Virus record (IMG/VR): IMGVR_UViG_3300035698_018616 | Reading direction: 5' to 3' (one strand) | Source: a virus | Length of the DNA stretch: 64,000 bases | Part shown: positions 1-64,000 of the stretch, piece after piece | Layout of the letters: each line of letters starts with the position of its first letter | Position numbering within the stretch: the first letter of the stretch is position 1 | Made by a program: the position numbers and the translations under genes | Notes under the pieces: model-generated | Told to the model about the DNA's origin: nothing | Databases searched by the model: none | What the model saw: the letters and a program-made list of their open reading frames with translations, nothing else

Positions 1-795
1 AGGTCTTCCACAAGCGGCAGCCTCTAATGCTGTATTGGGTGTCCCGTCTTCTTGACTTGCTACAATGAAACAATCAAAACCATTATATATTGACGGCATT
101 GTTTCATGTGTTAAAGCTTCAGTATGATCTTTATAATTAGGATGATATAAACATTTAGCTTTCTTTACAGCCGGTTCTATAAATTCTAACTGACCCTTTA
201 ATGGAGATAATTTACCAACATGACCAACTATAATGTTTTCTCTTTCATTAGGTATGGGAGTGGTGGGTCTAAATAGTGTTTCGTCTACTCCGTTAGGTAG
301 GTAATATATGTTATCATGAATATTTCTTAATTGACTAAGCAACAATTTACTGTTAGCATGAACAGCTCCAGCAAGATTCATCTTAGGTTCTATTACACTT
401 ATAGGTCTATGTGATGTAATACCAGTAACCTTTTTATTTTTAGGTATCCCTTTCAAAGGTTCAATATCTATATAGCTATAACCGAATGTGAAATATACAT
501 CATATTTTTTGGGATCTATCTTACCCCCAGCAAGGATACAGGTAATATCAAACTCATTAGATAAATATTTTTTCAATTGAACGGATTTAAAATACCATGC
601 CCAATTCTTTACATCACATATAAACAATACCTTCGGCTTAATCACCTTTTTAATTTCTGATGTTATATACAGATGAGATTTTTCCTCGGGCTTGACAACC
701 TCGGGCTTGACAACCTCGGGCTTGATCACCTTTTTAACTTCCTTGGGTTTATTACTTTGCCCTGGACTGTTTACAATCATACCTATTTTTGACAT
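1..795 (-). CDS. GT4-like glycosyltransferase (3' end runs off the window; not in ORF track)
   Basis: Manual translation from ATG at 795: MSKIGMIV...VLFICDVKNWAW...YLPNGVDETLF...FIVASQEDGTPNTALEAAACGRP, i.e. the GT-B/GT4 (D/E)x7E motif. Confidence 0.8.
   Translation of the reverse strand, partial: MSKIGMIVNSPGQSNKPKEVKKVIKPEVVKPEVVKPEEKSHLYITSEIKKVIKPKVLFICDVKNWAWYFKSVQLKKYLSNEFDITCILAGGKIDPKKYDVYFTFGYSYIDIEPLKGIPKNKKVTGITSHRPISVIEPKMNLAGAVHANSKLLLSQLRNIHDNIYYLPNGVDETLFRPTTPIPNERENIIVGHVGKLSPLKGQLEFIEPAVKKAKCLYHPNYKDHTEALTHETMPSIYNGFDCFIVASQEDGTPNTALEAAACGRP
684..728. repeat. 15-bp tandem repeat x3 (encodes KPEVV repeats in the glycosyltransferase N-terminus)
   Basis: cctcgggcttgacaa x2 + cctcgggcttgatca. 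Confidence 0.95.
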
Positions 796-798
796 TTA

Positions 799-1884
799 TT
801 ACAATTTCCTTTTTAAATATTTTTCTTTAGTTTCCTTCCATGATAACTTAATTAAATCATCATAAAATAGCATTTCTGTATTGTATTTATCATTTTCAAT
901 CATGTTTTTTAGCCTTTTTGAGGCATATTTTTCTTTCCATAGATCAGTTAATGCTTTTATAGAATTATCAAATAAAGGCTGTCCATAATCTTCAGTTTCA
1001 CCTCTTAAATATTCATTAGTATTAGTGTATAACCTGCACCAATAAGAACCTCTTGGAGCATGATTAGCAGGAGGTCTTATACCATAATTACTATATATCA
1101 TGGTTAGTATCCTACCTTTAGGTCTGGAACCTTCATATATTCCTCTAATTTTTTCAGGATATTTTTTCTTTAATTCTTTTACTGCTTCCTTATATACATT
1201 ATCAGATGGTTCCAATGATATCTTACCTTCAGATGTGCCGCATTTCCTCCAATACTTCAAACGGGTGTACTGACTAAATCCACCATAAAGACTTGTAGTT
1301 GTTATGCCTATTAGTTTTTCCTTATTATAATAGGCATTCCATGTATCAACCACAGGCTTAGAACAAACCATTAGAGCAATAAGTTTACCACCTACATAAT
1401 TATATCCTAATGGTTGAGTTGGAGAGATTGAGGAACCCATAGCTGTATATCTGAGGAATTTCTTTAAACGATCATCTCTTGACCAGCCTATATATTCGTC
1501 TCTAGGTTTTAGTGATATGAAATCGGAACCTAATGATATGATTCCAATGTAGGTAAGGTCAGGTTTATTCATTACAATAAACCTTTTAATGCGACCTTTG
1601 TTAGCATTCCAATGTGCCGAATGTGTAAATATGCGGAGAGTATTCCAGGTAAGGCTTTGATCCTTAGTTATTACAGGAATAATTATTGGTTGGATTTTTA
1701 GGTAATCTTCTGGTTGGCTTGGTTTCCAAATACATTGCTTGACTTCCCACATTTTTTGCTTTTCAGCTATGGACCATTCTCTATTGTGTATTTGATGCCA
1801 ACCACGATATAGAGTATATTCCTTTATATTCATACTGGACAACATATTAAAATTTTCTTCAAACAATTTTTTTATATTACTCAT
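799..1884 (-). CDS. DUF4338 / Druantia DruA-like protein
   Basis: Motifs IGIISLGSD..RDEYIGW, PLGYNYVGGKLIAL, ITTTSLYG..SQYTRL recognised as DUF4338-type. Confidence 0.7.
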   Translation of the reverse strand: MSNIKKLFEENFNMLSSMNIKEYTLYRGWHQIHNREWSIAEKQKMWEVKQCIWKPSQPEDYLKIQPIIIPVITKDQSLTWNTLRIFTHSAHWNANKGRIKRFIVMNKPDLTYIGIISLGSDFISLKPRDEYIGWSRDDRLKKFLRYTAMGSSISPTQPLGYNYVGGKLIALMVCSKPVVDTWNAYYNKEKLIGITTTSLYGGFSQYTRLKYWRKCGTSEGKISLEPSDNVYKEAVKELKKKYPEKIRGIYEGSRPKGRILTMIYSNYGIRPPANHAPRGSYWCRLYTNTNEYLRGETEDYGQPLFDNSIKALTDLWKEKYASKRLKNMIENDKYNTEMLFYDDLIKLSWKETKEKYLKRKL

Positions 1885-1901
1885 ACGTACATATTAACTC
1901 C

Positions 1902-2738
1902 CTAATTAAAAAAACTATTTATTACGGTCTTCTTCTTTAAATCCCTTTCTTTCTTCTTCTTTTGTCTATCTTTATATGAATTTTTTACTACATGAATTAG
2001 AAGTTCTTGTTTTAACACATCTATATGATCTTTAAAGTTAGAAATTCTATCTATTGCCGATTTTATATAGTTAGATGATATGTCTATGCCCATATAATCA
2101 TGACCCAATAACCTACAAGCTATACCCGTTGTTCCACTACCCATATAAGGATCTATAATCAAGCCTTTTCTATCACTCATAAACGATAGTATGCATCTCA
2201 GTGGTAGAATAACTGGAAATGGTGCTGGATGTGGATTATCCATATCTGGTGTAAAGTTCCATATAGAAGAGCATACAGCATGTTTACCTTCCAATTTCAC
2301 ACCTATTACTTTACCACCTATAGGTTTGTATAACCAATAAATTCTCTCGTCCTTTTGATGGAACCTGTAACCACCCCATTCAGTACAAGTATGTTTATCC
2401 CATATGATTTCTTGTCTTATGTGCCATTTAGATTTAACTAACCATTCTAATGGAAATGTGGCTATACCTTTAAGATGTCTTACCTTATGATTGTAAAAAA
2501 ATGAACCCCCAGGTTTTATAGTTCTGTAAAGCTCATCGAGTACATTTATTTGGTTTTGTTGGTATTCATCTTCAGGTAGATCGTCCTGTACTTTATCATA
2601 TTTGATGGATCTGAATATTGAACCATCTGTATTTATCTTCTTGTTGTATGGTGGGGAGGTCACACCCATATCTATGAAAGCATCGGGTAATTTTTTGAGA
2701 ACCTTTAATGTATCACCTTGTAAGATTTTATTTTTCAT
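1902..2738 (-). CDS. DNA amino-methyltransferase, beta class (N4-C/N6-A)
   Basis: ILQGD start, catalytic VTSPPY, HPAPFP, SAM-binding DPYMGSGTTG, in beta-class order. Confidence 0.92.
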   Translation of the reverse strand: MKNKILQGDTLKVLKKLPDAFIDMGVTSPPYNKKINTDGSIFRSIKYDKVQDDLPEDEYQQNQINVLDELYRTIKPGGSFFYNHKVRHLKGIATFPLEWLVKSKWHIRQEIIWDKHTCTEWGGYRFHQKDERIYWLYKPIGGKVIGVKLEGKHAVCSSIWNFTPDMDNPHPAPFPVILPLRCILSFMSDRKGLIIDPYMGSGTTGIACRLLGHDYMGIDISSNYIKSAIDRISNFKDHIDVLKQELLIHVVKNSYKDRQKKKKERDLKKKTVINSFFN

Positions 2739-2777
2739 AATACCATATTCTAACACATTTAAAATTATTTGTAAAGA

Positions 2778-4097
2778 CTATTTTATGATATACGTTAATC
2801 TTCCTTGTTGGGTTTTTACTGATGACATTGAGCCCTTTCCAGATACCATTTTAAGATTTCCTTTATTTGTCTTTGTCATATTGAATTTAACATCACCAGT
2901 TGAAACAAATTTTTTCAAATCTAAATTAGCCTGCCAGTATGTAAGTAGTTTTGTAAGTAGTTGAATAGCTTTAGGATCCGAATTCAATAAAAAGGCTATA
3001 TTTTGACATATAAAATAAGTAAAAGAATCGGGTAACTTATCATTAATAGTCTTTTGATTTTTTGTAACAGGCCATGAATTATTTCTAACCACATCCATCA
3101 AATATTCCTCAATGGGTGTTAGAATTCCTTTAGCCAAATTCTGATATATTTTATATGAATTATTTTTTATATATTTACCTTTACTACCTTTTAAATATCT
3201 AGACATCAAAACATCCATACCAACATCATAAATGAATTCCATATTTTTAATATCTCTCTTCATGTTAATTTTAGTCATATATTTCAATAATGGATTGTTA
3301 ATTCTACCACCGTTATCAACATAAGAGATCAATTTAGGAATAAGGTTAGCATGAAATGATGCCGATGCACCTACACCTGATTTGCTTGATATAGGTATAA
3401 AAGTACCATCTTTCATTTCAAATATACTATCTATACCTGCAAACGATGAACTAGTAGGGACTATAAACATCAATACATCATTAGGAGATTTGATGGGGCT
3501 CTTATTAAAAACCTTTAATTCCCCATTCAATACACATAACCCTATCAATATTTCACCATAATACTTGGATATTTCTTGTTTTAACTTTCTATCATCGAAT
3601 GTCCCCCAATCAAATTTAGAATATTTATTAGAATTAAGGTTTTTGATTATTATAGTTTTAAGATTTTCGGGTATAGTGCTTATATTATATATACCATTAA
3701 TAACACTATTAGCTATATCTTTAGCACTGTAAAATACTTTAGCATCAAATTCTTTGCCATCAACACTCATCATTTCAGATTTGGCTGTTTGTGTAAGCTT
3801 ATTAGTGGTTATCCTAAGTTTTTCACCACCAGTTTTTGCTCCTTTATCGAGTAAATTGAATGAAATATTGTAAGGAATATTTTTATATACTACTATTACC
3901 TTTCCATTATCGTATTTGGAGGATTTAGGAACCACTACTTTGCTTCCTTGTGGTATTATTTCATCAGTGTTCTTACCTTGTTTATCATATACAGGGGTAT
4001 CCTTTTTTAAAAATGTTTCAACATCTCTGTCTTTAAAATATTTGTTAAATGCTGTTATACCTGTAGTAGATTCCTCTAAAAAATTTTCAAATCTCAT
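2778..4097 (-). CDS. Hypothetical protein with capsid-targeting-like N-terminus; possible PD-(D/E)xK nuclease fold
   Basis: MRFENFLEE N-terminus; YGEILIG...GIDSIF...ISSKSG pattern. Confidence 0.4.
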   Translation of the reverse strand: MRFENFLEESTTGITAFNKYFKDRDVETFLKKDTPVYDKQGKNTDEIIPQGSKVVVPKSSKYDNGKVIVVYKNIPYNISFNLLDKGAKTGGEKLRITTNKLTQTAKSEMMSVDGKEFDAKVFYSAKDIANSVINGIYNISTIPENLKTIIIKNLNSNKYSKFDWGTFDDRKLKQEISKYYGEILIGLCVLNGELKVFNKSPIKSPNDVLMFIVPTSSSFAGIDSIFEMKDGTFIPISSKSGVGASASFHANLIPKLISYVDNGGRINNPLLKYMTKINMKRDIKNMEFIYDVGMDVLMSRYLKGSKGKYIKNNSYKIYQNLAKGILTPIEEYLMDVVRNNSWPVTKNQKTINDKLPDSFTYFICQNIAFLLNSDPKAIQLLTKLLTYWQANLDLKKFVSTGDVKFNMTKTNKGNLKMVSGKGSMSSVKTQQGRLTYIIK

Positions 4098-4216
4098 CTT
4101 TAATTTCAATCCTCCCCAGCGGGTTTTACATCCTCTCCTCTTGCTCTTGCTGCTCTATATGCATCCCAATAATGACTCGAAGAATAACCCTCATTTCCCC
4201 ATGAGCACATATTATA

Positions 4217-4972
4217 TTATATTGTAACATGTAACCAACTTTTACCATTTTTTATCCTTCTAATAGTTGAAGTTGATACATTAAATATAATTGATATATT
4301 TTTGGTGGTTTCATTATTTTTTACTAACTCTTTAATTTTTCTCACTTTTTCATTATTTAATTTAGAATTAGGATGATTTTCTCCTGTAAGTTTTTCAGAA
4401 ATTTTATTTAAAGTTTCTTTAGTATGTTTTTTACCATAAAAAGGATTCTTCTTACCAATTCTTTGTTCTCTCAATTTTTGTTTAGTTTCTTCTGAAAGTT
4501 TTGTACCAATTTTCACTTCAGACCATTTCTTTAATTGATTTTCTGTAAGCTTTCTCCCTTTATTAGCTTTACTTACTATATCTTTTACTCTTTGACTTCT
4601 TTTTCTACCATACATACCATTATTTTTACCTTTAGATTTCAATCCTATTTTTCTTTTAGATTCTTCGGAATGTTTAAATCCATGATTTCCTTCTCCACCC
4701 CAAGTTAAATTATATCCATTAGGTTTGAAAGAATTATACTGTTTGATATAATGGTATTCCATCTCATCCATTTCTTCTTTAGATGAACATTCCTCTATAA
4801 TTTCCCATTTAAAATTATCAAAACCATATTTACGAATAGCTCTATAAAAATAAAAATCTGTACCTGCATTTGCTCGTTGTAAATGTGATTTTTTTCTTTC
4901 AGATAAAGGTTTGATAGTTTGACCTATATAACATTTACCATTAATCTCATTTATAGTTTTATAGATAATCAT
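4217..4972 (-). CDS. GIY-YIG homing endonuclease (Seg-like, NUMOD3 repeats)
   Basis: IIYKTINEINGKCYIGQT; GYNLTWGGEG; HSEESKRKI / HTKETLNKIS repeats; C-terminal HTH. Confidence 0.92.
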   Translation of the reverse strand: MIIYKTINEINGKCYIGQTIKPLSERKKSHLQRANAGTDFYFYRAIRKYGFDNFKWEIIEECSSKEEMDEMEYHYIKQYNSFKPNGYNLTWGGEGNHGFKHSEESKRKIGLKSKGKNNGMYGRKRSQRVKDIVSKANKGRKLTENQLKKWSEVKIGTKLSEETKQKLREQRIGKKNPFYGKKHTKETLNKISEKLTGENHPNSKLNNEKVRKIKELVKNNETTKNISIIFNVSTSTIRRIKNGKSWLHVTI

Positions 4973-4973
4973 T

Positions 4974-5234
4974 TCAATCCGATCCAGTTGGTTTGACATT
5001 TTGACCATTAGCTCTTGCTTGTTTATAAGCATCCCAATAGTGACTGCTATTACCCTTCCAGTCGCACATATCTGTGCGATTATTATACTTCAATTCAAAA
5101 CGTGACTTTGATATCAATCTATCCATTGCTTTCTTACATTTTGGACAGGTATGCTTCTCATCCATTTCTTTTCCAAACTCTAACTTTTCTTCATAACAAC
5201 CACAATCATTACATAAATACTCGAAAATAGGCAT
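4974..5234 (-). CDS. FmdB-family zinc-ribbon protein
   Basis: MPIFEYLCNDCG...CPKCKK...LISKS. Confidence 0.85.
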   Translation of the reverse strand: MPIFEYLCNDCGCYEEKLEFGKEMDEKHTCPKCKKAMDRLISKSRFELKYNNRTDMCDWKGNSSHYWDAYKQARANGQNVKPTGSD

Positions 5235-5254
5235 TTCTTTCTTCTCCTTACAGT

Positions 5255-5773
5255 TTATATATCTCTAATTTCTAAAACCTTGTTAAATTTCTTCTTAAAA
5301 CTATCCTTAGCTTTACCTTCCAATTTCTTACCCTTATAGCATTTTGTACCCTCATCAAATAAATATAAGTATACATCACCACCATATAAGTAAGAAAACC
5401 CCATTGGCATTCCTTTGTAAACCAAAAATACAGCAACGGGAATCTTACAAGGACTTTTAGGATTTTTATAATACAATTCAAATGCAGAAGGTCCAACCAG
5501 AATAATATACTTATCTAACACTATCCAGTTTCTTGTTATTGTTTGTGGATCAATATACCCCTGATATGAATACTCCCCAAAAGAAGACTTAAAACTATCT
5601 TTTGGGGCTATGTATATCTGCTTTTCTCTTATTTTTTGTTTTTCCTTTTCATTTTTTCCAGATGGTACCTCAATAATATTACCATCTTTTTGAAATACAT
5701 AATCAGTCGATGTTTTGATACAACCAAACATTACTATTAACAACCCAACCAATAATATTTTACTTATTCTCAT
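5255..5773 (-). CDS. Putative lipoprotein
   Basis: Basic N-terminus, hydrophobic stretch and lipobox-like MFGC. Confidence 0.6.
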   Translation of the reverse strand: MRISKILLVGLLIVMFGCIKTSTDYVFQKDGNIIEVPSGKNEKEKQKIREKQIYIAPKDSFKSSFGEYSYQGYIDPQTITRNWIVLDKYIILVGPSAFELYYKNPKSPCKIPVAVFLVYKGMPMGFSYLYGGDVYLYLFDEGTKCYKGKKLEGKAKDSFKKKFNKVLEIRDI

Positions 5774-6062
5774 TTCTTTTCATCCTCTCATCAATTCTTA
5801 TAAGGATATCATTCATTACATCTTGTTTCAATTTTATTTTCTCCACATCTGTTTGAACTTTCCCTATTTCTTTTTGAACTTGCTGGTTTCTATCATCTCT
5901 TTCTTCCTGTATATCTTGTTTGTTTTCAATAACATCAGCAGCTAAACTTGTAACACTATAAGAACTATGTGTAACCCATGTACCCCAACCAAGTATAGAC
6001 ATAAATAATGCAATGACTATAGCCACCATTATCTTTTTTAGTATTCCGTTTTCGGCTTTCAT
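5760..6062 (-). CDS. Single-TM coiled-coil membrane protein (holin-like)
   Basis: N-terminal TM helix followed by a heptad coiled coil. Confidence 0.4.
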   Translation of the reverse strand: MKAENGILKKIMVAIVIALFMSILGWGTWVTHSSYSVTSLAADVIENKQDIQEERDDRNQQVQKEIGKVQTDVEKIKLKQDVMNDILIRIDERMKRNENK

Positions 6063-6065
6063 TTC

Positions 6066-6515
6066 TCATAACCTCTCAAATGTGTAATATATCATGAAGG
6101 TGTTTTCAATATATTTATCGGTAAGTCTGTAATGTAATTCCTTTTCAATCCTATCTGAAAATTTATCATATAATTTCTCTCTTTTAATGAAACCACAGTA
6201 TTGCCATTCTTTTGGCTTCACTTTACTGATAAATTGTTTTAATGCACTTAGTGCTCCTGCAAAGGCTTTTAATGGATGTCCTGTATGTGTGTCACCGGTA
6301 ACAATAGTACCATCCATATCAGCACCAAATGTGAAATGATATATACCACTTATCTTTGCTACCTTTGCTCTGTATTTCAGACCATCAAATTGCCATACCC
6401 ATTTATTCTTTCCATCAGACATTGCATTTATAGATTCTAATGATTCATCAAATTCATTACACAATTCTTCAACATATAGATCATATAATTCATCTATATG
6501 TTGTTTAAATTTCAT
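6066..6515 (-). CDS. Hypothetical protein (capsid-targeting-like N-terminus)
   Basis: ORF abutting neighbours; MKFKQHIDE. Confidence 0.6.
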   Translation of the reverse strand: MKFKQHIDELYDLYVEELCNEFDESLESINAMSDGKNKWVWQFDGLKYRAKVAKISGIYHFTFGADMDGTIVTGDTHTGHPLKAFAGALSALKQFISKVKPKEWQYCGFIKREKLYDKFSDRIEKELHYRLTDKYIENTFMIYYTFERL

Positions 6516-6769
6516 TATTCCTCATCTTCTATAGGTAAATCAATAACTATTTGTCTAATTTTCTTTAAATTGGTAAGTATGGCTTTTGCTTCCTTCTTAG
6601 TTATTGTTATGTTATCTTTGTCAGCTGATTTTTCAATTTTACCTAATATTTTAGCTGCATATGGGTCCATAAGTATATTCAATATAACATGCGATAAATT
6701 TTCTTTCTGCTTCCGTGTATACTTAGGATCTTCCGTTATCTTTTCCATTAAATATTCTCTTAGTTTCAT
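6515..6769 (-). CDS. Hypothetical protein (capsid-targeting-like N-terminus)
   Basis: MKLREYLME; stop/start overlap. Confidence 0.6.
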   Translation of the reverse strand: MKLREYLMEKITEDPKYTRKQKENLSHVILNILMDPYAAKILGKIEKSADKDNITITKKEAKAILTNLKKIRQIVIDLPIEDEE

Positions 6770-6774
6770 AATTG

Positions 6775-7584
6775 TTACCTTTCTAAACCACCATTTATAA
6801 AATTGTTTAAATAACCAGTAATATTGCCAATGTTAGGAAGTATCATCGCTTCCTTGTTATTAAAATGGTACATGCCACCTTCTCTATACTGACCAGGATT
6901 ATTACCCCAAGAGAATACGGGCACCTTCTGTAGATTGCATATAGTTGTCCAATAACTTAAAGGACACACCACTACTTTAGCATATGATATGGCACCTATT
7001 ATATATTTCCAACCATTTTCAAAATAATCTATATATTTAAATATTTCATTCTCATTTACTAAGGGTGTATTCATATCACCTATAACAACGAACCCCTTAT
7101 CTTTTATAGAATTGTAAAAAATGCTCATTTCATCTTCGTCACCATAAGGTATGAAAATGCGTAAATTTTTTAGTTCTTCAGGAGTATTTATGTTTTTTAA
7201 ATCTATATGTTCAAATGTTTTATTATATATGGGGTATTGTATTACCGACTTTGTGTAATTTATACCCATCACATCTATATTTTTTTTAGAACAACCCTCT
7301 CTTTCTGATATGGATATCTTTAGATCTTTAACGAGAATATTATAATTTTTTAAAGATAATAACCTATGTATATAACCTTCCTGTCCTAATTCATCTCTAG
7401 ATAATTGTTTATATACAGGTAGTTGTTCGTTATCAAAGGTCTTATATAAAAAGGAGCGATTAAAATGTGTGCTAATGTATGTTTTATCTGGCTGTAGAAC
7501 TTTATGTATCCATGTTATGTATGGTCTAAAGGTAAGTATTTCTTGTTTAAAAGATCCAACATAAGGCCCTAAAATCAATGTCAT
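6775..7584 (-). CDS. Putative glycosyltransferase-like (GT-B) protein
   Basis: C-terminal AISYAKVVVCPLSYWTTICNLQKVPVFSWG resembles the GT9-type C-terminal motif. Confidence 0.4.
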   Translation of the reverse strand: MTLILGPYVGSFKQEILTFRPYITWIHKVLQPDKTYISTHFNRSFLYKTFDNEQLPVYKQLSRDELGQEGYIHRLLSLKNYNILVKDLKISISEREGCSKKNIDVMGINYTKSVIQYPIYNKTFEHIDLKNINTPEELKNLRIFIPYGDEDEMSIFYNSIKDKGFVVIGDMNTPLVNENEIFKYIDYFENGWKYIIGAISYAKVVVCPLSYWTTICNLQKVPVFSWGNNPGQYREGGMYHFNNKEAMILPNIGNITGYLNNFINGGLER

Positions 7585-8057
7585 TATATAACATATCCCT
7601 CTTCACATATGATAACATTACCATTCCAAAGGTTCAGTATTTCTTCTTTGTCACAGAAGATATCGTCATTTATGGATATAACCTCCAAATTCTTCAACAC
7701 ATCTTCAAAACAATAATTCAATATAAAGTGCAGTTCGTAAGTACTTAAATTTGAAAAATCTAATAGTACCTTGTTATTCTTTCTGAAAAAGGATATAATA
7801 CCAACACCTTTCTGGTTCTGTATATAATACTTTTTAGACGTGTACTTCAGAATATAATTATAGATTCTTATGTTATCTCCTATAATGAACCTATTCGTTT
7901 TAGGGTAAAAGGACAAAACTTTCTTTACCTTTTCCTCTGTTGGATTAAAGAATGCTAATTTGATCAAATGAACCCTTGATATACCTCTCAAATCCTCATC
8001 GTATAGATTATCCTCCGTGATTGTAATAAAATCTGTTCCTATACTGGTAATTCTCAT
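7584..8057 (-). CDS. Hypothetical protein
   Basis: ORF in operon, overlapping stops/starts. Confidence 0.6.
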   Translation of the reverse strand: MRITSIGTDFITITEDNLYDEDLRGISRVHLIKLAFFNPTEEKVKKVLSFYPKTNRFIIGDNIRIYNYILKYTSKKYYIQNQKGVGIISFFRKNNKVLLDFSNLSTYELHFILNYCFEDVLKNLEVISINDDIFCDKEEILNLWNGNVIICEEGYVI

Positions 8058-9097
8058 TTACATTTTCCTCCTAATAATTTCAGTCTCCATGGGGAAATCT
8101 TAATTTTGGTATAAGCTTTAGTGCTTGAGTATGAATTGTCTATAACAAACTTATATATATTATTTATACCAGAACCAACATAAAATTCATTTATATCCTT
8201 ATATTTATCATTAGAAAACAAAAAGAATTTGGTATTAGGAGGGGTATTGTTAGAATCTATAAGTTTAAGTATGGATTTTAGACCAGCTTCATCGTTATCA
8301 AGGCATACTATCAAACCCTTATTTGTTAATTGTGATATTTCATTCAGAAAGTCTTTGGATATTTCACTACCCAAGCAGGATGTTCCTTGACTTCCAATAG
8401 TAGCAGCATCAATCAGACCTTCACATATAATTATATATTTGGAACTATCAAATTCATGCTTGTTATATATAATACTGCCTTTAGCCAATGTGGGGTTCTT
8501 ATATTTGGGTAGAATACTATCAATCATTGCTCTTGCTTGGAAGTAAACAATATGATTATCTTTATCGTATATGGGTATTATAAATCTCCCTTGATAATCA
8601 CCTTTGTAAGCAACATGTACATTAAGATGGGATATTTTCCTATCTCTTATGAATTTTCTTAGAGCTTTCTGATAGATTAGTTTCATATAACCATCAACTC
8701 TTTCATCAACAGATATACAGTCATTCAGTATATAATCGTGATATTCATATTCATATTCTATTTCCTTAATTATTTTTTCTTTCTTGCGATTGGAAAGTTT
8801 TTGGATTAGATAGTCTGGGTCGTATGATTGGAGATCTTTAAGGGATTGGGCTATGGATATTCCTTTAAGAGTGGAATAAAGAGTAAGAAATGAACCAGAT
8901 TCATTACAGTTAAAACAATGCCATAAAATTTGCCCCCCATTAAAATCCATATTAAATCGTTTCTTTGATTTAGATTTCTTTGAATCTCCGCAAAGTGGGC
9001 ATCTCGATAACACATGGGTACCATTTTTAGAGAGTTTCACACCTTCCATATATTGATAACAAAATTCAATCATAACATCTAAAGCTATCATTAACAA
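8054..9097 (-). CDS. DNA primase (T4 gp61-like)
   Basis: Zn finger CPLCGDS...WHCFNC; RFIIPI, YFQAR; Toprim ICEGLIDA, CLDNDEAG, YKDINE. Confidence 0.92.
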   Translation of the reverse strand: MLMIALDVMIEFCYQYMEGVKLSKNGTHVLSRCPLCGDSKKSKSKKRFNMDFNGGQILWHCFNCNESGSFLTLYSTLKGISIAQSLKDLQSYDPDYLIQKLSNRKKEKIIKEIEYEYEYHDYILNDCISVDERVDGYMKLIYQKALRKFIRDRKISHLNVHVAYKGDYQGRFIIPIYDKDNHIVYFQARAMIDSILPKYKNPTLAKGSIIYNKHEFDSSKYIIICEGLIDAATIGSQGTSCLGSEISKDFLNEISQLTNKGLIVCLDNDEAGLKSILKLIDSNNTPPNTKFFLFSNDKYKDINEFYVGSGINNIYKFVIDNSYSSTKAYTKIKISPWRLKLLGGKCK

Positions 9098-9891
9098 ACC
9101 TCTATTCTTAATTGTTCATACCTGCATCCATCTTTTTGATGCACTTTCTTATGGCAAGTATAACATAAAGTAATGCAATTGTCAATATCAGCAGACTCTA
9201 ATGGATTGGTACTTACTGGATAGATATGGTGGCAATGGAGAGTACCGGTAGAACCACACTTAACACATTGATATCCATCCCTTTTCAATACTAATTTTTT
9301 TAATTCTGGTTGAACTTCTCTATCCAATTTCAACCATTCTAATCTTCCTGCTCTTATTGCATCTTCTCTCATTAATTGTTCAGGTGATTTACCATATATA
9401 GAACAGGAATATCTACATTCATCAGAACAATAAAAACGAGATTCATAATTATAATTACCTTTGAGATATTGAGACCTATTATTGGCATTATAATCTTTTG
9501 GTATAAACCATTTATTACATTTAAAACACCTTACTTCTAATATATTCTTATCTTTTGGACTTCTTCTTACCTCTTCACACCATTCTATCTGAGAGGCATA
9601 AGTATCATAAAGAGGTATATGTTTTTTCCATAATTCACCTTTCCAATTACTATTTTTTTCACCTTTTTGGTTCTTTGATTTTTTTAATTTTCTTTCTTTT
9701 GTATTATATCCTTTACCAGCACAAATTTTAGAACAATAATAACCTACTTTATTACTTACTTGTGCTAAAAATGGTTCCCCACAAATTTCACATTTCTCTT
9801 TGTAAATATAATATACATATCTCTTATCATGCCATTTACCGGTCTTTTTATTATATTTTAACCCTTCTAAATTATCCCAGCATATTTTCAT
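9091..9891 (-). CDS. HNH homing endonuclease
   Basis: C-terminal RDGYQCVKCG..LHCHHI...NCITLCYTCHKKVH. Confidence 0.9.
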   Translation of the reverse strand: MKICWDNLEGLKYNKKTGKWHDKRYVYYIYKEKCEICGEPFLAQVSNKVGYYCSKICAGKGYNTKERKLKKSKNQKGEKNSNWKGELWKKHIPLYDTYASQIEWCEEVRRSPKDKNILEVRCFKCNKWFIPKDYNANNRSQYLKGNYNYESRFYCSDECRYSCSIYGKSPEQLMREDAIRAGRLEWLKLDREVQPELKKLVLKRDGYQCVKCGSTGTLHCHHIYPVSTNPLESADIDNCITLCYTCHKKVHQKDGCRYEQLRIEVC

Positions 9892-9899
9892 AATTAAAC

Positions 9900-9955
9900 T
9901 CCTTACTAAGTTAAATTGTTGTGGAGTAAGGCTTAGTGAGTAAGCACTAAGCCAA
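9900..9955 (-). promoter_or_regulatory. RBS-sequestering hairpin upstream of the HNH gene
   Basis: Minus strand: GGCTTAGTG/CACTAAGCC hairpin, then CCTTACT pairs with AGTAAGG, which contains the RBS. Confidence 0.5.
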
Positions 9956-10155
9956 GGTGATCAAACCCTGTCCTCCTATTCCTCGAAAAAAATCCCTTTC
10001 CAGCATTCATAATCAAAAGGGGTTAATAAGGCTGCCTCTTCATACGTTAAGTCCTTGAATTTCTTATACTTACAGAATATCTTACCATTCTTTATTTTAC
10101 AATGGAAACAGTTTATACAAAGAGGTGTTGTGTTTTGTTCTTTTCCATCTTCCAT

Positions 10156-10491
10156 TTACTTGTTCTTTAGGTGTACCATACGTTTCTTTCCATCATTCTC
10201 TATTTCTTTTCGTATATCTTTAGGAAATAATCGGATAAATTTACTCATATCGTCATCATCTACTTTGAATATTTGTGACATAACGACTGCTGTTTCAAAA
10301 GCATCCCATTCCTTATCTAACTTTCTTGTTTCTTTATACACCTTCTTCAATGCCCTTTTCAATGTTTGGGATACCGCTTGTCTGCTAATACCCAATTCCT
10401 TAGCAATCTCAGCACCGGTCTTTTGTTCTGTAAGTGCTTGAATATTATACTCTCTTTGCTCTTCTTCCTTTATAAATGTTCTAATTCCCAT
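10156..10491 (-). CDS. HTH DNA-binding protein (sigma70 region 4-like)
   Basis: KTGAEIAKELGISRQAVSQTLKRALKK. Confidence 0.75.
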   Translation of the reverse strand: MGIRTFIKEEEQREYNIQALTEQKTGAEIAKELGISRQAVSQTLKRALKKVYKETRKLDKEWDAFETAVVMSQIFKVDDDDMSKFIRLFPKDIRKEIENDGKKRMVHLKNK

Positions 10492-10682
10492 TGTTTTTCT
10501 CCTCCAATAAATGTTTTCTTATGTATCCAGTGTTTTTCACAGGTGTTTTATTCTTCCATACATATTTTATTTTCTCTTTATTGTATTTATATCCTTGGGT
10601 ATCTGTTAGAGTATTTTCATTTATATTTACAATTCTTACAATTTTATCTTTACCGCATTCATCAACCATTACATACATTATA

Positions 10683-11270
10683 TTACAACCTCTTCATATA
10701 TATTACAACCTTTTCATCTTCTGGATGAACAACACCTCTATCATCAACATAATTAGACACTCCATTTATAACGGAATATGGCTCATCTGGTTTTCCTTCA
10801 TTTTTAGATTTATCGATTTTGAAGGAAAACTTTGTGTATAAATCATGTAAATCACCACTTATATTATTACCTTTCCTATAATAGCAAAGCAATCAAGTCT
10901 TTTAGCACCATTTGATACTGCTGATCTCATTAAGGCATTCGCAGAAGACTTTTGTGATGAAAATAATGATACAAGTTCATTACTATGTGCTATACAGTAT
11001 CCTGATGAATTGTTCTTACCAAGATAACACTGCATCTTCTTATATTCAGATACACTGTATATTGTCAATGTATCAAGACCTTTTGCATTATCCCCTCTTG
11101 ATATATCATTACCCCTTATTTTTGATACAGCTTGATGAAATACTCTGCCAGTTACCTGTTTGAAATTGTCCTCATCCTCTGGATTCAACCGTTGACCCCC
11201 TCATCAATTGCTTGGATGATAATTTTCCAATATCCTTAAAAGCTTCTAATATCTCATTAATTCTACGCAA
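10683..11270 (-). pseudogene. Doubly frameshifted gene, possibly GNAT-like
   Basis: Three consecutive reading segments joined by +1 (G5 run at 11196-11200) and -1 (~10880) shifts; joined motif NGAKRLDCF...GDLHDLYTKFSF. Confidence 0.45.
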
Positions 11271-11922
11271 TACTCCATTCATAATCTCTTATTTCCTCCA
11301 ATAATGTATCAATGATATTTTCGAGATCCTTAGTGTATATATTTCTATTTATCTCAATCATCATGGATTTCACATTATTGTTTTCATGATGTATAGATGG
11401 AATTATAGTACCTTCATATGGATAGTTGATATCAATGGTCAATCCATTCTTTTGGAAATGTTTCTCAGCCATTTCTATTAATATATCTGGGGTATGTGTC
11501 TCATTCATTCCTATACATACATGAGGGTCGGATGGATCATTGGGAGCAAATGTATGACAATCAATTATTATAACATATTCATAGTAACATAACTGTCTAT
11601 TAGTGGTTACGTTAAATTTTGTATGATAGTCACGATACATTTCCATTATATCTTCATCGGGTGTTATTCGCTTGATATCATTACCAAAGGTATCCTTTCT
11701 ATAAATTATACCCTGATCCTTTGCTTCCATTGGATCATTATGTTCTAATCTTTCTACATCACAAACGAACCTACTGAGAGGGAAACTGATAATATCACAT
11801 CCCCAATAATTGAACAATTCATTTACATAAGTGTCAGTAAGATTATCAAGATTATCTTGCTCGTTATCAAGCTCTATATGACCACCAAGCTCTCTTGATG
11901 AATGGGGTATATGTAGTATCAT
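11263..11922 (-). CDS. N-formylglutamate amidohydrolase-like protein
   Basis: ILHIPHSS, DTYVNELF, SRFVCDVER, IDCHTF, YPYEGT, MIEINR. Confidence 0.85.
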   Translation of the reverse strand: MILHIPHSSRELGGHIELDNEQDNLDNLTDTYVNELFNYWGCDIISFPLSRFVCDVERLEHNDPMEAKDQGIIYRKDTFGNDIKRITPDEDIMEMYRDYHTKFNVTTNRQLCYYEYVIIIDCHTFAPNDPSDPHVCIGMNETHTPDILIEMAEKHFQKNGLTIDINYPYEGTIIPSIHHENNNVKSMMIEINRNIYTKDLENIIDTLLEEIRDYEWSIA

Positions 11923-11936
11923 ATTTTACCTCCTTT

Positions 11937-14156
11937 CTATCCACACCTGCTATAACCACAATTACAGGAAGCACATCCTTCTATCATCATTATAGGCATT
12001 CCACACTCTGGACATTTTTCAGTATCCGATGAAAAACCATTGTACTTGTTATCACTATAATACCTGTCTAACAACTGTGCTAATCCGTCTGGTATGCTTA
12101 GTATTTGAGTAGGTTTGAGGTCAGTTTCATCTAATCTCGACCATACGGGCTTATCACTATTTATGCCTATAAGTGTTTTGACTATATTTTTTACAGATAC
12201 CCCACCTTGTAATGCTATAGATACTACCCTTCCCACAGCCTCAGATAAAGTATTCATTACTTGTCCTGACTTACCAATTTGAAGGAAAAGCTCCACAGGT
12301 TTTCCATTTGAAGAGCTTACTGTGGTGTATAGTGTTCCATTGCCTGTATCAATCTTAAATACATCAGCAGATAGCTTAGCCGGTCTAACAAATTCTTCAT
12401 GCTCATTCGTTGTGGGGGAGAATGTAACTGGTTGATTCTTCTTACTTCCATCCCTATATACGGTAATACCCTTTAATCCCTTCTCGTAAGCATATTTATA
12501 TAATTCTGAAATGTCCTCCTTAGTAGTTGATTCAGGGAGATTTATAGTACTACTTATTGCTGTACTACAATACTTTTGTAATGCTGATTGAACATCTATC
12601 CTATCCTTTGGTTTTATATCATGTGCCGTTACAAACACTTCTCTTACTTCTTTAGGTATACCTCTAATACCTTTTAGAGAACCACCATTATTGAATATTT
12701 TTTCAAGCAAATCATCAGTGTACCATGGTTCATTTTGAAATCTCTCCTCAAATACCTTGTTAACAAACATCATAGTGGAACCGTCAATGAGATTTTTTTG
12801 AAATACTAAACCAAAACAAGGTTCTATGCCATATGAAGCATCACAGGAAATTGCAGTTGTTCCAGTAGGTGCGCATGTAGTGTGTTGAGAATTTCTAACA
12901 CCAAACTTTTTAACTTTTCTCATTATTAATTCATCGTCATCACAAAAGGTTGATAGTATTTCTTCTACATCTTCTTTAAAATCATTATAATTGTGAAATG
13001 GTTCTTTTTCATCTGCCAGTTCAGCACTTTTATCAATAGAAGCACTTGTTATTGTTTTCATAATTTTGGATGCAAATTCTTTACCTTTAAGACTATCATA
13101 CTTAATATCAAGAGTGAACATAGCATCGGCTAAACCCATTATACCTATACCTATTTGTCTATACTTTTTAGATACATCTTCAAATCTTTCATCAGGATAA
13201 TCCATTACATCAATAGAATTATCCATTAGTACTGTTATATCCCTTGATACATTATATAGATCCGTCCAATGCATTTTATTAGATACTGTAAACTTATTTA
13301 CATCAATAGCTGATAGGTTACAACATCCGAAAGGGATTAAAGGCTCCTCACCGCAGGGATTAGTACATTCAATAAGGAACTTACTTTTCAAAGTATTGAA
13401 TTTATTTATAATATCTATGAACATCATTCCTGGGTCAGCGGATTTCCAGCTCATATAAGCAAGTCTATCCCACAATTCTTCTGCATTTATTTCACTTACT
13501 TTAATACCATTAGACGGTGAATGTAATGGAAATGATATACTGTCATCTAATGCTTCCATAAATTTATCAGTAATTGCAACTGATATATTCATATTGGACA
13601 ACCTACCATCCTCTTCTTTACAGTTTATAAACTCCATTATATCAGGATGCCATACAGGCATATTACAAAGTATAGCGGCTCTTCTTACTCTACCACCAGA
13701 CTTAGTTGTTTCACCTACAGCATCGTAAAGACGCATAAATGTTATAGGTCCCGAACTTTTACCTTCAGGTGGTTTTTCTTTTTCACCTTCATATATATAA
13801 GCATTTCTTTCTCTAAGGTTACCTATGGGAATACCTATTCCTGACCCAAATTGAAATACCTTTCGCGACACATTTACAGTATTATAGATACTCTCCATAC
13901 TATCTTCCAATGATACAACATAACACGCGCTGAATACTTTATGTTTTGTTCCTGCATTTAAGAAAACTGGGGTATTCGGTCGCCATACATTGTTGGCTAA
14001 TAAACCATAGGCTATTTCTTCTTCCTCTTTATTTGTGGCGAACTCTTTTGCTACCCTTCTAAATGTATCCTTCATTGTCTCATTTTGAAATGAATACAAA
14101 TTATTAAAAATTCGTATTGCATTATCACTTAGTCCAAATTCGTTTTCATCATTCAC
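11937..14156 (-). CDS. nrdJ: Class II (B12-dependent) ribonucleotide reductase with C-terminal TSCPD domain
   Basis: PNTPVFLNAG, SACYV, TNPCGEEPL, CNL, TTCAPTGT, KGITVYRDGS; CPECG...CASCNCGYSRC tail; no nrdB nearby. Confidence 0.92.
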   Translation of the reverse strand: MNDENEFGLSDNAIRIFNNLYSFQNETMKDTFRRVAKEFATNKEEEEIAYGLLANNVWRPNTPVFLNAGTKHKVFSACYVVSLEDSMESIYNTVNVSRKVFQFGSGIGIPIGNLRERNAYIYEGEKEKPPEGKSSGPITFMRLYDAVGETTKSGGRVRRAAILCNMPVWHPDIMEFINCKEEDGRLSNMNISVAITDKFMEALDDSISFPLHSPSNGIKVSEINAEELWDRLAYMSWKSADPGMMFIDIINKFNTLKSKFLIECTNPCGEEPLIPFGCCNLSAIDVNKFTVSNKMHWTDLYNVSRDITVLMDNSIDVMDYPDERFEDVSKKYRQIGIGIMGLADAMFTLDIKYDSLKGKEFASKIMKTITSASIDKSAELADEKEPFHNYNDFKEDVEEILSTFCDDDELIMRKVKKFGVRNSQHTTCAPTGTTAISCDASYGIEPCFGLVFQKNLIDGSTMMFVNKVFEERFQNEPWYTDDLLEKIFNNGGSLKGIRGIPKEVREVFVTAHDIKPKDRIDVQSALQKYCSTAISSTINLPESTTKEDISELYKYAYEKGLKGITVYRDGSKKNQPVTFSPTTNEHEEFVRPAKLSADVFKIDTGNGTLYTTVSSSNGKPVELFLQIGKSGQVMNTLSEAVGRVVSIALQGGVSVKNIVKTLIGINSDKPVWSRLDETDLKPTQILSIPDGLAQLLDRYYSDNKYNGFSSDTEKCPECGMPIMMIEGCASCNCGYSRCG

Positions 14157-14382
14157 TTATGTTCTCATCCCCCTATCAAAATATTCTTCTATTGATTCAT
14201 CCATATCTTCTGCACTCTTTGCTGCGTTCAATAGTTTATAAGCTAAAGCCTTTGCTTCTTTGGATGTCAAGTCATACCATTCAAAGGAATCACCATTCCT
14301 TTCTTGATATAATAAAACATCAGGTCCCTCACCCCATGTACAAACAGCTTTCCAACTATATGGTTTCTCTTTCATTATTAAC
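14157..14382 (-). CDS. Hypothetical protein
   Basis: MKEKPYSW...; overlaps the HNH stop. Confidence 0.55.
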
Positions 14383-15376
14383 ATACCTCTATTTTTAATT
14401 GTCCATACCTGCATCCATCCTTTTGATGAACTAACTTATGGCAAGTATAACATAAAATTATGCAATTGTCAATATCAGCAGACTCTAATGGATTGGTACT
14501 TACTGGATAGATATGGTGGCAATGAAGATTATTTTTAGAACCACACTTAACACATTTATATCCGTCCCTTTCAAGTACTAACTTTCGGAGTTCTGGTTGA
14601 ACTTCTCTATCAAGTTTCAACCAACCTAATCTACCGGCACGAATAGCATCTTCTTTCATAAGTATTTCAGGTGCCTTACCATATACAGAACAAGAATGCT
14701 TGCATTTATCTGAACAATAAAAATTATGTTCACCTCTTACATTTTTGCTACCTTTTAATGATTGTATTCTACTATTAATAATTTTTAAACCTGGTATAAA
14801 CCATTCATTACACTTAAAACACCTTACCTCCAATAAATCTATATTTTTCATATTCCTTCTAACTTCTTCACACCATTCTAATTGAGGAGCATAAGTATCA
14901 AAGGTAGGTAAGTTATTTTTACAATAAAATTTTGCATTTTTAAGAATTGTTTTCCTACCTTTTCTTAATGATTCTAACCTTTCATCAGATTCGTTATAAC
15001 AAATAGGGCATCTTTGTCCTTGCTGAAAACTATTCCATATCATATTAAATATATGACCTTTAAAACATTTAAATTCCAATTTTGTAACATTATTTATATA
15101 ATTTAAGGAAAGGCATTCATATTGTCCTTTGGTCATTCTTTTAACTTCCTCTTTAATATATAAAAGACCTAATTTTGACCTATTGGAGGCATTTATACCT
15201 TTACAAATAGGACATCTAACCCCTTGTTGGAAATCATTCCAACTAACCTTGTATTTATGACTTTTTGGACATTTTAATTTTATTTTATTATGTGAATCAA
15301 TATATGATTTACTTAATAATTTATACCCTTCTTTCTCTATTTGCCCCTTTACATAATCATATGTCAATTTCTTCAT
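14378..15376 (-). CDS. HNH homing endonuclease with N-terminal Zn-ribbon repeats
   Basis: Repeated KCPKSH/KCFKGH...W..FQQG.RCPIC units; C-terminal HNH nearly identical to 9091..9891. Confidence 0.9.
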   Translation of the reverse strand: MKKLTYDYVKGQIEKEGYKLLSKSYIDSHNKIKLKCPKSHKYKVSWNDFQQGVRCPICKGINASNRSKLGLLYIKEEVKRMTKGQYECLSLNYINNVTKLEFKCFKGHIFNMIWNSFQQGQRCPICYNESDERLESLRKGRKTILKNAKFYCKNNLPTFDTYAPQLEWCEEVRRNMKNIDLLEVRCFKCNEWFIPGLKIINSRIQSLKGSKNVRGEHNFYCSDKCKHSCSVYGKAPEILMKEDAIRAGRLGWLKLDREVQPELRKLVLERDGYKCVKCGSKNNLHCHHIYPVSTNPLESADIDNCIILCYTCHKLVHQKDGCRYGQLKIEVC

Positions 15377-15379
15377 AAT

Positions 15380-16153
15380 TTATTTTCCTAAGCGATCACG
15401 AACTACATCTAACTGAAAATCATAGCAATGCAATTTTAATGAGGAAAAGGCTAATATACCCACTTTTACTCCTAATTCATTAGCCATATATTCTTGTAGC
15501 ATTACAATTCCTCCTATATTAACAGGGAAAGCTCCCCATAGGTCCCAGGAACGGAAATAGATATGAAAATTAAGATAGTATTCATCTTTATCTTTAACAA
15601 TATGTGTATCAATTCCACGTAAGCACGGACTTGTTCCTCGTTCTGTCTCCTCCTTGTAAGGTATATCATATGCCATGTTGCTCTCAGGATAACCCACCTG
15701 AATATAGCAATGATTATTACCAAATCCTTTCTCTTTATAGTGATCGATACACCATTGAATTTGATTAGGAACTACGACCCACTGTCCATCTCCTCTTTCA
15801 CCTTCTTCATTAACCATCCTCAAAGATGGTACCTTATAACCACCACCTGTAATCCATGTTGCGTATTTATAATGCTCTCCAAGGGAAAGACTACCATCCA
15901 TAAGATAATTGACGAAGTAATTCTCAATGTCAACATCAGTAGTTACAGGTGGTATACCTTCAGGTAAAATAGGTGATAAAGGTCTTGTAGTTGGATATTG
16001 TATAACACCGGAAACATAATTAAATTCAAGCCTTTTGGAACCTTGATAACTTCCTGAATCTATCTTATTTATATTTCCAAATTGATTTATTTTTTCCAAT
16101 AAACTATACCAGGTGGAATCTATCGTTTTTTCTTCTACAAATACTGCTTTCAT
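15380..16153 (-). CDS. thyA: Thymidylate synthase (short ThyA type)
   Basis: SPCLR catalytic Cys, FRSWDLWGAFPVN (Asn = dUMP specificity), LHCY. Confidence 0.85.
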   Translation of the reverse strand: MKAVFVEEKTIDSTWYSLLEKINQFGNINKIDSGSYQGSKRLEFNYVSGVIQYPTTRPLSPILPEGIPPVTTDVDIENYFVNYLMDGSLSLGEHYKYATWITGGGYKVPSLRMVNEEGERGDGQWVVVPNQIQWCIDHYKEKGFGNNHCYIQVGYPESNMAYDIPYKEETERGTSPCLRGIDTHIVKDKDEYYLNFHIYFRSWDLWGAFPVNIGGIVMLQEYMANELGVKVGILAFSSLKLHCYDFQLDVVRDRLGK

Positions 16154-18249
16154 ACTACCTCCTTCTCCCATTTATCTAAAATTTTATTTAAACTTCTCTC
16201 TGATATAAATTTAAACCATTCGACCCCATATTCATTATAATTCTGTAACTCCTTTTCTAAATCTTCAAAAATGGCCTTAATAATCTTTTGTATTAAATCA
16301 TTTCTATAACGATATGATAATACTTCCTTAATTAAAAGAGGGCCTTTTATAACCAAATCATTAAGTATATCTTCAGGGTCGTCAATACAAGAAGATTCTA
16401 AAATTTCCAGTAACTCTTCAAGCTTTTTAATTGTATAGTGTTCCTTCATCCTATTTCTTTCCCTTTCCCTTTCTATACGATATGCAGCAGTATCTCTCGC
16501 TGCGATAATTCTCACCTTAGTAATTGGTCCATCCTCAAATTCCTTCATCCTATTTCCTTCTCCCAGTAATCAGATTTATATTTTCTGATAATTTCTTTAG
16601 TGCCTTCTTTAATATCTCTTAAAGAGTATAGAGTGTTACAATCGATACATCTATATTCTTCTATATCAACCTCATCATACATCAATTCATCAGAAAAATT
16701 GACCTCTTGAAAGGTTACACCAAATTGATTAATCTTTATGAAATGCTTACCACCACAATTTTTACATATAAAGAACTTGTAATATATACTCATGTCATTC
16801 CTCCCATCCTATAGATTTTGATATTGACGGTGTAGAACCTCCAAGTTCATTAAATCTTTTCTCAAATATCTTAAAAAATGGTTTAGTTGAATCGAACCAT
16901 GGATGCCCCGCTGGAGTAAACCTCCACAGACGGGCCATTTCCGTTTGGGGTATCTTATTTATTTCTTCTACTTCCTCCTTTTCAAACATACTCATATTGG
17001 CATTACCTCCTTTACACCATTCTCATATTTTTCAATTATATAGTTTGAATTGCCTATAAGTTCTGAAGGTATAAATTTAAACCCATTTATAGCTTCATCT
17101 AAGTTACTAAATATACGACAACCATTGTAACCATAGGGTAATTGCCATTCTCTTTCAAATTTATCTCTTTTAGCTTGATCTATAATGATATAACGAGGTT
17201 CCATGATTTTATTCCCCCTCCTTTTCTGAACATTTTACATAGTTAGCTACCTTTACTTCTGTCATCATTACCTTTCTCCATTGATCACTTACATAATTTT
17301 TTCTACCTATATAACAGGCATCTAAAAACACATAACCATCCCAGTAAGGACACCCCTTTACCTGGCACGCTAAAGGATAAAGATAACCTAATGGACAATT
17401 CTCCAATTCATACATACCTTTAGGCTTGATAATATTAACTTTTCCCATAATTATACCCTTTCGTATATAGTAACTACTGTTTTAACGGGTTTTACTTCTG
17501 AACATTCTATCTCATCGTCATCATATTCATATGGTTGTTGGTCTTGCATTTCTGTTGCACCACTTTCATAAAATGTTTCAAACAATCCCCCATCTTCAGT
17601 TTTAAAAATCATCCTATAATTGACTGTCCATCTACTTATTTCAATGATTTTATTTTCTATAATCTCCCCTACATCATCATACAATACCTCTTTTAAGTAA
17701 TCTTTAGCAAATTTCATATCTTAAACCCCTCCTTCTTCAATTCATCCATGTTTTCATAAAGCCCTACAATCCATTCTTCCATAATTTTTTGTTGGTCTTG
17801 ACGCTTTCCACAAGAAGGACATTTTTGACCACCATCTAATAAATCCTCTCTTGGGGTGGGTTTAGGTAATCCTTCGTCACAATTCCAACAATAATGATAA
17901 TATCCCATTATTAATCCTCTTCTATTATAAACCCAGCCTGTTTTTTAAAGGGTTCTAAAATAACAGCAATATCCTTCATTTCCCATAAGGTCATTGAACC
18001 CCTTTTCTTATAGCTGGAGCAGTGGATTATGGGATCTAAACTGCTTAAAGACACTTCAAGTTCAAAACATCTGGCATGAATTTTTCCGTATTCTGTAATT
18101 GCTGCCTTTAAATGCTGACAATCATAGCATACACCAAACTTATCTTTAGAAAATTTACTTGGTGGGTCTTCAGTATTGGCACCTATACTTCTAGCTCCAA
18201 TATCAACTTCCTTATCCATCAATTCTCTTAATTCATTTTTTTTAAACAC
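16150..18249 (-). other. Run of ~8 small co-oriented hypothetical ORFs (several Cys/Zn-finger)
   Basis: Tightly packed ORFs with overlapping stop/start codons and RBSs. Confidence 0.7.
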
Positions 18250-18267
18250 TTAGGATATCCTTTAGTT

Positions 18268-19155
18268 TCAATACAATTCCATTAGTTTTCGTTCCACATT
18301 AGTAAAGTCATCCAAGAAACTTCTGAATCTATTCATTTTAAAGAACTTATAGATGTTTTCTGGTTCTGGTAATACATATTCCTCGTATGCTTTCCTTATA
18401 CTATTTTTGATGACATTTGGTATATAATTGAAATCCATTAGAACCCTATTCCTCTTAAAGTTCTCCTCCCATCCATTTTCCTTTAACCATTTTTCCCATC
18501 CATATATCATAGTTTTTTTCAAAGCAGCTGGACCATAACCAGGCTTTCTCTTATCTTCAGTTTCTTTTGTTTGACCCCAATCAGATGGAGTTATAACATT
18601 GAATATATCATCCTTTTTCTGTCCTAAAAGACTTTTGCTTATGATAAACTTTTCAGTATCCTCACAGTCTACATACTTTTGTTTAGAAGGATTGTAAAGT
18701 TTCACACCTTCAGAGCATAACTGTAGGAAGTCCTCATCATTGGAAATTATATATCTATCATTTTCTATAATATCCATACAAAGGACGGCTATAACGTCAT
18801 CCGCTTCTGATCTTGATAATTGTATTGTTTTGAATGGTAGGTATTCCCTAAGTTCGATAGAATAATCGTTTAAGGTTTTGAATAGTTGGTTCCAGTCAAC
18901 ATCCGATTGCTTATCTCTTTGTTTCTTTCTAGACTCCTTATACCTTGAAAAATATAAGGATCGCCAACTTTTTCTGTCATCTACTGCTAATATAACTTCG
19001 GTGGGATTTTCAACTTTATATAATGATTCGTATATAGAATTAATCATCATATACTTCCATAGTTGAAAATCTGGTTGTGGGGTTGTGATTCCAACATCCT
19101 TTGAAAAATAATTTCGGAACGCTAAATTATGAAAATCAAACAATATTGTAGACAT
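18268..19155 (-). CDS. rnh: T4 RNase H-like 5'-3' exonuclease
   Basis: ILFDFHNL, LAVDD..SWR..YF..YK..RK, EADDVIA, ISNDEDFLQL, GQKKDDIFN. Confidence 0.9.
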   Translation of the reverse strand: MSTILFDFHNLAFRNYFSKDVGITTPQPDFQLWKYMMINSIYESLYKVENPTEVILAVDDRKSWRSLYFSRYKESRKKQRDKQSDVDWNQLFKTLNDYSIELREYLPFKTIQLSRSEADDVIAVLCMDIIENDRYIISNDEDFLQLCSEGVKLYNPSKQKYVDCEDTEKFIISKSLLGQKKDDIFNVITPSDWGQTKETEDKRKPGYGPAALKKTMIYGWEKWLKENGWEENFKRNRVLMDFNYIPNVIKNSIRKAYEEYVLPEPENIYKFFKMNRFRSFLDDFTNVERKLMELY

Positions 19156-19185
19156 TTTAGATATCTCCTTTCTTTAGATACCTGT

Positions 19186-19214
19186 ATTATAACTTATTTA
19201 TGGTAAATTGTAAA
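19186..19214 (-). promoter_or_regulatory. Sigma70-type promoter (TTTACA-17-TATAAT)
   Basis: Consensus match upstream of rnh. Confidence 0.8.
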
Positions 19215-19235
19215 CATTATCCTATTCATCAAACA

Positions 19236-20184
19236 TTATCTGACTTTCCTCGTCCACATTTCCCCATTTTCCGGATTTTCGTAAGATAGCCAAAATGGTT
19301 GGTTGTTTTTAGATTGGCTCATAAATGCTTGTCCTGCTGTACCACTCTTTAAACGCAACCTCTTACGGCCATGCGTCATATTTTGATAAAAAGAATGTTT
19401 ATCAACATTAAATACCGGCAATCCACCCTTTTCACCATCAGCAAACACACCATCCAAACTGGTCTTTACTTTACCTGGTTCCCCTGTTATTGCTACATCT
19501 GCTTGTGCTTGTGCTTGATGAACATCTATATTATCTACTCCACTTATTTCACCCATTCTTGTTATTCCTCCTCATCTTTATATTCCTCCGTTAGTATTCC
19601 TCTTTCTTCTTCTGTTATATCATCCTTCATTAGTAATTTGTTAATGGCCCTTTTCAATATATTATCTTTCTTAGCTGATTTTTCCTTATCCTTCTTTGAC
19701 GGCCAAATCTGTATAACTGCCGATTGGTTCTGGTCATATTCGAATACCTTCTTTATACGTTTATAGTATACTCTCAAGTTAGCATTCAGATTCAAATAGT
19801 AGTTCAATGATACTGACTTCATACCTTTACCGGTTAGTTTATCAGCATATTTGTTGAAGTCCTTATTCAATGGTATAACTTCATCCGGGTGAAGCATTTT
19901 GTCCAATAAAAAACAAACAACTATATCAGCATATTCCCCTGGTGTGACATTAATCTTAGACATTATCCTAATCCAATATCATTTAAACACTTTTTTAAAT
20001 TTAATTTTAATCTACCAATGGTTTTTAAATCATTACTTTCTAAATCTTTTAAATTTCTTTTCATAGATTCAGCAAAACCCATTGCAAGTTTTGAATATCT
20101 TATAATTTCTTTTAATTGTGTGTGTGTTAAACCTTTACCCATTTTTTCATTCAAGTGTTTATCAATTTTTTCATCAATTTTCAT
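19236..20184 (-). other. Three hypothetical ORFs (19236-19556, 19562-19963, 19963-20184)
   Basis: Co-oriented, abutting ORFs; the last has MKIDEKIDKHLNE N-terminus. Confidence 0.6.
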
Positions 20185-20186
20185 CT

Positions 20187-20708
20187 TTATGTTCCCTCCA
20201 TTATTTCCTTTGGTGTGACTATATTAAAAAATTCCTTCATATTATAAAAAACTAAAGGTGGTAAACCCTTCTCCTTTTTGAATATTAATCGTATGCTGGG
20301 TAAATCTAAACCTTTCCAATAACGGTCCAAACCAATAATAGGGTTGTTACCTTTCTTTCTATATATAAGCATAGGAAGTTTATTAGCTTTCTTAGCATCA
20401 CCAATGCATTGTCTCCAAAACAATTCAAGATTGAAACCTTTGATACCTTTAAAGTGTTGCCAGAAGGAAGTATGAGGGTATCCATTTTTACATTCCACAC
20501 TATAAAATTGTGTTAAAGCTTCTTCACCTTCCGGTGTTAATGCTCTTATATCACCAGAAAGATCTGCATTTTCTTCACTTATAGTTGCCAATCCCCCGGA
20601 TGCAGGCATTCTCCAATACTGGTAAGGTTTCTCCTTTCCTGTTAGCCATACACTCAAAAACTTACAGACATCACGCTCCCAGGCTGAACCTTTAGATTTA
20701 CTACTCAT
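20187..20708 (-). CDS. Holliday junction resolvase-like PD-(D/E)xK nuclease
   Basis: SKSKGSAWERDVCK...SGDI...SVECKNG. Confidence 0.8.
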   Translation of the reverse strand: MSSKSKGSAWERDVCKFLSVWLTGKEKPYQYWRMPASGGLATISEENADLSGDIRALTPEGEEALTQFYSVECKNGYPHTSFWQHFKGIKGFNLELFWRQCIGDAKKANKLPMLIYRKKGNNPIIGLDRYWKGLDLPSIRLIFKKEKGLPPLVFYNMKEFFNIVTPKEIMEGT

Positions 20709-20709
20709 A

Positions 20710-21765
20710 TCAATTTATCCTGAGCCATTCGGGTTTTCTACCACCCATACGCCCATACGCCCATACATGTGTTTTTTCTTCTAATCGTATTTTATTAAAA
20801 ACAAACTTCTTGTTTTTGTGTGAACCTTTTAATAGTCTTGAAAAGAAGTCCATTATAATTTTCTTATTTAAACTAATATTATTACTATTTGTTGATTTTA
20901 AAAATTTTGATGTTATACTATTATTCACAGGGTCTATTTCTACAAAAGCCTTACTATCTTTATATAATATACCTTCCTGTTTAAAATATTTACCTAACTC
21001 AACAGCTTCCTTTTTAGTTATTGATGCTATAAATAACAATTTTTCATTTACAAACCCCCCATCTTCTCTATATCCACCTTTCATTTCAATAAAACCATAT
21101 CCAATTTCTCTTACCATTTTTTTCAATTCAACATGATTTTTTTCATTTTCTTTATTACTATAAGTTCCTTTATAAGCAGATATAACGGCAAATGGCTTTT
21201 TCTCCTCTTCCACAAACTGCCATATCCTACTCAATGAAGATTCTGATAAATCCTCTATCCTCTTTTCTATCAACATTTCCCTTTTGTGTGTAACAGATTC
21301 ATTATATAGAACATCATTTGATATCTTATCTACTGTGAGTTTTCCATGATAAGTATAAAATTTTGAAAGTGTGTCTATTTTTACAGGCATAAACTTATCA
21401 TCCTCTCGGAATCCCTGTGTACCTTTAAGTATTCTATTCGCCCAATCATGTAAGTAATCTTTGGTCTTATTATTTAGTTTTGATAATTGTACTGACCAAA
21501 ACTTATTAGGGTATCTCCTTATACGAATCCACCCACTTTTCATAAGTTTTTTTATGATTACTCTTCTAGCACTACCTTCTTGCCCGATTTTTTCGTCATA
21601 TTTATCATAAACACCTTCTATATATTCCTTGGTCAGTCCAAACTTTTTAGGATACTTAATAATCGTATCTATGTGGGTTCCCTTTGTAGTTATAAGTTCC
21701 CCTCTCGGTGAAATAAAAAAGGCACCCTTGATTGTTGCTTCTGTTATATAGTCTTTGAAATTCAT
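20710..21765 (-). CDS. Hypothetical protein with DUF3293-like domain; capsid-targeting-like N-terminus
   Basis: MNFKDYITE; FAVISAYK...NHVELKKMVREIGYGFIEMKGGYRE...EKLLFI...FKQEGILY. Confidence 0.5.
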   Translation of the reverse strand: MNFKDYITEATIKGAFFISPRGELITTKGTHIDTIIKYPKKFGLTKEYIEGVYDKYDEKIGQEGSARRVIIKKLMKSGWIRIRRYPNKFWSVQLSKLNNKTKDYLHDWANRILKGTQGFREDDKFMPVKIDTLSKFYTYHGKLTVDKISNDVLYNESVTHKREMLIEKRIEDLSESSLSRIWQFVEEEKKPFAVISAYKGTYSNKENEKNHVELKKMVREIGYGFIEMKGGYREDGGFVNEKLLFIASITKKEAVELGKYFKQEGILYKDSKAFVEIDPVNNSITSKFLKSTNSNNISLNKKIIMDFFSRLLKGSHKNKKFVFNKIRLEEKTHVWAYGRMGGRKPEWLRIN

Positions 21766-22706
21766 AACTTACCTTTCAGATATCCTCTCAGTTTATCTAA
21801 TGTAGTTTCTAAATCAAGAAAAGAGGTTACCCACGACCAATCATTATTTAGTAAATCATTAAGAAACTCTCCTTCGGAACCAACCATCTTTTTGAAATCT
21901 TTTAAGAAATCAGAAGAGCTAAAAACCCACTTACCTCCTTTCCATGTTGCTACACCTGTAAGTAAATCAGGATCATTAAATCTATGTTTGATGCCAACTG
22001 CTTTTGAAACATCGTGGTGGTGAGCTTGATCATAAACCCAAGCATATACAGTCTTGGTTTTGTTATAGGCTGTAAATCTTATTATGTTACCTAATGACTT
22101 CTTATCTCTTGAGGTTGGATTCTTAAAAACTTCAACCTTCTTATCTTTACCAGGTACAGTTGATTTAATATTACTGTACCATTTTTCTTCAATCATATCA
22201 CCCAATTGAGTTCTATAAAATATTCTCTTATCAGATTCAAATTTCATGGAGTATTTCCTATTACCAATTATACTATAATAGTTTGTTAATTCTTGTGTAA
22301 TTTTACCACTATCTATTGATTTAGATTTTATTATACCACCATTACCTATCAATGCCGATTTAATTTTTTCATTATCTTTCTTAGAAAACCATATAACAGA
22401 TTGTTGTTTCCATAGAGAAGATTTAGCAATATTAAGGATTTCCTTTAAAGATATATTAATAACAATAACGGATTTTTCACTCACATCATATTGTCCTATT
22501 TGTTTAATATATTTTTTACCCTTTGATTTTAGTAGTGATAATAAGTCTTTATATAATTTTTTATTTTTTTCCTGACCTACTTCTTTAGCTGATGGGTTCA
22601 TAGTTGTAAAAATACCCATTCCAACACCAAAATCCTTTAAACCATTAAAATATTGCATAGCCTTAGCAAATTTAGTGGTTTCTTTCATATATTCTTGAAA
22701 TCTCAT
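21762..22706 (-). CDS. Hypothetical protein with DUF3293-like domain; capsid-targeting-like N-terminus
   Basis: MRFQEYMKE; GIFTTMNP...GQYDVSEKSVIVIN...KQQSVIW. Confidence 0.5.
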   Translation of the reverse strand: MRFQEYMKETTKFAKAMQYFNGLKDFGVGMGIFTTMNPSAKEVGQEKNKKLYKDLLSLLKSKGKKYIKQIGQYDVSEKSVIVINISLKEILNIAKSSLWKQQSVIWFSKKDNEKIKSALIGNGGIIKSKSIDSGKITQELTNYYSIIGNRKYSMKFESDKRIFYRTQLGDMIEEKWYSNIKSTVPGKDKKVEVFKNPTSRDKKSLGNIIRFTAYNKTKTVYAWVYDQAHHHDVSKAVGIKHRFNDPDLLTGVATWKGGKWVFSSSDFLKDFKKMVGSEGEFLNDLLNNDWSWVTSFLDLETTLDKLRGYLKGKL

Positions 22707-23407
22707 ATATTTAACCATTCCATATTATATATTTTTGAAATACCCTTAGTAATTTTTCTATAATAATTACTATAACCCACCCATTTAAAATTCATTAAAA
22801 GAGATTTTACTTCCATTTGGTATAAGTATGTATTATCTATCCTATACTTATTGTTATACCATCCAGAAAAAAGTTCCTTCACAGATAAATATTTTACCTT
22901 ACCATTCTTCTTTATATATACATCATCAAATCGTTTATTGATAATTTCATAATTGATTAACAACATATTATAATAGTTATCGACCGCTGATTCTATTACA
23001 TCTGAAAACTTTGAATATTTTAATGGTTCGATACTATTATAAGCATCTGTAATCTTTGTTGTACTATACCATTCCTCTGTATATATATTGTTTATAATAC
23101 CTATATACCTTTTATACGTAGGTATAAGCATACGGCCCCAACCATGTGATTTTTTAATTTTATCAATTTCAATTTGAAGATTACTAATTGTATAATAATA
23201 AAAGGAACCATATTCAGGTGGTAAGTAATTCTTTACTAAACAACCCTGTCTTTTCAATAGGTATCTCAAATATTGATAATGAAGAAATTTTCCTTCTTTC
23301 GTTTCAATTCTATTACAGTTCTCTAAATACAAAAGAAAACTAATATTTTCATCCATACTGAGTTCTTTACATCCATAAAAATCATTCCAATTCCTCATAT
23401 ACAACAC
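22703..23407 (-). CDS. Hypothetical protein
   Basis: 234-aa ORF in operon. Confidence 0.55.
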   Translation of the reverse strand: MLYMRNWNDFYGCKELSMDENISFLLYLENCNRIETKEGKFLHYQYLRYLLKRQGCLVKNYLPPEYGSFYYYTISNLQIEIDKIKKSHGWGRMLIPTYKRYIGIINNIYTEEWYSTTKITDAYNSIEPLKYSKFSDVIESAVDNYYNMLLINYEIINKRFDDVYIKKNGKVKYLSVKELFSGWYNNKYRIDNTYLYQMEVKSLLMNFKWVGYSNYYRKITKGISKIYNMEWLNI

Positions 23408-23439
23408 ATCCTTTCTTGAAATCTCATACTTTCCTTTTA

Positions 23440-23809
23440 TGGTGGATCTGCTCGGAGTCGAACCGAGGTCTTGACTGTATCCATTACTAACTGAGTTACA
23501 TTCATCATAAAGTTTGTGTAAATCAATGAACCCAAACTTTATAAACTGTTCATTGACCGTGTTACAATGCCTTTGTTATACACCGTTTAACACGAAAAGA
23601 TGTATAACGTATCCTGTTTAGTCTACGCCTCTTTCATACGTCCAGGAAACATATGAAGAAACGGCAAAGCCTTTAAGCGGCCATTGCATATTCGTAATTA
23701 TAATCATCTGCAATTACTTTAAGTTTCCAAACCTTTTAAGGTGTTGATTAGAATTTTCACCGAATGCAGTTGTAACAAACAAACAACCAATCGAAGCCAT
23801 TTCAGACCC
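23440..23809 (-). ncRNA. ssrA: tmRNA; tag peptide ADDYNYEYAMAA*
   Basis: 5' GGGTCTG pairs with 3' CAGATCC-ACCA with a G3.U wobble (Ala identity); GCTTCGA D-loop-like segment; T-arm CTCGG-TTCGACT-CCGAG; tag ORF 23711..23673 ending in AA-stop. Confidence 0.95.
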
Positions 23810-23817
23810 ATAATTAT

Positions 23818-24021
23818 CTATTTATTTCCTCTACTGAACCATCTACGAAATCTTCCTCCTTGTCTTTTACCCCTTCCTTGTCCTTGTCCTCGTCCTCCGA
23901 AGTAAAATCCAGGTTTATAATTGGGTTGTTGTGGTTGTTCATTATTATCTGAACAATCTCCAAGTCCTCTTCCCGTTTTTGGACCTTGGCCATCTGGTCC
24001 TGTTCCATCGCCTCTTGGCAT
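23818..24021 (-). CDS. DUF5320-family protein
   Basis: MPRGDGTGPDGQGPKTGRGLGDC and Gly/Arg-rich tail. Confidence 0.85.
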   Translation of the reverse strand: MPRGDGTGPDGQGPKTGRGLGDCSDNNEQPQQPNYKPGFYFGGRGQGQGRGKRQGGRFRRWFSRGNK

Positions 24022-24023
24022 AA

Positions 24024-24317
24024 TTACTTACCTCCTTTTTCTTTATATGGATTCATTTTAACATCCTTCTTTGCTTGTTTTTTAGTCTTGCCTTTTCCTC
24101 TCCAATGTGTGCTGCCATATTTTTTATCTTTTATGGCAGCGCAGAATCCTTGTGCTTGTTCACCCATCTTACCTTCCATTCGTTTGACACAGGCAGAAAA
24201 AAAACCTTCCTCATCAGCTTTCTTACCGATAGTCTTCTCAAATTTTGAAATGCTTTTATCCGTCCAACCCTTGGCTGCAATAGGTGCTTCATTTATTAAC
24301 CAGTCTTTAAACCTCAC
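24024..24317 (-). CDS. Hypothetical protein (capsid-targeting-like N-terminus)
   Basis: MRFKDWLINE. Confidence 0.65.
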   Translation of the reverse strand: MRFKDWLINEAPIAAKGWTDKSISKFEKTIGKKADEEGFFSACVKRMEGKMGEQAQGFCAAIKDKKYGSTHWRGKGKTKKQAKKDVKMNPYKEKGGK

Positions 24318-24372
24318 ATTGCCACGCCTCCTTAATTATAACTCATTTTTACTTATATGTAAACATAAAAAA

Positions 24373-24404
24373 ACCCCAGTACATATCTATTTATATACTG
24401 GGGT
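24373..24404 (-). terminator. Intrinsic terminator whose loop contains a T4-type late promoter (TATAAATA, 24395..24388)
   Basis: ACCCCAGTA/TACTGGGGT stem + U7 on the minus strand; TATAAATA in the loop. Confidence 0.75.
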
Positions 24405-24423
24405 AAAAATATAACAAATTATT

Positions 24424-24654
24424 TTAATTCAATTCAAACAAATCATCGGGTAATTCTGTTAATGATTCCACCTCTATAATAGTATTGACCTCACTTTCTA
24501 TATCATACAATCTTGCGGAACTTATATATTCATAGAGGTGCTTTTCTAAAACACTATACAACCTTTCACTACACCTCTCTAAGATTTTCTTTTCTAGATC
24601 ACTTTCAGATATAAATTTGACAAGTTGTTTGTCAGCCATCCATTCTACTTTCAT
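24424..24654 (-). CDS. Hypothetical protein ending LPDDLFELN
   Basis: ORF track; shares C-terminal motif with neighbour. Confidence 0.6.
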   Translation of the reverse strand: MKVEWMADKQLVKFISESDLEKKILERCSERLYSVLEKHLYEYISSARLYDIESEVNTIIEVESLTELPDDLFELN

Positions 24655-24977
24655 TCCAATTCAAACAAATTATCGGGTAATGGCCTCATTTTAGGCACAC
24701 CACTACCACCTTTCGGAGGATTATCTGGATTAAGCATATCCACAGTCGGTTGACATAATTCCGTCTTAACAGAATTATACCTTGGATGGCAAACAGAATC
24801 ACAGCCATGCCAATCCAAGGTTTTCTTAATTGGTTCTCCTACTGCTTGGATAAAATTGATAATCATCTCAGCTAGTAGAAAGTCAGGCACATCACACTCA
24901 TTTTCAATGCAATGTGAATTTAGTAAAACCTGTAAGTCCGCCTTAAACTGCTTATTAAATATCTCAATTTTGTCCAT
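24651..24977 (-). CDS. Hypothetical protein ending LPDNLFELE
   Basis: GAGAGG RBS; ORF track. Confidence 0.65.
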   Translation of the reverse strand: MDKIEIFNKQFKADLQVLLNSHCIENECDVPDFLLAEMIINFIQAVGEPIKKTLDWHGCDSVCHPRYNSVKTELCQPTVDMLNPDNPPKGGSGVPKMRPLPDNLFELE

Positions 24978-25030
24978 GATGTTTCCTCTCTTTAAGTATT
25001 TTCGTCAGCCATCCATTCTACTTTCATGGC

Positions 25031-26017
25031 TTACAAATTATCAAGTTCTTTCAAAAGTTCTTCGTTGGATTGATCTTCTTCTTCATTATCAGGCTCAAAT
25101 GGTGGGGGATCTTCTTCTCCTTTTTCTACTACAGGTTCGTCTTCTTTATTAGGTCCCTCCTCGTTTTTGAAATCGGGTATATCATCCTGTGCAATCTCTT
25201 TCTCCATACCTTTTGCCTTTTTCCATTCAGAACTTACAAGGTCCCACAACATAAGTGATTTCAAAGACTCTATAACATCTTCCTCATCCCTTTCCATACC
25301 TTCAAGATATTCATCAAGGTCAATAGTTGTCTTCATAACTTCTTCAATTTTCTTATCACTATCAGCTATGGCATGAGGCTTTCTTCCAAATTCACTAAGA
25401 CCATAATCAGGCCATACCTTACCTCTTTTATCCTTTATGGTTGATGTTACTTTCAAAAAGAAATCAAATCCATCTTTACCAGGATCAAAGATTAGAGGAC
25501 CTAATCCATTCTTTACATCTGTGACTTGTTCCTTGACCTTCTTTTCAATCTTACCAGGAAATTCATATGCTCTAACAGTTTCAGTAACTTTATCTTCTTC
25601 ACTTTCAGCTTCAGCATCTCTTGGATCATCAACTACAAACCAATTGCCAACAAACTTTTCCTTTCTTTTAAAATCATAAGCCATAGCTTTATCAGCTTTG
25701 GTTCCAGTATAAAGTTTACTACTTACAGAACACCAAGGACAATAGTTATCAAAATGAAAGGTTTTAGGACAAAGGAAAAATGACCATTGATCCCCTATCT
25801 TAAACATATGATAATGATACTTCTTATAGAATTGACCTTTAGGATCTGGTAAAAATCTACCTACATAAACCTTAGCTTTATCAACAGTTCCCTTATCAGG
25901 ATTCTTCCATGCTAATTCTGACCTTCTCAATCCACCACCACCTGCTGGTTTGTCTTTCTCATTCTTTTTCTGCTCCTGGAATTTGTCAAACAAGTCACCA
26001 TTTATCCATTTACTCAT
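25031..26017 (-). CDS. Single-stranded DNA-binding protein (T4 gp32-like)
   Basis: RFLPDP, Zn site CPKT...CPWC, NWFVVDDP, FPGKI, GFDFFLK, PDYGLSEF, acidic C-terminal tail. Confidence 0.9.
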   Translation of the reverse strand: MSKWINGDLFDKFQEQKKNEKDKPAGGGGLRRSELAWKNPDKGTVDKAKVYVGRFLPDPKGQFYKKYHYHMFKIGDQWSFFLCPKTFHFDNYCPWCSVSSKLYTGTKADKAMAYDFKRKEKFVGNWFVVDDPRDAEAESEEDKVTETVRAYEFPGKIEKKVKEQVTDVKNGLGPLIFDPGKDGFDFFLKVTSTIKDKRGKVWPDYGLSEFGRKPHAIADSDKKIEEVMKTTIDLDEYLEGMERDEEDVIESLKSLMLWDLVSSEWKKAKGMEKEIAQDDIPDFKNEEGPNKEDEPVVEKGEEDPPPFEPDNEEEDQSNEELLKELDNL

Positions 26018-26397
26018 GCTTTACACCCTCCTTTTCTACATATTCTCTTATTATGTTTACGACTGCGTAATTTAACAATAATTTTACTTCTTCATCTGCG
26101 AATTCGCAATCTAATTCACAACTTCCATCATCTTTATCTCTTATGTTTAATACGTTCATATTTTACCTCCTTTAGTATATTATATAGGAGTTAGTGTAAA
26201 TTGTAAACTATTCATTTAAATTTTGTTCCTTATATTTATCTTTTTCGTTAAGGGTTCCCACTGTATCGTTACCATATATCATTTGTTCTCTTAATGGTTC
26301 CATATGTATAGGGCATACAGCTTTATCACGAATTGCTATACATCCACATTTATATTTTCTACTTCCATCCATTTTCCATAACGGATTGCCTCGTATA

Positions 26398-27174
26398 TTA
26401 GTTGTCATTAGCTGTACCTCTTTCGCTTGTTCCCCCACCACTTTCACTTGTAGCGCTTGTTTTTACAGTATCATCCTTAGTATCATTGTTAAAGAAATTT
26501 GTGGTATTTGTGGCACCTTTCAGTCTACTGGAGGAGTAATTTTCATAGGACATTTTATATGTAGCACCGGAATCCCTTACTCCTTTATTAGAAGCATCAA
26601 AAGATATAGTATTGAGCCTATTTACACCAAGACCATCCACCGCAGTTTCTAATACATCTTGGTTAGCACCCATAAACACAAAGGTCCAATTATCAGTCTT
26701 TTGTAACCTTTCTATTCGTTCCTTTATTCTCAATCTACCTTCGTCCCATTTGTTTTCCACAGAAGCATTTTCAAATCCATCAGTAATAATAGTAACTAAT
26801 GCAGCATGATTACCTTCTTTAGGCATATCATTCTCTATACAGCTTACGGCATACATTATAGCATCGTAAAGTGCCGTCATTCCTCCAAGCCAATAAGTTT
26901 TAAGAGGTTCTATAGCATTGATATCTTTACCTCTACAAACTTCCTTTACCTTACTATCAAACTCAATAATAGTAACATAGTTTGATTGCTCGTCAGAATC
27001 CTTTTTTATCTGTTCTAACTGTTCATTGAAATTTGTTCTTGATTGTTCTGCGAGATCACACATTGAACCACTATGATCCATCACAAATGCTATATGATTT
27101 ACTGGTCTACTATCATTAAGTTTAACCTTTCCTTCCTCTTCCATATCACTTACTAAATCATCAAATCCACTCAT
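26398..27174 (-). CDS. von Willebrand factor A domain protein
   Basis: MIDAS: MDHSGSM, GMTALYDAI, IITDGFENAS, FVFMGAN. Confidence 0.9.
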   Translation of the reverse strand: MSGFDDLVSDMEEEGKVKLNDSRPVNHIAFVMDHSGSMCDLAEQSRTNFNEQLEQIKKDSDEQSNYVTIIEFDSKVKEVCRGKDINAIEPLKTYWLGGMTALYDAIMYAVSCIENDMPKEGNHAALVTIITDGFENASVENKWDEGRLRIKERIERLQKTDNWTFVFMGANQDVLETAVDGLGVNRLNTISFDASNKGVRDSGATYKMSYENYSSSRLKGATNTTNFFNNDTKDDTVKTSATSESGGGTSERGTANDN

Positions 27175-27175
27175 A

Positions 27176-29012
27176 TCATTTATCCTCCCTTTTCATTTCG
27201 TACCATTCACATTTTCCACCATTAAATCCCGGTAACACTTCCTCATATTGTACACATAAATCATACCATAAGTCAGGATGAAAATATTCTATTAAAGTTT
27301 CCTTTTCATCATTTCCAAATACTACAGAGGCACGATACATTATACCAACAACAGCATTAGGATCTAACTTCAATCGTTTGACTAATAGCTTTTTTATTTC
27401 ATCATCTATCATTCTTTCTGGTGGGTGCATACTATCATTAGGTATAACCTTTACTTCATCCTCTTTTTTCTTCTTCTGTTTCAAAACATATCACCTAATA
27501 TCCTCTATTATATCTTTAATTTCAGCTAATAAACATGCACCTATTGAATCATCATAAGAAAATAAATGCGCACCAAACATTACCTTTTTATCTCTTAAAT
27601 CGGCATTTTTTTGGTCTAAAATTATACATGCATCAGATATATCTTCAATTTCAAGGTCTTTATTTTCTAATACTATTGAATCATCATTACATACTATAGT
27701 AATAGGTTTTTTAGACCAACAACCAAATATGTAACCATTACCTAAGTTTTTTTCATACCATACCCAACTCATCTTACTATTAATTCCACTAATTCTAAAG
27801 ATTTATAATCAACAAGTGTACCATTACAAACAGGACATTTTGTTTCAGAAAACGGTAGCATTTCCTCTTGATTGACATAGTACTTTATCACAGTTTTTTC
27901 TCCTGCAATTACAAAAAATGTTTGCCATCTTCTACCACAAAAACAACAAAACCCGACCAAGTAGAAAAACTTGAATTAGTTAATGTATTAAACACCTTTC
28001 ATTTCCTCTAATTTCACCAAACATTCTCTATATTGTTCTACTATATAAGGTATCAATGCTCTATCCTCGTCTGTGAGTTTTAATACTCCTTTACTGATTA
28101 AATGAACCAAGAAATATTTGTCAATTTTATTGTGTAAATAGTGCTGTACAGGAACACTAAAGTTTTTATCTCTAAGTCTACAATAATCCCTTACACCCTT
28201 TAGCTTTTCACCATTATATTTTGATATCCAATGTTTAACCCAAGCAATGGATTTTTTCAACTCTCCTTTGTCAATTTCCATCTCCCTTTTATGGTTTTTA
28301 TCCCTTACCTTATATATATTCAACACCTTTGGTTCAAAAAATTGTAAGTATGTGAAGCTCTTATACAATTCAAACCCACAATCAAAAAATTTATCAGGAT
28401 TTATGTTGGTCCATTTAGTATTGAAGTATTTCGTGGCTAATTCTAATGCCTCCCTATTCTTCTTGGACATCTTTGTTTTAAGGTGCTTGTCAAAATCTTT
28501 AGGAATCCTGTATCCTCTATTGTTAAATTCTGCTTGTGCTCTCCTGAAAGCTATATATATATCAAGTGTTTCGTACATTTTTTTGTCTTTCTTCCACCAT
28601 TTCTTCATACAATTCTTCAAAAGACATTCCTATTCTTTTGAAAGTAAGTGTTCCTTCTTTTACCCCATTTCTTAAATCCTCAAATATTTCCATTAACTCT
28701 TCGTCCGTTTTTATAAGCATTGGTTCCTCTTTATAACTGTATCCTTGCCAATAAATTTCCATAATCACTGTTAATTGACACCATTGCATTACAATATGCT
28801 CGTAACTTATTAGCTAATGGTGCCAATTCAGTTTCAATTTCACTTTTACCTTCTTCTGCTTCTGTTTCTGGTGATTCGGGACCAATAATTGTAACAAGTC
28901 TATTTGATAGACTTGCTTGTGTATTAGCAGATTCCTTTATTAAATTTTCCAATCTGCCCATATAATTAAAAATTTGCCCTTGTTTTTCTTCAGTTTTTTC
29001 ACAATCCATCAC
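27176..29012 (-). other. Run of hypothetical ORFs incl. 27988..28620 (210 aa; weak gp59-like possibility)
   Basis: Co-oriented ORFs; function not recognisable. Confidence 0.5.
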
Positions 29013-29064
29013 ACTTTCCTCCTCTTTTACTTTTTATTATACAACTATTCTAATTATTTGTAAA

Positions 29065-30171
29065 CTATGGAAGTCTTCGTCCCATAAAACTCAAATAGGT
29101 GCTAACATATTTCCTCAAGTTATCGTTTTCTTCCCACCATAATTGACCCTTTAGTGTTTTATAATCATCATTCCAAATTCTTTCTCTCAATTCTACATCT
29201 TTGGCTAATGCTTCTATACGGTCTATCATATATTCTTCTGTATCACACTTCATTTTCATTAGATTGTATGGTGCAACATTGCTATATATACCAGGTATTC
29301 CAGAAGCAGTAAATTCCAAGGCCTTGATATTACTCTTGCTATCATTAAACTCCCCTTTTTGTAATGGTGCTATTCCTATATCAGCATTCAAACTCTTCAA
29401 ATAATTAGGATACTCAAATGTGTTCTGCCAGTCATGAAATTCTATCTTACCTTTAACATCTTCTAACTCCATAGGTAATGCTCCCATAAACACCCATTCA
29501 TATACATCAGTTGTCCTTTTGATGAAATCCATAAGTTCGTTACCTAAATCCCCACCATCGGAAGAACTTTTCATTGAAGGATGTTTGAAATGGTTCTGAC
29601 TCCCAGCCCATAATATCCTTATCTTATTACTTTCTTCATACCTTTCATGCTTAGGTTTGATATCACCCCATATGAATTTAGCAAGATGATTAGGTATAAC
29701 TTTGATATTCTTATTATATTTGGAGTAAATTTTTCTTAATGGGTGAGTAGAGACAACTATACCATCAGATTCTCTCATCATGGCTTCTATATGATGAACA
29801 TTATCCCTATAATATGTATGGGCGAAATTCCACTTAGGTATGTCCATAAGCAGATCATCAATTTCATATATTAATGGTATTTTATGTTTAGGTTGGATTA
29901 ATTGACGGAATTTTCTATGAATGTTAAGGTGTGCTTCAGTTGCGGAACGTTGAAATTGTATAAAGGAGAAGTTTTTATAGAAGTTAGTATCCCCTATGTA
30001 TTGAGAAAAGTAAGATGTATGAACTGATATTTTAGGTATCTTTAGATAATTGAGAAGGAGATAGGGGGTCACGGTCCTAAGAATTCCGCAACCTCCGAGG
30101 TCGCCTAAGAAGCTAAGGAAGCCTATGCGAGACGGTGTTTTTATTGGTAACAACTTTTTCTTTACTGACAT
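29065..30171 (-). CDS. GT-B glycosyltransferase
   Basis: LIYEIDDLL, SDGIVVSTHPL, IKVIPNHL, ILWAGS, DIGIAPL..GEFNDSKSNIKALEFTASGIPGIYSN. Confidence 0.85.
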   Translation of the reverse strand: MSVKKKLLPIKTPSRIGFLSFLGDLGGCGILRTVTPYLLLNYLKIPKISVHTSYFSQYIGDTNFYKNFSFIQFQRSATEAHLNIHRKFRQLIQPKHKIPLIYEIDDLLMDIPKWNFAHTYYRDNVHHIEAMMRESDGIVVSTHPLRKIYSKYNKNIKVIPNHLAKFIWGDIKPKHERYEESNKIRILWAGSQNHFKHPSMKSSSDGGDLGNELMDFIKRTTDVYEWVFMGALPMELEDVKGKIEFHDWQNTFEYPNYLKSLNADIGIAPLQKGEFNDSKSNIKALEFTASGIPGIYSNVAPYNLMKMKCDTEEYMIDRIEALAKDVELRERIWNDDYKTLKGQLWWEENDNLRKYVSTYLSFMGRRLP

Positions 30172-30429
30172 ATTTAATTAATTTCGTTCCTCCTTTAATT
30201 ACCTGGCCATAGGACGATAGCATTTACACCATCATCACCGGCATATACATCTTCTTCTGTAAGTTCAGGCATATAAATTTCACCTGAATATTGTGAATCT
30301 GGTACATAAGTTTGCTTCGAAAAACCAGCCAATGGAGAATAACCATTACCTTCACTATCTAAAGGTAATACAACCAATACATCATCATCCAATGGTGCAA
30401 GTAAACGTCTTAAATCTTTAACCAACATA

Positions 30430-30945
30430 TTAAAATACCCCCAATTCCTTTAGTGTTTCATTAATTCCAAGTTTCTTCAATTTCAAATTCAAAAACTCTG
30501 AAATGGTTGGCTGATAGATCTTTACATGAGGGAACATTTTAGCTTCTATGCATGATTTATGACCTTTCTTCAGGTTGCATTGCTTACATGAGGCAACACA
30601 ATTTTCAAAAGTTGACTTACCACCTTTAGATTTAGGGATAACATGGTCAATGGTCAATTTCTTAGATTCCTTACCACAGTATACGCATTTGAAACCATCC
30701 CTTACTAAAACATTGCGCTTGGAAAACGGCACTTTAGTCTTGAAAAGGGTTCTAATGAATTTTACTAATTTCAAAACTAACGGAATCCTCATTACCACAC
30801 TTCCATCGAAGTTCTTAATGATTCTCTCAGAGTACTTTAATACTTCTGTTTTACCTTTAACCATTAAGCAAACAGCTTTCTGCCATCCAATTGAACCAAG
30901 GTAGCTATAATCTGCATTTAAAAGTATTATATTGCTCATTTTCAA
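30430..30945 (-). CDS. HNH endonuclease (McrA/HNH_5 type)
   Basis: LLNADY, FSKRNVLVRDGFKCVYCG, LTIDHVIPKSKGG, NCVASCKQCNLKKG. Confidence 0.92.
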   Translation of the reverse strand: MKMSNIILLNADYSYLGSIGWQKAVCLMVKGKTEVLKYSERIIKNFDGSVVMRIPLVLKLVKFIRTLFKTKVPFSKRNVLVRDGFKCVYCGKESKKLTIDHVIPKSKGGKSTFENCVASCKQCNLKKGHKSCIEAKMFPHVKIYQPTISEFLNLKLKKLGINETLKELGVF

Positions 30946-31678
30946 CCCCCCATTTCATTAATTCTTCTAACATAGACTCTATTCTATCTAATTGTTCTTT
31001 ATCTTCCCTTGTTAAAACTCCATATACAGATCCACCCTGTTCTATTGATAAACGCTGTTTTGCTGTGGTACCATTCGTTATCATATAGCTACTATAATCT
31101 TCATCTCCATTGGTGACTCTTAAATATTTAGTAGTTTCATCTAAAATTTTCATGTTATAATTCTCTTATCATCCTGCACCAATAGCTTTTTGAGTTCAGG
31201 TTTTTTCATAACATTGTCCGCAAACTCTTTATACTTACCCGAAGCCTCTTGCTTAGTAAACTTCTTAAAATTACCGTTATCATCCTCCAGCGTTATTACT
31301 GCCTTTCCTGTCTTACAAAATGCACATATCTGCTCACCCTTTTCTGTCACAAACATCATAGTTGGCGGCAGTATCGTGCGGCAACGTTGACAAAGACCCA
31401 TGTTTACTCTCCTTATTTTTTATCTACAGCATTTACATCTGTTGAAAATACTATTATACCACCTTTGAACTTATCTAAACTCATTTGATGTGGTGATATG
31501 CCTTCCTTTAACAATTCTCCATTTAATGAATAATATTCCTGGATAATACCATCTTTATACCATAACCTATCATCTATAGATTCAAGAGCAAACCAATGCT
31601 TCTCATTATCTATAAGAATCTTCCTTTCTGAAATCTTATAATCATTTATATCCCTATATCTTAACCGGTCTGTAAATT

Positions 31679-33457
31679 TCATAATATTCCCATTAAATCA
31701 TCATAACTAATTATTTGTGTACCATATTCTCTTGCCTTTTTTGTCTTACCTGATTGAGAATCTACATCATTAGTAACAAGGTAGTTGGTTGTTTTACTCA
31801 TACCTTTTACTGTTCCGCCTTGATCTTCTATGAGTGATATAATTTCCTTTCTACCTATATCACCTTTACCAGTTAAAGCAAATTGTTGTCCTTTCAGTAA
31901 CATATTATTATCTCCTTCTTTCTCAAACTTCATACCAATTTGTTCTGTAAGGTATTTATACAAGTTTTCACACCTATAAATGTTCATTACAATATTTCCT
32001 GCTATCTTAGGACCTACACTCTCACATTCTGTTAGTTCATCTATCCCAGATTCAAATATATTTTCAATAGTACCAAAGCATCCTAATAAAGTTTTTGACA
32101 TCCTTCTACCCACACCTGGTATAGCGAATGATTGTAATAATTTTTCTTGTGTAGTAGTAAGGGTCTTAGTTATTTCATCTACTATCATTTCACCACTTCT
32201 TATACCGAAACCATCTATTTCCGATATTTCAAATTCATTAAGGTCATATACTTCTTCAATATAATGGACACCAAGCTTCTCTAATGTTATACTTGTTATA
32301 TTCTCTGCACCTAATGCTCTTAGAAAATACTCTACGCTTTTTAGTGTCCTTGAATGACAGTTTTTATTAGTACAAACAATATCAACACCCTTCCATTCAA
32401 CTTTAGTATCACAAGATGGACAATAATCAGGTACATCCTTCTTCTTAGATGTATTGTTCTCTACGGAGGTTAAATATGGAATTACATCACCACTCCTCGT
32501 TATTTTTACAGTAACTCCAGAAACAATACTATTGTCCAATATAAATTTGGCATTAAATCCTGTAGTCCTATTTATTTTGACACCACCTATTTCTATGGTT
32601 TCAAATATCACAACGGGTATAATCCTTCCTGTCCTACCAACATTCCACTCTACTGATAATACTTTAGTTTCGACTGATTCCCCTTGTACCTTAAACGCTA
32701 TTTTATTTTTAGGGTATTTTACATCTTCCCTTTCTGAATTATTGACGGTTAATACAACACCATCTACATCCCAATCCCCTTTACTGCTTATCATAGACAT
32801 TACTTCTTTAATATCAAATTCTTCCATCAATACCCATTCAGGTGTTCTTAAACCCAAAGATTCAATAAGCACAAATCTTTCATACTCAGTATAGGTTTTT
32901 AATTCAGCATATTCAATCAGTTCATAGAAAAATGGAAAAATCAATTCTACATCATTTAATTCATCTCTATTAAGCATACCGGCTACACCATTTCTTGCGG
33001 TCTTAAATCCAAGGTCCAAATGAGAACCACCTACAAGCAATGCTTCTCCACGTACTACCATGAGACTCTTATTTTCTATAGGCTCACAAAATATTTTAGC
33101 CTTATCCGTTATATCTCTACCATATTCACCATCACCTCTAGTAGAAGCAAATTCTACTTCACCATCTCTATATATAACAAGTATACTTACACCATCTAAT
33201 TTCTGACTTGCTAAAATTTCACCAGGATGTTTTTCAATCCACCCATCTACGGTATCAGGTTTCAACTTATTAAGACTACCTAATACATAGGGTAGCTTTA
33301 TCTTATCCTTTGAAGGTGAACCCACAGTTTTAAAATAGGGGTCGTTTGGATATTCCTCTTTAGCCTGTTCCTTTAGATAGTCATATTCTTCATCAGATAT
33401 AGGAGAGGTACCATCAGTGTAATACAACAAATCATATTCTTTTAGTTTCTTAATCAT
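31679..33457 (-). CDS. ligA: NAD-dependent DNA ligase with BRCT domain
   Basis: KLDGVS, ASTRGDGEYG, VRGE, ARNGVAG, DGVV, IAFK, GRTGRIIPV, Zn finger CPSC...C...C, HhH repeats, BRCT. Confidence 0.95.
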   Translation of the reverse strand: MIKKLKEYDLLYYTDGTSPISDEEYDYLKEQAKEEYPNDPYFKTVGSPSKDKIKLPYVLGSLNKLKPDTVDGWIEKHPGEILASQKLDGVSILVIYRDGEVEFASTRGDGEYGRDITDKAKIFCEPIENKSLMVVRGEALLVGGSHLDLGFKTARNGVAGMLNRDELNDVELIFPFFYELIEYAELKTYTEYERFVLIESLGLRTPEWVLMEEFDIKEVMSMISSKGDWDVDGVVLTVNNSEREDVKYPKNKIAFKVQGESVETKVLSVEWNVGRTGRIIPVVIFETIEIGGVKINRTTGFNAKFILDNSIVSGVTVKITRSGDVIPYLTSVENNTSKKKDVPDYCPSCDTKVEWKGVDIVCTNKNCHSRTLKSVEYFLRALGAENITSITLEKLGVHYIEEVYDLNEFEISEIDGFGIRSGEMIVDEITKTLTTTQEKLLQSFAIPGVGRRMSKTLLGCFGTIENIFESGIDELTECESVGPKIAGNIVMNIYRCENLYKYLTEQIGMKFEKEGDNNMLLKGQQFALTGKGDIGRKEIISLIEDQGGTVKGMSKTTNYLVTNDVDSQSGKTKKAREYGTQIISYDDLMGIL

Positions 33458-33885
33458 CTAAATAACTCCCTGTCTCTTTCCAATGTTTAAGTATATTCCT
33501 TATATCTAAAAGAGCTTCAAGTTTACACACCTCTACACTCAATTTTGCTTCACTAACACTATATAAAGCATTACCACCAATTTCTTTTAGTCCATTCATT
33601 ATTTCTTCTTTCTTTCTCATGCTAACATTCCCCCATCTGGTAGTGTAGGTTGTCCTTCTACTAACACCTTTAAAAATGCTTGTAATGTTTCCTTCAAATC
33701 AATAGGAACCACTTTCATATTGAATACCAGTTTACCCATTACCTTTTTAGGGTTAGATGTATAAGCATTGATAAAATTAGTGTCAGATTTATACACAACC
33801 TCTACGAGTTTTGCTATCTTCGTTTCCCAGAAAAGATTGTAATCCTCTTCTTTGATAAATATGGTTTGTTCTACAGGTTTTTCTA

Positions 33886-34326
33886 TCATGCTTCCCCTTC
33901 CAAGCATTCCAATAGTCGCTTTAAACACTTAATCAGTTTGGTATTTTTAAGTTTGATCCTATTGTTAAATTCCTCTTCGGTTAATTCTACATCATTAAGA
34001 TACCAATACTTCCAACCATTAATACATTCTATAGCAGGACCATCTGTTCTATGAAATTTACCATTCAGGTACCATTCCTTATCACCATTAATACATTCTA
34101 TAGCAGGACCATCTGTTCTATGGAATTTACCATTCAAGTACCAATACTTATCACCATTTGCGCATTCTATAGCAGGACCATCTGTTCTATGGAGTTTACC
34201 ATTCAGGAACCATTTCTTATCACCATTGGGATATTCTAAAGCAGGCCCATCTACTCTATGAAGTTTACCATTTAGAAACCATTGCTTAGTACTATCATCA
34301 TACACCTTTACCGTATATTCTATCAT
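33886..34326 (-). CDS. LHR.DGPA repeat protein (4 x 23-aa / 69-bp repeats)
   Basis: NGDK.W.LNGK.HRTDGPAIEC units. Confidence 0.85.
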   Translation of the reverse strand: MIEYTVKVYDDSTKQWFLNGKLHRVDGPALEYPNGDKKWFLNGKLHRTDGPAIECANGDKYWYLNGKFHRTDGPAIECINGDKEWYLNGKFHRTDGPAIECINGWKYWYLNDVELTEEEFNNRIKLKNTKLIKCLKRLLECLEGEA

Positions 34327-35063
34327 CCTTCCTCCTCTGAAAACAAGCTGTCCTTATTATCTTTAACAATTTCATCCTTATCATATACTTCCCTCTTATG
34401 ATACAGGCTCTCCAACTCTTTGTACAACACCTTCTTAATGGTTTTTAATTCACCAACCTTCATTTCATCCAACTGATCATCATCGACTAATTTCTTAATA
34501 GTGTTATCCACAACTCTTTTCCTATCATCGGAATCTTTTAGGTCACCATTGTTAAATAGACCTTTAGCAGTAGCTTCTACACTATCGCATAACATTAATA
34601 CAGCCGCTTCTATTGATTGTGGTGGTTTACATTTATAACGATAAACATCATCAAGATTACTTTTTGACTTATTATAAAAGTATTGTAATACTGTGTTACC
34701 ATGATGTTGGGAAATTATTTCAAGCATTTTATGTGGTATATCAGGTATTTGTAATAGAACCAGTATACTATCACCTACATGCCTTGTTATCAAATTGTAA
34801 CTTACCATTGGGTCAATATCATCATGTATATTTGTACCATTCTGATTCTCACCAAAAGCATCAGGATTATTCATTTTACCTATATCATGATACATTGCTG
34901 ATGCTCTCATAATATCCGTATCTAACTCCAGTATATTAGATACAGATTCACAGAAGTTCATAACATTATTACAATGACGAAAAGTACCAGGAGCGGCCTC
35001 TTTAAATTTATCCATCAAAGGGTAGTCAAGGTTTATAATATTTTTAAGTAACGAATCACTCAT
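34323..35063 (-). CDS. Stand-alone HDIG phosphohydrolase (PgpH/7TM-HD-type HD domain)
   Basis: APGTFRHC, YHDIGKM, F.ENQ, ITRHV, ISQHHG.T...YFY, YRY..KPPQSIEAAVLMLCDSVEA. Confidence 0.85.
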   Translation of the reverse strand: MSDSLLKNIINLDYPLMDKFKEAAPGTFRHCNNVMNFCESVSNILELDTDIMRASAMYHDIGKMNNPDAFGENQNGTNIHDDIDPMVSYNLITRHVGDSILVLLQIPDIPHKMLEIISQHHGNTVLQYFYNKSKSNLDDVYRYKCKPPQSIEAAVLMLCDSVEATAKGLFNNGDLKDSDDRKRVVDNTIKKLVDDDQLDEMKVGELKTIKKVLYKELESLYHKREVYDKDEIVKDNKDSLFSEEEG

Positions 35064-35087
35064 ATAAAATACTCCTTTTTATCTTCT

Positions 35088-35116
35088 ATAGTACCATAAA
35101 TAATGAGAATTGTAAA
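35088..35116 (-). promoter_or_regulatory. Sigma70-type promoter for the HD gene (TTTACA-17-TACTAT)
   Basis: Consensus match. Confidence 0.75.
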
Positions 35117-35125
35117 CTATTTGTG

Positions 35126-35200
35126 TGGAGCCTCTGGAGGAAATTGAATCCCCGTTTTTGCCTTACGAAAGCATTATTCTACCATTTGAACTACAGAGGC
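35126..35200 (-). tRNA. tRNA-Thr(CGT)
   Basis: Cloverleaf, anticodon loop TTCGTAA, U73-CCA. Confidence 0.8.
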
Positions 35201-35715
35201 TTGGCAAAAAGACCCATAATGGAATCATATTTTGCTGAACAATAAGAATCATCGAAAGTTGCTTTATGTGCATATTTTAGCATTTGTAAAAAATTATAAT
35301 TGTATGCTGGATTTCTATCCCAATTCTCTAATCTAATTACCTGACCAAGCCGACAACCTCTAATACTTACCTCATTACATATATAACGATATGAATGACC
35401 TTCTATACCATCCTTTTGTAAAAAATTATAATAATCTCGATGATTTGCAGCCATCACATATGTTGTATCATTTCTCATTCTATCCTAAAAAGGTCCCAAT
35501 ACTCTCCTGTTCTATTTTTTATAATTCCTATATCGACATTATCACTAACTATCATTACCTGAACATCTTTAGGTAAATAATGTTTAAGACTATTTTTTAT
35601 TCTATCATACTCTTCAACAGTGGTTTCAATAGGTAATTTAACAACCAGTATATCACCTTTCTCTAATGATAACTTGTTCATTTCTTTAATTATACCATCC
35701 ATACATCACCTTTTG

Positions 35716-35812
35716 TGGAGGAGGGTGTGGGATTCGAACCCACGAACGATATTCTTCGTATCGCTTTCTGTTTTCAAGACAGACGTAATCAGCCGGACTC
35801 TACCAACCCTCC
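35716..35812 (-). tRNA. tRNA-Ser(TGA)
   Basis: Cloverleaf, long variable arm, loop CTTGAAA, CCA. Confidence 0.9.
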
Positions 35813-35992
35813 CTTATGTTACCTCTACTATGTAAGTTTTGTTACTCAATTTACCTGTTTTAGTCACCCTCCTTACCTTCTTATACTTAAAGAAAGCAGG
35901 ACAGGTATTTTTATACTTTTTTCTACAAATACCTTCACACAAATCAGCCACAGCACAACCTTCATAAATTCTTTCATCATTAGCCATTTCTC

Positions 35993-36265
35993 TCATAACT
36001 CCTTTTCAAATAATTCATCCAAATCAGAATATCTTGAATATTCAATCCTATCAATCCAATCTTTATGATAAAGTCTTTGATAAGTCTTAGAATCAGTGAA
36101 CACTATAAATCTCCATCCACCATTACGTTCATCAAATATTTCACCCTCATGAGGCACACCATCAAAGTATTTCTCCATATCAGATGTAATAAAGTACTTG
36201 TAATCATCTAAAGGCTTATTACCATAATACTTTAGCATGTCTAATGTCTTCAGGGTTATAAACAT
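35993..36265 (-). CDS. Hypothetical protein ending DLDELFEKEL
   Basis: ORF track; related in layout to 36938..37174. Confidence 0.6.
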   Translation of the reverse strand: MFITLKTLDMLKYYGNKPLDDYKYFITSDMEKYFDGVPHEGEIFDERNGGWRFIVFTDSKTYQRLYHKDWIDRIEYSRYSDLDELFEKEL

Positions 36266-36267
36266 TT

Positions 36268-36564
36268 TTACTTTTCCTTATACAATCTATATATGCTTTT
36301 TACACCATTTTCCATTTTCTTGTAGGCTGATGGATTAGATGTGTGTATCATGATATTAGGAGGTATAAAACTTGTTGTAGCAACCCTTTCCTCCATCCAT
36401 AGTATCACATCATATCCTGTGCCTTTCTGATCATTACCAAGGTCATGATCTAAAGAAATTACTGTTACTCTACCTGTTTCAAGTAATTTGATAGCTTCTT
36501 TAGGCCATTTAACTAATTCCCAATCACTGGTGGGTATACGAATATCATCAAGATAAACCTTCAT
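36268..36564 (-). CDS. Cyclic-phosphate-processing receiver-domain-like protein
   Basis: MKVYLDDIR.P...ISLDHDLG...GYDV..W....IHTSNP. Confidence 0.8.
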   Translation of the reverse strand: MKVYLDDIRIPTSDWELVKWPKEAIKLLETGRVTVISLDHDLGNDQKGTGYDVILWMEERVATTSFIPPNIMIHTSNPSAYKKMENGVKSIYRLYKEK

Positions 36565-36587
36565 TGCTCACAACTTCCTTTCTGTAA

Positions 36588-36664
36588 TGGTGGTAGCGAA
36601 GGAAAGAATCGAACTTTCTTACAACAAGATATGAGCTTGTGTCACTTACCAAAGTTCATCGCCA
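36588..36664 (-). tRNA. tRNA(CAT), degenerate (Met/Ile2)
   Basis: ACAAG-CTCATAT-CTTGT arm and T-arm; weak acceptor and D arm. Confidence 0.55.
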
Positions 36665-36672
36665 TAAATTCA

Positions 36673-36744
36673 GGATGTAGAGCCAGGAGTTGAACCTGGA
36701 AAGCCTGGGATATGAACCCAAGTGGGAGACCCCTCCTCTCTACG
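36673..36744 (-). tRNA. tRNA-fMet(CAT)-like, atypical D arm
   Basis: C1:A72 mismatch, GGG/CCC anticodon stem, loop TTCATAT; no encoded CCA. Confidence 0.65.
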
Positions 36745-36755
36745 ATAATTTTGTG

Positions 36756-36827
36756 TGGAGTCCCTGGAGGGAATCAAGCCCTCTCTAATGATTTTGCAGA
36801 CCACTACTAACATCAGTTATCAGGGAC
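36756..36827 (-). tRNA. tRNA-Cys(GCA)
   Basis: GTCCCTG/CAGGGAC stem, loop CTGCAAA, U73-CCA. Confidence 0.75.
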
Positions 36828-36838
36828 ATATTTTTGTG

Positions 36839-36932
36839 TGGTACCCCGAACAGGATTCGAACCTGTAATGCTCTCTAATCTGGAGACTATGCCGGGTATA
36901 AGCCGGGTGTGTTACCGTTACACTATCAGGGC
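36839..36932 (-). tRNA. tRNA with TAT anticodon and long variable arm
   Basis: CCGG-CTTATAC-CCGG arm, ~24-nt variable region, canonical D/T arms, ACCA. Confidence 0.75.
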
Positions 36933-37170
36933 ATGTACTATAATTTCATACTAAACAATTCATCTAAATCTTCGTGTCTATTTACGTCCATTGTCCAATC
37001 TTTATGTACTAACCAATAAGTTCTATCAGCATCTACATAATTATAACAATCATCTTCAAAATTTGTAACCTTCCTAATGGTTACACCATCAAAGAATTTT
37101 ATCATGTCTTCCGCTAATACAGGATACATACCGGGGTTCACAATATCCCCAATTTTTTTGAATACTACAT

Positions 37171-37359
37171 TCATTTTAATTCCACATTCAATACATTTTT
37201 GATGATCTTTCTAAACTCATCCCAGTCCTTCTTTTCCACTGTTTTCTCCATTGATTTGATTTCATTTTTAGAAGCAACCCTATAGAACTTTACCATTTCT
37301 TCTATCCCAAGATTTCCTGGATATGAGGCCTCCGTCAACATCCATCTATCAAATTTCAT
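37171..37359 (-). CDS. Hypothetical protein (capsid-targeting-like N-terminus)
   Basis: MKFDRWMLTE. Confidence 0.55.
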   Translation of the reverse strand: MKFDRWMLTEASYPGNLGIEEMVKFYRVASKNEIKSMEKTVEKKDWDEFRKIIKNVLNVELK

Positions 37360-37692
37360 ATAATCCCCCTTATCCCATTCCAAACCCCGCTACACCTTTA
37401 AATTTCTCAGGTTTATTTATAACTCTATACCCTTTATCTTCTTTCCATTCAAACCATAAAGCATTCATGTCAATATTATACATACCTTCATCAATGCTCT
37501 CAATGACACAATACCTAAACCATCCATTCTCATAAATATCACCATTATTATACTCAACACTTTCAATAGCATCATTCAGGTCATAATAAAACCCCACGGT
37601 TCTAGAACCCTTTGGCCACTTCACATCATTTATGGTAGTTATCACATGAATTTTACTTGCCATTATACAAATTCCTCTAATTCCTCTAATTA

Positions 37693-37767
37693 TGGAACCC
37701 CTGACAGGAATTGCACCTGCGTACGATATCTTAGGAGGATATTGCTGTTCTACTCAGCTACAGGGGT
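37693..37767 (-). tRNA. tRNA-Arg(CCT)
   Basis: ATATC-CTCCTAA-GATAT, CCA. Confidence 0.8.
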
Positions 37768-37776
37768 TTAATTTTT

Positions 37777-37851
37777 TGGTAGGCCCGGAAGGTAATGCTC
37801 CCTCGTCTTATGGGTAAGAACCAAATATTCTACTATTTGAACTACGAGCCC
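37777..37851 (-). tRNA. tRNA-Lys(CTT), degenerate
   Basis: Loop TTCTTAC, weak anticodon stem, altered T loop, ACCA. Confidence 0.6.
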
Positions 37852-37861
37852 ATATTTTAAA

Positions 37862-37993
37862 TGCTGTGTTGGTAGTTTATACCTACTGGCTATTTATCAT
37901 CTCCCGAAAATAGCTTCCGTTGCTTCCGTATAGAGTAGCACACGCCCATATACTGGTGAAGATTAGCATCCATATTTAAATGGCAACACAGCA
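37862..37993 (-). ncRNA. Unknown multibranch structured RNA candidate
   Basis: Perfect 10-bp closing stem TGCTGTGTTG/CAACACAGCA with nested hairpins; lies between tRNAs. Confidence 0.55.
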
Positions 37994-37998
37994 AAATC

Positions 37999-38076
37999 TG
38001 GACCGCCTGGGGAGAGTCGAACTCCCATGTGTCCATTAGCTTTCTACCGATTAGAAGTCGGTCGGCATACAGGCGG
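37999..38076 (-). tRNA. D-armless tRNA-Arg(TCT)-like
   Basis: CCGCCTG/CAGGCGG acceptor, ACCGA-CTTCTAA-TCGGT, GGGAG-TTCGACT-CTCCC; only 7 nt in place of the D arm. Confidence 0.75.
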
Positions 38077-38523
38077 TTATATTCTTTCTTTATTTATTTC
38101 TTTAATCTTCAACCATTTCTTCTTTGTCATTTTTTCATCTTTTGATCTTTTCAAGTGTGCTGCTTGTCTTTTCTCTTTGCAAGCTTTTAATCTCTCTTGA
38201 CGTTTGGCTTCCTTTGCAATTCGTTTTGCTTTATTCTTTTCTCTACGGCCTTCAAGACGGTATTTCTTACAATTTTTTTCATCACGTCCAAATTTCCTTG
38301 TTCCGCCACCACCTCTTCCACCTTGTCTACCCATTTTATTACTCTCCCTTCTTCTCTAATCTTTCATTTCTACATGCCTTAGAATGACAATATGTATCAT
38401 ACTTCTTACACACTAACACTTCATGATTACACCAAAAGCATTTCACCTTTATTAGATTACCATTTTCAACACATTCTAAATATTGTTCTCTAAAACCTTT
38501 CATGTAATTACCTTTTTAAAATT

Positions 38524-38599
38524 TGGTGAGCGGGTCCCAGGATTTGAACCAAGACCTCCCAACGGGTAGTCGGGTATGCTACTGTTACACCAAACCCGC
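38524..38599 (-). tRNA. tRNA-Gly(ACC)-like
   Basis: GCGGGTT/GACCCGC-U73 Gly-type acceptor; CCCGA-CTACCCG-TTGGG. Confidence 0.65.
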
Positions 38600-38616
38600 T
38601 TAATTTGTTCTATATA

Positions 38617-38688
38617 TGGTATCTCGAAGGGGATTTGAACCCTGTCTTTGGTTAGAGACCAATGTCCTGCCATTTAGACGACCGAGAT
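38617..38688 (-). pseudogene. Degenerate Glu-like tRNA with malformed anticodon loop
   Basis: Glu/Asp-type D arm GTCTAAATGGCAGGAC; TTGGT-CTCTA-ACCAA; weak T stem. Confidence 0.5.
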
Positions 38689-38699
38689 AAAACTTTCTT

Positions 38700-38773
38700 T
38701 GGTAGTGCTACGGAGAATCGAACTCCGATTATGCGATAGAAAGTCGCATGTCCTACCATTAGACGACAGCACC
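38700..38773 (-). tRNA. tRNA-Glu(TTC)
   Basis: TGCGA-CTTTCTA-TCGCA, ACCA. Confidence 0.88.
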
Positions 38774-38789
38774 AAATTCTTATACTTCT

Positions 38790-38818
38790 ATAATAACAGA
38801 TATGAAGATAATTGTAAA
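38790..38818 (-). promoter_or_regulatory. Internal sigma70-type promoter in the tRNA array (TTTACA-17-TATTAT)
   Basis: Consensus match just upstream of tRNA-Glu. Confidence 0.7.
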
Positions 38819-38837
38819 CTTTAGAAATTTTTATTAA

Positions 38838-38911
38838 TGGCAGGTCCACCAGGATTCAAACCTGGGTAGTTCGGATCAGAGCCGAGTATGTTATCGCTAC
38901 ATCATGGACCT
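38838..38911 (-). tRNA. tRNA-Gln(CTG)
   Basis: CTCGG-CTCTGAT-CCGAA, GCCA. Confidence 0.82.
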
Positions 38912-38914
38912 GTA

Positions 38915-38988
38915 TGGTAGCCCCTCACGGTACCGCCCCGTGTTTTCCCACTTGTAAGGAGGGTGTAATACTTTTCTACTAAGGGGCT
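38915..38988 (-). tRNA. tRNA-Val(TAC)
   Basis: CCCTC-CTTACAA-GTGGG, ACCA; atypical T loop. Confidence 0.72.
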
Positions 38989-38998
38989 ATAGTATATA

Positions 38999-39085
38999 TT
39001 GACCATAAGCAGGATTGACTTAGAAGTAGCGTTCCATCATCTTCTAAAACCTACTACCGGTGGGTTTGCGGTTACTTATGGTCAA
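38999..39085 (-). ncRNA. Unknown structured RNA candidate
   Basis: Perfect 11-bp closing stem TTGACCATAAG/CTTATGGTCAA. Confidence 0.5.
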
Positions 39086-39092
39086 GTATAAA

Positions 39093-39220
39093 AATTGAAT
39101 ATGCCTTGACCAGGTCGCTCGGTTGATAAATGCAGACGCCGTTTACTTATCCCACGGCCAACAGGCAACCTCTACCTACGTCTTAGTGACGACCGCCCTC
39201 ATTGCAAGACATATTCAATT
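39093..39220 (-). ncRNA. Unknown structured RNA candidate
   Basis: 16-bp closing stem AATTGAATATGTCTTG/CAAGGCATATTCAATT; inner GGTCG/CGACC and GCCGT/ACGGC helices. Confidence 0.6.
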
Positions 39221-39226
39221 GTTTGT

Positions 39227-39418
39227 ATGTGGTAGCCAGGGATTTGAACCCTGGACGAGGGGACTGCGAAACTGGCTAACCTCACCCCTCACGCCAATAA
39301 AACGGATGCCTTATGTTTCTGATTCGCGTTTAGCGCCCATCGGAATTGACAAATATGCCGAGCCTTCCTTTACTCCCCATTTAACGCCCGATTGTCAATT
39401 TTTACGCCACTACCACAC
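39227..39418 (-). ncRNA. Long tRNA-like ncRNA (family member 1)
   Basis: GTGTGGTAGT/GCTACCACAT terminal stem contiguous with T arm CAGGG-TTCAAAT-CCCTG; internal AATTGACAA/TTGTCAATT and GAGGGG/CCCCTC helices. Confidence 0.7.
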
Positions 39419-39655
39419 ACATTACTTTTTCTTAAATCCGAATCCACAAAACCCTTGAAAAAATGACAGGTATTCTGTGTTGATAGTAATTCTTACATAA
39501 TATGGACACTGATCTTTCCGAGAATCAGCACAAAGTTTCATTTCTATTGGTATTGTGTTGTTAGAATTGCAGCCAGATTGCGGAGTTCCATCTCCTATTT
39601 CAATCTTAGTTGTTTTATCCATGTCTACAGCCTCCTTATGTTACTACCACATATA

Positions 39656-40612
39656 TTACAAATACCCACCTAACATTTCTACTACAATCTTACTTACATT
39701 GTATACATACTGCAATTCCTTCTTCTTTAAACCTTGAAGTTCATCAATGTAATCCTTGTCAAACTCTTCCTTAGCGTCATTCAGAACATACTTGATATAT
39801 TTCCCTATTTGCTTTGGATTTGAAATCTCACCATGTTTAGAAAATACACTCAGAAGCCTGTTCTTTGTTATGTAATCCTTGAAACCTTCTTGTAGTTCAA
39901 CCAATTTATCATCTACAGGTTTTCTTTCCCTCTTAGGCTTGACTTCCCCAAACTTTTCTCCCTTCTTCTTTAGATAGAACACGTTACCTATCTTGGTGGT
40001 CGGGGTATCCTCACCATAAGTTATACTATAAATCTTGTTATATGGTTTGATTACTACACCTTCAATGTTATCCCCACCTTCGGGGTACACAAGGCTTTTG
40101 ACATCCTCAACATTAAAATCTAAGGCTTCCTGGAGACCCTTAACTATACCAAAAGAGGGGATCAGAAAATCTTCTATATTGAGTAATGAGAACATATCCT
40201 CCATTTCCCAAGGTGTCAGTAACACATCATTGATAATCATGTCATAAGCCAATAGAAACTTACCATCACCATAATTGATTCTCTTTTGAATACCTGTACC
40301 AAACACCTCACAGTAAACATTAAGAGTGGATTCTGTTTCTTTAGCATATTTCTTTAGCACATCTACAACATCCATATACTTAGTTTCTACAATGAATTGA
40401 ATATTATAGAAATTTTCCTTTGGCCCTACTATACCACTTCTCTTAACTATACTCCATGTACCATCAGATTCAAAGACAAGAGAAATATTGGCACCATCAA
40501 TCTTTACCTGTATGATGTAGTCCTCTGTCTCTAATTCAGGAAACCTTTCCAGCCAATAATCAATTTCTTTTTGCCTATATGAATTATCGATGCTGAAATA
40601 TTTTCTGAACAT
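39656..40612 (-). CDS. RNA ligase, Rnl2 family
   Basis: Motifs VKIDGANIS, EVFG, FLLAYDM, EGVVIKP, YLKKK; C-terminal helical domain. Confidence 0.85.
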   Translation of the reverse strand: MFRKYFSIDNSYRQKEIDYWLERFPELETEDYIIQVKIDGANISLVFESDGTWSIVKRSGIVGPKENFYNIQFIVETKYMDVVDVLKKYAKETESTLNVYCEVFGTGIQKRINYGDGKFLLAYDMIINDVLLTPWEMEDMFSLLNIEDFLIPSFGIVKGLQEALDFNVEDVKSLVYPEGGDNIEGVVIKPYNKIYSITYGEDTPTTKIGNVFYLKKKGEKFGEVKPKRERKPVDDKLVELQEGFKDYITKNRLLSVFSKHGEISNPKQIGKYIKYVLNDAKEEFDKDYIDELQGLKKKELQYVYNVSKIVVEMLGGYL

Positions 40613-40902
40613 TATACACAACCTCCACAACATCCATATGGTATTTCAGAATTAACTTTATTTAAAACACCCTCTTTATATTCTTCTGGAAAACCATCTG
40701 GCCATTCATCAATAGTCCATGGTCCTGATTCAATATGCTCACTCCAATCATCATCAAAATAAACGGAACCACCTGAACTTAAACAATATTCACCAAAATC
40801 CCATTCTTTTCCATCAACAAATACTTGTAAAGTACCTCTACATAAGTTAGGATATTCGCCATTATATTTTATATTTATTTTTGACATTTTATCCCCTTTG
40901 TG

Positions 40903-40979
40903 TGGAAGGCGGAATGGGGGTCGAACCCATAAAATCCAAGATTCAAAGTCTTGTGCCCTACCAGTTGGGCTACCCGCCT
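40903..40979 (-). tRNA. tRNA-Gln(TTG)
   Basis: CAAGA-CTTTGAA-TCTTG, CCA. Confidence 0.88.
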
Positions 40980-41958
40980 TTATTTACCAATCCTCATTTA
41001 CATCACAGTATTTAATTTGATCCCAAAGCTCACTAGAATGTTCTATCATCCAATCTCCTACATCAAGGTATTCACAGTAACCATTCAACTGATGAGGTTT
41101 ACTGTCTATTATTTTCCAGAAAGGACAAAGATACCCATTTGTGCTGTAACAGTATAGACCTTTAGGTATTAATTTTTCTGTTTTCATCTTTTACCAATCT
41201 ATAACATGCTCTAAACATTCTAATTGTCTTTGAATTTTTATGTTTCCAATTTTGACCTTCATACTGAACCCATCCATCTTTTACATCAGTTACTTCAAAA
41301 TATATCTTTCTATCGAATGGAGAATCACTATAATCCAATTCCCATACTTGACCGATTTTCACCTTTGGACCAAAAAACATTCTTAACAGATAATGCATTT
41401 TTCATTTCCTTTCATAGCTTATTGTATCATTTTTTCCAAGACTTGTAAACACCTTCATGATTATAGTATTTTTCAAAATATTCCTCAAAAAACATACCCT
41501 CATATTGATATTTCCTTAATTGTAAGTATATCGTACCAGCTAAATCTACTAATTCATCTCTTGGTATATAAGGATTATGATTATCTTCATATGTACAGAT
41601 TCTAAGACTACCCATTACTCAAACCACTCCTTTCCTTCCTCTTCTAATATGAGTTCTTTTTCATAATCCAACATCCTTCGTAAAATCTTCGAATCCTCTT
41701 TATTGAGTATGAGGTTGGGTTCTTGTAATTTATCGATCTCAATGAATCGTTTAACAACAGCACTATTAGTCCTTATCATGTCTTTTCTAAAGAGATTGAA
41801 TTGTACCTCATTATCCTCTATCCTCTTTTGAATTCTATTTAACCTTTTTCTACTAATAAACATTTTACCCCCTTCTTACAACATTAGAAAAATTACCGTT
41901 AGAAGTAATAACATCATGTATATATACATTTCGTGTGGTTCCATTGTATTCTCTTTTT

Positions 41959-42042
41959 TGGTACCGCTACCCGGAGTCGAACCGGGACGCCCGAAGGCAC
42001 AGGATCTAAGCCTGCTGATTAGGCCAATTCATCTATAGCGGC
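41959..42042 (-). tRNA. tRNA-Leu(TAG)
   Basis: GCAGG-CTTAGAT-CCTGT, variable hairpin, ACCA. Confidence 0.88.
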
Positions 42043-42257
42043 ATATTATTTATGAATAAAAAATGATTTGTTATACCCCATGTCTGATTTTGGGACAACG
42101 TGAGCATTTCCAATCGAAATTCTCATCTCGAAACCATTTCTTAATAGATACAGGACCATTCATGTTTCTTGGCACAAATTTAATCGTTTTATCAAATTTA
42201 TGAAAACCAAACTTGCAAAGTAATTTTTTCATTTACGGTCTCCTCTTTATAATCTTA

Positions 42258-42333
42258 TGGTAGGGATGATGGGATTCGAACCCATACTGTACGGATTTTA
42301 AGTCCGCTGACTCTGCCGTTGGCCTACACCCCC
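42258..42333 (-). tRNA. tRNA-Leu(TAA), short variable region
   Basis: GCGGA-CTTAAAA-TCCGT, ACCA. Confidence 0.88.
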
Positions 42334-42334
42334 A

Positions 42335-42414
42335 TGGTGCTCATTCCCGGAGTCGAACCGGGAAACTGTTAGATTTGAGCTAACAAGGTATGCCAAGATT
42401 CCCTTCAAATGAGC
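42335..42414 (-). tRNA. tRNA-Leu(CAA), short variable region
   Basis: GTTAG-CTCAAAT-CTAAC, ACCA. Confidence 0.82.
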
Positions 42415-42421
42415 ATAAATT

Positions 42422-42697
42422 TTAAGATCTTGTTAACCAGTACATTATACTTGCTATTGAAACACCAAATAATGCCAAAATACCAATAATAACTAAAAAT
42501 CCTAAACCTATTGCAAATCCTGCCCACAATGGACATAATACCCACCACCATGACCAAGCAATATAACCTGTCAACTTTAGTGTTATGAATACAACAGTTA
42601 ATAAACCAGCAAACCCTATTCCACCACTTGAACTTGACATATTCTTCTCCTTTGTAATTACACCATCAACTGTTTCCTTGTAATTAAATAGATCCAT
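42422..42697 (-). CDS. Small membrane protein (paralog of 63678..63899)
   Basis: LKLTGYIAWSWWWVLCPLW. Confidence 0.75.
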   Translation of the reverse strand: MDLFNYKETVDGVITKEKNMSSSSGGIGFAGLLTVVFITLKLTGYIAWSWWWVLCPLWAGFAIGLGFLVIIGILALFGVSIASIMYWLTRS

Positions 42698-42710
42698 CTT
42701 CCTCCTTTTA

Positions 42711-42786
42711 TGGAGCCGTTGATGGGTTCTGACCCCACTACCTTCTACTTACCAAGCAGATGCTCTACCAACTGAGCTACAACGGC
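42711..42786 (-). tRNA. tRNA-Thr(GGT)
   Basis: TCTGC-TTGGTAA-GTAGA, U73-CCA. Confidence 0.88.
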
Positions 42787-43016
42787 TTATTATCCTTCAT
42801 GTAAGCAACATAGTGATTATCAATACTCTTAATGGCATCGTTCAGACAACCTTTGCATAAGATCATGGATGCGCCCGTAGGAATAGAATATCTCATATAC
42901 ACTTCTGTTTGGCAGCCACATAAAGAACAAACCATCCATTCATTCTCAAATCCACCCTTTTCATTTCTCCAATTATCTACAACCATTCCAGACATACTAT
43001 ATGCTCCTTTGTATTT

Positions 43017-43105
43017 TGGTGAGGGATGAAGGAATCGAACCTCCTGACCGACCACCCTGCATAATAGGTCCAGCGGGTTACAGCCGCCGACAGGGAACAT
43101 CCCCC
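43017..43105 (-). tRNA. D-armless tRNA-Tyr(GTA)-like
   Basis: GGGGGAT/ATCCCTC-ACCA, GGCGG-CTGTAAC-CCGCT, T arm; 10 nt in place of the D arm; 27-nt variable region. Confidence 0.75.
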
Positions 43106-43117
43106 ATATATTCTTTT

Positions 43118-43210
43118 TGGCAGTGAGTAGGGGATTTGAACCCCTGGTGCCTTTACAGGTCACGCTGGTTTAGCAAACCAGTACCATAAACCAAACTCGG
43201 CCAACTCACT
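43118..43210 (-). tRNA. tRNA-Ser(GCT)
   Basis: CTGGT-TTGCTAA-ACCAG, long variable arm, GCCA. Confidence 0.9.
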
Positions 43211-43281
43211 ATAATTTCTGTGGAGAGAGCTGGGTTATTCATACCCTTTATTAACGCCCGCCCTCAAGGCGTATTAAATTT

Positions 43282-43356
43282 TGGAGCAGGTGGAGGGGAT
43301 TGAACCCTCGTATTCTGGGTGGAAGCCAAAAATTTTACCAATTAAATTACACCTGC
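43282..43356 (-). tRNA. tRNA-Gly(TCC)
   Basis: Loop CTTCCAC, GCAGGTG acceptor, U73-CCA. Confidence 0.82.
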
Positions 43357-43926
43357 ACTTCTTTTTCTCCAATTTCTTCTATCTTCTCTTATACAATTTT
43401 CATTTCTACTACCATAATTATCAGTTAGTGAATGACAATTAGGACACAGAAGTTCTAAATTTTCCTCTTTATTATTTTTACAATTACCATCAATATGATG
43501 AACTGTCAACGGTATATTACCAGTATGTATGTTTGTTCTTGACCAACCACATTCTTGGCATTCGTTATCATATATTTCAAACATATACCTTCTTATATGG
43601 CGAGATAAATATTCGTTATCATTCGAACCCTTTTCTAATCCTTGTTTCCACCTTTCAATGTATTGTTTATATGTATATTCCCATTGACATTGGTGATTAC
43701 AATACTTTTTTCTGTAATTATCTAACAACTTCTTTCCACAATTCAAACAATGTGTGTAAACTTCTCTCGGTATGTAAGGTTTACCACCACTTAATGTTTC
43801 ACTTACTTTCTTTTTTGTTTCATATGACCTTGCTCCTCTACTGTTAGCACAAGACCTACAACAAAATCTACCACTTCCGAAACTTCCATCATGTTCTTTA
43901 CCGCATTTCTCATTCTCACATTTCAT
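43342..43926 (-). CDS. HNH homing endonuclease
   Basis: RFCCRSCAN; CQECGW...LTVHHIDGN...NLELLCPNCHS. Confidence 0.9.
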   Translation of the reverse strand: MKCENEKCGKEHDGSFGSGRFCCRSCANSRGARSYETKKKVSETLSGGKPYIPREVYTHCLNCGKKLLDNYRKKYCNHQCQWEYTYKQYIERWKQGLEKGSNDNEYLSRHIRRYMFEIYDNECQECGWSRTNIHTGNIPLTVHHIDGNCKNNKEENLELLCPNCHSLTDNYGSRNENCIREDRRNWRKRSAGVI

Positions 43927-43954
43927 AATTTGAACCTCCAATATTTTATACTCT

Positions 43955-43962
43955 TATTTATA
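43955..43962 (-). promoter_or_regulatory. T4-type late promoter TATAAATA
   Basis: Exact consensus ~30 nt upstream of the HNH start. Confidence 0.65.
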
Positions 43963-44258
43963 CTCTTGGTTCAAATTTTTCCATATTCTATCAATTAAAC
44001 ATCACACCCGCTAATTATCCTTTTAATCAAAATATGTTGGTATACCCTTTGTTTTCAAGTTAAACCAACGTTCATAATCCCAGGAATACACAGCATATTT
44101 GATACCAGGAACCATAGGTACAGTTTGTCCGTTCATCCATTTACCAAACTCTTCCTTGTATTTTTCAGGGATATCATTTTCATCAACATAAGAGATAAAT
44201 TCATCTCCATCCTCATCATAGTAGTATCTCTTAACTTTTGTATTTCCTATTTTATCCA

Positions 44259-44906
44259 TTATACCATCCCCTTTTCTGATTGTAAACCCACCAATATAGG
44301 TAACAGGTTCTTGAATTTTCTTGGTTTATAATGCATCTGTTCCACACTTACATTCATATACTTACATCCATTAAAGCCTTCCCAAACAAACAGGGACTTC
44401 TGATGCCAGTGCCCGTGAATGCAATAACATCCTTTACCAAGGTCATCGTCTTGTAGAGGTCTATGTGTAAAATAAACTATCTTATCATCCTCTAATTTAC
44501 CACTATGTACTACGAATGGACCTATTTTAGTTATACCTACATCCTTATACCATTGTTTACCATGTCTATCGTGATTACCACCTATCATAATGATGTTTCC
44601 ATTCAACATAGAGGTAACTTCTTTGGTCATTTCTTTATTACCAAGAGAAAAATCACCAAGATGGAGTACTGTATCATCATCCTTAATCACATCATTCCAA
44701 TTATTTATACATATCTCTTGCCAATCTTGGGGTCTACCGCAATACTCAATTATGTTCTTATGCCAAAAATGTGTATCACTTATGAGCCATATTTCTTGTA
44801 ATTCCTCCCATGTAAAAAAATTCATATACCCTTTATAACTGTTTTTCTGAAATTTTTGTTGTAATTTATCCAACACTGCCTGCACTTTCCATGGATCATA
44901 TTTCAT
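44259..44906 (-). CDS. Calcineurin-like metallophosphoesterase
   Basis: ISDTHFWH, HLGDF, GGNHD, FTHRP, IHGHWH, NVSVE. Confidence 0.92.
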   Translation of the reverse strand: MKYDPWKVQAVLDKLQQKFQKNSYKGYMNFFTWEELQEIWLISDTHFWHKNIIEYCGRPQDWQEICINNWNDVIKDDDTVLHLGDFSLGNKEMTKEVTSMLNGNIIMIGGNHDRHGKQWYKDVGITKIGPFVVHSGKLEDDKIVYFTHRPLQDDDLGKGCYCIHGHWHQKSLFVWEGFNGCKYMNVSVEQMHYKPRKFKNLLPILVGLQSEKGMV

Positions 44907-44930
44907 CACGACATCTTCCTTTCTTAATTT

Positions 44931-45004
44931 TGGTAGCCGGAGAAGGAGTTGAACCCTCATTAATCGCTCATCAGGCGACTTTCTTACCGTTAGAAGACCC
45001 GGCC
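44931..45004 (-). tRNA. tRNA-Ile(GAT)
   Basis: GTCGC-CTGATGA-GCGAT, ACCA. Confidence 0.8.
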
Positions 45005-45016
45005 ATAGCTTTATTA

Positions 45017-45091
45017 TGGAGCCCCGAGAGGGAATTGAACCCACGTCTAAAGGTTACAAATCTTTTGTTCTACCAATTAAACTATCAGGGC
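45017..45091 (-). tRNA. tRNA-Thr(TGT)
   Basis: Loop TTTGTAA, U73-CCA. Confidence 0.85.
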
Positions 45092-45100
45092 TTGATATTT

Positions 45101-45179
45101 TGGCGGTGGTAGCGGGATTTGAACCCGCGACATTTCGGGCGACAACCGAATATCCTCGACCTGACTAGATCATACCACC
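45101..45179 (-). tRNA. tRNA-Asp(GTC)
   Basis: TTCGG-TTGTCGC-CCGAA, GCCA. Confidence 0.88.
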
Positions 45180-45193
45180 ATATTCATTTCATT

Positions 45194-45269
45194 TGGGTCA
45201 AACGAGGGGAGTCGAACCCCCTAACACTTGATTCACAGTCAAGTCCCGCGCCGTTTAGGTTCGTTTGAC
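45194..45269 (-). tRNA. tRNA-His(GTG)
   Basis: CTTGA-CTGTGAA-TCAAG, G-1:C73, CCA. Confidence 0.82.
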
Positions 45270-45288
45270 ATAATTCGGGTAAGGAATG

Positions 45289-46407
45289 TTACTTACTTAC
45301 CCCTTTTATATTTATTATTGGTTTTATATAGTCCACAACTTCAATAACGATACCTTCTTGTCTACTCATAACATCACTGATATCTTTATAAGCAAACCGT
45401 GATTCATCTAAGGTACTTTTATCAGCTTTACAGACTATACCTTCCATATCCTTGATAAAATCATCTAAGTCTATGGTTTCCTTTGCTTTTCTACGACTAA
45501 ATCTCCTTCCTGCTCCATGAGAAGCGGAAGATAAATATTCATCATTACCTAAACCCTTTGTAACATATACACCATCTTTCATGTTACCAGGTATCACACC
45601 TAATTGTCCTTTGTCTGCTGGTGTTGCACCCTTACGATGTAAAACTGTACCATCAGATTGAACAATAGCATGGTTATGATTTTCGTTTATCATATCACGA
45701 ATATACATATGATGTAAACCTAAAATCTCTAACACCTTTTCCATCATTATCTTTCGATTATATAATGCATATTCTTGGGCAAACTTCATATCTTGTAAGT
45801 AGGCTTTACCATACTCACCATCTAAGTGCAAGAAACCATTAGGCAAATCTTTATCTACATTCTTGGACAACTTCATCCAATAAGACGCTATGCTATGTCC
45901 TATGTTACGAGAACCCGAATGTATGGTTATGGATAAAGAACCTCTACTATATGCTTCACCTATCTCTATAAAGTGATTACCACTACCTAAAGTGCCAATT
46001 TGTACCCACAATCTTTTTGCAACCTTTTTATCTAATTTTTTATCACCACTTGCAGATTTGAAAGATTTATAGTCCAATCCTTTCTCTCTGGAATTAAATC
46101 CTACAGGTATCTTTTCATATATATCATCAAATATGTAGTTCTCTTTACCATATATATAAGATACATGTTCACCGGACATTATACAACACATGCCGCATCC
46201 GATGTCATAGCCAACGTAAGAAGGAGAGATAACACCATCCAATAAAGCAACCCCACCTATTGGTAAAGAATACCCTACATGACAATCAGGCATTACAGCC
46301 AACACTTTCAAGAAATCCAAATTCAAAGCATAGTATATTTGTTGCTGAGCTTCTTGTTCTAATTCCTCTAAGGGTATCAAAGTTCTTAATTTATCTAAGT
46401 TAGCCAT
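45289..46407 (-). CDS. rtcB: RtcB RNA ligase
   Basis: MPDCH.G..LPIG, VGYDIGCG, GTLGSGNHFIE, HSGSR, NHNH, HRKGAT, PGNM, SHGAGR, DESR.AYKDI. Confidence 0.97.
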   Translation of the reverse strand: MANLDKLRTLIPLEELEQEAQQQIYYALNLDFLKVLAVMPDCHVGYSLPIGGVALLDGVISPSYVGYDIGCGMCCIMSGEHVSYIYGKENYIFDDIYEKIPVGFNSREKGLDYKSFKSASGDKKLDKKVAKRLWVQIGTLGSGNHFIEIGEAYSRGSLSITIHSGSRNIGHSIASYWMKLSKNVDKDLPNGFLHLDGEYGKAYLQDMKFAQEYALYNRKIMMEKVLEILGLHHMYIRDMINENHNHAIVQSDGTVLHRKGATPADKGQLGVIPGNMKDGVYVTKGLGNDEYLSSASHGAGRRFSRRKAKETIDLDDFIKDMEGIVCKADKSTLDESRFAYKDISDVMSRQEGIVIEVVDYIKPIINIKGVSK

Positions 46408-46724
46408 TTCTTATTCACACTCTACACCTTTCAATTTCATATTTCTTGTTATATCCTCTACTTTGGCATCCCTCCACCTATATTCAGTTGTATTAAAAGG
46501 TACATCATAGTATTTTTCTTCCACCTGTAATATTAATTTTCCTTTTTTATCAACTCTGAACCGTTTCAAATCAGTTAATTTCATAATACATTTTATCCTT
46601 TCTCACTTTAATTTCTCAACCCATTCTTTATACATCTTCTTATTCTCTTCTTCTGTAAGTGCTTGACCTTCAAGAGTCATTGTATGAGAAGCTCGTTCAA
46701 CCCATTTCTTCACCAGTCTCTTAA

Positions 46725-46813
46725 TGGAGGAGAGTGAGGGACTCGAACCCTCAAAAGCATTACCTTTAGACACGCTTCCAACATGATTGACTTTCCCCAC
46801 TGTCCAACTCTCC
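46725..46813 (-). tRNA. tRNA-Ser(GGA)
   Basis: GGAGAGT acceptor, loop TTGGAAG, long variable arm. Confidence 0.8.
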
Positions 46814-47036
46814 TTTATATTTCCTTAGCAATTTTGTTTAATTGGTCTAATACTACTGATTTTACTTCACTATAGGCATTTTGTAAACTCTCACCTTCTA
46901 AAACATCCACAGTCAACCCTACTTGGATTTTTTTGGATTCATAATTACCAATATTTACAGTTCTTGATAACGTTACCTCAATTTTTTCATTCTTCCAAGA
47001 TTTTTCATGCATCACACTTTCCTCCTTTTTAATTTA

Positions 47037-47112
47037 TGGTAGGAGCGGGGAGAATCGAACTCACCGATACCCGGCTTAAAAGGCCGGTGCCATTCCACTT
47101 GGCTACGCTCCC
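47037..47112 (-). tRNA. tRNA-Lys(TTT)
   Basis: CCGGC-CTTTTAA-GCCGG, ACCA. Confidence 0.9.
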
Positions 47113-47129
47113 ATAATGTTAATTTTTAA

Positions 47130-47207
47130 TGGCGGGTGCCAGGAGACTTGAACTCCTATCTTATAGTTTAACAGACTATTGCTCTATCCTATTTGAGCTA
47201 AGCACCC
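47130..47207 (-). tRNA. tRNA-Asn(GTT)
   Basis: ATAGT-CTGTTAA-ACTAT, GCCA. Confidence 0.9.
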
Positions 47208-48127
47208 AAATTGTAATTACTTTCATGTTTTATTATATCATAAAACTCTCTTATTTGTCTATATAACTTTTTTCTTCCATTTTTTGTATACGGTACAAAC
47301 CATTGAATTCTATATACTGTATAACCATTTTTAGTTAAATAGGCATCTTTTTTTATATCACTTTCCATCCTTCTTTTTTGTCTATGTTGTTTACCATCAA
47401 CCTCTAATACTATTCTATCATTTATTACAAAATCAGCAAAATATTTACCTATTTTCTTTTCCCTTATATAATCTATGTCTTCTTCTTTAAAAACATCCAT
47501 AAAATATTGTTCAGGATATGATGGTTTTAATTTTGTTCTTGTAGCCCAACCTTTAAAAGAACTTCTCTTTGCTATTTCTTTTCCTATTCTTATAGCTTGT
47601 TTTATATATTCCGGATCTTTAGGAAGACATTTTTTACACAAACCCCATTTTGTTTTTCTTCTTAATACTTTACCACAATTCTTACATATATTCTTTGCAT
47701 GTTTAGGAAAACATTCCTTACAAAATACTCTTTTAGGGTCCGTTTGTAATTTAACTGTTACTAATTCACTACAATCACAACATTTTACATCCTTAAACCC
47801 ATCCACTTTTCTTTTATCAGCAAAATATATATTGGAACATTTATAGGAACATGTTGTATTGTTATCCTTCCCACTAGTTTCAAATTCTTTGTTACATTGC
47901 GGACACACTTTCTTTATAATTTTTTCATATTTTCTATTTCTCCATTGTTTATCAAAATGTGTAGTATCAATATCATATGTTTCTATATATTCTTTTAGTA
48001 TAAGAGTAGTATCACCTTTAGTATATCCAAATAAATTTATTGATATATCATTTCTATTCTTATTATTACTGATACTTTCCTTGATTCTTTCATGTCCGAA
48101 TTTTCGTATAAAGTTTTCTAATTTCAT
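47198..48127 (-). CDS. Homing-type endonuclease, DUF559/Vsr-like domain with Zn fingers
   Basis: CPQC..TTCSYKC, CKNCG..LCKKC; SYPEQYF, YFADF, LEVDG.QH, D.KKDAYL...GYTVYRI. Confidence 0.85.
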   Translation of the reverse strand: MKLENFIRKFGHERIKESISNNKNRNDISINLFGYTKGDTTLILKEYIETYDIDTTHFDKQWRNRKYEKIIKKVCPQCNKEFETSGKDNNTTCSYKCSNIYFADKRKVDGFKDVKCCDCSELVTVKLQTDPKRVFCKECFPKHAKNICKNCGKVLRRKTKWGLCKKCLPKDPEYIKQAIRIGKEIAKRSSFKGWATRTKLKPSYPEQYFMDVFKEEDIDYIREKKIGKYFADFVINDRIVLEVDGKQHRQKRRMESDIKKDAYLTKNGYTVYRIQWFVPYTKNGRKKLYRQIREFYDIIKHESNYNLGA

Positions 48128-48143
48128 TTTTACCTCCTTCATA

Positions 48144-48151
48144 TATTTATA
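48144..48151 (-). promoter_or_regulatory. T4-type late promoter TATAAATA
   Basis: Exact consensus just upstream of the endonuclease RBS. Confidence 0.65.
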
Positions 48152-48199
48152 CAAAAGAGGTCATTTTTATAGGTTTTGAACCCAAAGAAATAAACTTTT

Positions 48200-48273
48200 T
48201 CAGGTAGGTGGGGCTCGAACCCACATAGTCTCCGGTCCAGACGGAGTAGGCAACCAATTGCCCTCACTACCTG
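48200..48273 (-). tRNA. tRNA-Pro(TGG)
   Basis: C1-G72/A73, CTCCG-TCTGGAC-CGGAG (C33); no encoded CCA. Confidence 0.78.
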
Positions 48274-48445
48274 AAAAAATTTACTACTCTTTATATATCC
48301 TTTCCCAACATTCTCTACACAATTGACCTGCGCCTTCCACATAGTACATTCTATAGTCAATATGTGTTTCCTGTTCATATTCAGTTTCTTTACCACATGA
48401 TGCACATTTATCTTTCATTTGTCTTAATCTCCTTATTTTCAATAT

Positions 48446-48519
48446 TGGTGGAAGCTGAGGGAATCGAACCCTCGTCCCTGCCTTGCAAAAGCAGAATTCT
48501 TCCGTTAAACTAAGCCCCC
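48446..48519 (-). tRNA. tRNA-Ala(TGC)
   Basis: G3.U70, loop TTTGCAA, ACCA. Confidence 0.88.
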
Positions 48520-48712
48520 ATATTTATTCTCTTATTTCTTTCAATTCACATACTATATTCTTTATAACGTGACATTTTTTCTTAGAACAGTATAGTACAT
48601 CAAATGTTCTACAACTACCATAACCATCTAATGCTTCTACCTTTGCTGTTTCAGCGTACTTACATATTCTATCACAAAACTTCATTCTTGTAAACCCCCT
48701 CGTAATTGTTAA

Positions 48713-48790
48713 TGGAACGCCTGGAGGGACTCGAACCCCCGACTTTTTGATTCGTAGTCAAAATCTCTAATTCCACTGAGTTACAGGCGC
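48713..48790 (-). tRNA. tRNA-Arg(ACG)
   Basis: TTTGA-CTACGAA-TCAAA, CCA. Confidence 0.9.
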
Positions 48791-48796
48791 TTAGTT

Positions 48797-48873
48797 TGGT
48801 GGAGGATACTGGAATCGAACCAGCAACTACCCGGTACTTCACACCGGAGCTCTACCGTTGGAGCTAATCCTCC
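48797..48873 (-). tRNA. tRNA-Phe(GAA)
   Basis: CCGGT-GTGAAGT-ACCGG, ACCA. Confidence 0.82.
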
Positions 48874-48878
48874 TCTTT

Positions 48879-48955
48879 TGGCACGTCTGGAGAGATTTGA
48901 ACTCCCATCATCTAGTTTTGGAGACTAGTGCCTTAGCCAGTTAGACCACAGACGC
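48879..48955 (-). tRNA. tRNA-Trp(CCA), first gene of the array
   Basis: CTAGT-CTCCAAA-ACTAG, GCCA. Confidence 0.9.
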
Positions 48956-48960
48956 ACAAT

Positions 48961-48996
48961 AAAAAAGGGTTTCTACTTTGTATGGCAGAAACCCTT
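48961..48996 (-). terminator. Intrinsic terminator (attenuator) immediately upstream of the tRNA array
   Basis: AAGGGTTTCTGC-catacaaa-GTAGAAACCCTT + TTTT; 5 nt from the tRNA-Trp 5' end. Confidence 0.85.
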
Positions 48997-49027
48997 GGGT
49001 ATTACTTCTTCTATGGATTTCTACCGC

Positions 49028-49132
49028 TTACATTGGTTCTGTCCTCTTATCATTAATATTAAGCAAACCTGACCATGCCGGACTCGCAGTAAGATAATGT
49101 TTTCTAAATTGTAAGTGTCGTTTATTCTCCAT
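49028..49132 (-). CDS. Putative attenuator leader peptide MENKRHLQFRKHYLTASPAWSGLLNINDKRTEPM
   Basis: TAAGGA RBS 8 nt before ATG; 34 codons; stop 2 nt before a strand complementary to the terminator 5' arm. Confidence 0.75.
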   Translation of the reverse strand: MENKRHLQFRKHYLTASPAWSGLLNINDKRTEPM

Positions 49133-49150
49133 AATTTTATTCCTTATTTC

Positions 49151-49191
49151 TATTTATACTTTATGGTAACATTTTTCCAGAAAATTGTAAA
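49151..49191 (-). promoter_or_regulatory. Tandem sigma70 (TTTACA-17-TACCAT, extended -10) and late (TATAAATA) promoters of the tRNA operon leader
   Basis: Consensus matches at 49191..49163 and 49158..49151. Confidence 0.8.
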
Positions 49192-50389
49192 CTATTTATC
49201 CTTTTCTTTACAAAATTCTCTCAATTCTTCCCATAACTCCTTGATATCTTTGGGTTTAAAGCTTAGATCACCTTTCAAATCCCTCATTATGAAGAACCTT
49301 TCCATTTCAGGCATCAGCTCCCAATTCCTTTTAGCCCAGTCAACAAATTCTATTACTGGAAAGGTATCATGGGACTTGAAACAGTACTTAAACGACTGAT
49401 ATATCATCCAATCAGGCATTTCCAATTTCTTTTTCCTATCTTTATAAGCATACATCATTGTTAATCCTCCTATTGTTCTTCAGTAGGAAAATAATACACA
49501 CCTTCGGTTAGTTCAGCATGGCTACCATTAGCTATAACAGTAACATAAGGGTGATAATTATCATTCAACCATTTAATTAGTGGTCGAGTGATCTTTTCAA
49601 ATTCTTCTTTTTGCGTTTCAGTAATTGTTATATTTTTACCCATTACCATTCATCTCCATTTGCAGTTATATCTTCATCTACCATATCTTCTTCCACATTA
49701 TTCATCTTATCAAACACCTTTTCCAATTTCCATAAAGCTTCCCTTGACATCCAACCTCCAGGAGCCAGCTTATTGAACACTTTCTTCAAAAACCCTAAAG
49801 TTACAGGGGACAACGTTTCATTCTTTCCTTTTATTCTCTTATCAAGGTTATTGAATTTCATATCAGTTGCAAAGGTTATTACTTCGGAGGTGTCAATGTA
49901 TCTCCTAACTTTTGCTCTCTTACCACTTACACAGATGCTTGATATGCTCTTACCACTAAAGGTCATGCTATGGAAGCCCTTATCCTTATCTTCCAAAATA
50001 GTAGTAAATATCAGCTTGTTACCATCATCAAACTCTATGTAAGGAACATTCTTAGGTGACGAGTATTTTAATCGCATTCACTACATCTCCTCTACAGGCG
50101 CAAAACCCTCTAAATATAAACCCATATCATCATAAGCCCAATGGATTTCTTTATTTATAAAACCAGCTTGTTTTTTGACTGTATGACCATCACCTATAGA
50201 ATCACCGAAGCAACGATCCAATGCTCTTACAGTAGGTCCATTATCACAAGGAACGCTGTCGGTCTCTCCTGTCTTACTATCCTCTATAATAAGGGTACCC
50301 ATACCAGAATTCCAACTACCCTTAAATGCTTTTATAATGCCTCTTTTGACTGTCATGTTGTATTTCCTTTCGATTGTACCCCTACACAC
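49192..50389 (-). other. Hypothetical ORFs (49192-49458, 49643-50077, 50081-50389)
   Basis: Co-oriented ORFs with RBSs. Confidence 0.55.
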
Positions 50390-50408
50390 ATAGAGATATA
50401 ATCATTTT

Positions 50409-51227
50409 TTACTCACCATTCACGACTAATGCTCTTTCATCATACCCATAAAGGTCACCAGCCATGCGATTTATTGTATTGAACCTACTAGAGAACACAT
50501 TAGAACCGTTGCGTGCTTTGGTTTCATGTGTAGCCAAAAATGTGAGCACGTTATATGCACCATATTTGTCCTCATTCAACTTCTGGCTGTTCATAGTAGG
50601 CTCATAGGCATCCTTAACAGCCTCACCCACTTTCTTACCAAGGTATTCTCTTCCATCAACAAAGGCATCAAAGTCAGCCTGGTTGAATCCAATCTCTGCC
50701 CAGCCAGACCAGGTCAGTACATTCTCCTGGAAAGCATCCAATTTGGAATCCACTGACAATCTTAACCTTTCGGGGTTGTCAACATAATGAGCATAGGATT
50801 CACGAAAGAAGGACTTACGACCCAACACCTGACCATTCTCACAAATGCTACGATATCCCATCAGTTCATATCCAAATGCAGTACGAGCATCATAACCGTT
50901 GAAAATCTCTAATAGCAACCCAACACTATCATCTGGAAGAACCTCAAAATTGAAGCTATCCTCTCCGAATATAATTCTCCTACGCCATCTTCGAGTTGTT
51001 GCATCTAAATGGTCATGAACCTCTTTCACCTCAAGTCCATCAAGGGCTTCATCAAACAGGGAATTGATATTACTGTTAGGAAGCAACTCATAATTCTCTG
51101 AAACCAGTCCTAAGATATCATCGGTTTCATCATTGATAAGTGCTACCTTGGGTATACTCAGTCCACTTTCGGTCTTGATAGTCTCTTTACGGACACTAAA
51201 AAACGGATTTCTTTCCTCTTTATACAT
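50409..51227 (-). CDS. DUF932/DUF945-family protein
   Basis: LGLVSENYELLPN, IFNGYDARTAF..ELMGYRSICENG, YGAYNVLT..ATH. Confidence 0.75.
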   Translation of the reverse strand: MYKEERNPFFSVRKETIKTESGLSIPKVALINDETDDILGLVSENYELLPNSNINSLFDEALDGLEVKEVHDHLDATTRRWRRRIIFGEDSFNFEVLPDDSVGLLLEIFNGYDARTAFGYELMGYRSICENGQVLGRKSFFRESYAHYVDNPERLRLSVDSKLDAFQENVLTWSGWAEIGFNQADFDAFVDGREYLGKKVGEAVKDAYEPTMNSQKLNEDKYGAYNVLTFLATHETKARNGSNVFSSRFNTINRMAGDLYGYDERALVVNGE

Positions 51228-51690
51228 ATTTTCTTCCCCCTATTTCTATCATATCATCTGGACCTATATCCAAAGGAAAATCCCCTTGTATTTGACCACA
51301 ATCTATACAATAGGAGAATTCCACATAATCATCACCACCTATACCAAGGAAATCAGGCACATATCCGTCATATTCTATACCGAGATAGTCTAAATTAAAA
51401 CAATCAGAGCATTTTGAGGATATGTCAATTACCCTTTCCTTACCACACCTTTGACAGGCCATTATTCCTCTACCTCCACCACCTGTTTACGATGCTTGTA
51501 AGCCAAACCTTTACCCATACGAAACTTAGAAGCCTGACGGGTTGTGGGTTCTACCTCTGCCATACCACAAGCCTTATTGAAAAAGCTATCACCCTTGGCA
51601 AACATCTTGTTAGTAACCTTCTTGACTGCTTTCTTGACTACTTTCTTTTTAGAACTCATAATTATTTTCTCCTCACTCAAATTTAAACTT

Positions 51691-51719
51691 AGTGTAACAC
51701 AGAATTCTCAGAATGTAAA
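51691..51719 (-). promoter_or_regulatory. Early promoter copy 1 (TTTACA-17-TACACT, TG-extended)
   Basis: aacttagtgtaacac-N-atgtaaac motif, repeated 3 times. Confidence 0.8.
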
Positions 51720-51722
51720 CAA

Positions 51723-52229
51723 TTATCCTCCAGTTTTATCCCAATCATTTCCGAATACTTCAACACCTTCATGTTTCCAAAAGCTAACCATTTTATCTGG
51801 AAAACCCTTTCTACCTTCTTTCTCTCTCCATTCTTCAAGTGCTTTACGATCTTTACTGGATTCACTATCTTCTTCTTCTTTGAGGGGTATCTTATCATCT
51901 ATCTCCTCATAATCATCCTTTACCTCAACACCTTCATCCTCAAGGGCATAGGAAATAAGGAACATCGTACCAAACTTCATCATTTCATCAGTAAAGTATT
52001 CCATATTGCCTAAGAATTCCTCAACCATATCATCCATTTCCTCTTTGGATTTTGGGGAATACGCAATACTCTTAACCATATCGGATAGCATTTTACCTTT
52101 GAACTCATTAAATTCCTTTCTAAGAAAATCATATTCAAAATCCCGAACACCATCAACCTCAAAATTATAGGCTGGTCCAAAACCTGCTACATACTTACCA
52201 TCTTTGTATAAACTCAGTTCATTACTCAT
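51723..52229 (-). CDS. Hypothetical acidic protein
   Basis: 168-aa ORF. Confidence 0.6.
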   Translation of the reverse strand: MSNELSLYKDGKYVAGFGPAYNFEVDGVRDFEYDFLRKEFNEFKGKMLSDMVKSIAYSPKSKEEMDDMVEEFLGNMEYFTDEMMKFGTMFLISYALEDEGVEVKDDYEEIDDKIPLKEEEDSESSKDRKALEEWREKEGRKGFPDKMVSFWKHEGVEVFGNDWDKTGG

Positions 52230-52468
52230 ATTATCTATTACCTCTCTTGGATGCTTTTATAGGGTTGATGAATTTTTTAGCCTTTTCACCGCCCTCAATT
52301 ATCTTATCACTCTTCAATGGACAGGTAAATATACGATGCTTCATAGCGGGTTTTGCGTACGCTATACAGATATCACCATCTACTTTATTACACCCCACAC
52401 AAGCAGGTACTATCAATTCATGTATCATTTTTTTATCTCCTCTCTCTTTCATTCAAAATTCTAAACTT

Positions 52469-52497
52469 AGTGTAACACAAAAATTTGAAGATGTAAA
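52469..52497 (-). promoter_or_regulatory. Early promoter copy 2
   Basis: Same motif as 51691. Confidence 0.8.
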
Positions 52498-52507
52498 CAT
52501 AATTTTG

Positions 52508-52761
52508 TTGTGGTAGTAGTGAATTCCGCCATCCATTACTGAACCAGGATTCGAACCTGGACGATAGGTTTTTTGGGTCATTCCCTATCTCGGTCATTAC
52601 CCCTGCCCGATACAGACGACACATGATGTATTGTAACCGTCCCTTGCGTCTACCAATGACAAGCTCTCTGCTCATACAAGGCTCAAGCATGAGGTTACGA
52701 TCCTTCGTGCTGTCTCGACCTGTCATGTTGCCTTTACTTGCCAATTCCGCCACTACCACAA
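52508..52761 (-). ncRNA. Long tRNA-like ncRNA (family member 2)
   Basis: 5' TTGTGGTAGTGGCGGAATTGG, internal TTGGTAGACGCA, hairpin + GTCCAGG-TTCGAAT-CCTGG, 3' ACTACCACAA terminal pairing. Confidence 0.7.
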
Positions 52762-53179
52762 AATATTATCTTACACAATTTTTGGGAATTTCAGGAAATC
52801 CAAGCTTTGCTCTCTCTTTGGAAGCTCTGAAACCCCCATCATTGAGCTTATCAAGTTTCTTTTTGGGGGAAAGGACATCATACAATGCCTGTCTTTTATC
52901 AGCCTCCATCCGTTTGACTTCTTTGGCTTTATTCATATGGTTTTACCTCCTTTCAATAATTAGTCTCCACAATTTCTGTACCGATGAAATCTGTTACACC
53001 ATAATTACCATCTTTACAAATATGCATATCAAATAACCTAAGAGTAATGCCTGTTGTTGGTATACCTAAAACAATATCAACGGTAGTTGTCATTGCTGAA
53101 TCCTCACCTGAACAAGTACTCCTATCCACCTTACCACACCTACGACACTTATATAAATACTGAGCTTCCTTTTCATTCA

Positions 53180-53902
53180 TTACATTCTCCTTGTATCCAT
53201 TACAGAACCAATCTTTATCATATGCTCTTTACTGTACATCCATTCTTCCACAAAGGCGCATTTAGCAGTAGTCCTAACTAATTTTCTCCACATAAGTCCA
53301 GTTTTATAATTCACCAAAACCTCTAAGTTACTGTTACGATAGTCTTTACTCTTTTGAAGGTTGAGGATACTAAACTTATTATCAGCCCTTGATTGATAAA
53401 AAGCGGATCTCACCTTCTTACTCTCTTTAATTCTGTCCTGAGTGTCTTGGCCTAACTGTAACTCCCCCTGAGAGGCTTTACCCACAACCTTAAAATCGGG
53501 GATGTATCGGTCCTTGTGTTTCCATATCACTTGGGTCCTAAAATCATAGACAGAGTACTCCTTAGCACCCTTAAACCTACCCTTAGTGATGGGACGAATA
53601 TTGATAACTACACCCTTTATGTTATGTCTTTTTCTATTGTGGTTGAAGGTATACTCTATAATAGCACCCACAACGACCTCAAACACTTCCTCACTGAAAC
53701 CAGAAGATCGTTTATTGAAAGCAGTATCATCAAAGGTACCATTCAATTTGAGACCCCATTTACGAGCAAGGTTCAAGAGCATATCACCATTGTTACGATG
53801 CTTGATAGCCTCTTGCATCATCTTGGTGGCATTCACAGACCCACCATTCACATCAGGGTGGACTTGTTTTGCTATATCTTTGAATAATGAGTTACTGGTC
53901 AT
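53180..53902 (-). CDS. Protein with N-terminal J-domain-like (HPD) segment
   Basis: LFKDIAKQVHPDVNGGS..ATKMMQEA. Confidence 0.6.
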   Translation of the reverse strand: MTSNSLFKDIAKQVHPDVNGGSVNATKMMQEAIKHRNNGDMLLNLARKWGLKLNGTFDDTAFNKRSSGFSEEVFEVVVGAIIEYTFNHNRKRHNIKGVVINIRPITKGRFKGAKEYSVYDFRTQVIWKHKDRYIPDFKVVGKASQGELQLGQDTQDRIKESKKVRSAFYQSRADNKFSILNLQKSKDYRNSNLEVLVNYKTGLMWRKLVRTTAKCAFVEEWMYSKEHMIKIGSVMDTRRM

Positions 53903-53919
53903 TTTATTCTCCTTAACTT

Positions 53920-53948
53920 AGTGTAACACAAAAAACAGGGAATGTAAA
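53920..53948 (-). promoter_or_regulatory. Early promoter copy 3
   Basis: Same motif as 51691. Confidence 0.8.
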
Positions 53949-54667
53949 CTCTAAAAATCTACACCCCTACTTCAATACTATACAAATTTTTCTATATCAC
54001 AAACGGTGCAACGCCAGCCTTTTGTAGTTACATTGTGTAATCTCTTTCCCTTGCCATATTTTTTGTCCTGGAAGTCAGATTTACAACGACATTTGCGAAC
54101 AGATGATCCATATTTTGCAGCATTCCTCAAATTTTTCATATCCTTAATCCTCCCTTTTCATCTATGTGTCATGATAACATTTGCAATACTTCTCAAATCT
54201 GAAGCCTTTTCTATGAAATGCTCTTCCACAAAGGTCACAGTTTCTTGTCGATCAACCCTATATTGATTTTCCGCTATCATCCCCTGTATCTCTGCTTTTA
54301 TAGCCTCTATCTCTGAATATTGAGCTAATAACCAAGATTCCATCATCATCCTCCTTTCTTCTGCACGGATAGCACAAATCGTAATAGTCTATCATGCTCA
54401 TCTTTGTAAAATGTGTCTCAGTTCCACACCTTCGGCATGTTGTTGATGTTGCCACTTTATTACCCCCTTTTCAACATCTCCATAATGAAATTTCCCATTT
54501 TTACTTCCGAAACATCTTGATTATAGAACTCTTTTGGGTCACGGTCAACCACTAAATGATACATAACATCTATTGAAGGTGGACCCTGAACTACACCACC
54601 AAACAGCTCTTCCATTACTTCTTTTTCATTCATAGTATCATCCTTTCCTTTATACAATTACATCCTT

Positions 54668-54831
54668 TTAATCGTTCTAAGGGACAAAAAGAATAACAAG
54701 TCACCACTCCTGTCAGGCAAGAATTGTAAGGCTGGTGTGACCTTCACATTCTTTGTACAGGGTCTCGCGGCCCCGTAACTACCACCTACGCACATCGCAT
54801 AGGATTCTTTTTACCCCCTTACAACGATTAA
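54668..54831 (-). ncRNA. Structured RNA A (paralog of B)
   Basis: ~27-bp closing stem TTAATCGTTGTAAGGG../..CCCTTAGAACGATTAA; internal hairpins; CCTGACAGG-AGTGGTGAC. Confidence 0.65.
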
Positions 54832-54833
54832 AA

Positions 54834-54921
54834 ATAGTGGTTCATCTTACACTATAACGGCGTGGACCGTTATACCAGCCCGACATGCAATGCAAGTCTC
54901 CCACCTCAGATGAACCACTAT
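54834..54921 (-). ncRNA. Structured RNA C
   Basis: Perfect 14-bp closing stem ATAGTGGTTCATCT/AGATGAACCACTAT; inner TATAACGG/CCGTTATA. Confidence 0.6.
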
Positions 54922-54927
54922 ATTTCT

Positions 54928-55121
54928 TTAACCTTTACAAGAGACAAAAGGGATGTAAACAGGTCGCCACTCCTATTAGGCTAAGATGTAAGATTGGCGT
55001 TTTTCTTACCTCTTGTGATACGTTTGGTCTTTCAGACTTCCGACCCCCTACCTCTCTTGGAGTAGACTTCCCATCCACCTCTCTGGAAGTAGGACCCCCT
55101 TTTGTCCCTTACAACGATTAA
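54928..55121 (-). ncRNA. Structured RNA B (paralog of A)
   Basis: Closing stem TTGTAAGGGACAAAAGGG/CCCTTTTGTCTCTTGTAA; CCTAC/GTAGG, GGTC..GAAA-GACC; CCTAATAGG-AGTGGCGAC. Confidence 0.65.
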
Positions 55122-55126
55122 AAAGA

Positions 55127-55209
55127 TGTGACCCTGTAAGCTCATTAGACTGACTGCGGTTATCACCCCGGCTGACTGCTAATTATTACTTACAGTTGAT
55201 ATGGTCACA
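55127..55209 (-). ncRNA. Structured RNA D
   Basis: TGTGACC/GGTCACA and CTGTAAG/CTTACAG nested stems. Confidence 0.55.
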
Positions 55210-55217
55210 AATTTTAC

Positions 55218-55397
55218 TTAACCTACAATCTCCCTACGAAGCTTTCCACCAGTCTTGATACGGACCTCACGATTGGTGTCAAGGTTAACTCCCATCCAGC
55301 CACCCCTGGAAACTTTACACAACAGCTTTACACGGGCCAATTTGCCAGAAACTTTCACAATGTAAGTTTTGCCTACAGACACATCTGCTTTTCTCAT
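55218..55397 (-). CDS. Small basic hypothetical protein
   Basis: GGAGA RBS; MRKADVSVGKTYIVKVSGK... Confidence 0.7.
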   Translation of the reverse strand: MRKADVSVGKTYIVKVSGKLARVKLLCKVSRGGWMGVNLDTNREVRIKTGGKLRREIVG

Positions 55398-55924
55398 ATC
55401 ACTTTCTCCTTTTTGTTTAAATTTAAGAGCTGAAACAAACCCTATCATGTAACAGGGCTTATGTCAACCCTCAAAAAATGAGGGTTTTTGAACTTTACTA
55501 AATGGTAATCATCTCAAAATCTTTCACTCTCAAACGGGTGGATTTCTGAACCAAATTTCCAACGAAACGTCTTGCGGATGTTTTACTAATGAACTTACGA
55601 GCGACCCTATCATTTGCCATTAAGACACGACCCTTTTTAGCCACAACACATTTCATTTTCTTCATATCACATTCTCCTTTTTGTTTAAATTATTCTCTCT
55701 CACAAAGACTGAAACCATTGTATCTCATGAACTCTGAACTGTAAATCAAAAATTAATCATCTTCTTCAATAAGCTCAAAACATTCAGGACATACAGTCCA
55801 CCACTTGGTCTCACCTACATAAGGATCACCATTTCGTTCTGTAAATCCTTCCTCTCCAGTCCATCCACAATTTTTACAAATATATAACATAATCCATCTC
55901 TCCTTTTAATTTCAGGTACTTAAA

Positions 55925-56058
55925 GGGGTTGTAAAGCGGAACCGGGTTTGTCTTCCTCTGGTGGCAATATCAACAGTCCATAGTATCGCAGTGATAAAGG
56001 TACTGGTATTGTCAGTTGGCAAAAGAAAATATAAACAGGTATTCTATTTTACAACCCT
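55925..56058. ncRNA. Structured RNA candidate
   Basis: GGGGTTGTAAA/TTTACAACCCT closing stem in non-coding DNA. Confidence 0.4.
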
Positions 56059-56514
56059 TATAACTATCTGAAATCTTTATGTTTTTGGTTGTGCTGACCG
56101 GTCAGACTTGGAAAAGGTTAATGAATTCAGGGTGTTACAATCCTACACTTCACTCAGCGCTAAGTTTTCTCGGATTGACCCACAGGACATCCATGGGTTT
56201 ATATGTAAACAGTTAAAATTGTTATGTTTTAAGTTGCTCTCTCAACAAACTAAATACATTGTATCACACAGATCAAAAACCGTAAACAGATTTAATTCAA
56301 TTTAAAAATCAGTGACTTACCAGACAAAAAACTTCAACATCAACTACGTCAATGGTACCATATATTTGAGGCTATGTAAACAGAAAAAATAATAGCTCTG
56401 GAGACCCTGACTACCACTGCATGGGAGACAGGGATACCCTCTGAGAGCGTGTAGGATTGACGTGGAGGGGTGTTCCAGACATGACTAAGGGGGTAGTATG
56501 GCTTGGGGGTGGCA

Positions 56515-56852
56515 TCCCACCTCGTTGATCTGAGGGCTCAATAATTTCAGGCGCTTACAGTGAATGGGATTCATTGTATACTGTATACTGTATACAGCTG
56601 TCTAAACGCCTGATTCCATTATGAGTCTACGGGTGGTACAGATAGACCTGGAGAGCGTCCAGGATCAAGGTGGATAGACGATCTAGAGTGAGCGTGATGG
56701 ATAGTGTGTCCTGGGACGCCGTCCCACCTCGTTGATCTGAGGGCTCAATGATTTCAAGCGCTTAGGGTGTAGGAAAATCCAACGGTGTATACGGTGTACT
56801 GTATACAGTATACAATCATGTAATTTCAGGCGCTTACAATGAATGTGATTCA
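56515..56852. repeat. Direct repeats of the divergence zone (43-bp x2; 31-bp x2; TGTATAC iterons)
   Basis: 56515-56557 vs 56722-56764 (2 mismatches); 56543-56573 vs 56822-56852; (tgtatac)3 at 56575. Confidence 0.9.
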
Positions 56853-56865
56853 GTCATTTTTTCTC

Positions 56866-56894
56866 TTGACATTGTTGGTGACCTGTGTTATACT
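56866..56894 (+). promoter_or_regulatory. Sigma70 promoter TTGACA-17-TATACT (TG-extended)
   Basis: Consensus match. Confidence 0.85.
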
Positions 56895-57239
56895 AAGAGT
56901 ATCAAATGGTTAAGGATTTTCAAGTGTCTGAAATCATTTGGGAAAAAATTTAATTTACAAGATGTGATGTGTGTGGTACAATGTTTTTAACTCGTTGAGA
57001 GAGTAACTAACAAACATAACCCTTTGAATTTATATGACTTCTGGGTGTTCCAGAAGGGACTGGTGAAAAAGCGAGTGCACCGCTGGAGTAGCTGTCTAAT
57101 CGTCTGAATTTATTAATCTTATCCAAGTCTTTCCGGAAAGCGAAATTAGAAATTGACAAAGGAGGAGATGATATGATATATGTAAGTTTTTGAGTGTAAG
57201 ATGTTTTCAGATCTCGTCTGCCATGTGTAGAAGGAGTTG

Positions 57240-57265
57240 GGCTGATATTAGGTATCAGCCTTTTT
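57240..57265 (+). terminator. Intrinsic terminator
   Basis: GGCTGATA/TATCAGCC + T5. Confidence 0.8.
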
Positions 57266-57270
57266 AAAAA

Positions 57271-57299
57271 TTGACAAAGGAAATTGAATGATGTGAAAT
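57271..57299 (+). promoter_or_regulatory. Promoter (TTGACAAAGG type) for tRNA-His
   Basis: TTGACA-17-TGAAAT; near-identical to the 57485 copy. Confidence 0.7.
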
Positions 57300-57305
57300 G
57301 GTTAT

Positions 57306-57381
57306 GTCACCTGTAGCTTAATGGTTAGAGCCTGCGGCTGTGACCCGCAAGATGAGAGTTCGATCCTCTCTGGGTGACCCA
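57306..57381 (+). tRNA. tRNA-His(GTG), second copy
   Basis: G-1:C73, TGCGG-CTGTGAC-CCGCA, CCA. Confidence 0.88.
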
Positions 57382-57393
57382 AAAAATGAATAT

Positions 57394-57464
57394 AGAGGTG
57401 TAGTGTTAAGTGGCTAACACGCAACACGCTTGAATTGCCGGTTCGAATCCGGTCGTCTCTGCCA
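57394..57464 (+). ncRNA. tRNA-like RNA lacking a proper anticodon arm
   Basis: AGAGGTG/CGTCTCT-GCCA, D arm GTGTT/AACAC, T arm GCCGG-TTCGAAT-CCGGT; only 16 nt between D and T arms. Confidence 0.7.
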
Positions 57465-57484
57465 GTAAATTTAAGAATTAGAAA

Positions 57485-57513
57485 TTGACAAAGGAAATTG
57501 AATGATGTAAGAT
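57485..57513 (+). promoter_or_regulatory. Promoter TTGACA-17-TAAGAT
   Basis: Consensus match. Confidence 0.78.
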
Positions 57514-57526
57514 GTTTTTAAGGTTT

Positions 57527-57690
57527 AACTCTCGGCCATCAATTCCCAAGCAGTCGGTAGGGTCTGTTTCTTGGAGTAAAAGTTGCTCTGGCCGGGTTTT
57601 TGTAGAGAGGTTCGTTTCTTGGTGTACAATAATATCTATCGTTTTCGGTGCGTCCCTAAACGGGTTCCCTTAGTCGCCAAGCTCTCCACA
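57527..57690 (+). ncRNA. Two-domain structured RNA candidate
   Basis: CTCGGCCA/TGGCCGGG and TGTAGAGAG/CTCTCCACA stems directly after a promoter. Confidence 0.5.
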
Positions 57691-57703
57691 CAAAAATTGT
57701 CTC

Positions 57704-57872
57704 TCAATCCTTTATTTGAGGTATGATACTGTAAACTATCACTGTATTATACATCACAGGATGAAAAAACAACACGGAGGTCCTATACTAGTCACGGACT
57801 AACGGGTGAAACCTGGTACTGTCACTGATAAATATGGTCCCTGAGAGTATCATACTTCAAATAAGAGATTGA
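57704..57872 (+). ncRNA. Structured RNA candidate with ~28-bp closing stem
   Basis: TTATTTGAGGTATGATACT/AGTATCATACTTCAAATAA plus extension. Confidence 0.6.
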
Positions 57873-57877
57873 CGAAT

Positions 57878-57987
57878 ACGGCGGCTCTTTAGGAAAGGAG
57901 AATTGTTTATGAAATATTATTGGAAGTGGCCATTACTAATAATAGGAAATATCCATACTGGAGGTTCGAATCCTCCTCCGCTGTCCA
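57878..57987 (+). ncRNA. tRNA-like shell enclosing an RBS and a small ORF (57909..57992)
   Basis: ACGGCGG/CCGCTGT-CCA, T arm GGAGG-TTCGAAT-CCTCC; internal AGGAAAGGAG + ATG. Confidence 0.55.
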
Positions 57988-57996
57988 AATAAGAGA

Positions 57997-58025
57997 TTGA
58001 CAAAGGGGATTTTTTGATGTAGTAT
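57997..58025 (+). promoter_or_regulatory. Promoter TTGACA-17-TAGTAT
   Basis: Consensus match. Confidence 0.78.
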
Positions 58026-58032
58026 GTTTATA

Positions 58033-58141
58033 GATGATGTGATGTAGGGGGATAATAATGCATCTACTTGGCCTACGGGCCGGCGATAAAGCATTCTACG
58101 TAGAATGCTGATACCCTGTCGGGGCAGAACCGACCATCATC
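58033..58141 (+). ncRNA. Structured small RNA candidate
   Basis: GATGATG/CATCATC closing stem stacked on GTCGG-7nt-CCGAC; GGCC-TACG-GGCC; AGCATTCTA-CG-TAGAATGCT; starts ~7 nt after the -10 box. Confidence 0.6.
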
Positions 58142-58186
58142 TTTACAATATTAACCTTTTTGAAATGTTTATAAGAGGAGATTTAG

Positions 58187-58453
58187 ATGGCATATAATAA
58201 AGGTCTTGACAAAGTACTGTATGAGGCGAATATCCACAGTGAGGATGGGACCATTTTGAAGGTTTCTGTTTACTCCTACAATGGTGGAGACAATAAGTTA
58301 CAGATTGGACCTAGAACCTACACCAAGAAAAACGGTGAAGAAGGGTTCAGGAAGGCTGGAAGAATTAGTGAAGGGGAAGTTGAGAAGCTGGTTGACATCC
58401 TACCCGCTATAAGTTCTTACCTGAGTGGGGGCCAATTGACAGTTAGAGGTTAA
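58187..58453 (+). CDS. PC4/YdbC-like ssDNA-binding protein
   Basis: LKVSVYSYNGGDNKLQI...FRKAGRISEGEVEKL. Confidence 0.7.
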   Translation: MAYNKGLDKVLYEANIHSEDGTILKVSVYSYNGGDNKLQIGPRTYTKKNGEEGFRKAGRISEGEVEKLVDILPAISSYLSGGQLTVRG

Positions 58454-58465
58454 TTTTTGTGTAAA

Positions 58466-58552
58466 ATCTTGGAGTAAAGTGGCGTATCGGTCTGTATGGT
58501 AATTAGTATTGAAGAAGGTACCTCTGATGAGTGCGACCATACACTCCAAGAT
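58466..58552 (+). ncRNA. Structured RNA candidate
   Basis: ATCTTGGAGT/ACTCCAAGAT and GTATGGT/ACCATAC stems. Confidence 0.5.
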
Positions 58553-58575
58553 ATTATTAAACAGGCACATAAGAG

Positions 58576-58687
58576 TAATCAATAGATATTTGTGATACCA
58601 GAGTGGCGATCCGTCTGGTTGAAAGAGCAATCGGAAAAGAGTCATAACCTTATCATTACACATCAGAACTATAATAACTATTGATTA
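58576..58687 (+). ncRNA. Structured RNA candidate
   Basis: TAATCAATAG/CTATTGATTA and ACCAGA/TCTGGT stems. Confidence 0.5.
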
Positions 58688-58950
58688 TGTACAGCTTTTA
58701 TGTGTCTATTTAATAATTTGAAAAAGAGAGGCCTAAATGTACTTAGAAATTGAAAAAGAACTCAAGAAGCGATATCCTGGAAACAAAGGTAAAATAAACC
58801 AATGTGAAGAATGCAACAGATATGTCAATATTACTGTTGTTATTGGGGAAGCCTCTACTCGGGGGTCAATTTTACGAGAAGATAGTGCAACAACAGAAGT
58901 ATGTAAGACTTGTTTGCAAAAGGCATTACAACTAATTGAAAAGGAGGAAT

Positions 58951-59295
58951 AGGATGGGTGGTCAAGATTTTAGTAAATTTTATATTGGTAAATTATCCCC
59001 TGAAGATGCTTTTAGAGAGTTAAAGGAATCTGCTGCTTATGAAGATGGTCATGGTGGATATACTGGTACCATTGCAGAAAAAGATGGTTTTATCATGAAA
59101 GAATACCCACCAAGAAAAAACCCTTCTGACTATGCAGGTGAAATCATTGGAGATAACGATAAGTGGGGATCCGCCTATTGTATTGAAATTAAAAGGTCCT
59201 ATTTAGCAGAGGTGAAAAAGAATCCTCATAATTCATGGTGTAAAGGGAAAAGGGGGATAAGAGCATACATCTTTTTTGGCATTGCGTCAAGTTAA
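58951..59295 (+). CDS. Hypothetical protein
   Basis: GGAGG RBS; MGGQDF...GHGGYTGTIAEKDGF. Confidence 0.7.
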   Translation, partial: RMGGQDFSKFYIGKLSPEDAFRELKESAAYEDGHGGYTGTIAEKDGFIMKEYPPRKNPSDYAGEIIGDNDKWGSAYCIEIKRSYLAEVKKNPHNSWCKGKRGIRAYIFFGIASS

Positions 59296-59632
59296 AAGGA
59301 GAGTTGTATTATGACTTGGACTGAAAAAGAATTAGAAATTTTAGAGTTGACAGATTTAGAACAAAAAGCGTATAATGAATATATGACTGAGAAATTGAAG
59401 AAGCGGTTGAAAAAGAAAGCCAAAAATAAAAAGTCTAAAAAGTCACGGAGGAAAAATAGAAAATGATGACAATGAATGATGTGATATTGTTCACTACATG
59501 GTTGGACGGTGTGACCTATACTGATACCTGGAGTTTCATTTTTTTCATCATAGCGTTTACATCTGCATTGATATTTGATACTTTAAGGTTATTTGATACT
59601 TTAAGGTTAACAGTTTCACCAAGGAGAAATGT

Positions 59633-60046
59633 GTGATGTACATACCAACCGATGAATTAATAGACCTTGTAGAGCAAGAAAAGTTAAAAGAAAGGACCTA
59701 TATGGATTTATTGAGAGACATCAAAGTAATCTTTTTAGGCGATAACAGTTATAATGAATTGCTGGATACTATTAAAAATGCTGGTTGTCATGTGCCTGAT
59801 TTGAAAAGTAATTTAGCGTTTGCTATTGATAGTACTGTTCCTATGATAGTGTTTAAAGAGGTCGTTAAGGACCTTTCAGAGGATGAGCAAAGGGCTATCA
59901 TAGCACATGAGGTTGCTCACCTTGTTGGTATCAAGGACGAAGAGGATGCAGATAGATGGGCTGTTTCTGCGTTGACAACTGAATCTGAAAAGGATGTACT
60001 TAGGAATCAATGGGAATACAGGCATGGTTGTGAATATGAGGAGTAG
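59633..60046 (+). CDS. HExxH zinc-metallopeptidase-like protein
   Basis: RAIIAHEVAHLVG...EEDADRWA. Confidence 0.7.
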   Translation: MMYIPTDELIDLVEQEKLKERTYMDLLRDIKVIFLGDNSYNELLDTIKNAGCHVPDLKSNLAFAIDSTVPMIVFKEVVKDLSEDEQRAIIAHEVAHLVGIKDEEDADRWAVSALTTESEKDVLRNQWEYRHGCEYEE

Positions 60047-60315
60047 AAATTATGGATAAAAAAGTGTATTGTAAAGAATGTAGATATGATAATATATGGA
60101 ATGATGGTTGTTCACATTCTTCTGTTATAAAATATGAGCATACACCTTATCAAAAAACGGCTATATATGGTGATATCAAGGTACTCAATAAGGATAATCA
60201 TTGTGAGTTGTATGAAAAATATGAAGCACCAAAGGTTGATAGAAAAATGAGGTTTTGGGCACGCTGGTATAATTCTATGGGTATAAAGCCCTGTGTTTAA
60301 ATAGAGGTGATTATT

Positions 60316-60465
60316 ATGAAGGTAAACAAAAAACAAATAAATAAATTCTTTAAGGATATGAAGGTGGTGCCCGCAAAAGAATGGCGGATAACCACTTCCA
60401 GAGTAATCCATAGAGACAAAAAGAAACAAGCTAACAAATATGCTTGTCGAAAGGGAGTAATATGA
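60316..60465 (+). CDS. Small basic protein (49 aa; not in ORF track)
   Basis: GAGGTG RBS; MKVNKKQINKFFKDMKVVPAKEWRITTSRVIHRDKKKQANKYACRKGVI. Confidence 0.6.
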   Translation: MKVNKKQINKFFKDMKVVPAKEWRITTSRVIHRDKKKQANKYACRKGVI

Positions 60466-60607
60466 TATGGTTAGAGCTTGGAGTTATTGCCTTGATAGTT
60501 ATTTGTGTGGCTATGAAATTTTACAATATAGGCTATAATGAATGCATAGATGACTACAATGAGGTGTATGATTTTAAAGACGAAGAAGTGGAAAGGGAGG
60601 GAGAGTA

Positions 60608-60802
60608 ATGGAAATAGAATCTACAGTATTAGTTAGGGAATGGTACCGAAATAATAAACTTCATAGAGAAGACGGTCCTGCTATAGAATGCGCAAATGGT
60701 GATAAGTATTGGTATTTGAATGGTGTAGAATTAACCTATATGGAATTCCTTAACCGTACCAAGCCTAAAGAATGTTTAAAGGAGAGTAATGGAAACAACT
60801 AA
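60608..60802 (+). CDS. LHREDGPA repeat-family protein (1 unit)
   Basis: KLHREDGPAIECANGDKYWYLNG. Confidence 0.75.
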   Translation: MEIESTVLVREWYRNNKLHREDGPAIECANGDKYWYLNGVELTYMEFLNRTKPKECLKESNGNN

Positions 60803-61297
60803 ATTTGAAGTGAATCAGTATCATTATGATGGTTTTGAGGATTACACCGATATCAAAAATGCTATAATGACCAAATGGCAAAACGGTGAGGGTCTTGATG
60901 TATATATAGCAAGGAGAAATCTACCCGATGTCAATGTGTCCTTAACTTGGGATAATATTTCACTTTTCAGGAAAATATTTTCGGATTTTGAAAATTAAAA
61001 AATTAAAAGATTGACATAATGATTCCAATGGTTTAGAATGGTAGTTAAGTGAGGTTGGAAAAAATGAATTGTAACAAATGTGGTAAAGAATTGGATTCTA
61101 TGAGGCAAATGTTAGCACAGTTAGATCCCGAAGTAGGAACCGTTTGTATAGAGTGTTACAACCTTTCCTTAATAGAAAAATCGAATAAACTAAAGGAAGA
61201 AATTGATAAATTAATTAAAAATAAGTTGACGAATTCACAATAATGTGATACCTTGGTTTTACTGAGGAAGATTAAATTAAAAGAGGAGGATGTGTAC

Positions 61298-61570
61298 ATG
61301 AATAAAGCAGATTTGACTAATTTTGTGGCAGAGGACACAGGGATGACCAAGAAAGATGCCCGGATTGCAGTAAATAGTGTAGTTTCAGGTATCAGAAATG
61401 GTCTCGTTGAAGACGACAAGGTTACGCTCGTAGGTTTCGGAACCTTTTCCAAGGCTGACAGGGCCGCTCGTAAAGGCCGTAACCCTAAAACCGGGGAAGC
61501 TATTGATATCCCCGCCAAGACAGTACCGAAGTTCAAGGCTTCTAAGGCTCTTAAAGAAGCCGTAGCGTAA
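61298..61570 (+). CDS. hup: HU / IHF-family DNA-binding protein
   Basis: MNKADL, VTLVGFGTF, RAARKGRNPKTGEAIDIPA..VPKFKASKALK. Confidence 0.97.
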   Translation: MNKADLTNFVAEDTGMTKKDARIAVNSVVSGIRNGLVEDDKVTLVGFGTFSKADRAARKGRNPKTGEAIDIPAKTVPKFKASKALKEAVA

Positions 61571-61587
61571 AAGCAGTAAGCCTAAAG

Positions 61588-61630
61588 ATGATGCCGGAAT
61601 TAATATACACTTTTAGTTCCGGCATTTTTT
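61588..61630 (+). terminator. Intrinsic terminator after HU
   Basis: ATGCCGGAA/TTCCGGCAT + T-run. Confidence 0.75.
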
Positions 61631-61932
61631 GCTAAAAGATGTTTACAACCTCATGAAATTGTTGTATAATGTATAAAATAATGCAAATGTGGGGGTATTA
61701 AAATGATGGATATTTCTTTGAGTGATATTAAAAAATGTGTTGTAAATGCTATCATAAAAAAGGCTGATATTGAACCTGAGTTCTTACAAGTATACGTTAA
61801 TGGTTATGATGTCAATTTTGATATCGACCTGGATGACATGTTGAGAGATTTCAAGACTGATATTGATACCTTTATTGATGATAATGTATATGGTATAGAG
61901 GATTATCAGAGTGACTTAAAAGAGGAAGAAGG

Positions 61933-62337
61933 ATGATAGAATATATAGTAAAGGTATATAATGATAAAACTGAGCATTGGTTCCTAAATGGTAAACTTCA
62001 TAGGGAAGATGATCTACCTGCTATGAAATGTGCTAATGGTGATAAGGAATGGTGGTTGAATGGTGTACTTTATAGGGAAGACGGTCTACCTGCTGTAGAA
62101 TGTGCTAATGGTGATAAGGAATGGTGGTTGAATGGTGTACTTTATAGGGAAGACGGTCTACCTGCTGTAGAATGTGCTAATGGTAGGAAATATTGGTTCT
62201 TTGAAGGTGAAATATTAACCGAAGAGGGGTTCCTTAACAGAACAACTAAGCCCAAACCTAAGAATTCTAAATTGGTGAAATGCTTAAAGGAATTGTTAGC
62301 ATGTTTAGATGATCCAGAAATACGAATAAGTATCTAA
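61933..62337 (+). CDS. LHRED repeat-family protein (3 x 24-aa; perfect 72-bp tandem repeat 62027-62184)
   Basis: NGDKEWWLNGVLYREDGLPAVECA x2 identical. Confidence 0.85.
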   Translation: MIEYIVKVYNDKTEHWFLNGKLHREDDLPAMKCANGDKEWWLNGVLYREDGLPAVECANGDKEWWLNGVLYREDGLPAVECANGRKYWFFEGEILTEEGFLNRTTKPKPKNSKLVKCLKELLACLDDPEIRISI

Positions 62338-62376
62338 ATCATAAAAGGCTAATCAATTGGAAGAAAGGGAGTATAC

Positions 62377-62789
62377 ATGATGGGTGGATTTGATATAGGT
62401 GAACAATTTTTTCATATAGTGGAATTTGAGGTAGGTAAAAAAATTGATGCTTATTTCGAAACACCCGAAGGTAAAGAAGATATTGAGGGATTGGTAGAGT
62501 ATCTTCAAGACATAGAAGGTAACCTATATAAGCATCTGAAGAAATTGATAAAAAATGTTGAGGAGATGGAATAATGGGTGGGTTTAATATAAGTGAACAA
62601 TTTTTAAATTATGTAGAAGGGTCTGGTATAGGAGAAGGTTTAGATATCTATTGGAAAGATAAAAAAGGTAGAAAAGAGATAGATAAACACCTTGATGAAA
62701 TGGATAAAATAGAAAGTAGAATGAAGAAACTTGTGGGTATTCTCACGAAGAAAATAAATGATTTTATGGAGGTTAAAGATAATGAGTAA
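62377..62789 (+). other. Tandem paralogous small ORFs (62377-62574, 62574-62789)
   Basis: MGGFDIGEQF / MGGFNISEQF ... EG(K/R)E(D/E)I. Confidence 0.75.
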
Positions 62790-63681
62790 AAGTGATATAT
62801 GGACCTTCATACATGAACCTAAAGAATTTAAGGACCTAATTCTCAATAAGGACATAAAACCTAAGTTAAAAAAGGCACTTAAAGAGGTCCCTAATCTTCT
62901 ATTATATGGTAAACCTGGTGTTGGTAAGGGAACGTTTACCCATATGCTATTGAGGAAAACGGCTTATGATTATTTATGGGTTAATGCTTCTGATGATACG
63001 GGCATTGATACTATGAGGGATAAAATCAAATCGTTTGCTACTTCAATGGGCATAACACCCCTAAAGGTTGTTGTATTAAATGAAGCGGATTCACTTTCAT
63101 CAGGTCAGCAAGGTGCTCAAAAAATGCTGAGGCAATTGATGGAGGACGTTCAAAAGATTACCCGTTTTATACTACTTGCCAATTATGAACACCTATTCAT
63201 ACCTGAAATTAAATCCCGTTGTCAAGTTATAGAAATGTCAAATCCCCCTGGTGGAGAGATTTATAAACTTTGTGAAAAAATATTGAAATCCGAAAGAGTT
63301 AAATACGATAAGAAAACGTTGATAAATATAGTTAAAAAATGCTATCCTGATATAAGGAGCACAATTTGGGGCATACAAGGAAACACCATTAATAACGTGC
63401 TCAAAAGTGATATCATATCAAGGTCAGAAGAAGTATTCAAAGAAATTTTAGAGATGATAAAGAATGGTGATCTTGATAGTTTAAGAAAATCGTTAAGAAG
63501 TAATGTGATTGATTATATTGGTTTGTATGGGTTCTTATTTGATAATGCTGGGGAATTTAAGTCTCCAGGTGACGCTATTATAGAGATAGGGGAACATCTT
63601 TATAGGAATGATAGTATGGCAATAAAGGAAATCAACCTGATCCACATGGCAGTCAAAATGATGAAAGGAGGGGTAATATGA
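62782..63681 (+). CDS. Sliding-clamp loader ATPase subunit (T4 gp44 / RFC-small-like)
   Basis: PNLLLYGKPGVGKGT, NASDDTGID, NEAD, IKSRC, YPDIR. Confidence 0.92.
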   Translation: MSKSDIWTFIHEPKEFKDLILNKDIKPKLKKALKEVPNLLLYGKPGVGKGTFTHMLLRKTAYDYLWVNASDDTGIDTMRDKIKSFATSMGITPLKVVVLNEADSLSSGQQGAQKMLRQLMEDVQKITRFILLANYEHLFIPEIKSRCQVIEMSNPPGGEIYKLCEKILKSERVKYDKKTLINIVKKCYPDIRSTIWGIQGNTINNVLKSDIISRSEEVFKEILEMIKNGDLDSLRKSLRSNVIDYIGLYGFLFDNAGEFKSPGDAIIEIGEHLYRNDSMAIKEINLIHMAVKMMKGGVI

Positions 63682-63899
63682 GAGGAGAAAATGTAATATT
63701 AGGCATAGGGGGATCATTATGGATGATACTTAGTTGTGTTGGTGCTGCTCAGTTCCCTACTTTAATTTTTTTAGTGTTGAAATTAACAAGTACAATAGCT
63801 TGGTCATGGTTGTGGGTACTTTCTCCATTATGGATTGCTGGTGGTTTGGGTATACTTCTATCAATAATAATGCTGTTCTTTTTTTTAAAGAATATGTAG
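63678..63899 (+). CDS. Small membrane protein (paralog of 42422..42697)
   Basis: LKLTSTIAWSWLWVLSPLW. Confidence 0.75.
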   Translation: MRGENVILGIGGSLWMILSCVGAAQFPTLIFLVLKLTSTIAWSWLWVLSPLWIAGGLGILLSIIMLFFFLKNM

Positions 63900-64000
63900 A
63901 AAGGTAGTATGATATAATGCCCTTAAAAGAATACAAAGAAACAGAATATGAAGCAAAAGTAAGGGAATATGTGGAGCAGGAATTTATCTTTACTGTAAAT

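Follow-up and report, generated by a model that had tools for sequence, protein, structure and literature searches.

A putative ribosome-mediated attenuator with a single conserved Trp codon upstream of tRNA genes in uncultured phages

How phages control the timing and dose of their own tRNAs is largely unknown, and the locus described here raises the question of whether transcription of phage tRNA genes might be set by translation of a short leader in front of them. The locus lies on the minus strand of the window, that is, the whole stretch of 64,000 nt that was analysed, and belongs to a large uncultured phage known from metagenomes only. The sequence is contained in 24 runs, all of them DNA from salt-lake metagenomes, and no leader variants were found in the four of these 24 runs that were examined. 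The region of the tRNA array also encodes RtcB (45289..46407), an Rnl2-type RNA ligase (39656..40633), an HD protein, and HNH and DUF559 nucleases, and a tmRNA was located within the array by ARAGORN. An array of about 34 tRNAs had been described in an earlier note on this DNA; the array is present, and the number holds only approximately, since 26 tRNAs plus the tmRNA were called by ARAGORN on the minus strand. Some odd tRNA-like genes of the array are missed by this program.

The leader promoter is a sigma-70-type motif match (TTTACA-17-TACCAT with a TG extension, class TTTACA-N14-TGnTAnnnT; 49191..49163), and the stop codon of an upstream 88-aa ORF (49458..49192) abuts it. Between the promoter and a Shine-Dalgarno sequence AAGGA (49145..49141, 8 nt 5' of the ATG) lies a TATAAATAG box (49158..49150), which includes TATAAATA at 49158..49151. 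The leader ORF (49132..49028) consists of 34 codons and a TAA, with the ATG at 49132 and the stop at 49030..49028, and contains a single UGG codon (Trp20, 49075..49073), the candidate sensing codon, 50 nt 5' of the antiterminator segment. The 5' strand of the antiterminator, GGTAGAAATCC (49025..49015), begins 2 nt past the leader stop, and its partner GGGTTTCTGCC (48994..48984) is at the same time the 5' arm of the terminator. After a spacer of 18 nt between the antiterminator segment and the terminator, a predicted intrinsic terminator follows (48996..48961; 12-bp stem 48996..48965, 8-nt loop, T6 at 48966..48961, -16.6 kcal/mol). The first gated gene, tRNA-Trp(CCA) (48955..48879; ARAGORN; Rfam tRNA, 59.6 bits), starts 5 nt past the T-run and is followed by tRNA-Phe(GAA) and tRNA-Arg(ACG) (48873..48713, ARAGORN), without a promoter between them and the terminator. 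The next promoter-like site, again a motif match (TTTACA-17-TAGAAT with a TG extension, 48694..48666), is the likely end of the obligatorily gated unit. The 34-codon ORF, the antiterminator segment and the terminator had been placed at these same coordinates in the earlier note, which also listed the promoter, the Shine-Dalgarno sequence and tRNA-Trp in this order.

In general terms, this arrangement is very likely a translation-coupled terminator/antiterminator switch. More specifically, it is probably a ribosome-mediated leader-peptide attenuator, in which slow UGG decoding results in read-through from the promoter at 49191 into tRNA-Trp and the adjoining tRNAs. The leader ORF would be translated, transcription would terminate at the hairpin, and stalling at UGG would be the signal. 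A leader of about 190 nt would be transcribed by RNA polymerase while a ribosome translates its 34-codon ORF. A ribosome reaching the stop codon would cover 49025..49015, so that the terminator hairpin forms and the transcript ends at about 48961. A ribosome held earlier, with the single UGG as the conserved candidate for such a halt under a shortage of charged tRNA-Trp, would leave 49025..49015 free; the free segment would then grab the terminator 5' arm once it is made, and the polymerase would continue into tRNA-Trp, tRNA-Phe and tRNA-Arg. Transcription of the phage's own tRNA-Trp would in this way be set by how much UGG decoder is available, a negative feedback. We give about even chances to the fuller reading that a tRNA gene here controls its own transcription via the ribosome, with the speed of UGG decoding gauged in a throw-away leader ORF and the structurally unusual tRNA-Trp and its neighbours made only if the host Trp-tRNA supply fails, for example by host tRNA decay or nuclease attack.

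For the window, the GGTAGAAATCC / GGGTTTCTGCC helix comprises 11 bp including two G-U pairs (-15.2 kcal/mol), and its complementarity was matched by none of 1000 dinucleotide shuffles of the spacer from the stop to the terminator. The full window leader is predicted to fold into the terminator, and with the terminator 3' arm withheld, mimicking transcription, the minimum free energy structure includes the antiterminator helix in 14/14 sequences including the window, which agrees with the alternative folds that had been proposed from the window sequence. Per lineage, shuffling of the spacer gave p ≤ 0.01 in 12 of the 14 sequences.

Relatives were collected with the DUF932 protein encoded 1.2 kb upstream of the leader (50409..51227) as a handle, and about 100 loci were fetched; an identical DUF932 protein is also present on a 193,676-bp contig. 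A blind script was run on both strands of 99 loci, requiring that a terminator-like hairpin be preceded, no more than 70 nt upstream, by a complementary segment scoring 7.5 pair-equivalents or more, and that an ORF of 15-90 codons end beside this segment. The script returned 207 terminator-like hairpins, 40 with a segment and 24 with an ORF in addition, and all 24 were this leader element. The elements of L090, L101 and L086 were added by eye, outside the script's 24. The layout was found in related phage contigs from metagenomes that represent about 12 diverged lineages, whose neighbouring DUF932 proteins are 44-81% identical, and it is missing in the relatives L098/L099, where tRNA-Gly directly follows a 157-aa gene without a leader. 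Among isolated phage genomes, the DNA search gave tRNA matches only and the protein search gave no DUF932 match; a search with the 88-aa neighbour protein recovered no related loci, and exact-pattern scans of IMG/VR returned no contigs beyond those already in the set.

The arms of the antiterminator helix differ between lineages and the partner follows. The pairs are GGTAAAATC / GATTTTACC in L070 (leader 7947-8033), CTCAGGAGCCTT / AGGGCTCCTGAG in L079 (7124-7222), GTTTAGATAGA / TCTATCTAAAC in L004 (4902-4985) and CGGGAACC / GGTTCCCG in L038 (6040-6168); further pairs are GGCAGAAATCC / GGGTTTCTGCC in L012 (7588-7677), GGTAGAAACC / GGTTTCTACC in L001 (4560-4691), GGCAAAGTC / GGTTTTGCC in L101 (5827-5913), GGGTAAAACCT / AGGTTTTACCC in L096 (3997-4107), GTGCGAGGCA / TGCCTCGCGC in L090 (9188-9310), GGAGCAGAAG / CTTCTACTCT in L086 (4955-5059; with an internal C-A mismatch, judged by eye), and AGCAGAAAC / GTTTCTGCT in family B (L029, L048, L053, L073 and L087), whose leaders have 51-55 codons. 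In alignment A3, which holds 12 sequences in one register and in which a 10-bp antiterminator helix was scored, 93.5% of cells are paired and both-sided changes were observed in 7/10 pairs. None of 500 shuffles was as good, and sliding the partner by 1-3 columns reduced pairing to at most 53%. Alignment A2 (MAFFT, from the stop to the T-run) was left out of these counts because the antiterminator segments were misaligned in it. The trp/his-type geometry proposed in the earlier note, a leader ORF with an antiterminator strand right past its stop and an intrinsic terminator, thus recurs with compensatory changes in about 12 lineages.

The spacing of these parts is also conserved. The leader ORFs have 27-55 codons and end 0-7 nt 5' of the antiterminator segment in every lineage; the segment ends 10-17 nt past the first base of the stop in all lineages, and the spacer from antiterminator to terminator is 14-24 nt. 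The terminator stems across lineages comprise 11-18 bp and have energies of -13 to -22 kcal/mol; every one is accompanied by a T-run, and the next gene begins 5-20 nt further on. A Shine-Dalgarno-like AGGA/GGAG/GAGG was found 5' of the start in 15/15 leaders, and an ORF of this kind would arise by chance with a probability of 0.014-0.037 per lineage. When a stop codon occupies the ribosomal A site, about 12 nt 3' of it are protected; given this footprint and the fixed geometry from stop to antiterminator, most of the strand would be hidden by a ribosome at the stop. Depending on the lineage, the antiterminator strand has a predicted unpaired probability between 0.18 and 0.93. Folding across lineages revealed no conserved pause hairpin or anti-antiterminator (the '1:2' of trp), so an untranslated leader should default to read-through.

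The leader peptides cannot be aligned between lineages. Judged from these sequences, it is the ORF that matters and apparently not the sequence of the peptide. Exactly one Trp codon was found in 15/15 leaders and in 4/4 further family-B peptides, the latter taken from a library of 1.8 billion proteins. With a background of 1.7% Trp, the probability of at least one Trp in each of nine independent lineages is 8e-4 and that of exactly one in each is 5e-5, values which, like the statistics for tRNA-Trp, overstate independence because the lineages share ancestry. No other rare residue is universal among the leaders, and apart from Trp no residue is common to all lineages. The distances from Trp to the stop are 5, 6, 6, 6, 7, 10, 10, 11, 12, 14, 27 and 33-35 residues. 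The UGG lies at least 23 nt 5' of the antiterminator in all leaders (91-116 nt in family B), so that a ribosome waiting at UGG leaves the strand free.

In nine lineages, a gene for tRNA-Trp(CCA) or for a Trp-like tRNA comes directly past the terminator. It is tRNA-Trp(CCA) in the window, L004, L079 and L090, and a Trp-like tRNA in L012, L038, L070, L101 and L086. These Trp-like tRNAs, which are missed by ARAGORN and Rfam, align with Trp tRNAs and have a CUCCAAA anticodon loop and an encoded CCA end. In L001, tRNA-His is first and tRNA-Trp second past the terminator. The order of the remaining tRNAs is shuffled between lineages. The following points, together with the lack of a conserved 1:2-type hairpin, weigh against reading the Trp codon as the sensor. 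Each leader holds a single UGG without a tandem run in all lineages, and such a lone regulatory codon is unlike the tandem runs of classical attenuators and would give low sensitivity. In family B, where the UGG is distant, Gly-Gly-Val-Pro tRNAs come first and Trp is ninth or tenth within a tightly packed array. In L096, the terminator is followed by a tRNA-like RNA without an anticodon arm, with the true tRNA-Trp about 3 kb away.

The earlier note had proposed a pan-tRNA sensor that samples codons, in which a stall at almost any codon, caused by host anticodon nuclease or tRNA depletion, would be the signal. On this view the Trp codon would not be special; as the primary function of the element this is unlikely. 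The starting point of the note was the composition of the window leader, whose 34 positions draw on 29 distinct codons for 18 amino acids, and the recount agrees. This diversity lies above a gene-window null of 21.9 (sd 2.4), with p = 0.04 by nucleotide shuffling. The RtcB and the Rnl2-type RNA ligase inside the array also suggest tRNA-damage pressure, and the geometry itself would allow read-through whenever a ribosome is halted roughly 5 or more codons short of the stop or the leader is untranslated. Against this, high codon diversity was observed in the window, L012, L029 and L053 and is absent in L001, L070, L079, L090, L038 and L073. It was therefore rejected as a family trait, and with six lineages showing no excess, codon sampling is not what is conserved. 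The one invariant feature of otherwise unrelated peptides is the single Trp codon, and tRNA-Trp stays first past the terminator while other tRNAs reshuffle. A mirroring of the downstream tRNA block in the leader amino acids was likewise rejected beyond Trp (69 observed vs 64.6 expected). Since read-through would still follow from a stall at whatever codon, provided that it lies about 5 or more codons ahead of the stop, general stall sensing may be a secondary property of the switch.

It is very improbable that the switch depends on a factor, with a phage or host protein, a small RNA or a tRNA binding the leader or the antiterminator strand and the ORF being secondary. The observations that point in this direction are the conserved TATAAATAG box, the lack of a detected 1:2-type structure, and the blocks of family B that are conserved at the nucleotide level, among them a predicted 9-10-bp hairpin that spans the stop codon next to the antiterminator. 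A bound factor leaves unaccounted for that the ORF, its Shine-Dalgarno sequence and the 0-7 nt from stop to antiterminator were all kept despite full turnover of the peptide and much turnover of nucleotides. An Rfam search of 48700..49300 at E up to 10 gave only tRNA above chance and no leader family, Trp_leader or T-box. The T-box (RF00230) resembles the phage leader in that the choice between antiterminator and terminator is tied to the state of one tRNA, the phage UGG corresponding to a Trp specifier. In contrast to the T-box, the phage leader has no Stem I/specifier loop or T-box bulge and keeps an ORF with a Shine-Dalgarno sequence and a stop locked to the antiterminator; moreover, under T-box logic, in which uncharged tRNA switches transcription on, a tRNA gene would be subject to positive feedback. 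A T-box reading was rejected on this architecture and the lack of an RF00230 match.

Very improbable, in turn, is an arrest peptide of the TnaC/SecM type, in which a Trp-containing nascent chain would stall the ribosome in response to a ligand, for example free tryptophan. The arrest motifs of TnaC and SecM have Trp as a key residue, Trp is invariant in the phage leaders, and the family B peptides share a conserved C-terminal stretch. TnaC, the leader of tnaCAB, is also a short peptide with one essential Trp, in which the ribosome near the stop decides downstream transcription. However, TnaC has a fixed Trp-Asp-Pro spacing and acts by blocking Rho, not via an intrinsic terminator, whereas the phage leaders have an intrinsic terminator, a Trp-to-stop distance of anywhere from 5 to 35 residues, and no second residue common between lineages; a TnaC-like reading was rejected on this spacing. 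In family B, all three codon positions share evenly in the differences between leaders, with non-synonymous changes dominant. No protein-level selection on the family-B peptide was seen, and its conserved blocks are nucleotide-level and coincide with predicted stems.

That there is no regulation at all, only a small gene that ends in a leaky terminator of its own, the upstream complementary segment being incidental, is hardly credible: a 43-aa leader ORF in L092/L093 is indeed annotated as a gene by gene callers and folding energies favour the terminator over the antiterminator, but the antiterminator helix co-varies, the per-lineage shuffle tests are significant, protein-level conservation is absent, and promoterless tRNA genes would be silenced by a strong constitutive terminator 5 nt ahead of them.

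The favoured reading, a leader-peptide attenuator responding to UGG decoding, can be placed beside the known attenuators of bacteria. The leaders trpL, hisL, pheL, leuL, thrL, ilvL and pheST are leader-peptide transcription attenuators of amino-acid and synthetase operons. As in the trpL/hisL/pheL type, the phage element combines a short leader ORF and an intrinsic terminator with an antiterminator 5' strand just past the stop, where a ribosome would mask it, and its single candidate regulatory codon would correspond to the tRNA under control. The terminator fold is in both cases more stable than the antiterminator, so the choice of fold is kinetic. A general treatment of enterobacterial leader-peptide attenuators is given in PMC1183508. 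Unlike the trpL/hisL/pheL type, the phage element controls tRNA genes and not biosynthetic or synthetase genes, has one regulatory codon instead of a tandem run, and shows no sequence or Rfam relationship to it; with no 1:2 hairpin detected, the untranslated phage leader would give read-through and not super-attenuation.

In a full-text literature search, no description of attenuation of phage or other tRNA genes was found, and the descriptions of such control that were found all concerned amino-acid and synthetase genes. Placed ahead of tRNA genes, a leader-peptide attenuator would amount to demand-driven control, with tRNA made only when decoding is slow, and would link the tRNA arrays of phages to the depletion or cleavage of host tRNAs. 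If true, classical attenuation would be extended beyond amino-acid metabolism to non-coding RNA genes and to viruses, and one codon would suffice as a sensor. With about 12 lineages that have differing stems, one invariant codon and a fixed geometry, the idea lends itself to direct tests on small synthetic constructs, although the phages themselves are uncultured.

How much of the array is gated depends on its promoters. The class TTTACA-N14-TGnTAnnnT has 32 matches in the window vs 13 expected, and promoter-like sites of this class lie inside the array at 48694, 46887, 45718, 44286, 41449, 38818 and 35116. The gating of the whole tRNA array claimed in the earlier note is not borne out, because with these internal sites only tRNA-Trp, tRNA-Phe and tRNA-Arg (48955..48713) would be obligatorily gated. 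For tRNA-Trp itself, no promoter fits into the 5-nt gap after the terminator, so its expression requires read-through. An equivalent of the leader promoter was found 5' of the leader in L001, L012, L070, L079, L090, L096, L101, L086 and family B. As a candidate over-represented promoter word, TATAAATA was rejected, with 17 matches in the window vs 15.8 expected and hence no enrichment. The 9-mer TATAAATAG is rare in the fetched loci, yet it was observed 17-42 nt 5' of the leader start in nearly every lineage, and it may represent a second, T4-late-like promoter or the -10/+1 region.

The structure of tRNA-Trp is unusual in the phage group comprising the window and its relatives. In five loci of related metagenomic phage contigs, tRNA-Trp-like genes (L012:7748-7825, L038:6243-6322, L070:8113-8187, L101:5992-6065, and L086:5131-5214) fell below the thresholds of both ARAGORN and Rfam; in each, the anticodon loop reads CUCCAAA and the CCA end is encoded. 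Where a Trp tRNA was called in L004 and L079, it reached only 29.7 and 34.1 bits, respectively. In locus L096, the place of tRNA-Trp in other lineages is occupied by a tRNA-like RNA (4177-4235) with acceptor, D, and T arms, whose anticodon arm is reduced to a 12-nt remnant. In L096, L062, and L066, the ARAGORN calls also include tRNAs whose 'anticodons' are only 2 nt long, and in the window there is a call for a tRNA-Gly with the anticodon ACC (38528-38599, minus strand), whose A34 is unusual among bacteria and phages.

Upstream of the leader ORF that precedes the tRNA array, a TATAAATAG box is kept in nearly all lineages, 17-42 nt before the start codon (window 49150-49158, minus strand; L012:7563, L029:3663, L038:6000, L070:7897, L079:7088, L090:9147, L101:5792, and L086:4929). 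In some lineages the box itself provides the -10 element for the TTTACA promoter, while a separate -10 lies upstream of it in the window, L012, L086, and family B, a lineage group of the leader element. Since the box is similar to the T4 late-promoter word, it may act as an additional promoter that is specific to the phage. Across the whole window, extended -10 promoters of the form TTTACA-N14-TGnTAnnnT were enriched (32 sites, 13 expected; for example 53948, 52497, 51719, 48694, and 44286, minus strand), and TGTTACACT was common to three of the 32.

A 9-10-bp hairpin (UUCAUAUU ... AAUAUGAAG) is conserved across family B (L029:3806-3850 and the equivalent place in L048, L053, L073, and L087), containing the leader stop codon and adjoining the antiterminator strand. 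In addition, the region around the start codon pairs with the LPGT-coding block. Both structures could modulate translation or pausing.

Related phage contigs were included in Campylobacterota MAGs (L086, Candidatus Sulfurovum kebritense; P0012, Sulfurimonas sp.), a weak hint at hosts of the Sulfurovum/Sulfurimonas type; one related contig, L087, was in an archaeal (Thermoplasmata) bin.

In the window (34323-46407, all minus strand), the tRNAs are interspersed with protein genes for RtcB (45289-46407), an Rnl2-type RNA ligase (39656-40633), and an HD-domain protein (34323-35063), and ORFs resembling HNH (43342-43941) and DUF559 (47198-48154) nucleases also lie between tRNA genes. Downstream of the array, the phage encodes a tmRNA (23440-23809, minus strand), which is also present in relatives (L001:8401-8763; L079:7920-8288), with the tag peptide ADDYNYEYAMAA in the window versus ADDYSYDLAIAA in L001.

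Follow-up and report, generated by a model that had tools for sequence, protein, structure and literature searches.

The stretch of DNA analysed here, which we call the window, comprises 64,000 nucleotides of the IMG/VR virus record IMGVR_UViG_3300035698_018616 and belongs to a large, low-GC, tRNA-rich phage from salt-lake metagenomes. The stretch is present in 24 salt-lake DNA sequencing runs, and no RNA sequencing run was listed among those that contain it. On its minus strand, positions 52506-52761 hold an element predicted to yield an RNA of about 250 bases, which lies between a 56-aa ORF (52766-52936) and a 73-aa DUF6811 ORF (52231-52452), both also on the minus strand. The GC content of the element is 48%, compared with 34% for the whole window and 52% for the tRNA genes of the window, and the z-score of its fold is -2.1.

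Read 5' to 3' on the minus strand, the element opens with positions -2 and -1 and an acceptor-like 5' strand (52753-52761), whose GTGGTAG (nucleotides 1-7, 52759-52753) has its partner at 52510-52516; positions -1:73 and -2:74 are also base-paired. Next come a first copy of tRNA nucleotides 8-16, TGGCGGAAT, which comprises U8, G9, the 5' strand of the D stem and the start of the D loop (copy B, 52744-52752), and an 87-nt hairpin with the base TGGCAAG/CTTGTCA that is inserted between D-loop nucleotides 16 and 17 (52657-52743). The remainder of the D loop and the 3' strand of the D stem follow as TTGGTAGACGC (G18 G19 ... C23 G24 C25; 52646-52656), and an 85-nt variable domain with three predicted hairpins and a CGT end before the T stem replaces the anticodon and variable arms (52561-52645). 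The T arm, CCAGG-TTCGAAT-CCTGG, occupies 52544-52560. Directly 3' of the T stem lie a 4-bp helix with a GUAA tetraloop (TTCA-GTAA-TGGA, 52532-52543), a second copy of TGGCGGAAT (copy B', 52523-52531) and a 6-nt linker, TCACTA, which is the complement of nucleotides 8-13 of copy B (52517-52522). The element closes with the acceptor-like 3' strand CTACCAC (52516-52510) and AACA (together 52506-52516); CCA is not encoded, unlike in the two tRNA-Leu genes of the window that were read. In this copy, a 27-nt extension separates the T stem from the 3' acceptor strand.

The original prediction had described a D-arm start, a split D loop, a T arm and a closure of the 5' and 3' ends, and all of these were located on the minus strand where it had placed them. 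It had also seen no anticodon arm, which agrees with the absence of a 7-nt anticodon loop from the element: in the middle domain of the window copy, a stem of 5 bp closes a loop of 19 nt. The extension, the second TGGCGGAAT copy inside it and a paralogue at 39228-39416 had escaped it.

A weak sigma-70-like promoter candidate, CTGAAA-18-GATAAT (52765-52794, minus strand), ends 6 nt before nucleotide 1 and is proposed by its match to 9 of 12 consensus positions. Between the element and the next ORF lies a sequence of a phage promoter type, TTTACA-17-TACACT with TG (52469-52497, minus strand). This motif, with its upstream TG, occurs at three minus-strand sites within 2.3 kb (53920-53948, 52469-52497 and 51691-51719), and the repeats are probably a phage-specific promoter class. 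Because the promoter at 52469-52497 recurs elsewhere, the element and the gene downstream of it need not share a transcript.

The paralogue (39228-39416, minus strand) has the acceptor stem of the element, GTGGTAG/CTACCAC, a D-loop hairpin (TTGACAA.../...TTTGTCAA), a variable domain and a T arm, and is devoid of the 3' extension; its hairpin and variable domain differ from those of the element, and its sequence has diverged. It lies within a tRNA array, about 240 nt downstream of a gene for an Rnl2-type RNA ligase (39656-40633). The window also encodes the ligase RtcB (45289-46407). A genuine tmRNA gene at 23440-23809 was called by ARAGORN and by the tmRNA models of Rfam. Four further tRNA-like genes on the minus strand (43017-43105 and, approximately, 37999-38076, 42335-42414 and 36590-36660) were missed by ARAGORN and Rfam: two have no D arm, long variable regions and an encoded CCA, with the loops CTGTAAC (Tyr) and CTTCTAA (Arg-TCT), one has a short variable arm, the anticodon CAA and a 13-nt D loop, and another has a CAT loop. 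On the plus strand, positions 57878-57987 contain an acceptor-like stem and a perfect T arm, GGAGG-TTCGAAT-CCTCC, around a ribosome-binding site and a short ORF. A 361-aa ORF (799-1884, minus strand) matches the Druantia defence protein DruA (PF14236, E=4e-22), which is unexpected in a phage genome.

ARAGORN did not call the element, though it found 27 tRNAs and one tmRNA in the window. At the element, Rfam 15 gave no match at gathering thresholds and no relevant one at E<=10, so novelty is not removed by a known family; the likeness to DUF3800 or skipping-rope RNAs that had been suggested finds no counterpart among Rfam matches with E<=10 in 52300-53000. The GenBank phages contain no match to the locus or to the 10 kb around it, and a permissive search of them with the shortest member of the family described below returned only ordinary T arms and one false match in a coding region. 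A neighbouring protein used as a probe for related phages found no relatives. In literature searches of incomplete coverage, a non-decoding phage RNA resembling tRNA-Leu with a split D loop was not described, and the family is apparently undescribed.

Relatives were retrieved by scanning for a sequence pattern with a split D loop. Since the D-loop letters were fixed in this pattern, the identity of the D loop to that of tRNA-Leu across the family, including TGGCGGAAT, is by construction; the size and breadth of the family are lower bounds, since retrieval was by pattern and not by a model-based search. The scan yielded about 25 relatives in viral and metagenome contigs, namely L006, L011, L024 and a truncated L007 in viral contigs and about 22 more, within L044-L067, in metagenome contigs; two others, L069 and L071, were obtained via the 3' motif. 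Matches rejected as false positives of the pattern were the tandem tRNA-Leu genes L002-L005 and L008, about 30 coding-region matches within L009-L043, and L070 and L072; L068, a bacterial coding region, was also rejected. ARAGORN and the Rfam models, including RF00005, gave zero matches among the family members searched.

The element is conserved beyond chance. The family keeps the acceptor helix, the D stem, the T arm and the elbow nucleotides of the D and T loops, a helix projects from the D loop between nucleotides 16 and 17, and lineage-specific structured domains stand in for the anticodon and variable arms; the window copy has the same hallmarks, that is, a Leu-type D arm split at nucleotides 16/17, a variable domain, a T arm and a closing acceptor helix. 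The consensus of 16 members obtained with RNAalifold comprises a 9-bp acceptor helix (nucleotides 1-7 with -1:73 and -2:74), a 3-bp D stem, a 7-bp hairpin base and a 5-bp T stem, and 13 of its 24 pairs show double changes that keep the pairing. Paired cells amount to 96.4%, against 77.6 +/- 1.4% in shuffles with partners permuted within columns, and the covariation score is 0.51 against 0.15 in the shuffles, none of which (0/500) equalled the observed values; relatedness among the sequences can inflate these figures, but the acceptor stems differ almost entirely from one lineage to another. The proposal that the element is a tRNA-derived non-coding RNA that keeps the elbow, with its D and T arms, is supported by these helices, which are retained with compensatory changes across about 27 related loci.

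Every member has, 3' of the T stem, a 7-nt complement of the 5' strand, which directly adjoins the T stem in 18 of 21. The -1:73 pair is formed in 20/21 members and alternates between U-A and G-C; D-stem pair 11:24 covaries within the family from C-G to U-A, and the T stem also covaries. The elbow nucleotides A14, A15, G18, G19, U48 and the T loop are kept across the family (U48 in 20/21 members), and the middle domain usually ends in (C)GU before the T stem. Members with a hairpin in the D loop retain its 7-8-bp base, with compensatory changes at pairs 7-8 and a closing pair that is U-A in most of them and lies within GAGG/CCTC in L071; the interior is not conserved. The inserts measure 18-95 nt, the shortest being the 18-nt hairpin of L046, and the middle domain measures 34-206 nt and differs between subfamilies. 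UUACAA or UUGUAA strings recur in middle domains in differing structural contexts. In L054 and L057, the loop just before the T arm contains a 6-nt palindrome that changes from UCUAGA to UCCGGA with its self-complementarity kept, as a kissing-loop dimer site would behave; a GAUUAAG motif beside this palindrome recurs in L044, L047, L049 and L061.

Five members carry the 3' extension: the window copy, L056, L058, L069 and L071. Its three parts are a 4-bp helix with a GUAA cap (YUCA-GUAA-UGRG), a repeated UGGCGRAAU (the second copy) and a 6-nt linker. The capped helix reads CTCA-GTAA-TGAG in the other four members, the first pair having changed from U-A to C-G, a compensatory change. No two of the five linkers (UCACUA, CUGUUG, UCGUCA, CUGCUA and CUGUCG) are alike; even so, 29 of the 30 cells between the linkers and nucleotides 8-13 are pairable, and the differences are all transitions that preserve pairing, including an A9-U pair in L069. 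Unconstrained minimum-free-energy folding gives the long helix in 5/5 members, and in constrained folding the permuted fold lies 1.7-5.6 kcal/mol below the canonical cloverleaf, again in all five. RNAalifold applied to these members yields a 16-bp terminal helix, the hairpin base, pairs between CGC and the second copy, the T arm and the capped stub. In this consensus, the second copy takes its place in the D stem, the GCG of copy B' pairing with C23-G24-C25, and the first copy forms a helix with the linker; the pairs of the second copy with the D stem are predicted rather than proven, being invariant in 5/5 members and so untouched by covariation.

From this arrangement follows a tRNA core that consensus folding shows as circularly permuted in the five modelled members, closed by the 16-bp helix and with ends that would leave through the D loop. 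The closure of the 5' end by ACTACCAC, as first proposed, is real as a pairing and was understated in extent, as the predicted closing helix measures about 16 bp and takes in nucleotides 8-14, and the D stem would then have to use the second, 3' copy of the strand with nucleotides 8-16. The capped stub resembles the last four pairs of an acceptor stem, and the permuted architecture would be the expected result of a tandem duplication followed by trimming. In L069, the extension is present and the D loop is uninterrupted, and L071 has a hairpin with GAGG/CCUC closing pairs; taken together, these two members indicate that the D-loop helix and the extension are separate modules.

We propose that the element encodes a stable RNA that descends from a class II (leucine-type) tRNA and does not decode, a mimic of the tRNA body with variable domains that belongs to a phage-borne family, and we place the probability of this reading at about one half. 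When all members were scanned for a 5-bp stem with a 7-nt loop (U33, purine at 37), only the T arms and isolated, chance-like cases were found. The RNA would take no part in decoding and, at least in the extension subfamily, would not be aminoacylated. In that subfamily, the old acceptor end would survive as a closed stub of 4 bp, capped by GUAA, at the T stem, the second copy of nucleotides 8-16 would supply a strand of the D stem, and the first copy would form, with the linker, a terminal helix of about 16 bp. Since a free acceptor end would be missing from the permuted subfamily and an anticodon is missing from all members, the part under selection would be the tRNA-Leu body, with its elbow and D and T arms. 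The RNA would act through this body, which may be a mimic of, or a decoy for the host readers of, the tRNA elbow or D arm, such as LeuRS, a tRNA-processing or tRNA-modifying enzyme, or a tRNA-targeting defence enzyme; alternatively, it may be a nuclease-resistant scaffold that displays the exchangeable hairpin and the variable domain. The hairpin and the middle domain would then be lineage-specific payloads. We infer that the helix at nucleotides 16/17 and the permutation would have consequences for the three-dimensional fold. Most members do not have the extension and would have a free acceptor end, and these may be aminoacylated or processed by RNase P. A bolder version, in which a permuted tRNA-Leu body displays fast-exchanging cassettes as decoys or inhibitors of host tRNA-directed enzymes or defences, and thereby provides an RNA-based counter-defence, seems to us distinctly unlikely.

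The genomic context bears on a rather different role, that of a cis-acting element for processing or stability comparable to the plant-mitochondrial t-elements or mascRNA. RNase P and 3' enzymes would cut polycistronic transcripts at the element and leave protected ends, with the inserted domains as passengers. The element is always co-oriented with its flanking genes, and at most loci its end is followed, after 16-35 nt, by an ORF that has a ribosome-binding site. It has no recurring partner gene, the downstream ORFs being mutually unrelated, as would be expected of a general punctuation signal, and RNase P requires only the stack of acceptor and T stems and the elbow. Genes encoding gp32-like, RecA/UvsX-like and UvsY-like proteins and a clamp loader lie near the element in L006 and L011/L060, a short contig (L052) has only the gp32-like and RecA/UvsX-like genes near it, and a Sak4-like annealing protein is encoded nearby in L007, L044 and L062; these recombination and replication neighbours may reflect only the early-gene neighbourhoods of related phages. 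RNA matches below the cut-off were also recorded in two of the contigs: a mini tmRNA-like match in L053 (1511-1601, plus strand; 29.6 bits against a cut-off of 47), possibly a remnant of an attachment site, and a near-threshold int-alpA RNA match in L058 (1683-1748, plus strand; 32.9 bits against a cut-off of 35.8). For members with a free acceptor end, a role in transcript processing is a fair rival. In the extension subfamily, which includes the window copy, a capped stub and ends in a 16-bp helix do not have the geometry of an RNase P substrate, and the next gene of the window has a promoter match of its own. The -1:73 and -2:74 pairs are conserved, and the domains are large, with stems that compensate between L054 and L057 (by eye, uncounted), which suggests that they are more than passengers. 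As an account of the whole family, we regard a processing element as possible and on the unlikely side.

The D-loop hairpin behaves as an exchangeable cassette, as would be expected if conserved ends recombined. In L054 and L057, the acceptor stem is the same and the variable domains are, by eye, closely similar, but the hairpin interiors are unrelated. L049 and L051 also have free-standing hairpins with the same GGCAAG/CTTGCC ends, which lie beyond the tRNA frame, and truncated copies made up of the 5' half and the hairpin were found in L007, which retains only the 5' half, and in L049. In the latter contig (2524-2980), a 36-nt direct repeat of the 5' part of the element follows a 145-aa ORF, and after this repeat come two free hairpins and about five alternating, iteron-like AAGCGWGCCA / GAAACCCA repeats. 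L055 (229-905) and L051 (178-241) belong to near-identical contigs and differ by an insert of about 650 bp; this insert lies inside the free-standing hairpin, is bounded by a 6-nt CAAGCC repeat and contains a 214-aa ORF with an HNH-like motif and no Pfam match. The D-loop hairpin of L024 (291-354) and the free hairpin of L051 (178-241) contain a look-alike of an anticodon arm with the loop CUCAAAA (Leu-CAA); the idea of an anticodon nested in the D-loop hairpin was rejected, as this loop is limited to L024 and the free hairpin of L051/L055. By eye only, the base of the hairpin was also considered as a K-turn or a tetraloop receptor, and both ideas were dropped.

Such exchange raises the alternative that the locus is a degenerate tRNA-Leu gene in which a small, MITE-like mobile hairpin that targets tRNA loops has settled, in which case no function at the RNA level would be needed. 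The free-standing and truncated hairpins, the direct repeat of L049, the HNH-like ORF within the hairpin of L055 and the duplication of TTGG at the borders of the insert in most members all lend themselves to this explanation. The insert of L071, with the borders AAT|GAGG...CCTC|GTGG, has no TTGG duplication, and the repeat is therefore not a general target-site duplication; moreover, the position of the insert is identical in every member, and no intact copy of tRNA-Leu adjoins the element in the carrier phages. Cassette exchange leaves the selection on the tRNA frame unexplained, and a pseudogene would not have retained perfect, compensating acceptor, T and D helices, together with all the elbow nucleotides, over about 25 diverged lineages. 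We consider this alternative improbable.

Removal of the hairpin restores the textbook D loop of tRNA-Leu, AAUUGGUAGA, and one may ask whether the D-loop hairpin, part of the middle domain and the 3' extension are introns of an interrupted gene, to be religated, for example by the phage RtcB or Rnl2, to a working tRNA. Both ligases are encoded in the window, Val and Cys are missing from its ARAGORN list, and the middle domain contains a UUACAA string. Nevertheless, excision cannot restore an anticodon stem-loop in any member. The hairpin base is a continuous helix of 7-8 bp from the border, and there is no bulge-helix-bulge (two 3-nt bulges with a 4-bp helix between them). The inserts, which measure 18-95 nt and lie in the D loop, are below the size of a group I core (about 200 nt or more, in the anticodon loop), neither Intron_gpI nor another intron family matches, and bacteria are not known to have a tRNA splicing endonuclease. 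We searched three carrier records (122 kb and 89% complete, 41 kb, and 37 kb) for genes encoding tRNA, RtcB and Ro/Rsr (TROVE) and found none, and the positive controls of each search worked; the presence of RtcB and Rnl2 in the window is not a family trait, and the RtcB-dependent processing envisaged in the original prediction is unlikely to be one. In these carriers, the RNA is accordingly neither part of a tRNA supplement nor dependent on a phage splicing ligase. An interrupted tRNA gene seems to us quite improbable.

A conserved tRNA-like frame with hypervariable loops, just upstream of ORFs of the same operon, is also what would be expected of an antisense regulator processed by RNase P, like C4 of P1/P7 or CI of P4, whose loops pair with a nearby mRNA and set the specificity of immunity. 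We compared the variable parts at 21 loci with the 250 nt upstream and downstream: the duplex energies are as in shuffles (most z-scores between -1.8 and +1.7), and the longest Watson-Crick matches, of 6-9 nt, are no longer than in shuffles. There is likewise no significant antisense match elsewhere in the window, and this reading appears very improbable. Finally, that the 108-aa ORF (52433-52759, minus strand) is a real protein-coding gene can practically be dismissed, as had been anticipated, for although its frame is open in the window copy, it has 1-10 stop codons in 24/24 other members checked, no homologous ORF was seen in the relatives, and conservation tracks the RNA helices and not codons.

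The reading that we prefer, of a non-decoding RNA with a tRNA-Leu-like body, would extend the roles considered for tRNA genes in phages, which are commonly interpreted as supplementing the supply of codons read or as making good the tRNAs that host defences cleave. Here, a tRNA-derived RNA unable to decode is conserved over many uncultured phages, and in several carriers it is the only tRNA-like gene. The lack of decoding and the predicted permutation that would seal the acceptor end suggest that the function resides in the tRNA body itself. Should a partner be found, the family would represent a new class of viral tRNA mimics in DNA phages, and the helix at D-loop nucleotides 16/17 and the re-threaded D stem would be compatible with selection on the elbow and useful for RNA engineering. 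The family also exposes a blind spot of annotation, as ARAGORN and Rfam miss all members searched.

Several known RNAs have single traits in common with the element. The C4 RNAs of P1/P7 and the CI RNA of P4 are tRNA-like, RNase P-processed antisense RNAs of phage immunity; like the element, they combine a phage tRNA-like fold with variable loops and lie upstream of genes of the same operon, whereas the element is much larger, has true tRNA D and T arms, and shows complementarity to its flanks at chance level. The tmRNA shares a tRNA-like frame of acceptor and T arm with a large insert at the site of the anticodon arm; the element differs in its complete Leu-type D arm, in having neither a tag reading frame nor a series of pseudoknots, and in matching no tmRNA model. 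In YrlA, the acceptor-like helix is closed and the RNA ends leave via another long helix. It is also a non-decoding, tRNA-like module with D and T arms, and the exit of its ends resembles that of the permuted fold, although the ends of the element would exit through the D loop and those of YrlA leave at the position of the anticodon stem. The likeness to YrlA that had been pointed out from the start therefore holds for topology and does not extend further: Rfam gives no match, no Ro/Rsr (TROVE) gene is present in the three carrier phage records, PF05731 (TROVE) is absent from 10 large ORFs of the window, itself a part of its phage genome, and no Ro-binding helix was recognised; the two ends form the predicted terminal helix of 16 bp.

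The bacterial class II tRNA-Leu, such as that of E. coli, was also used for comparison. It and the family both have a 7-bp acceptor stem, U8, a 3-bp D stem with G13-A22, the D loop AAUUGGUAGA, U48, a 5-bp T stem and a UUCGAAU T loop. The family differs from it by the hairpin of 18-95 nt at nucleotides 16/17, the lack of an anticodon loop, the middle domain of 34-206 nt, the extra -1:73 and -2:74 pairs, the absence of an encoded CCA and a C73 in about 40% of members, and the window copy differs further by its predicted permuted D stem and its capped acceptor stub.

Among phage RNAs, the nearest described are the stable RNAs species 1 and 2 of T4 (rnaC and rnaD). They have no D arm of the tRNA-Leu type, no D-loop helix and no sequence similarity that we could see, and both map to the end of the tRNA cluster of T4, whereas most members of the family reside in phages that have no tRNA gene. 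Like the element, they are encoded by a phage; they are stable and have no assigned function, and rnaC, as read from the T4 record, combines a T arm, CCGGG-UUCGAAU-CCCGG, with an acceptor-like closing stem, long hairpins and no anticodon arm.

Follow-up and report, generated by a model that had tools for sequence, protein, structure and literature searches.

The RNA array and its setting

The window, meaning the whole 64,000-nt stretch of DNA analyzed here, comes from an uncultured salt-lake giant phage and encodes a T4-type clamp loader, ribonucleotide reductase, RNase H, and RtcB. Its DNA is present in 24 salt-lake metagenome runs, with no RNA run listed among the holders, and contigs from four of these runs are identical in sequence, with zero variants and zero joints. 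Between positions 55209 and 54662, the minus strand carries an array of four stem-closed elements, D, B, C, and A in that order, with gaps of 0 to 5 nt between neighbors (Table 1). An earlier note on this DNA had described these same elements, and all four were found again where it had put them. Two of them, A and B, are neighboring copies of an intricately folded RNA of ≈170 to 200 bases.

The gene that precedes the array encodes a 59-aa protein with nine homologous protein clusters. AlphaFold2 predicts a confident small β barrel (pLDDT 82) with Tudor/PWWP/SH3-like matches, and no Pfam family matches the protein at E 0.01 or below. A barrel of this kind is generic and neither proves nor excludes RNA binding. 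Downstream of the array on the same strand is a 20-kb stretch containing ≈29 tRNA genes and a tmRNA gene, the tRNA array lying ≈6 kb from the RNAs. No terminator-like site was found in positions 54200 to 56400, including the interval between the best promoter match and the RNAs.

Table 1. Features of the array and its flanks, and homologous RNAs in relatives (L numbers denote related loci; positions without a prefix are those of the window; R1 is the covariance model described in the text)
Feature	Position	Strand	Description
Promoter match	55717..55745	-	Best sigma-70-like match upstream of the operon, TTTACA-17-TACAAT; consensus match only
Upstream gene	55218..55397	-	59-aa strongly basic Tudor/SH3-like β-barrel protein
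Element D	55127..55209	-	83-nt stem-closed hairpin structure directly after the upstream-gene stop codon
Element B	54922..55126	-	Paralog of A, 205 nt; R1 53.8 bits, E 1e-15
B P4 loop segment CGCCA	54995..54999	-	Partner UGGCG at 54965-54969
B P5 loop UGGCG	54965..54969	-	3′ half of loop–loop pairing
Element C	54834..54921	-	88 nt, perfect 14-bp stem, two inner hairpins
Element A	54662..54836	-	Family RNA, 175 nt; seed of R1, 208.8 bits; P1 of ≈28 bp in three segments, then P2, Pj, P3 (GCGA loop), P4, P5
A P4 loop segment CACCA	54733..54737	-	5′ half of loop–loop pairing; partner 54702-54706
A P5 loop UGGUG	54702..54706	-	3′ half of loop–loop pairing
Downstream ORF	54460..54657	-	65 aa; ribosome-binding site starts ≈15 nt past the end of A P1
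Homolog	L014:1655-1827		Seed of R1 together with A
Homolog	L020:3293-3484		R1 51.4 bits
Homolog	L017:549-698		R1 49.5 bits
Homolog	L025:1235-1393		R1 44.1 bits
Homolog	L011:5260-5411		R1 39.4 bits
Homolog	L024:564-673		Added by nhmmer core profile
Counterpart of C	L014:1569-1654		Equal position, 14-bp stem kept

Elements A and B belong to a family of RNAs in related phages

A and B are paralogous structured RNAs, as the earlier note had proposed, and are encoded on the gene strand; they share 68% identity and an identical 19-nt 5′ arm. The minus strand holds exactly two copies of this arm, TTTTTAATCGTTGTAAGGG, at 54816-54834 and 55106-55124 (chance expectation 0.07), and the 3′ arm of A is an imperfect inverted copy of it. 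The sequence CCTRAYAGGAGTGGYGAC also occurs exactly twice. The P2 region of B is enlarged through an internal tandem duplication of 27 to 30 nt (internal repeats D3 and D8). On the minus strand, the minimum-energy folds reach −60.5 kcal/mol for A (z −4.55) and −64.1 kcal/mol for B (z −3.62); the plus-strand folds are weaker (−50.1 kcal/mol for A; −48.9 kcal/mol, z −1.75, for B), a difference of 10 to 15 kcal/mol in favor of the minus strand.

The family has eight distinct members, A and B plus one in each of six metagenomic relatives, with pairwise identities of 43 to 70% among family members; the L014 homolog is 93% identical to A. All eight sequences come from one phage clade and are related by descent; the family is specific to this small clade of large T4-like phages, which have many tRNA genes and were seen in salt-lake, marine, and groundwater metagenomes. 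A covariance model, R1, built from A and the L014 homolog only, recovered B and the homologs scored in Table 1; searches of the window, 15 related loci, and 100 pattern-matched loci gave no further match. An nhmmer core profile returned the same member set plus L024. MAFFT by itself misaligned the 5′ halves of family members.

A blastn search of the region against 50,697 phage records gave no match. Viral contigs were also scanned for exact patterns (the 5′ arm, the 3′ motif, and a loop/P5/loop-partner combination), and genome contigs in one scan; apart from L042, every match was due to chance and was dismissed by blastn or R1. This sole related contig in the scans is the same record as L011 and was already known through the flanking protein. 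Further contigs with the 59-aa gene were identical copies only.

The array region holds no credible ORF, as the earlier note had also found: the overlapping ORFs are short (34–78 aa) and unconserved. A coding reading was rejected, given that A and the L014 homolog are separated by two single-base gaps within P1 and P2, that a 45-aa minus-strand ORF within A loses its ATG in this 93%-identical relative, and that stop-free stretches are short and vary in length among family members.

A compensated fold with a loop–loop pairing

Each family RNA is closed by a long stem, P1, of 14 to 28 bp; seven of the eight members have ≈19–28 bp, and L024 has 14 bp, a short duplex for RNase III. The inner ≈10 bp of P1 form a sequence-conserved purine/pyrimidine helix, GGUAAAGARA over UYUCUUUACC, that leads into a nearly linker-free four-way junction of P1, the hairpin P2, a short helix Pj, and the hairpin P5. 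Pj continues to a three-way junction with an optional purine-loop hairpin, P3, and the P4 hairpin of 10 to 12 layers. Invariant unpaired nucleotides are few and located at the junction, namely a U between P2 and Pj and a U between Pj and P5.

In an alignment fitted to the model, which favors the nested helices and from whose bias the loop–loop pairing is exempt, 94.6% of 428 pair cells are paired, as compared with 74.9% in shuffles (0 of 500 were as high as the real alignment) and 40 to 54% in slid-partner controls. Changes on both sides are seen in 47 of 68 pairs, and every helix has some. The earlier reading of the divergent inner sequences of A and B as compensated structure is supported, and the homologs in relatives covary extensively. 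Paired cells hold 46 G-U and 10 A-C combinations, an asymmetry indicating that the RNA is made from the minus strand. Because the fold is kept through compensating mutations in related phages, it belongs to a real RNA gene, and A and B are best explained as a tandem pair of paralogous genes from a structured noncoding RNA family that had not been catalogued before.

P5 is ambiguous: a CCU/AGG pairing competes with Pj and GACAGG/CCUGUU, and P5 pairs at only three to four of six positions in L025, L011, and L024. The CCTRAYAGG hairpin of the earlier note competes with the better-supported helices Pj and P5.

The loop of P4 (NNCCA or CACUA) is complementary to the loop of P5 (UGGNN or UAGUG) over exactly 5 bp. 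This pairing is not part of the model, and all eight sequences form five Watson–Crick pairs, in four haplotypes (CACCA/UGGUG, CACUA/UAGUG, CGCCA/UGGCG, and AGCCA/UGGCU) that covary at three of the five positions. No conserved extension past 5 bp is present in the eight sequences. An A-U pair in A is a G-C pair in B, and the loop pairs of the two paralogs, CACCA/UGGUG and CGCCA/UGGCG, are mutually orthogonal. A and the L014 homolog differ at 12 of 173 aligned positions; two of these are one partner each of a loop–loop pair, and L014 has CACUA/UAGUG at the places equivalent to those in A. This key tertiary feature of the fold was absent from the earlier note.

Elements C and D and the organization of the array

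The previous description of the region as an array of four noncoding RNAs holds in part. A and B are members of a conserved family. C folds at −37.2 kcal/mol (z −5.0), and at the corresponding place L014 has an element in which the 14-bp stem is kept, with two compensatory pair changes (C-G to U-A and U-A to C-G), and the interior is replaced. D (fold −25.4 kcal/mol, z −3.1) has no detectable homolog in any locus compared, and in relatives its position is occupied by unrelated hairpins. C would be an accessory stem-closed module of the same transcript as A and B, and D probably another. A weak promoter-like match inside D (55210..55182, 9/12) was taken as chance, since 11 such sites were found against 5.5 expected.

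The D and B half of the array is missing from the nearest relative, L014, and is edged by a 7-nt direct repeat, AGGTTAA. The array is a pair of modules, (D,B) and (C,A), which the earlier note had not remarked, and its layout reflects module duplication or acquisition.

Each element had been described as closed by its own terminal stem, and here B calls for a correction. The 5′ arm of B matches the 3′ arm of A over 30 nt at 93%, better than it matches its own 3′ arm (31 nt, 77%), and the global minimum-energy fold adopts a nested fold of the entire B-C-A unit, which is thus an alternative. To judge from these sequence matches, the A and B units may not fold independently.

Comparison with known RNA families

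The earlier note could not match the array to a known family, and a search of Rfam 15 agrees. At gathering thresholds, the whole window yields only tRNAs and the tmRNA; in the array region, matches with E up to 10 are at chance level, lying outside A to D or scoring 10.8 bits; and in five homologous loci nothing falls on the RNA at E up to 5.

The phi29 pRNA (RF00044) is a phage RNA of 120 to 174 nt whose ends pair in a long helix that leads to a multi-helix junction, and its two loops, like those of the family described here, keep a covarying complementarity while the primary sequence drifts. It is built on a single three-way junction, however, whereas the family RNA combines a four-way with a three-way junction. 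The family RNA also has no Rfam match, its 5-bp loop pairing is probably intramolecular, and the phage that carries it is large and T4-like, with clamp loader and tRNA array, unlike a phi29-type podovirus. ROOL and GOLLD are likewise ornate orphan RNAs of phages and prophages with covarying kissing loops, often near tRNA islands, but at ≈580 nt and >800 nt they dwarf the 110 to 205 nt of the family RNA, which matches neither in Rfam and lies some 6 kb from the tRNA array.

Species 1 and 2 of T4 (rnaC and rnaD) are, by annotation, back-to-back small stable RNAs that are spaced by a few nucleotides in a multi-gene transcript. Unlike the family RNA, both lack a long closing stem and abut a tRNA gene, and rnaC ends in a tRNA-like T arm. 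As relatives they were rejected: with filters off, the best R1 match in T4 69000-75000 reaches 7.8 bits, none of the top-scoring matches falls on rnaC or rnaD, and the few matches overlapping these two score at most 3.5 bits.

YrlA-type Y RNAs, which act with Ro/Rsr, resemble the family in pairing their 5′ and 3′ ends into a long stem, in carrying a structured effector module, in occurring in tandem, and in their link to RtcB-type RNA repair genes, RtcB being encoded in the window. In contrast to them, the family RNA has no Rfam match; the YrlA-type T arm GGUUCGAAUCC and D arm are absent from all eight members, and neither ARAGORN nor the Rfam tRNA model matches at the array. Of the 34 Pfam families matched by 40 window proteins, 25 were listed, and TROVE/Ro is not one of these. 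On the lack of a tRNA-like arm and of TROVE among those listed families, a Ro/Y-RNA system was rejected.

The early RNase III sites of T7 and the processing stalks of rRNA resemble the array in that duplexes of at least 20 bp bracket units of a polycistronic transcript. The hairpins or stalks at those sites are plain, often bulged, and serve the cut itself, whereas the duplex of the family RNA encloses a domain with tertiary structure.

Proposed role and alternatives

The explanation that we find best, with a probability of roughly 0.55, is that A and B are tandem paralogous RNA genes, co-transcribed with the 59-aa gene, excised at P1, stable, and acting in trans. The transcript would be that of a leftward operon continuing into the tRNA and RNA-repair region. 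At every RNA-bearing locus, the RNA lies directly downstream of the 59-aa Tudor/SH3-like gene, and in L011 and L017 the stop codon and P1 are separated by nothing but a short hairpin (≈18–30 nt), where a promoter would hardly fit. A double-strand-specific nuclease, for example host RNase III, would then cut the RNA from the transcript at or near the P1 duplex, and the ≈19 to 28 bp of P1 in seven of the eight members fit the substrate size of RNase III (≈20 bp or more, mostly regular duplex). The putative early expression, polycistronic precursor, and RNase III cleavage at the terminal stems had been proposed in the earlier note. The excised RNA would persist as a stable and compact molecule in which the P4 and P5 loops of one molecule pair with each other and lock P4 next to the stacked Pj-P5 helix. 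It may serve as a protein-binding scaffold or decoy, with the adjacent basic barrel protein as the first candidate partner. L027 has the 59-aa gene but not the RNA, and gene spacing points to the same in one further contig, so that an obligate protein–RNA pair is doubtful. Our best guess is a stable RNA excised from an operon transcript, possibly as part of a protein–RNA particle.

An unlikely alternative is that the RNA works in cis on the operon transcript, whether as a punctuation site, for RNase III or for stability, at which the decay of upstream and downstream cistrons is uncoupled, like the early R sites of T7, as an autoregulatory operator for the upstream basic protein, or as a put- or EAR-like element for processive antitermination that lets polymerase read through the structured tRNA array downstream. 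The setting suits such a role, as the RNA sits in an operon, flanked by two small ORFs, with no terminator-like site found, the tRNA and tmRNA genes follow on the same strand, and the long duplexes are suited to RNase III. The same RNA-then-ORF arrangement is found in L014 as in the window, and in the window, L014, and L025 ≈15 to 25 nt separate the end of P1 from the ribosome-binding site that follows. The downstream neighbor is nevertheless inconstant, for other structured elements and promoter-like sequence lie between the RNA and the next ORF in L011, L017, L020, and L024. A plain hairpin would moreover suffice for punctuation, whereas the junction core, the 5-bp tertiary pairing, and the helix lengths are all kept by compensation. 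Known put RNAs are built differently, as two simple stem-loops without a closing stem.

The loop complementarity, strictly kept and covarying, could also be read as pairing between molecules, P4 and P5 loops joining head to tail into dimers, rings, or cages, as in phi29 pRNA and in the phage RNAs ROOL and GOLLD. We regard such self-assembly as distinctly improbable. The A and B loop pairs are orthogonal, as expected if cross-pairing matters, and there is precedent in the ROOL kissing loop, which had been read from covariation as a tertiary contact and proved to be quaternary (bioRxiv 10.1101/2024.12.08.627333). The family RNAs are far smaller than ROOL or GOLLD, though, and a hand reading of the helix lengths fits a fold-back within the same molecule in all eight sequences, Pj plus P5 (≈9–11 layers) being about equal to P4 with its extensions (≈10–12).

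Several aptamer classes, among them those for purine and lysine, are P1-closed multi-helix junctions pinned by a loop–loop contact. The family RNA shares this architecture, and its few invariant unpaired nucleotides are located at the junction; it could be a riboswitch, or a small-molecule sponge (for a nucleotide signal, for example) whose capacity would be raised by the tandem copies in the window. We consider an aptamer very unlikely even so, as these invariant nucleotides are few, neither the window nor the homologs match any Rfam riboswitch class even at E up to 5 to 10, and a P1 of 19 to 28 bp (14 bp in the shortest member) is far too stable for switching. There is also no conserved terminator/anti-terminator or ribosome-binding-site-sequestering partner; no terminator-like site accompanies the RNA, and the ribosome-binding site of the next ORF lies outside P1.

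Two further readings are remoter still. A feature acting at the DNA level, such as a miniature inverted-repeat mobile element, a PeSL-type recombination cassette, an origin, or a packaging signal, would account for the long terminal inverted repeats and for a plastic locus in which an AGGTTAA-bordered D and B block is absent from L014 and other hairpin modules appear in relatives; it is scarcely credible given that the terminal arms differ and are conserved least of all, whereas compensation preserves the interior helices and the pseudoknot-type pairing, the reverse of a mobile element, that copies are confined to one locus (two in the window and one per relative, none dispersed), and that G-U strongly exceeds A-C. 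Self-cleaving ribozymes are commonly met in compact, pseudoknotted junction RNAs that lie between phage genes, and a CUGA-type motif lies at the junction, but a new ribozyme cutting the operon transcript into units is just as implausible, as no match to a ribozyme model of Rfam was obtained, an active site would have very few invariant unpaired nucleotides to draw on, and the motif varies (CUAA in B and CUGU in L017).

Implications for large tRNA-rich phages

Large phages rich in tRNA genes have repeatedly yielded structured RNAs orphaned of function, T4 rnaC and rnaD for fifty years and recently ROOL and GOLLD. To these the present family adds a compact and tractable case of 110 to 205 nt with a clear fold and a covarying 5-bp tertiary pairing, a small target for RNA structural biologists. 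It comes with natural tools, namely the mini version in L024, the two orthogonal paralogs of a single genome, and a candidate protein partner that is conserved.

A bolder and improbable extension would make the family a new small class of self-organizing phage RNA, forming rings or cages through intermolecular loops, or serving, through a high-affinity binding site at the compact junction, as a sponge for a host factor or signaling molecule early in infection, with the adjacent basic Tudor-like protein as cofactor. If this were true, the ring or cage form would be a miniature counterpart of pRNA, ROOL, or GOLLD, and the orthogonal loop codes of A and B would define two separate assemblies.

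For phage biology, the family offers a handle on early-expressed RNAs in phages that carry RNA-repair enzymes, a tmRNA, and ≈29 tRNAs. Even if it were only a processing or stability element, it would still document how such phages punctuate their long operons.

The RNA elements adjoin one another on the minus strand

A large uncultured phage is the source of the window, which codes for a T4-type clamp loader, ribonucleotide reductase, RNase H, RtcB, and an Rnl2-type ligase, as well as a tmRNA and about 27 tRNAs. It also encodes a 361-aa protein matching DruA, a Druantia defence protein (Pfam PF14236, E 4e-22). Identical DNA is present in 24 salt-lake metagenome runs, and a blastn search with the region spanning elements A to D retrieved nothing from 50,697 phage records. 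Because the surrounding genes lie on the minus strand, we read the region on that strand, where the four elements that the earlier note had placed here directly abut in the order D-B-C-A. The 19-mer said to link A and B is present at exactly two minus-strand sites, their 5′ arms (chance expectation 0.07), with one further, imperfect inverted copy in the 3′ arm of A; the 3′ motif CCTRAYAGGAGTGGYGAC also has exactly two occurrences. Both A and B fold clearly worse as plus-strand RNA, a first sign of G-U pairs and thus of a minus-strand RNA. The B 5′ arm matches the A 3′ arm over 30 nt at 93% and its own 3′ arm over 31 nt at 77%, and the nested B 5′ arm/A 3′ arm pairing is the one adopted when the minimum-energy fold is computed globally for the region. 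B also has an internal tandem duplication of a 27- to 30-nt unit (repeat families D3 and D8), which makes its P2 hairpin region larger than that of A. As the earlier note held, no ORF here is credible: those overlapping A to D are short and lack conservation, and a 45-aa ORF within A has lost its ATG in the 93%-identical copy of the related locus L014, from which A also differs by two single-base gaps.

Positions, predicted folding energies, covariance model scores, and complementary P4/P5 loops of the RNA elements and nearby features; L numbers denote metagenomic loci of related phages, with coordinates within each locus.
Feature	Location	Strand	Minus-strand fold, kcal/mol (z)	Plus-strand fold, kcal/mol (z)	Model score, bits	P4 loop/P5 loop
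D	55209..55127	minus	-25.4 (-3.1)	-21.5		
B	55126..54922	minus	-64.1 (-3.62)	-48.9 (-1.75)	53.8	CGCCA/UGGCG
B internal duplication	55034-55092	minus				
C	54921..54834	minus	-37.2 (-5.0)	-31.6		
A	54836..54662	minus	-60.5 (-4.55)	-50.1	seed	CACCA/UGGUG
Family RNA	L014:1655-1827				seed	CACUA/UAGUG
Family RNA	L011:5260-5411				39.4	CACCA/UGGUG
Family RNA	L017:549-698				49.5	CACCA/UGGUG
Family RNA	L020:3293-3484				51.4	CACCA/UGGUG
Family RNA	L025:1235-1393				44.1	AGCCA/UGGCU
Family RNA, mini version (110 nt)	L024:564-673					AGCCA/UGGCU
C counterpart	L014:1569-1654					
AGGTTAA repeat, stop codon	55224..55218					
AGGTTAA repeat, end of B 3′ arm	54934..54928					
Unrelated long-stem elements	L020:2805-3300, L025:1117-1236					
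Long-stem element	L024:690-830					
59-aa gene	55218-55397	minus				
Long hairpin	55419-55477	minus				
Counterpart of long hairpin	L020:2549-2612					
Best upstream promoter match	55745..55717					
Second motif, two copies	56514-56560, 56721-56767	plus				
Second motif in relatives	L011:5540-5590, L017:775-825, L020:3655-3700					
tmRNA and tRNA genes	23440-48955	minus				
T4-type clamp loader	62758-63681					
DruA match	799-1884	minus				

A and B belong to a family found in related phages

Syntenic metagenomic contigs were reached through a flanking 76-aa ORF, whose true start gives 59 aa, and then through a 240-aa protein 1.3 kb downstream; a protein search with the 59-aa protein returned nine clusters, whose contigs were used for comparison. 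One A/B homologue lies directly downstream of the 59-aa gene in each of six distinct loci. A covariance model seeded with only A and its L014 homologue, on a structure drawn by hand, recovered B and four of the relatives, with no further matches in the window or in 15 related loci and none in 100 loci from viral and genome collections that match the loop/P5/loop-partner pattern. A search with an nhmmer profile for the 3′ core found the same members plus the mini version in L024. These searches thus put the family at two copies in the window and a single copy in each relative, and so far confine it to this phage clade. Pairwise identity among members is 43 to 70% (93% for A and L014), and DNA identity of the flanking genes is about 70% for the window against L011.

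Covariation supports a shared fold and a loop–loop contact

The closing stem P1 (14-28 bp) has a sequence-free outer part and an inner conserved purine/pyrimidine helix of about 10 bp. Hairpin P2 and an almost invariant U follow, and a short helix, Pj (GGU, GGGU, or GGUUU with GCC, RCCC, or AAACC), then encloses hairpin P3, which has a purine-rich loop (GCGA in A) and is absent in L024, and hairpin P4, which comprises 10 to 12 layers with a bulge or mismatch and a loop of 7 to 10 nt. Past Pj come an invariant U, hairpin P5 (GACAGG/CCUGUU type, loop of 5-8 nt), and the P1 3′ strand. In an alignment of seven sequences, which are related by descent and were fitted to the model structure, standard pairs fill 94.6% of 428 pair cells, compared with 74.9% in a shuffled control (0 of 500 shuffles attain the observed value) and 40 to 54% when the 3′ partners are slid by 1 to 3 columns. 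Both sides change in 47 of 68 pairs, found in all helices, so the compensated divergence first read from A and B holds across the homologues; G-U cells outnumber A-C cells by 46 to 10. The weakest helix is P5: L025, L011, and L024 form 3 to 4 of its 6 pairs, and it has a competitor in the 3-bp CCU/AGG hairpin proposed earlier.

The strongest single piece of evidence is a pairing between loops, because it was absent from the covariance model: in each of the eight members, a five-nucleotide stretch of the P4 loop is complementary to one in the P5 loop, with covariation at three of the five positions. Two of the 12 aligned differences between A and L014 form a C-G to U-A exchange within this pairing. 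Read by hand, Pj plus P5 amount to about 9 to 11 layers and P4 with non-canonical extensions to about 10 to 12 in all members, and P4 folding back along the Pj-P5 stack within one molecule fits this reading. Alternatively, the loops may pair between molecules, as in pRNA or ROOL; in ROOL, a kissing loop predicted as "tertiary" from covariation proved quaternary (bioRxiv 10.1101/2024.12.08.627333). The loop codes of A and B, which share one genome, do not match each other, and no consistent extension past 5 bp was found in the eight members.

The rest of the array is variable

The proposed array of four structured RNAs is well supported for A and B and partly so as a whole. L014, the closest relative, has one A copy and a C-like element only. 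There the 14-bp stem of C is kept through two compensatory changes, as is the hairpin beside its 3′ strand, whereas the interior sequence has been replaced and the similarity is undetected by blastn. No homologue of D was found in the relatives; in those other than L014, the stretch from the stop codon to the family RNA holds unrelated stem-closed hairpins. D and B form a block of about 290 nt bordered by the direct repeat AGGTTAA, and the L014 junction resembles the second copy. Together with the C-like element and A alone in L014, these borders indicate that the window layout is a pair of modules, (D,B) and (C,A), which on sequence grounds would have arisen by duplication or acquisition, or else been reduced in L014 by short-repeat deletion. 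In L020, L025, and L024, further unrelated long-stem elements fill the space that separates the 59-aa gene from the family RNA or directly follow the RNA; most of them fold well, such as the one in L024 (-54.9 kcal/mol, z -3.9), with L020:3195-3300 (z +0.4) an exception. In this respect the locus acts like a collecting point for structured RNA modules.

A small basic protein is encoded upstream

The 59-aa gene is the upstream neighbor of the RNA in all RNA-bearing loci; L027 and, judged by gene spacing, one other contig carry the gene without it. Its product carries a net charge of about +12 and has a confidently predicted Tudor/SH3-like barrel (pLDDT 82). It matches no Pfam family at E ≤ 0.01, and its AlphaFold DB cluster matches include proteins named HARE-HTH, although this name need not apply to the matched part. 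Immediately upstream of the gene, a long hairpin gives a spurious mir-653 match in the window (20.9 bits) as well as in L020 (34.3 bits), indicating that it is conserved. This hairpin overlaps the 17 additional N-terminal codons of the 76-aa call, which favors the 59-aa start.

Another repeated RNA-like motif consists of an anti-Shine-Dalgarno-like CCACCTC(G/C)TTGATC followed by a conserved tail, with a complementary GATCAAGGTGG arm about 55 nt upstream for at least the second window copy. Three relatives have it in the interval from the A-type RNA to the following ORF, whereas the two window copies are on the opposite strand arm.

The RNA is probably an orphan, possibly processed from a transcript

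Consistent with the earlier failure to name a family, Rfam 15 contains no match to A to D or their homologues, even at permissive thresholds. The T4 RNAs rnaC and rnaD gave no covariance model match and, unlike A and B, feature a T arm of tRNA type but lack a long closing stem. A Ro/Y-RNA system is unsupported: tRNA-like arms are absent from all eight members, and the 25 Pfam families listed, of 34 matched by the 40 window proteins scanned, do not include TROVE.

The comparisons demonstrate a conserved, independently folding minus-strand RNA domain in the 3′ untranslated region of the basic 59-aa gene, and we put the probability of a real, conserved structured RNA family at about 0.9. The observations of the earlier note are upheld, and its interpretation as processed noncoding RNAs is supported in part. 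The relatives have essentially no promoter room between the stop codon and P1, and a search for terminator-like sites from the best upstream promoter match to the downstream ORFs found none. The family RNA would be co-transcribed, freed by cleavage in or beside the long P1 duplex, for which host RNase III is the obvious candidate, and persist as a compact stable RNA. We consider a processed, trans-acting RNA an even bet. Its barrel fold, its charge, and the position of the RNA 3′ of its gene make the 59-aa protein the first candidate partner, despite the loci that have the gene alone; a particle containing both is doubtful.

Among rival explanations, the RNA may act in cis on the transcript in whose 3′ untranslated region it lies, as a processing, stability, or antitermination element, or serve as an aptamer or sponge. 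A self-assembling RNA, for which intermolecular loop pairing would be the relevant contact, and a ribozyme are further rivals. A riboswitch is unlikely given the far too stable P1, the lack of an expression platform, and the search that found no terminator-like site. A DNA element is the last rival; a mobile one is unlikely, since the interior fold is kept despite variable arms, dispersed copies are absent, and G-U pairs predominate. The RNA family of A and B is new but of a known sort: it joins the orphan structured RNAs that large tRNA-rich phages carry, and the comparative support for it is unusually clean given its size.

Follow-up and report, generated by a model that had tools for sequence, protein, structure and literature searches.

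The 64-kb stretch of DNA analysed here (hereafter the window) reads as that of an uncultured large phage, with 27 tRNA genes and a tmRNA on the minus strand (the tmRNA, at 23440-23809, being the sole one called in the window by ARAGORN and Rfam) and with genes for a ribonucleotide reductase, an NAD-dependent ligase, a primase-like protein and a gp44-like clamp loader. Genes point leftward up to about 55.9 kb and rightward from about 58.2 kb, and the sign of the GC skew flips at about 56 kb, where the two arms diverge. The plus arm is headed by a gene-free zone (57153-58141) that carries a battery of promoters and RNA elements; no credible protein gene was found in this zone, and the starts of its open reading frames differ between the window and its closest relative. 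Neither the battery region nor the 14 kb around it gave a match against GenBank phages with blastn or megablast.

Outside the battery proper, a further plus-strand promoter (56954-56982, TTTACA-N17-TACAAT with an extended TG) is followed by a conserved element of about 165 nt, element U, which runs on the plus strand to 57150. A mirror copy lies at 56257-56085 on the minus arm, and element U is also present in the related contigs L001, L005 (on both arms) and L015, where its hairpins covary. Iterated sites and palindromes were also observed directly upstream of the battery.

Relatives were anchored on the 88-aa protein encoded by the first protein gene of the plus arm, which gave one IMG/VR contig (L001/L003/L008), 15 homologous proteins and 77 metagenome loci; five contigs were close enough for comparison at the DNA level. 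A scan of viral contigs with patterns of the 88-aa protein gave no match. The closest relative is L004, with 84% protein identity.

The sequence TTGACAAAGG occurs exactly at 57153, 57271, 57485 and 57997, and just one other exact copy was found in the 64 kb, on the minus strand at 28265. The four sites belong to repeat families of 20-40 nt with 70-100% identity and are copies of a sigma70-type promoter (P1-P4, spanning 57153-58025), as a preliminary description of this DNA had proposed from the letters and their open reading frames. Aligned on the -35 box, the four plus-strand copies are alike in being preceded by an AT-rich stretch and in having TTGACA, a spacer of 17 nt with GATG at its end, the -10 box and G-TTT. 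Agreement with the consensus is confined to P3 (57476-57513; -35 at 57485-57490, -10 TAAGAT at 57508-57513) and P4 (57988-58025; -35 at 57997-58002, -10 TAGTAT at 58020-58025), at 10/12 positions each. P2 (57262-57299; -35 at 57271-57276), to which P3 is 90% identical over 40 nt, has an off-consensus -10 box, TGAAAT (57294-57299), without the conserved A at position 2; its orthologue in L004 carries TAATAT. P1 (57144-57182; -35 TTGACA at 57153-57158) is also off-consensus at -10, and can be matched only if an 18-nt spacer is allowed and TATATG is taken as TGn-extended (TGn-TATATG, 57174-57182). It is followed at 57198-57203 by a second box, TAAGAT, without a -35 of its own, P1 being a chimera of a full promoter and a second -10 box with its downstream piece. 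The same composite P1-type cassette precedes RNA F (see below) in L004.

The underlying geometry (an AT-rich stretch, TTKACA, a 17-nt spacer, TAnnAT and then G-TTTYAG) fits 11 of the 14 sites considered, which comprise the window's four and those listed for L001, L004, L005, L007 and L015. Promoters of the type TTKACA-N17-TAnnAT recur on both arms, oriented with transcription, and some stand ahead of the tRNA array, of tRNA genes or of protein genes. Since the type is present along both arms, it is no marker of the immediate-early class to which the battery had initially been assigned. A scan of viral contigs with the window's exact promoter pattern gave no match, and a scan with the relaxed consensus returned a known relative and one unrelated chance match (L089).

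The first element behind P1, RNA A (57188-57265, plus strand, z = -2.3), ends in a 10-bp hairpin (57239-57261) and then U5 (57261-57265), which on folding agrees with the definition of an intrinsic terminator; a consensus-based scan did not list it. Because hairpin and U5 end at 57265, the predicted RNA is about 78 nt long, somewhat more than the roughly 70 nt of the preliminary description, which had rightly placed a short terminated RNA here. The terminator lies directly before P2. For the body of RNA A, no homologue was found in the related loci and no paralogue within the window.

Two tRNA-type elements follow P2 on the plus strand, as previously proposed. A tRNA-His(GUG) (57306-57381, called by ARAGORN and by Rfam with 57.5 bits) encodes both G-1 and CCA and is the second His gene, its sequence differing from that of the array copy (45194-45268). 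It recurs in two relatives, L004, where it is 98.8% identical, and L005, where it lies near the strand switch. A leaderless tRNA-His starting at G-1 was considered, as the spacing in the window fits, and was dropped, the spacing being 5 nt longer in L004 and no promoter lying nearby in L005. The second element (57394-57464) is an anticodon-armless tRNA-shaped RNA that keeps the acceptor stem, D arm, T arm, G73 and CCA and has a 3-bp/5-nt stub for an anticodon arm (5 nt against 11 in the model). Its RF00005 score of 34.6 bits, obtained over 57394-57461, exceeds the gathering score of 29 solely because the other three arms are intact; ARAGORN made no call, and the element is not a cloverleaf with a decoding anticodon arm. 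It has no homologue in the related loci and no paralogue within the window.

A third tRNA-like element, E, lies further downstream in a plus-strand cassette (57858-58001) bounded by 16-nt direct repeats (57858-57873 and 57986-58001). Its shell (57876-57990, z = -2.0) has a tRNA-like closing stem, a T arm (GGAGG-TTCGAAT-CCTCC) and an encoded CCA, and encloses a Shine-Dalgarno sequence and a 27-codon open reading frame (57909-57992). E is preceded by nothing more than a -35 remnant (TTGACG, 57869), a -10 box being absent, and has no promoter of its own; the cassette is missing from L004, where the repeat is single-copy. No homologue of E was found in the related loci and no paralogue within the window. 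Its identification as a tmRNA (RF00023) or a tRNA was rejected, with no ARAGORN or Rfam call, as was the idea that the armless tRNA and E arose by recent copying of tRNAs of this phage, among which no close match was found. Given that 26 of the 27 tRNA-type genes in the window, including tRNA-His and the armless tRNA, encode CCA, as does E, the armless RNA and E probably feed into tRNA maturation. RNA A, the armless tRNA and E, for which no homologues were found, may have been newly acquired or may be remnants.

Structured elements had been proposed between the second tRNA-type element and P4, and were recovered at these places as C, D and E. The first of them, weakly folded when taken alone (z about -1.6), resolves into C1 and C2. 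C1 (57520-57600, plus strand) is an irregular hairpin of about 65 nt with an 8-bp basal stem, followed by U5, and would be either a small RNA with its own terminator or an attenuator-like leader. Its three copies (one in the window, one immediately behind tRNA-His in L004, and one in L005, placed on the opposite arm with its own promoter) are strongly conserved and show nearly no double changes, and C1 is a probable RNA family; a scan of viral contigs with the C1 pattern gave no match. C2 (57601-57692, plus strand) is a closed hairpin element that has a 21-nt repeat in common with C1, and its closing stem shows one compensatory change (G-C to A-U) with respect to L004. C2 and D, like E, have no promoter of their own in the window.

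D (57699-57876, plus strand, 178 nt) consists of a 29-bp closing helix and three inner helices around a conserved, A-rich core, and folds with an MFE of -55.9 kcal/mol (z = -4.8). It is present in six copies in five phage contigs, in whose alignment 95.3% of cells are paired, as against 35-42% when partners are slid by 1-3 columns. Covariation, which the preliminary description had proposed to check in relatives, is seen: 22 of the 41 pairs changed on both sides, as against 9.4 in shuffles, none of 500 of which was as good. Compensatory changes are seen with respect to L004, and in L007 an inner helix has UAGG/CCUA in place of CAGG/CCUG. The alignment is rich in G-U pairs and poor in A-C cells, and the model scores 116-171 bits on the plus strand as against 34-49 bits on the minus strand; this pattern and the strand bias identify D as an RNA of the plus strand. 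In all six copies, the 3' end of the closing helix overlaps the -35 box of the next promoter, and D ends without a U-run. With the D model (R1), 410 kb of related loci and the rest of the window yielded no additional members. A long-stem element of the minus arm (55908-56076) gave a weak R1 match (18 bits, E = 0.064) and was not accepted as a homologue. A scan of viral contigs with the D core motif returned eight loci, of which only the already known relative was a true D.

Behind P4 lies RNA F (58032-58141, plus strand, about 110 nt, z = -3.6), a four-way RNA whose 5' end is 7 nt past the -10 box TAGTAT. It comprises a terminal helix of 7-8 bp (8 bp in the MFE structure, which adds one A-U pair to the 7 bp first described), a 6-bp hairpin whose loop is rich in G, an arm that varies and a 5-bp/7-nt hairpin resembling a T arm; the start and both helices agree with those initially proposed. 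F has no CCA, and its T-like loop is non-canonical. Its three copies (window, L004 and L005; model scores of 97-122 bits) keep the terminal helix, the hairpin with the G-rich loop, the stretch GAUACCCUG and the T-arm-like hairpin, the middle arm being variable. Pairing is retained in 96.4% of cells, and 5 pairs changed on both sides, 9 of 500 shuffles being as good. A search with the F model (R2) over the same 410 kb of related loci and the remainder of the window added no members. This comparison of relatives points to selection on the folds of D, F and C1, of which D and F are real RNA families and C1 a probable one, all restricted to a small clade. It also supports the description of the zone as packed with structured RNAs led by promoters; several of these RNAs are conserved and show compensatory changes.

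The 88-aa gene (58187-58453, plus strand) lies behind a leader that starts at 58142 with ATTAACCTTTTTGAAATG and contains a Shine-Dalgarno sequence, and is followed by the clamp-loader gene. Its product was modelled with a pLDDT of 87 as four strands and one helix, and its best fold matches are PC4-like ssDNA-binding proteins, that of phage T5 being first; the predicted fold is like that of a PC4/Whirly-like ssDNA-binding protein. P4 is the orthologue of the promoter of this PC4-like gene in the relatives. In L001, L006, L007 and L015, the promoter leads directly into the leader ATTAACYTTTTTGAAATG, the Shine-Dalgarno sequence and ATG, and in the window, L004 and L005, F is inserted exactly between the transcription start and this leader, from which it follows that F would be made as the 5' part of the mRNA. 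The U-run behind F varies (U3 in the window, U5 in L004, none in L005), and F is without a strong terminator. The earlier statement that each promoter precedes a small RNA rather than a protein holds in that the zone has no credible open reading frame, and is not supported for P4, which would drive the PC4-like gene as well. The condition that was to refute discrete small RNAs, long mRNA leaders, may apply to F, which lies in the leader of the PC4-like gene without a strong terminator; RNA A is predicted to terminate before P2.

Between the conserved upstream element and the 88-aa gene, module content differs among relatives. In the window, the modules are A, tRNA-His, the armless tRNA, C1, C2, D, E and F; L004 has tRNA-His, C1, C2, D and F. 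L001 and L007 have another RNA, 'G', which ends in a terminator hairpin, and then D, with one extra insert in L007. L005 has D, D, a small open reading frame and F, and carries C1 and tRNA-His on the opposite arm. In L015 and L006, the promoter leads straight into the leader. Comparative support differs by slot: D, F, C1 and tRNA-His recur, with D and F being well supported, C1 probable and tRNA-His canonical, and A, the armless tRNA and E are, in this comparison, unsupported singletons of the window.

The pieces that the window has in addition to L004 are bounded by direct repeats of the promoter region (14-nt, 16-nt and 20-40-nt): the A cassette is flanked by two copies of AAATTGACAAAGGA, the piece made of the armless tRNA and P3 ends in a 40-nt copy of P2, and E is flanked by two copies of CAAATAAGAGATTGAC. 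The same holds in other relatives, where the L007 insert is associated with a 28-nt repeat whose copies lie 207 nt apart, and L005 has a 32-nt repeat around its open reading frame and a 46-nt promoter repeat ahead of each D copy. No paralogue of any module was found elsewhere in the window.

F lies inside the leader kept upstream of the 88-aa gene, followed by U3 in the window and by no U-run in L005; this position could suggest that the whole zone is one long structured 5' leader, or a redundant promoter stack, that feeds the PC4-like gene and yields no discrete small RNAs, its folded parts serving as cis attenuators, processing sites or stabilisers and some slots being decayed remnants. The absence of promoters for C2, D and E in the window, the chimeric make-up of the promoter of the A cassette, and the attenuator-like place of C1 right after a promoter and ahead of downstream units (window and L005) would also be accounted for. 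Nevertheless, we regard this as improbable: RNA A has a good intrinsic terminator right before P2, the canonical tRNA-His must be excised, each D copy in L005 has its own promoter, D lies upstream of the gene's promoter in L001 and L007 and hence outside that leader, and modules switch arms independently of the gene.

The surroundings of the battery raise another alternative, in which promoters and structured transcripts would provide primer, R-loop or copy-control RNAs for replication, on the model of promoter-dependent phage and plasmid origins. The GC-skew flip at the divergence of the arms, the iterated sites and palindromes just upstream, and the order of the first downstream genes (PC4-like ssDNA-binding protein, then clamp loader) are all of the kind such origin-associated transcription would show. 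An origin is expected to be conserved, however, whereas the module content varies even among close relatives; the cargo includes a tRNA and CCA-bearing tRNA-shaped RNAs, what is conserved in D is an RNA fold, G-U pairs included, and not a DNA site, and the skew here also tracks the coding strand. This explanation therefore appears highly improbable.

Searches for the identity of the RNAs gave little outside the tRNAs. With Rfam 15 covariance models and E-values up to 5, A, C1, C2, D and F had chance-level matches only (such as CRISPR-DR45, 22 bits, E = 1.2), and in 20 relatives Rfam found tRNAs only. 6S RNA, Y RNA, pRNA, put-type RNA, riboswitches and ribozymes were rejected as identities of D and F, having no Rfam support and an anatomy that does not fit. 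No antisense targets above shuffles were found within the window, the best match (13 nt) being RNA A's own terminator stem. With respect to the tRNA family (RF00005), tRNA-His is a full member and the armless RNA a partial one, E has only the closing stem, T arm and CCA, and F only the four-way shape.

This resemblance to tRNA bears on the function put forward in the preliminary description, an immediate-early RNA module for host takeover or anti-defence. In its explicit form, tRNA-His would replace a cleaved host tRNA, and the armless RNA, E and F would be decoys for tRNA-targeting nucleases or other tRNA-binding host factors. The battery does lie at the head of an arm, by the switch of strand and GC skew and behind host-type promoters; three phages retain an additional tRNA-His, led by a promoter, close to the switch, and two RNAs retain acceptor, T arm and CCA yet cannot decode. 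There is also a precedent in the documented neutralisation of PARIS, a tRNA-cleaving defence, by a virally encoded tRNA (PMC11464382). On the other hand, the same promoter type drives genes across both arms, the decoy candidates armless tRNA and E are singletons missing even from L004, the conserved D and C1 are not tRNA-like, and F has no CCA and a non-canonical T-like loop. We consider such a module unlikely, and the analysis gave no evidence of a role of the array's RNAs in host takeover or anti-defence.

It is quite unlikely, in our estimate, that the clade keeps an RNA cassette hot spot on either side of the strand switch, where promoter repeats capture, duplicate and exchange genes for structured RNAs, namely the D, F and C1 families and CCA-encoding tRNA-shaped RNAs without an anticodon, with at least some acting early in trans on host factors, for example as decoys for tRNA- or dsRNA-binding defence proteins. 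If true, the array would do with RNA what the anti-defence islands of phages do with proteins.

The reading we favour, with a probability of roughly 0.6, takes the origin-proximal start of the plus arm for a hyperplastic array built of promoter cassettes. It would resemble the promoter-early stem-loop (PeSL) cassettes found where T4-type phages have hyperplastic regions (Arbiol et al., 2010, PMC2839356; Comeau et al., 2014, PMC4122927), with a cargo that is mostly non-coding RNA. The different subsets of modules carried by the relatives, together with gains and losses bounded by repeats, make this the best interpretation. The likeness lies in the repeated strong sigma70-like promoters with an AT-rich upstream stretch (here four copies of 20-40 nt, with the geometry kept in five relatives), in a stem-loop that adjoins or overlaps the -35 box (here the A terminator abuts P2 and D overlaps a -35), and in repeats that flank a variable cargo, the indels and replacements among close relatives having their junctions in the repeats. 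The comparison is made from sequence alone, and the phage here is not established as T4-type.

Classical PeSLs carry protein ORFans and short G/C-rich stem-loops that were shown to terminate, and recombination between their repeats yields excised mini-circles (PMC2839356, PMC4122927). Here, in contrast, the cargo is tRNA, tRNA-shaped RNAs and new folded RNAs instead of orphan open reading frames, of which only the small cassette in L005 and the 27-codon frame of E are found; and the stem-loop adjoining the promoter is D, a conserved multi-helix RNA of 178 nt, instead of a short G/C hairpin. Several observations count against the array: the -10 boxes of P1 and P2 are off-consensus, large conserved RNAs would have to be taken as 'stem-loops' when only A and C1 end in U-runs, and the depth of comparison is five related contigs, with three copies each of F and C1. 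What is new is the RNA cargo with the D and F families; the kind of array itself is known.

Other phage systems offer partial parallels. At the start of the T7 early region, tandem early promoters are combined with RNase III processing hairpins, and the battery resembles it in its stacked strong host-type promoters heading an arm and in its long helices between units, which RNase III could cut. T7 differs in that no RNA genes are known between its early promoters, and its processing sites are hairpins of about 60 nt without a conserved inner core. The tRNA region of T4 encodes two small stable RNAs, RNAC and RNAD, whose role is unknown (PMC3014915). Like these, the RNAs described here are small phage RNAs beside tRNA genes and presumably co-matured with them; unlike them, they are encoded at a distance from the main tRNA array, and several are led by their own promoters.

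We propose a mechanism for the PeSL-like array that starts from the observed anatomy and in which transcript starts, ends and processing are predicted from consensus matches. Host sigma70 RNA polymerase would initiate at the four duplicated promoters. From P1, it would make RNA A of about 78 nt, stopped by the intrinsic terminator, and from P2 a precursor of tRNA-His and the tRNA-shaped RNA, probably matured by tRNA enzymes. Transcription from P3 would yield C1, ending at its stem and U5, and read-through would reach C2, D and E. The closing helix of D, whose 29 bp would suit RNase III-type processing or an insulating stem, abuts the next promoter. From P4, F would be made fused to the mRNA of the PC4-like gene, to be cut off or retained as a leader. 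Finally, the junctions suggest that the array evolves by recombination between promoter repeats of 14-46 nt, as a result of which relatives would carry different sets of modules, on either arm.

Accessory regions of phages are usually read as collections of small orphan proteins, and here the shuffling cassette carries mainly RNAs. If these RNAs are stable and act in trans, they would form a compact, clonable set of candidates for the study of early infection; if they are not, the array would still be a clear case of promoter-mediated modular evolution outside the T4 model phages.

Both divergent arms open with the same conserved element of approximately 165 nt, U, which lies directly after the first promoter: promoter and U together occupy 56954-57150 (+) at the start of the plus arm and, as a mirror copy, 56286-56085 (-) at the start of the minus arm. 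The two copies of U constitute the inverted repeats I1 and I2 of the window, and the element is also present in the related phage loci L001, L015 and L005, in the last of these on both arms. Its hairpins covary, and a palindromic hairpin is found at its terminus. Because U follows the first promoter on both arms and precedes units containing terminators, its placement may presumably be likened to that of nut/put-type antitermination sites. In the relatives L001 (5405-5585) and L007 (805-965), the slot after the first promoter holds a conserved RNA of about 170 nt, 'G', with a common core and a 3' end formed by a hairpin and a U-run; 'G' is absent from the window.

On the minus arm, a 45-aa CxxC...CxxC gene (55890-55753, -) has, directly ahead of its Shine-Dalgarno sequence, an element of about 170 nt with a 27-bp closing helix (55908-56076, -). 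By position the element is the counterpart of D, the 178-nt RNA of the plus arm; the covariance model of D (R1) gave 18 bits (E = 0.064) on this element, which is no convincing homology. A similar element lies ahead of the tRNA-His of L005.

The window carries two tRNA-His(GUG) genes of differing sequence. That of the main tRNA array (45194-45268, -) scores just 44 bits on the Rfam tRNA model RF00005, and the promoter-led gene near the strand switch (57307-57381, +) reaches 57.5 bits and has a conserved counterpart (98.8%) in L004, the closest relative. Of the window's 27 Rfam tRNA matches, 26 have CCA encoded directly 3' of them, the sole exception (38529-38599) reading CACCAA.

The first protein gene of the plus arm (58187-58453, +) encodes an 88-aa protein with no match in Pfam. 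Its predicted structure (four strands and a helix, pLDDT 87) has as top fold matches PC4-like ssDNA-binding proteins, namely the phage T5 PC4 homologue (4bg7, probability 0.98), Pur-alpha and YdbC, and relatives are encoded at 77 metagenome loci. The 283-nt gap that follows (58454-58736, +) is folded (z = -4.8) into two closed-stem structures back to back, at ~58466-58552 and ~58553-58718. The first is absent from L004 and the second is 86% conserved there; the RNA-cassette pattern therefore extends beyond the first plus-arm gene. In more distant phages (L052:2528-3142, L032:120-283), too, the PC4-like gene has tRNA genes for Arg, Pro and Arg in a small cluster just upstream, and the linkage between this gene and RNA genes may therefore predate the clade compared here.

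Follow-up and report, generated by a model that had tools for sequence, protein, structure and literature searches.

The locus described here lies in a window of 64,000 nucleotides (the whole stretch of DNA analysed), which is part of the genome of a large uncultured salt-lake phage distantly related to T4. The phage encodes RtcB, an RNA ligase, an NAD ligase, a ribonucleotide reductase and a clamp loader, the last of these having T4-type phages as its top matches at about 35% identity. The tRNA complement of the window comprises 27 tRNA genes and one tmRNA on the minus strand (ARAGORN, Rfam). Base-for-base identical phage was found in at least 24 salt-lake runs and contigs, no RNA run being listed among those that contain the region, and a blastn comparison of a 2.2-kb region with INPHARED (50,697 phage records) returned no match.

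The element of interest sits in a 2.3-kb zone without credible genes (about 55900-58186), in which transcription changes from the minus to the plus strand. No recognizable mobility gene, be it for a transposase, an integrase or a reverse transcriptase, is found in this zone or among the neighbouring frames. At 56082-57152, the strand-switch zone is bracketed by palindromic iterons and by long, imperfect inverted repeats, one of 60 nt with 77% complementarity and one of 49 nt with 76%. Sigma-70-type promoters at 57146, 57264, 57478 and 57990 form a family with about 20-40 nt in common around the -35 hexamer. Each is preceded by some structure, be it a hairpin, a terminator or a tRNA-like arm, and no one conserved stem-loop is found before all of them. 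Downstream of P57146 comes a unit about 100 nt long, closed by an intrinsic terminator (57240-57265). The features needed in what follows are:

23440-23809, minus strand: tmRNA, the sole tmRNA match obtained with Rfam
57485-57513, plus strand: promoter P57478, a member of the family, with -35 and -10 hexamers 17 bases apart and 10 of 12 consensus matches
57702-57875, plus strand: structured RNA (inverted repeat I3, z-score -4.9) with a closing helix of about 28 bp, the 3' strand of which holds copy 1 of the 16-mer
57858-57873, plus strand: 16-mer copy 1, the -35-like hexamer of which lacks a -10 at a distance of 16-18 bp; the one 16-mer of the relatives is its orthologue
57874-57878, plus strand: linker of 5 nt from copy 1 to the acceptor 5' strand; a similar 5-mer follows the single 16-mer of the relative L004
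57879-57885, plus strand: acceptor-like 5' strand, positions 1-7 in standard geometry, to which A57878 can add a -1:73 pair
57885-57900, plus strand: 6-bp hairpin of the minimum-energy folds, its 3' strand being a ribosome-binding-like purine run
57909-57992, plus strand: frame of 27 codons running through the T arm and the CCA, with its TAA (57990-57992) inside 16-mer copy 2
57915-57944, plus strand: predicted A/U-rich hairpin of 9+3 bp
57945-57954, plus strand: mini hairpin of 3 bp, then a 5-nt linker, a layout matching the part before the T arm in the armless tRNA at 57394-57461
57960-57976, plus strand: T arm (5-bp stem, universal T loop), whose 11-mer motif occurs elsewhere in the window only in tRNA-type genes
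57977-57987, plus strand: acceptor 3' strand (57977-57983), position 73 (57984) and CCA (57985-57987), read directly from the sequence
57986-58001, plus strand: 16-mer copy 2, the upstream and -35 part of P57990, assigned through membership of the promoter family
57997-58025, plus strand: promoter P57990 (-35, 17-nt spacer, -10), which drives a leader and an 88-aa gene (58187-58453)

The element itself is a tRNA-shaped, non-decoding sequence of 110 bases between two identical copies of a promoter element. The 16-mers, the acceptor-like stem, the T arm, the CCA, the ribosome-binding-like site and the frame listed in a preliminary description of this DNA all proved to be correctly placed. The acceptor pairing proposed there joins 57878-57884 to 57978-57984 by seven pairs, one of them G-U, and leaves 57977 without a partner. 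Placed in standard tRNA geometry, the acceptor consists of 57879-57884 opposite 57978-57983, with a C/T mismatch at 7:66 and T57984 as position 73; it then counts six pairs plus the 7:66 mismatch, or seven pairs if -1:73 is included. The G-U pair (57880/57982) corresponds to 2:71 in this geometry; it would be at 3:70, where tmRNA has its G3-U70 alanine identity pair, only with A57878 as position 1, in which case no position 73 is left. This 7-bp closure starts 5 nt past the repeat and ends at the CCA. The T arm had been called perfect and is so, and the CCA is encoded at the exact spacing of a tRNA, as an encoded CCA is in nearly all tRNA genes of the phage. The acceptor stem, the T arm with its universal loop, and the correctly spaced position 73 and CCA are the canonical tRNA traits present in the element. 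The 3' part (T arm, 7-nt strand, one base and CCA) is unmistakably of tRNA origin. Global alignments with the phage's own tRNA genes revealed no convincing parent, the nearest acceptor strands being those of tRNA-Gln(ttg), identical at 5 of 7 positions.

A usable D arm and a 5-bp anticodon stem with a 7-nt loop are absent, and the minimum-energy fold contains other hairpins. No canonical tRNA was called on the element by ARAGORN at default settings, and the Rfam tRNA model RF00005 gave no match at its gathering threshold (29 bits) and none at E values up to 10 in a 1.1-kb search. The element was likewise not called as a tmRNA, either in the tmRNA mode of ARAGORN at a 70% threshold or with Rfam RF00023. 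Complementarity to the acceptor 3' strand arises by chance in random 100-nt stretches of this contig, at a rate of 5% for seven pairs and 8.5% for a run of six pairs, and the fold z-score of the element (-1.6 to -1.8) is not exceptional. The shell formed by acceptor and T arm is still obtained when the element is co-folded with the upstream RNA.

A second truncated tRNA lies nearby, at 57394-57461. It has acceptor, D and T arms and a CCA, a stub of 3 bp and 5 nt replacing the anticodon arm; it scores 34.6 bits with the Rfam tRNA model and ARAGORN is silent on it. The element resembles this armless tRNA in its acceptor stem, T arm and encoded CCA, in the 3-bp mini hairpin and 5-nt linker before the T arm, in its inability to decode, in adjoining a promoter of the family and in being missing from both near relatives. 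The loop region of the A/U-rich hairpin (57915-57944) also has a GG-containing 7-mer in common with the D loop of the armless tRNA. The two differ in that the armless tRNA has a normal D arm and its Rfam score, whereas the element has neither, and in that the element carries about 30 extra nucleotides with a start-site look-alike after the acceptor strand.

The 16-mer was described as present twice, and exact copies do occur at 57858-57873 and 57986-58001 only, four near-matches in the window having three mismatches each. The preliminary description had also allowed that the repeat might simply be a duplicated promoter -35 context. This is what was found, the 16-mer belonging to a promoter family of four to five members. 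Copy 2 is part of P57990; in the relatives L053/L052, a core homologous to that of P57990 comes immediately after the one 16-mer. Copy 1 serves at the same time as the 3' strand of the closing helix of the structured RNA (57702-57875), and it is separated from the tRNA-like part by a 5-nt gap. L004 and L053 preserve the closing helix, in which one pair has changed in a compensatory way and another between G-U and A-U; the structured RNA matches no Rfam family. Its 3' strand also provides, in the relatives, the -35 of the promoter of the 88-aa gene. The stretch just upstream of it (57527-57690) is 93-98% conserved.

Relatives were reached as diverged contigs through homologues of the downstream 88-aa gene; in IMG/VR, this gene has no relatives. 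A comparison with relatives had been proposed as a check for an empty site with a single 16-mer, and such sites exist in two sets of contigs, L004/L005 and L053/L052. In L004/L005, the flanks are 93% identical, and one 16-mer is followed by the similar 5-mer and a P57146-like promoter core; no tRNA-like element is present. In L053/L052 the empty site is clean, with one 16-mer directly before the core homologous to that of P57990, and the window equals L053 plus 128 bp (linker, tRNA-like part and second 16-mer). The element is hence missing from two of three lineages. Since these relatives carry one 16-mer and no element, the element can be regarded as a cassette, gained or lost, that is bounded by the repeats. 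Across the upstream RNA, the window differs from L053 at 6 of 339 positions and from L004 at 20. In the 88-aa gene, 30 differences separate the window from L053 and 50 from L004, the two relatives differing from each other by 22. Upstream of the 16-mer the window therefore groups with L053, whereas the 88-aa gene sets the window apart from L004 and L053, which there group with each other; the lineages are mosaic, or recombinant. Because the divergence pattern switches across the promoter, the promoter at the 16-mer is taken as a recombination joint. In more distant relatives (L006-L016), the upstream regions are unrelated, though the promoter motifs are similar.

Neighbouring modules, too, are gained or lost at promoters of the family among the same relatives. 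Neither L004 nor L053 has the armless tRNA and P57478. L053 has the sRNA-terminator module at 57164-57263, which is missing in L004, where a hybrid promoter remains, and the leader upstream of the 88-aa gene (58027-58150) is present in L004 and missing in L053/L052. This leader contains a terminator-like hairpin at 58118-58134 and an ATG at 58058 whose start score (6.04) is like that of a gene and which begins a frame of 17 codons; judging from these sequence features, it could be a leader-peptide attenuator.

A strong ribosome-binding site and a 27-codon frame had been reported inside the element. Both are there: from the end of a purine run it is 8 nt to the ATG at 57909, which begins an open frame of 27 codons. 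The start site scores 4.31, near the median of real genes (5.06), and just 0.26% of antisense ATGs score as high; a start site of this strength followed by at least 27 open codons occurs once per 56 kb of antisense strand. Of the 49 ATGs within 55901-58186, however, 8 reach scores typical of real starts, and the top ones are located in promoter cores, where they begin frames of 1-6 codons. Since the best-scoring ATGs of the zone fall in promoter cores, the core sequence of the family appears to mimic a start site. The interior of the element (57894-57918) resembles three of five promoter cores at p 0.07-0.12 and the other two at p 0.28-0.38, similarities that are not significant. In all folds the purine run forms part of a hairpin stem. 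The peptide owes its C-terminal third to translation of the universal T arm, and the stop codon lies 3 nt past the CCA. An RNA matured at the CCA would be stop-less, because the stop codon is beyond it. The frame is absent from the nearest relatives (L004/L005 and L053/L052), and tblastn against phages detected no homologue of the peptide. Most likely, the ribosome-binding-like site and ATG are a look-alike of a promoter core and not a working start; the chance that the frame is translated is put at roughly one in seven. In the more distant relative L013 (L013:100-300), a called 55-aa gene precedes the 88-aa gene. The start of this 55-aa gene uses a motif near-identical to the start site of the element, directly after a -35 motif of the family type, so that a single motif seems able to act either as the spacer of a promoter or as a ribosome-binding site.

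Searches for further copies were carried out at several levels. A second copy of the element was not found in the window. Blastn of the element against the 50,697 phage records gave T-arm fragments only (E of at least 0.3), without a T4 match among those listed. Scans of IMG/VR with a 28-mer and a 21-mer from the T arm and acceptor gave no match, and the 16-mer matched there 17 times, by chance and in unrelated sequences. A metagenome scan with the 16-mer and its context recovered L004 again and otherwise unrelated contigs. All recovered copies of the element are identical, and contigs of four runs are identical across the region, with no recombination joints. A pattern combining purine run, ATG and T loop matched 16 times in IMG/VR, approximately the number expected by chance as estimated by hand without a shuffle control. 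These 16 matches are ordinary tRNAs, tRNA 3' fragments or unrelated frames, and a recurrent class of such elements was rejected. On an unrelated IMG/VR viral contig (L067, 143,941 bp), a long tRNA-like gene was noticed on the minus strand near 9136-9220; a 7-bp acceptor closure and a T arm enclose an interior of about 100 nt, and ARAGORN is silent on it.

The reading preferred here, with a probability of about one half, is that the element is an optional, lineage-specific tRNA-shaped cassette that is swapped by recombination at repeated promoters, transcribed by read-through and probably processed. Recombination at the repeated promoter parts would insert, delete or swap the modules between the repeats, as in the PeSL cassettes discussed below. 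The cargo would be a tRNA-derived, non-decoding sequence in which an acceptor-like stem and a T arm are combined with an encoded CCA. With no promoter of its own, the element would be transcribed by read-through from P57478, the closest promoter on its upstream side and the probable origin of any transcript covering it. Such a transcript would start near 57520 and carry the element as its final unit, after two structured RNAs; no terminator-like site was seen on the plus strand from P57478 to 58118. RNase P and the tRNA 3'-end enzymes recognize a stacked acceptor/T-arm helix with a 3' CCA. As both the stack and the CCA are kept, RNase P and the enzymes that trim tRNA 3' ends would probably release the element as a stable RNA some 109 nt long. 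Cleavage by RNase P would also part the upstream RNAs from the downstream message.

The preliminary description suggested that the 16-bp repeats resemble a target-site duplication and that the element might be a tiny mobile cassette. The idea of an optional module bounded by promoters stands, given the empty sites in relatives; that of a transposon does not, the element being single-copy and unaccompanied by a mobility gene. It is highly improbable that the element is an autonomous or RNA-mediated mobile unit, MITE-like or retro-inserted as a tRNA-like sequence with a 16-bp target-site duplication. The exact direct repeats on both sides, the clean empty site in L053 and an acceptor stem reminiscent of short terminal inverted repeats would all suit such a unit. 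However, only one copy was found, no transposase, integrase or reverse transcriptase is located nearby, the left repeat does not abut the unit, and neighbouring modules were gained or lost in the same promoter-bounded fashion. The repeat is, moreover, pre-existing promoter and RNA-helix sequence. A target-site duplication is further disfavored by the divergence switch, which fits homologous recombination. Transposition is not indicated, because the element is single, no mobility gene is close and the repeat already served two roles at the site: the direct repeats are promoter copies and not transposon footprints. A decoding tRNA with a short intron (anticodon ATG, an insert of 25 nt after position 37, splicing through the phage RtcB) is hardly credible. 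ARAGORN does draw a cloverleaf on 57879-57987 when introns are allowed and the threshold is set to 80%, and the phage encodes RtcB and an RNA ligase. Yet the cloverleaf appears only below the default threshold and has a D stem of three weak pairs, the 7:66 mismatch and an oversized variable region; its anticodon stem competes with a much stronger hairpin, the Rfam tRNA model finds nothing even at E up to 10, and no splicing endonuclease was seen. A histidine anticodon with A34 is not known from bacteria.

A possible but doubtful explanation is that the element is an inert relic, a tRNA 3' fragment left beside a promoter by past recombination, in which case the 5' complement and the hairpins would be fortuitous and neither a functional RNA nor a peptide would be made. 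The rejection by all tRNA and tmRNA models, a 5' complement to be expected by chance in 5-8.5% of cases, the unremarkable fold z-score and an interior weakly like promoter cores (p 0.07-0.38) are compatible with such decay, as are the absence of the element from both near relatives and of homologues in the IMG/VR scans and phage blastn. Against a relic stand the flawless T arm and the CCA at the exact tRNA spacing, the 7-bp closure that starts 5 nt past the repeat and ends at the CCA, and the layout before the T arm that mirrors the neighbouring armless tRNA. The preliminary description proposed a dual-function RNA, and in a wider form of this proposal the 27-codon frame would be translated, either on its own or competing with folding and processing of the tRNA-like kind, as a promoter-flanked ORFan of the PeSL kind. 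This is unlikely. The near-median start score and its rarity among antisense ATGs, the single occurrence of such a site and frame per 56 kb, and the near-identical motif that starts the called 55-aa gene of L013 speak for translation; against it, equally good ATGs are common in the promoter zone (8 of 49, most of them within promoter cores and opening just 1-6 codons), every fold hides the purine run in a hairpin, one third of the peptide is translated T arm, CCA maturation would remove the stop codon, and the frame has no homologue and is absent in relatives. Very unlikely, too, is a truly bifunctional RNA, tRNA-shaped and with a working start, which would switch between folding and processing on the one hand and translation on the other; after trimming at the CCA, it would be a stop-less mini-message stalling ribosomes and leading to trans-translation, perhaps by the phage tmRNA. 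The preferred reading is thus of a dispensable, lineage-specific tRNA-shaped cassette.

The promoter-bounded arrangement recalls the promoter-early stem-loop motifs (PeSLs), through which modules are shuffled among T4-type phages (Arbiol et al. 2010, PMC2839356; Comeau et al. 2014, PMC4122927). RB49 has an ORFan between two PeSLs, phage phi1 has a single PeSL at the same place, and crossovers fall inside the motif (PMC2839356). The locus described here is similar in several respects: repeated sigma-70-type promoter motifs are clustered in a variable region, two copies of the motif flank a small cargo where a relative without cargo has a single copy, crossovers map to the promoter motif, and the host phage belongs to the T4 superfamily. 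It differs in its cargo, which is a tRNA-shaped sequence and not an ORFan as in the published cases, and in its repeat, which is exact over just 16 bp and has no identified G-rich/C-rich terminator stem-loop. For excised mini-circles with one motif plus the cargo, a further trait of PeSL cassettes, the analysis covered assembled contigs, and no joints were seen in these.

The tRNA-shaped cargo itself can be compared with species 1 RNA of T4 (rnaC), the function of which is still unknown (PMC9697503). The T4 record (NC_000866, 70908-71046) was read and folded beside the element. Both would be small RNA genes adjoining tRNA genes, stable in the case of rnaC, and in both a canonical T arm lies directly 5' of a 3' strand that pairs with the 5' end, enclosing a non-tRNA interior of about 100 nt. 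Beyond the T loop, however, rnaC has no sequence similarity to the element; it is 139 nt long with a far more stable fold (z-score -4.6 versus -1.6 for the element), lacks an encoded CCA in the record, and is conserved and expressed, whereas the element is a putative RNA. A tmRNA also has 5' and 3' ends that form an acceptor/T-arm shell around a short ORF. In contrast to the element, the frame of a tmRNA has no ribosome-binding site or start codon, and the molecule contains pseudoknots and measures about 370 nt. By analogy with these systems, the element is best placed as joining two known kinds, shuffling of the PeSL type and tRNA-like stable RNAs as in T4, with RNA as the putative cargo.

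If this reading is true, promoter-mediated modular shuffling, described in coliphage-type T4 relatives, would extend beyond ORFans. It would also move small RNA genes, non-decoding tRNA-shaped RNAs included, in a salt-lake phage very distant within the T4 superfamily. The element would then provide another example of the unexplained tRNA look-alikes of phages, among which T4 species 1 RNA is still without an assigned function after fifty years. Overall, the locus illustrates that exact direct repeats around a small phage element can be copies of a promoter and not footprints of transposition.
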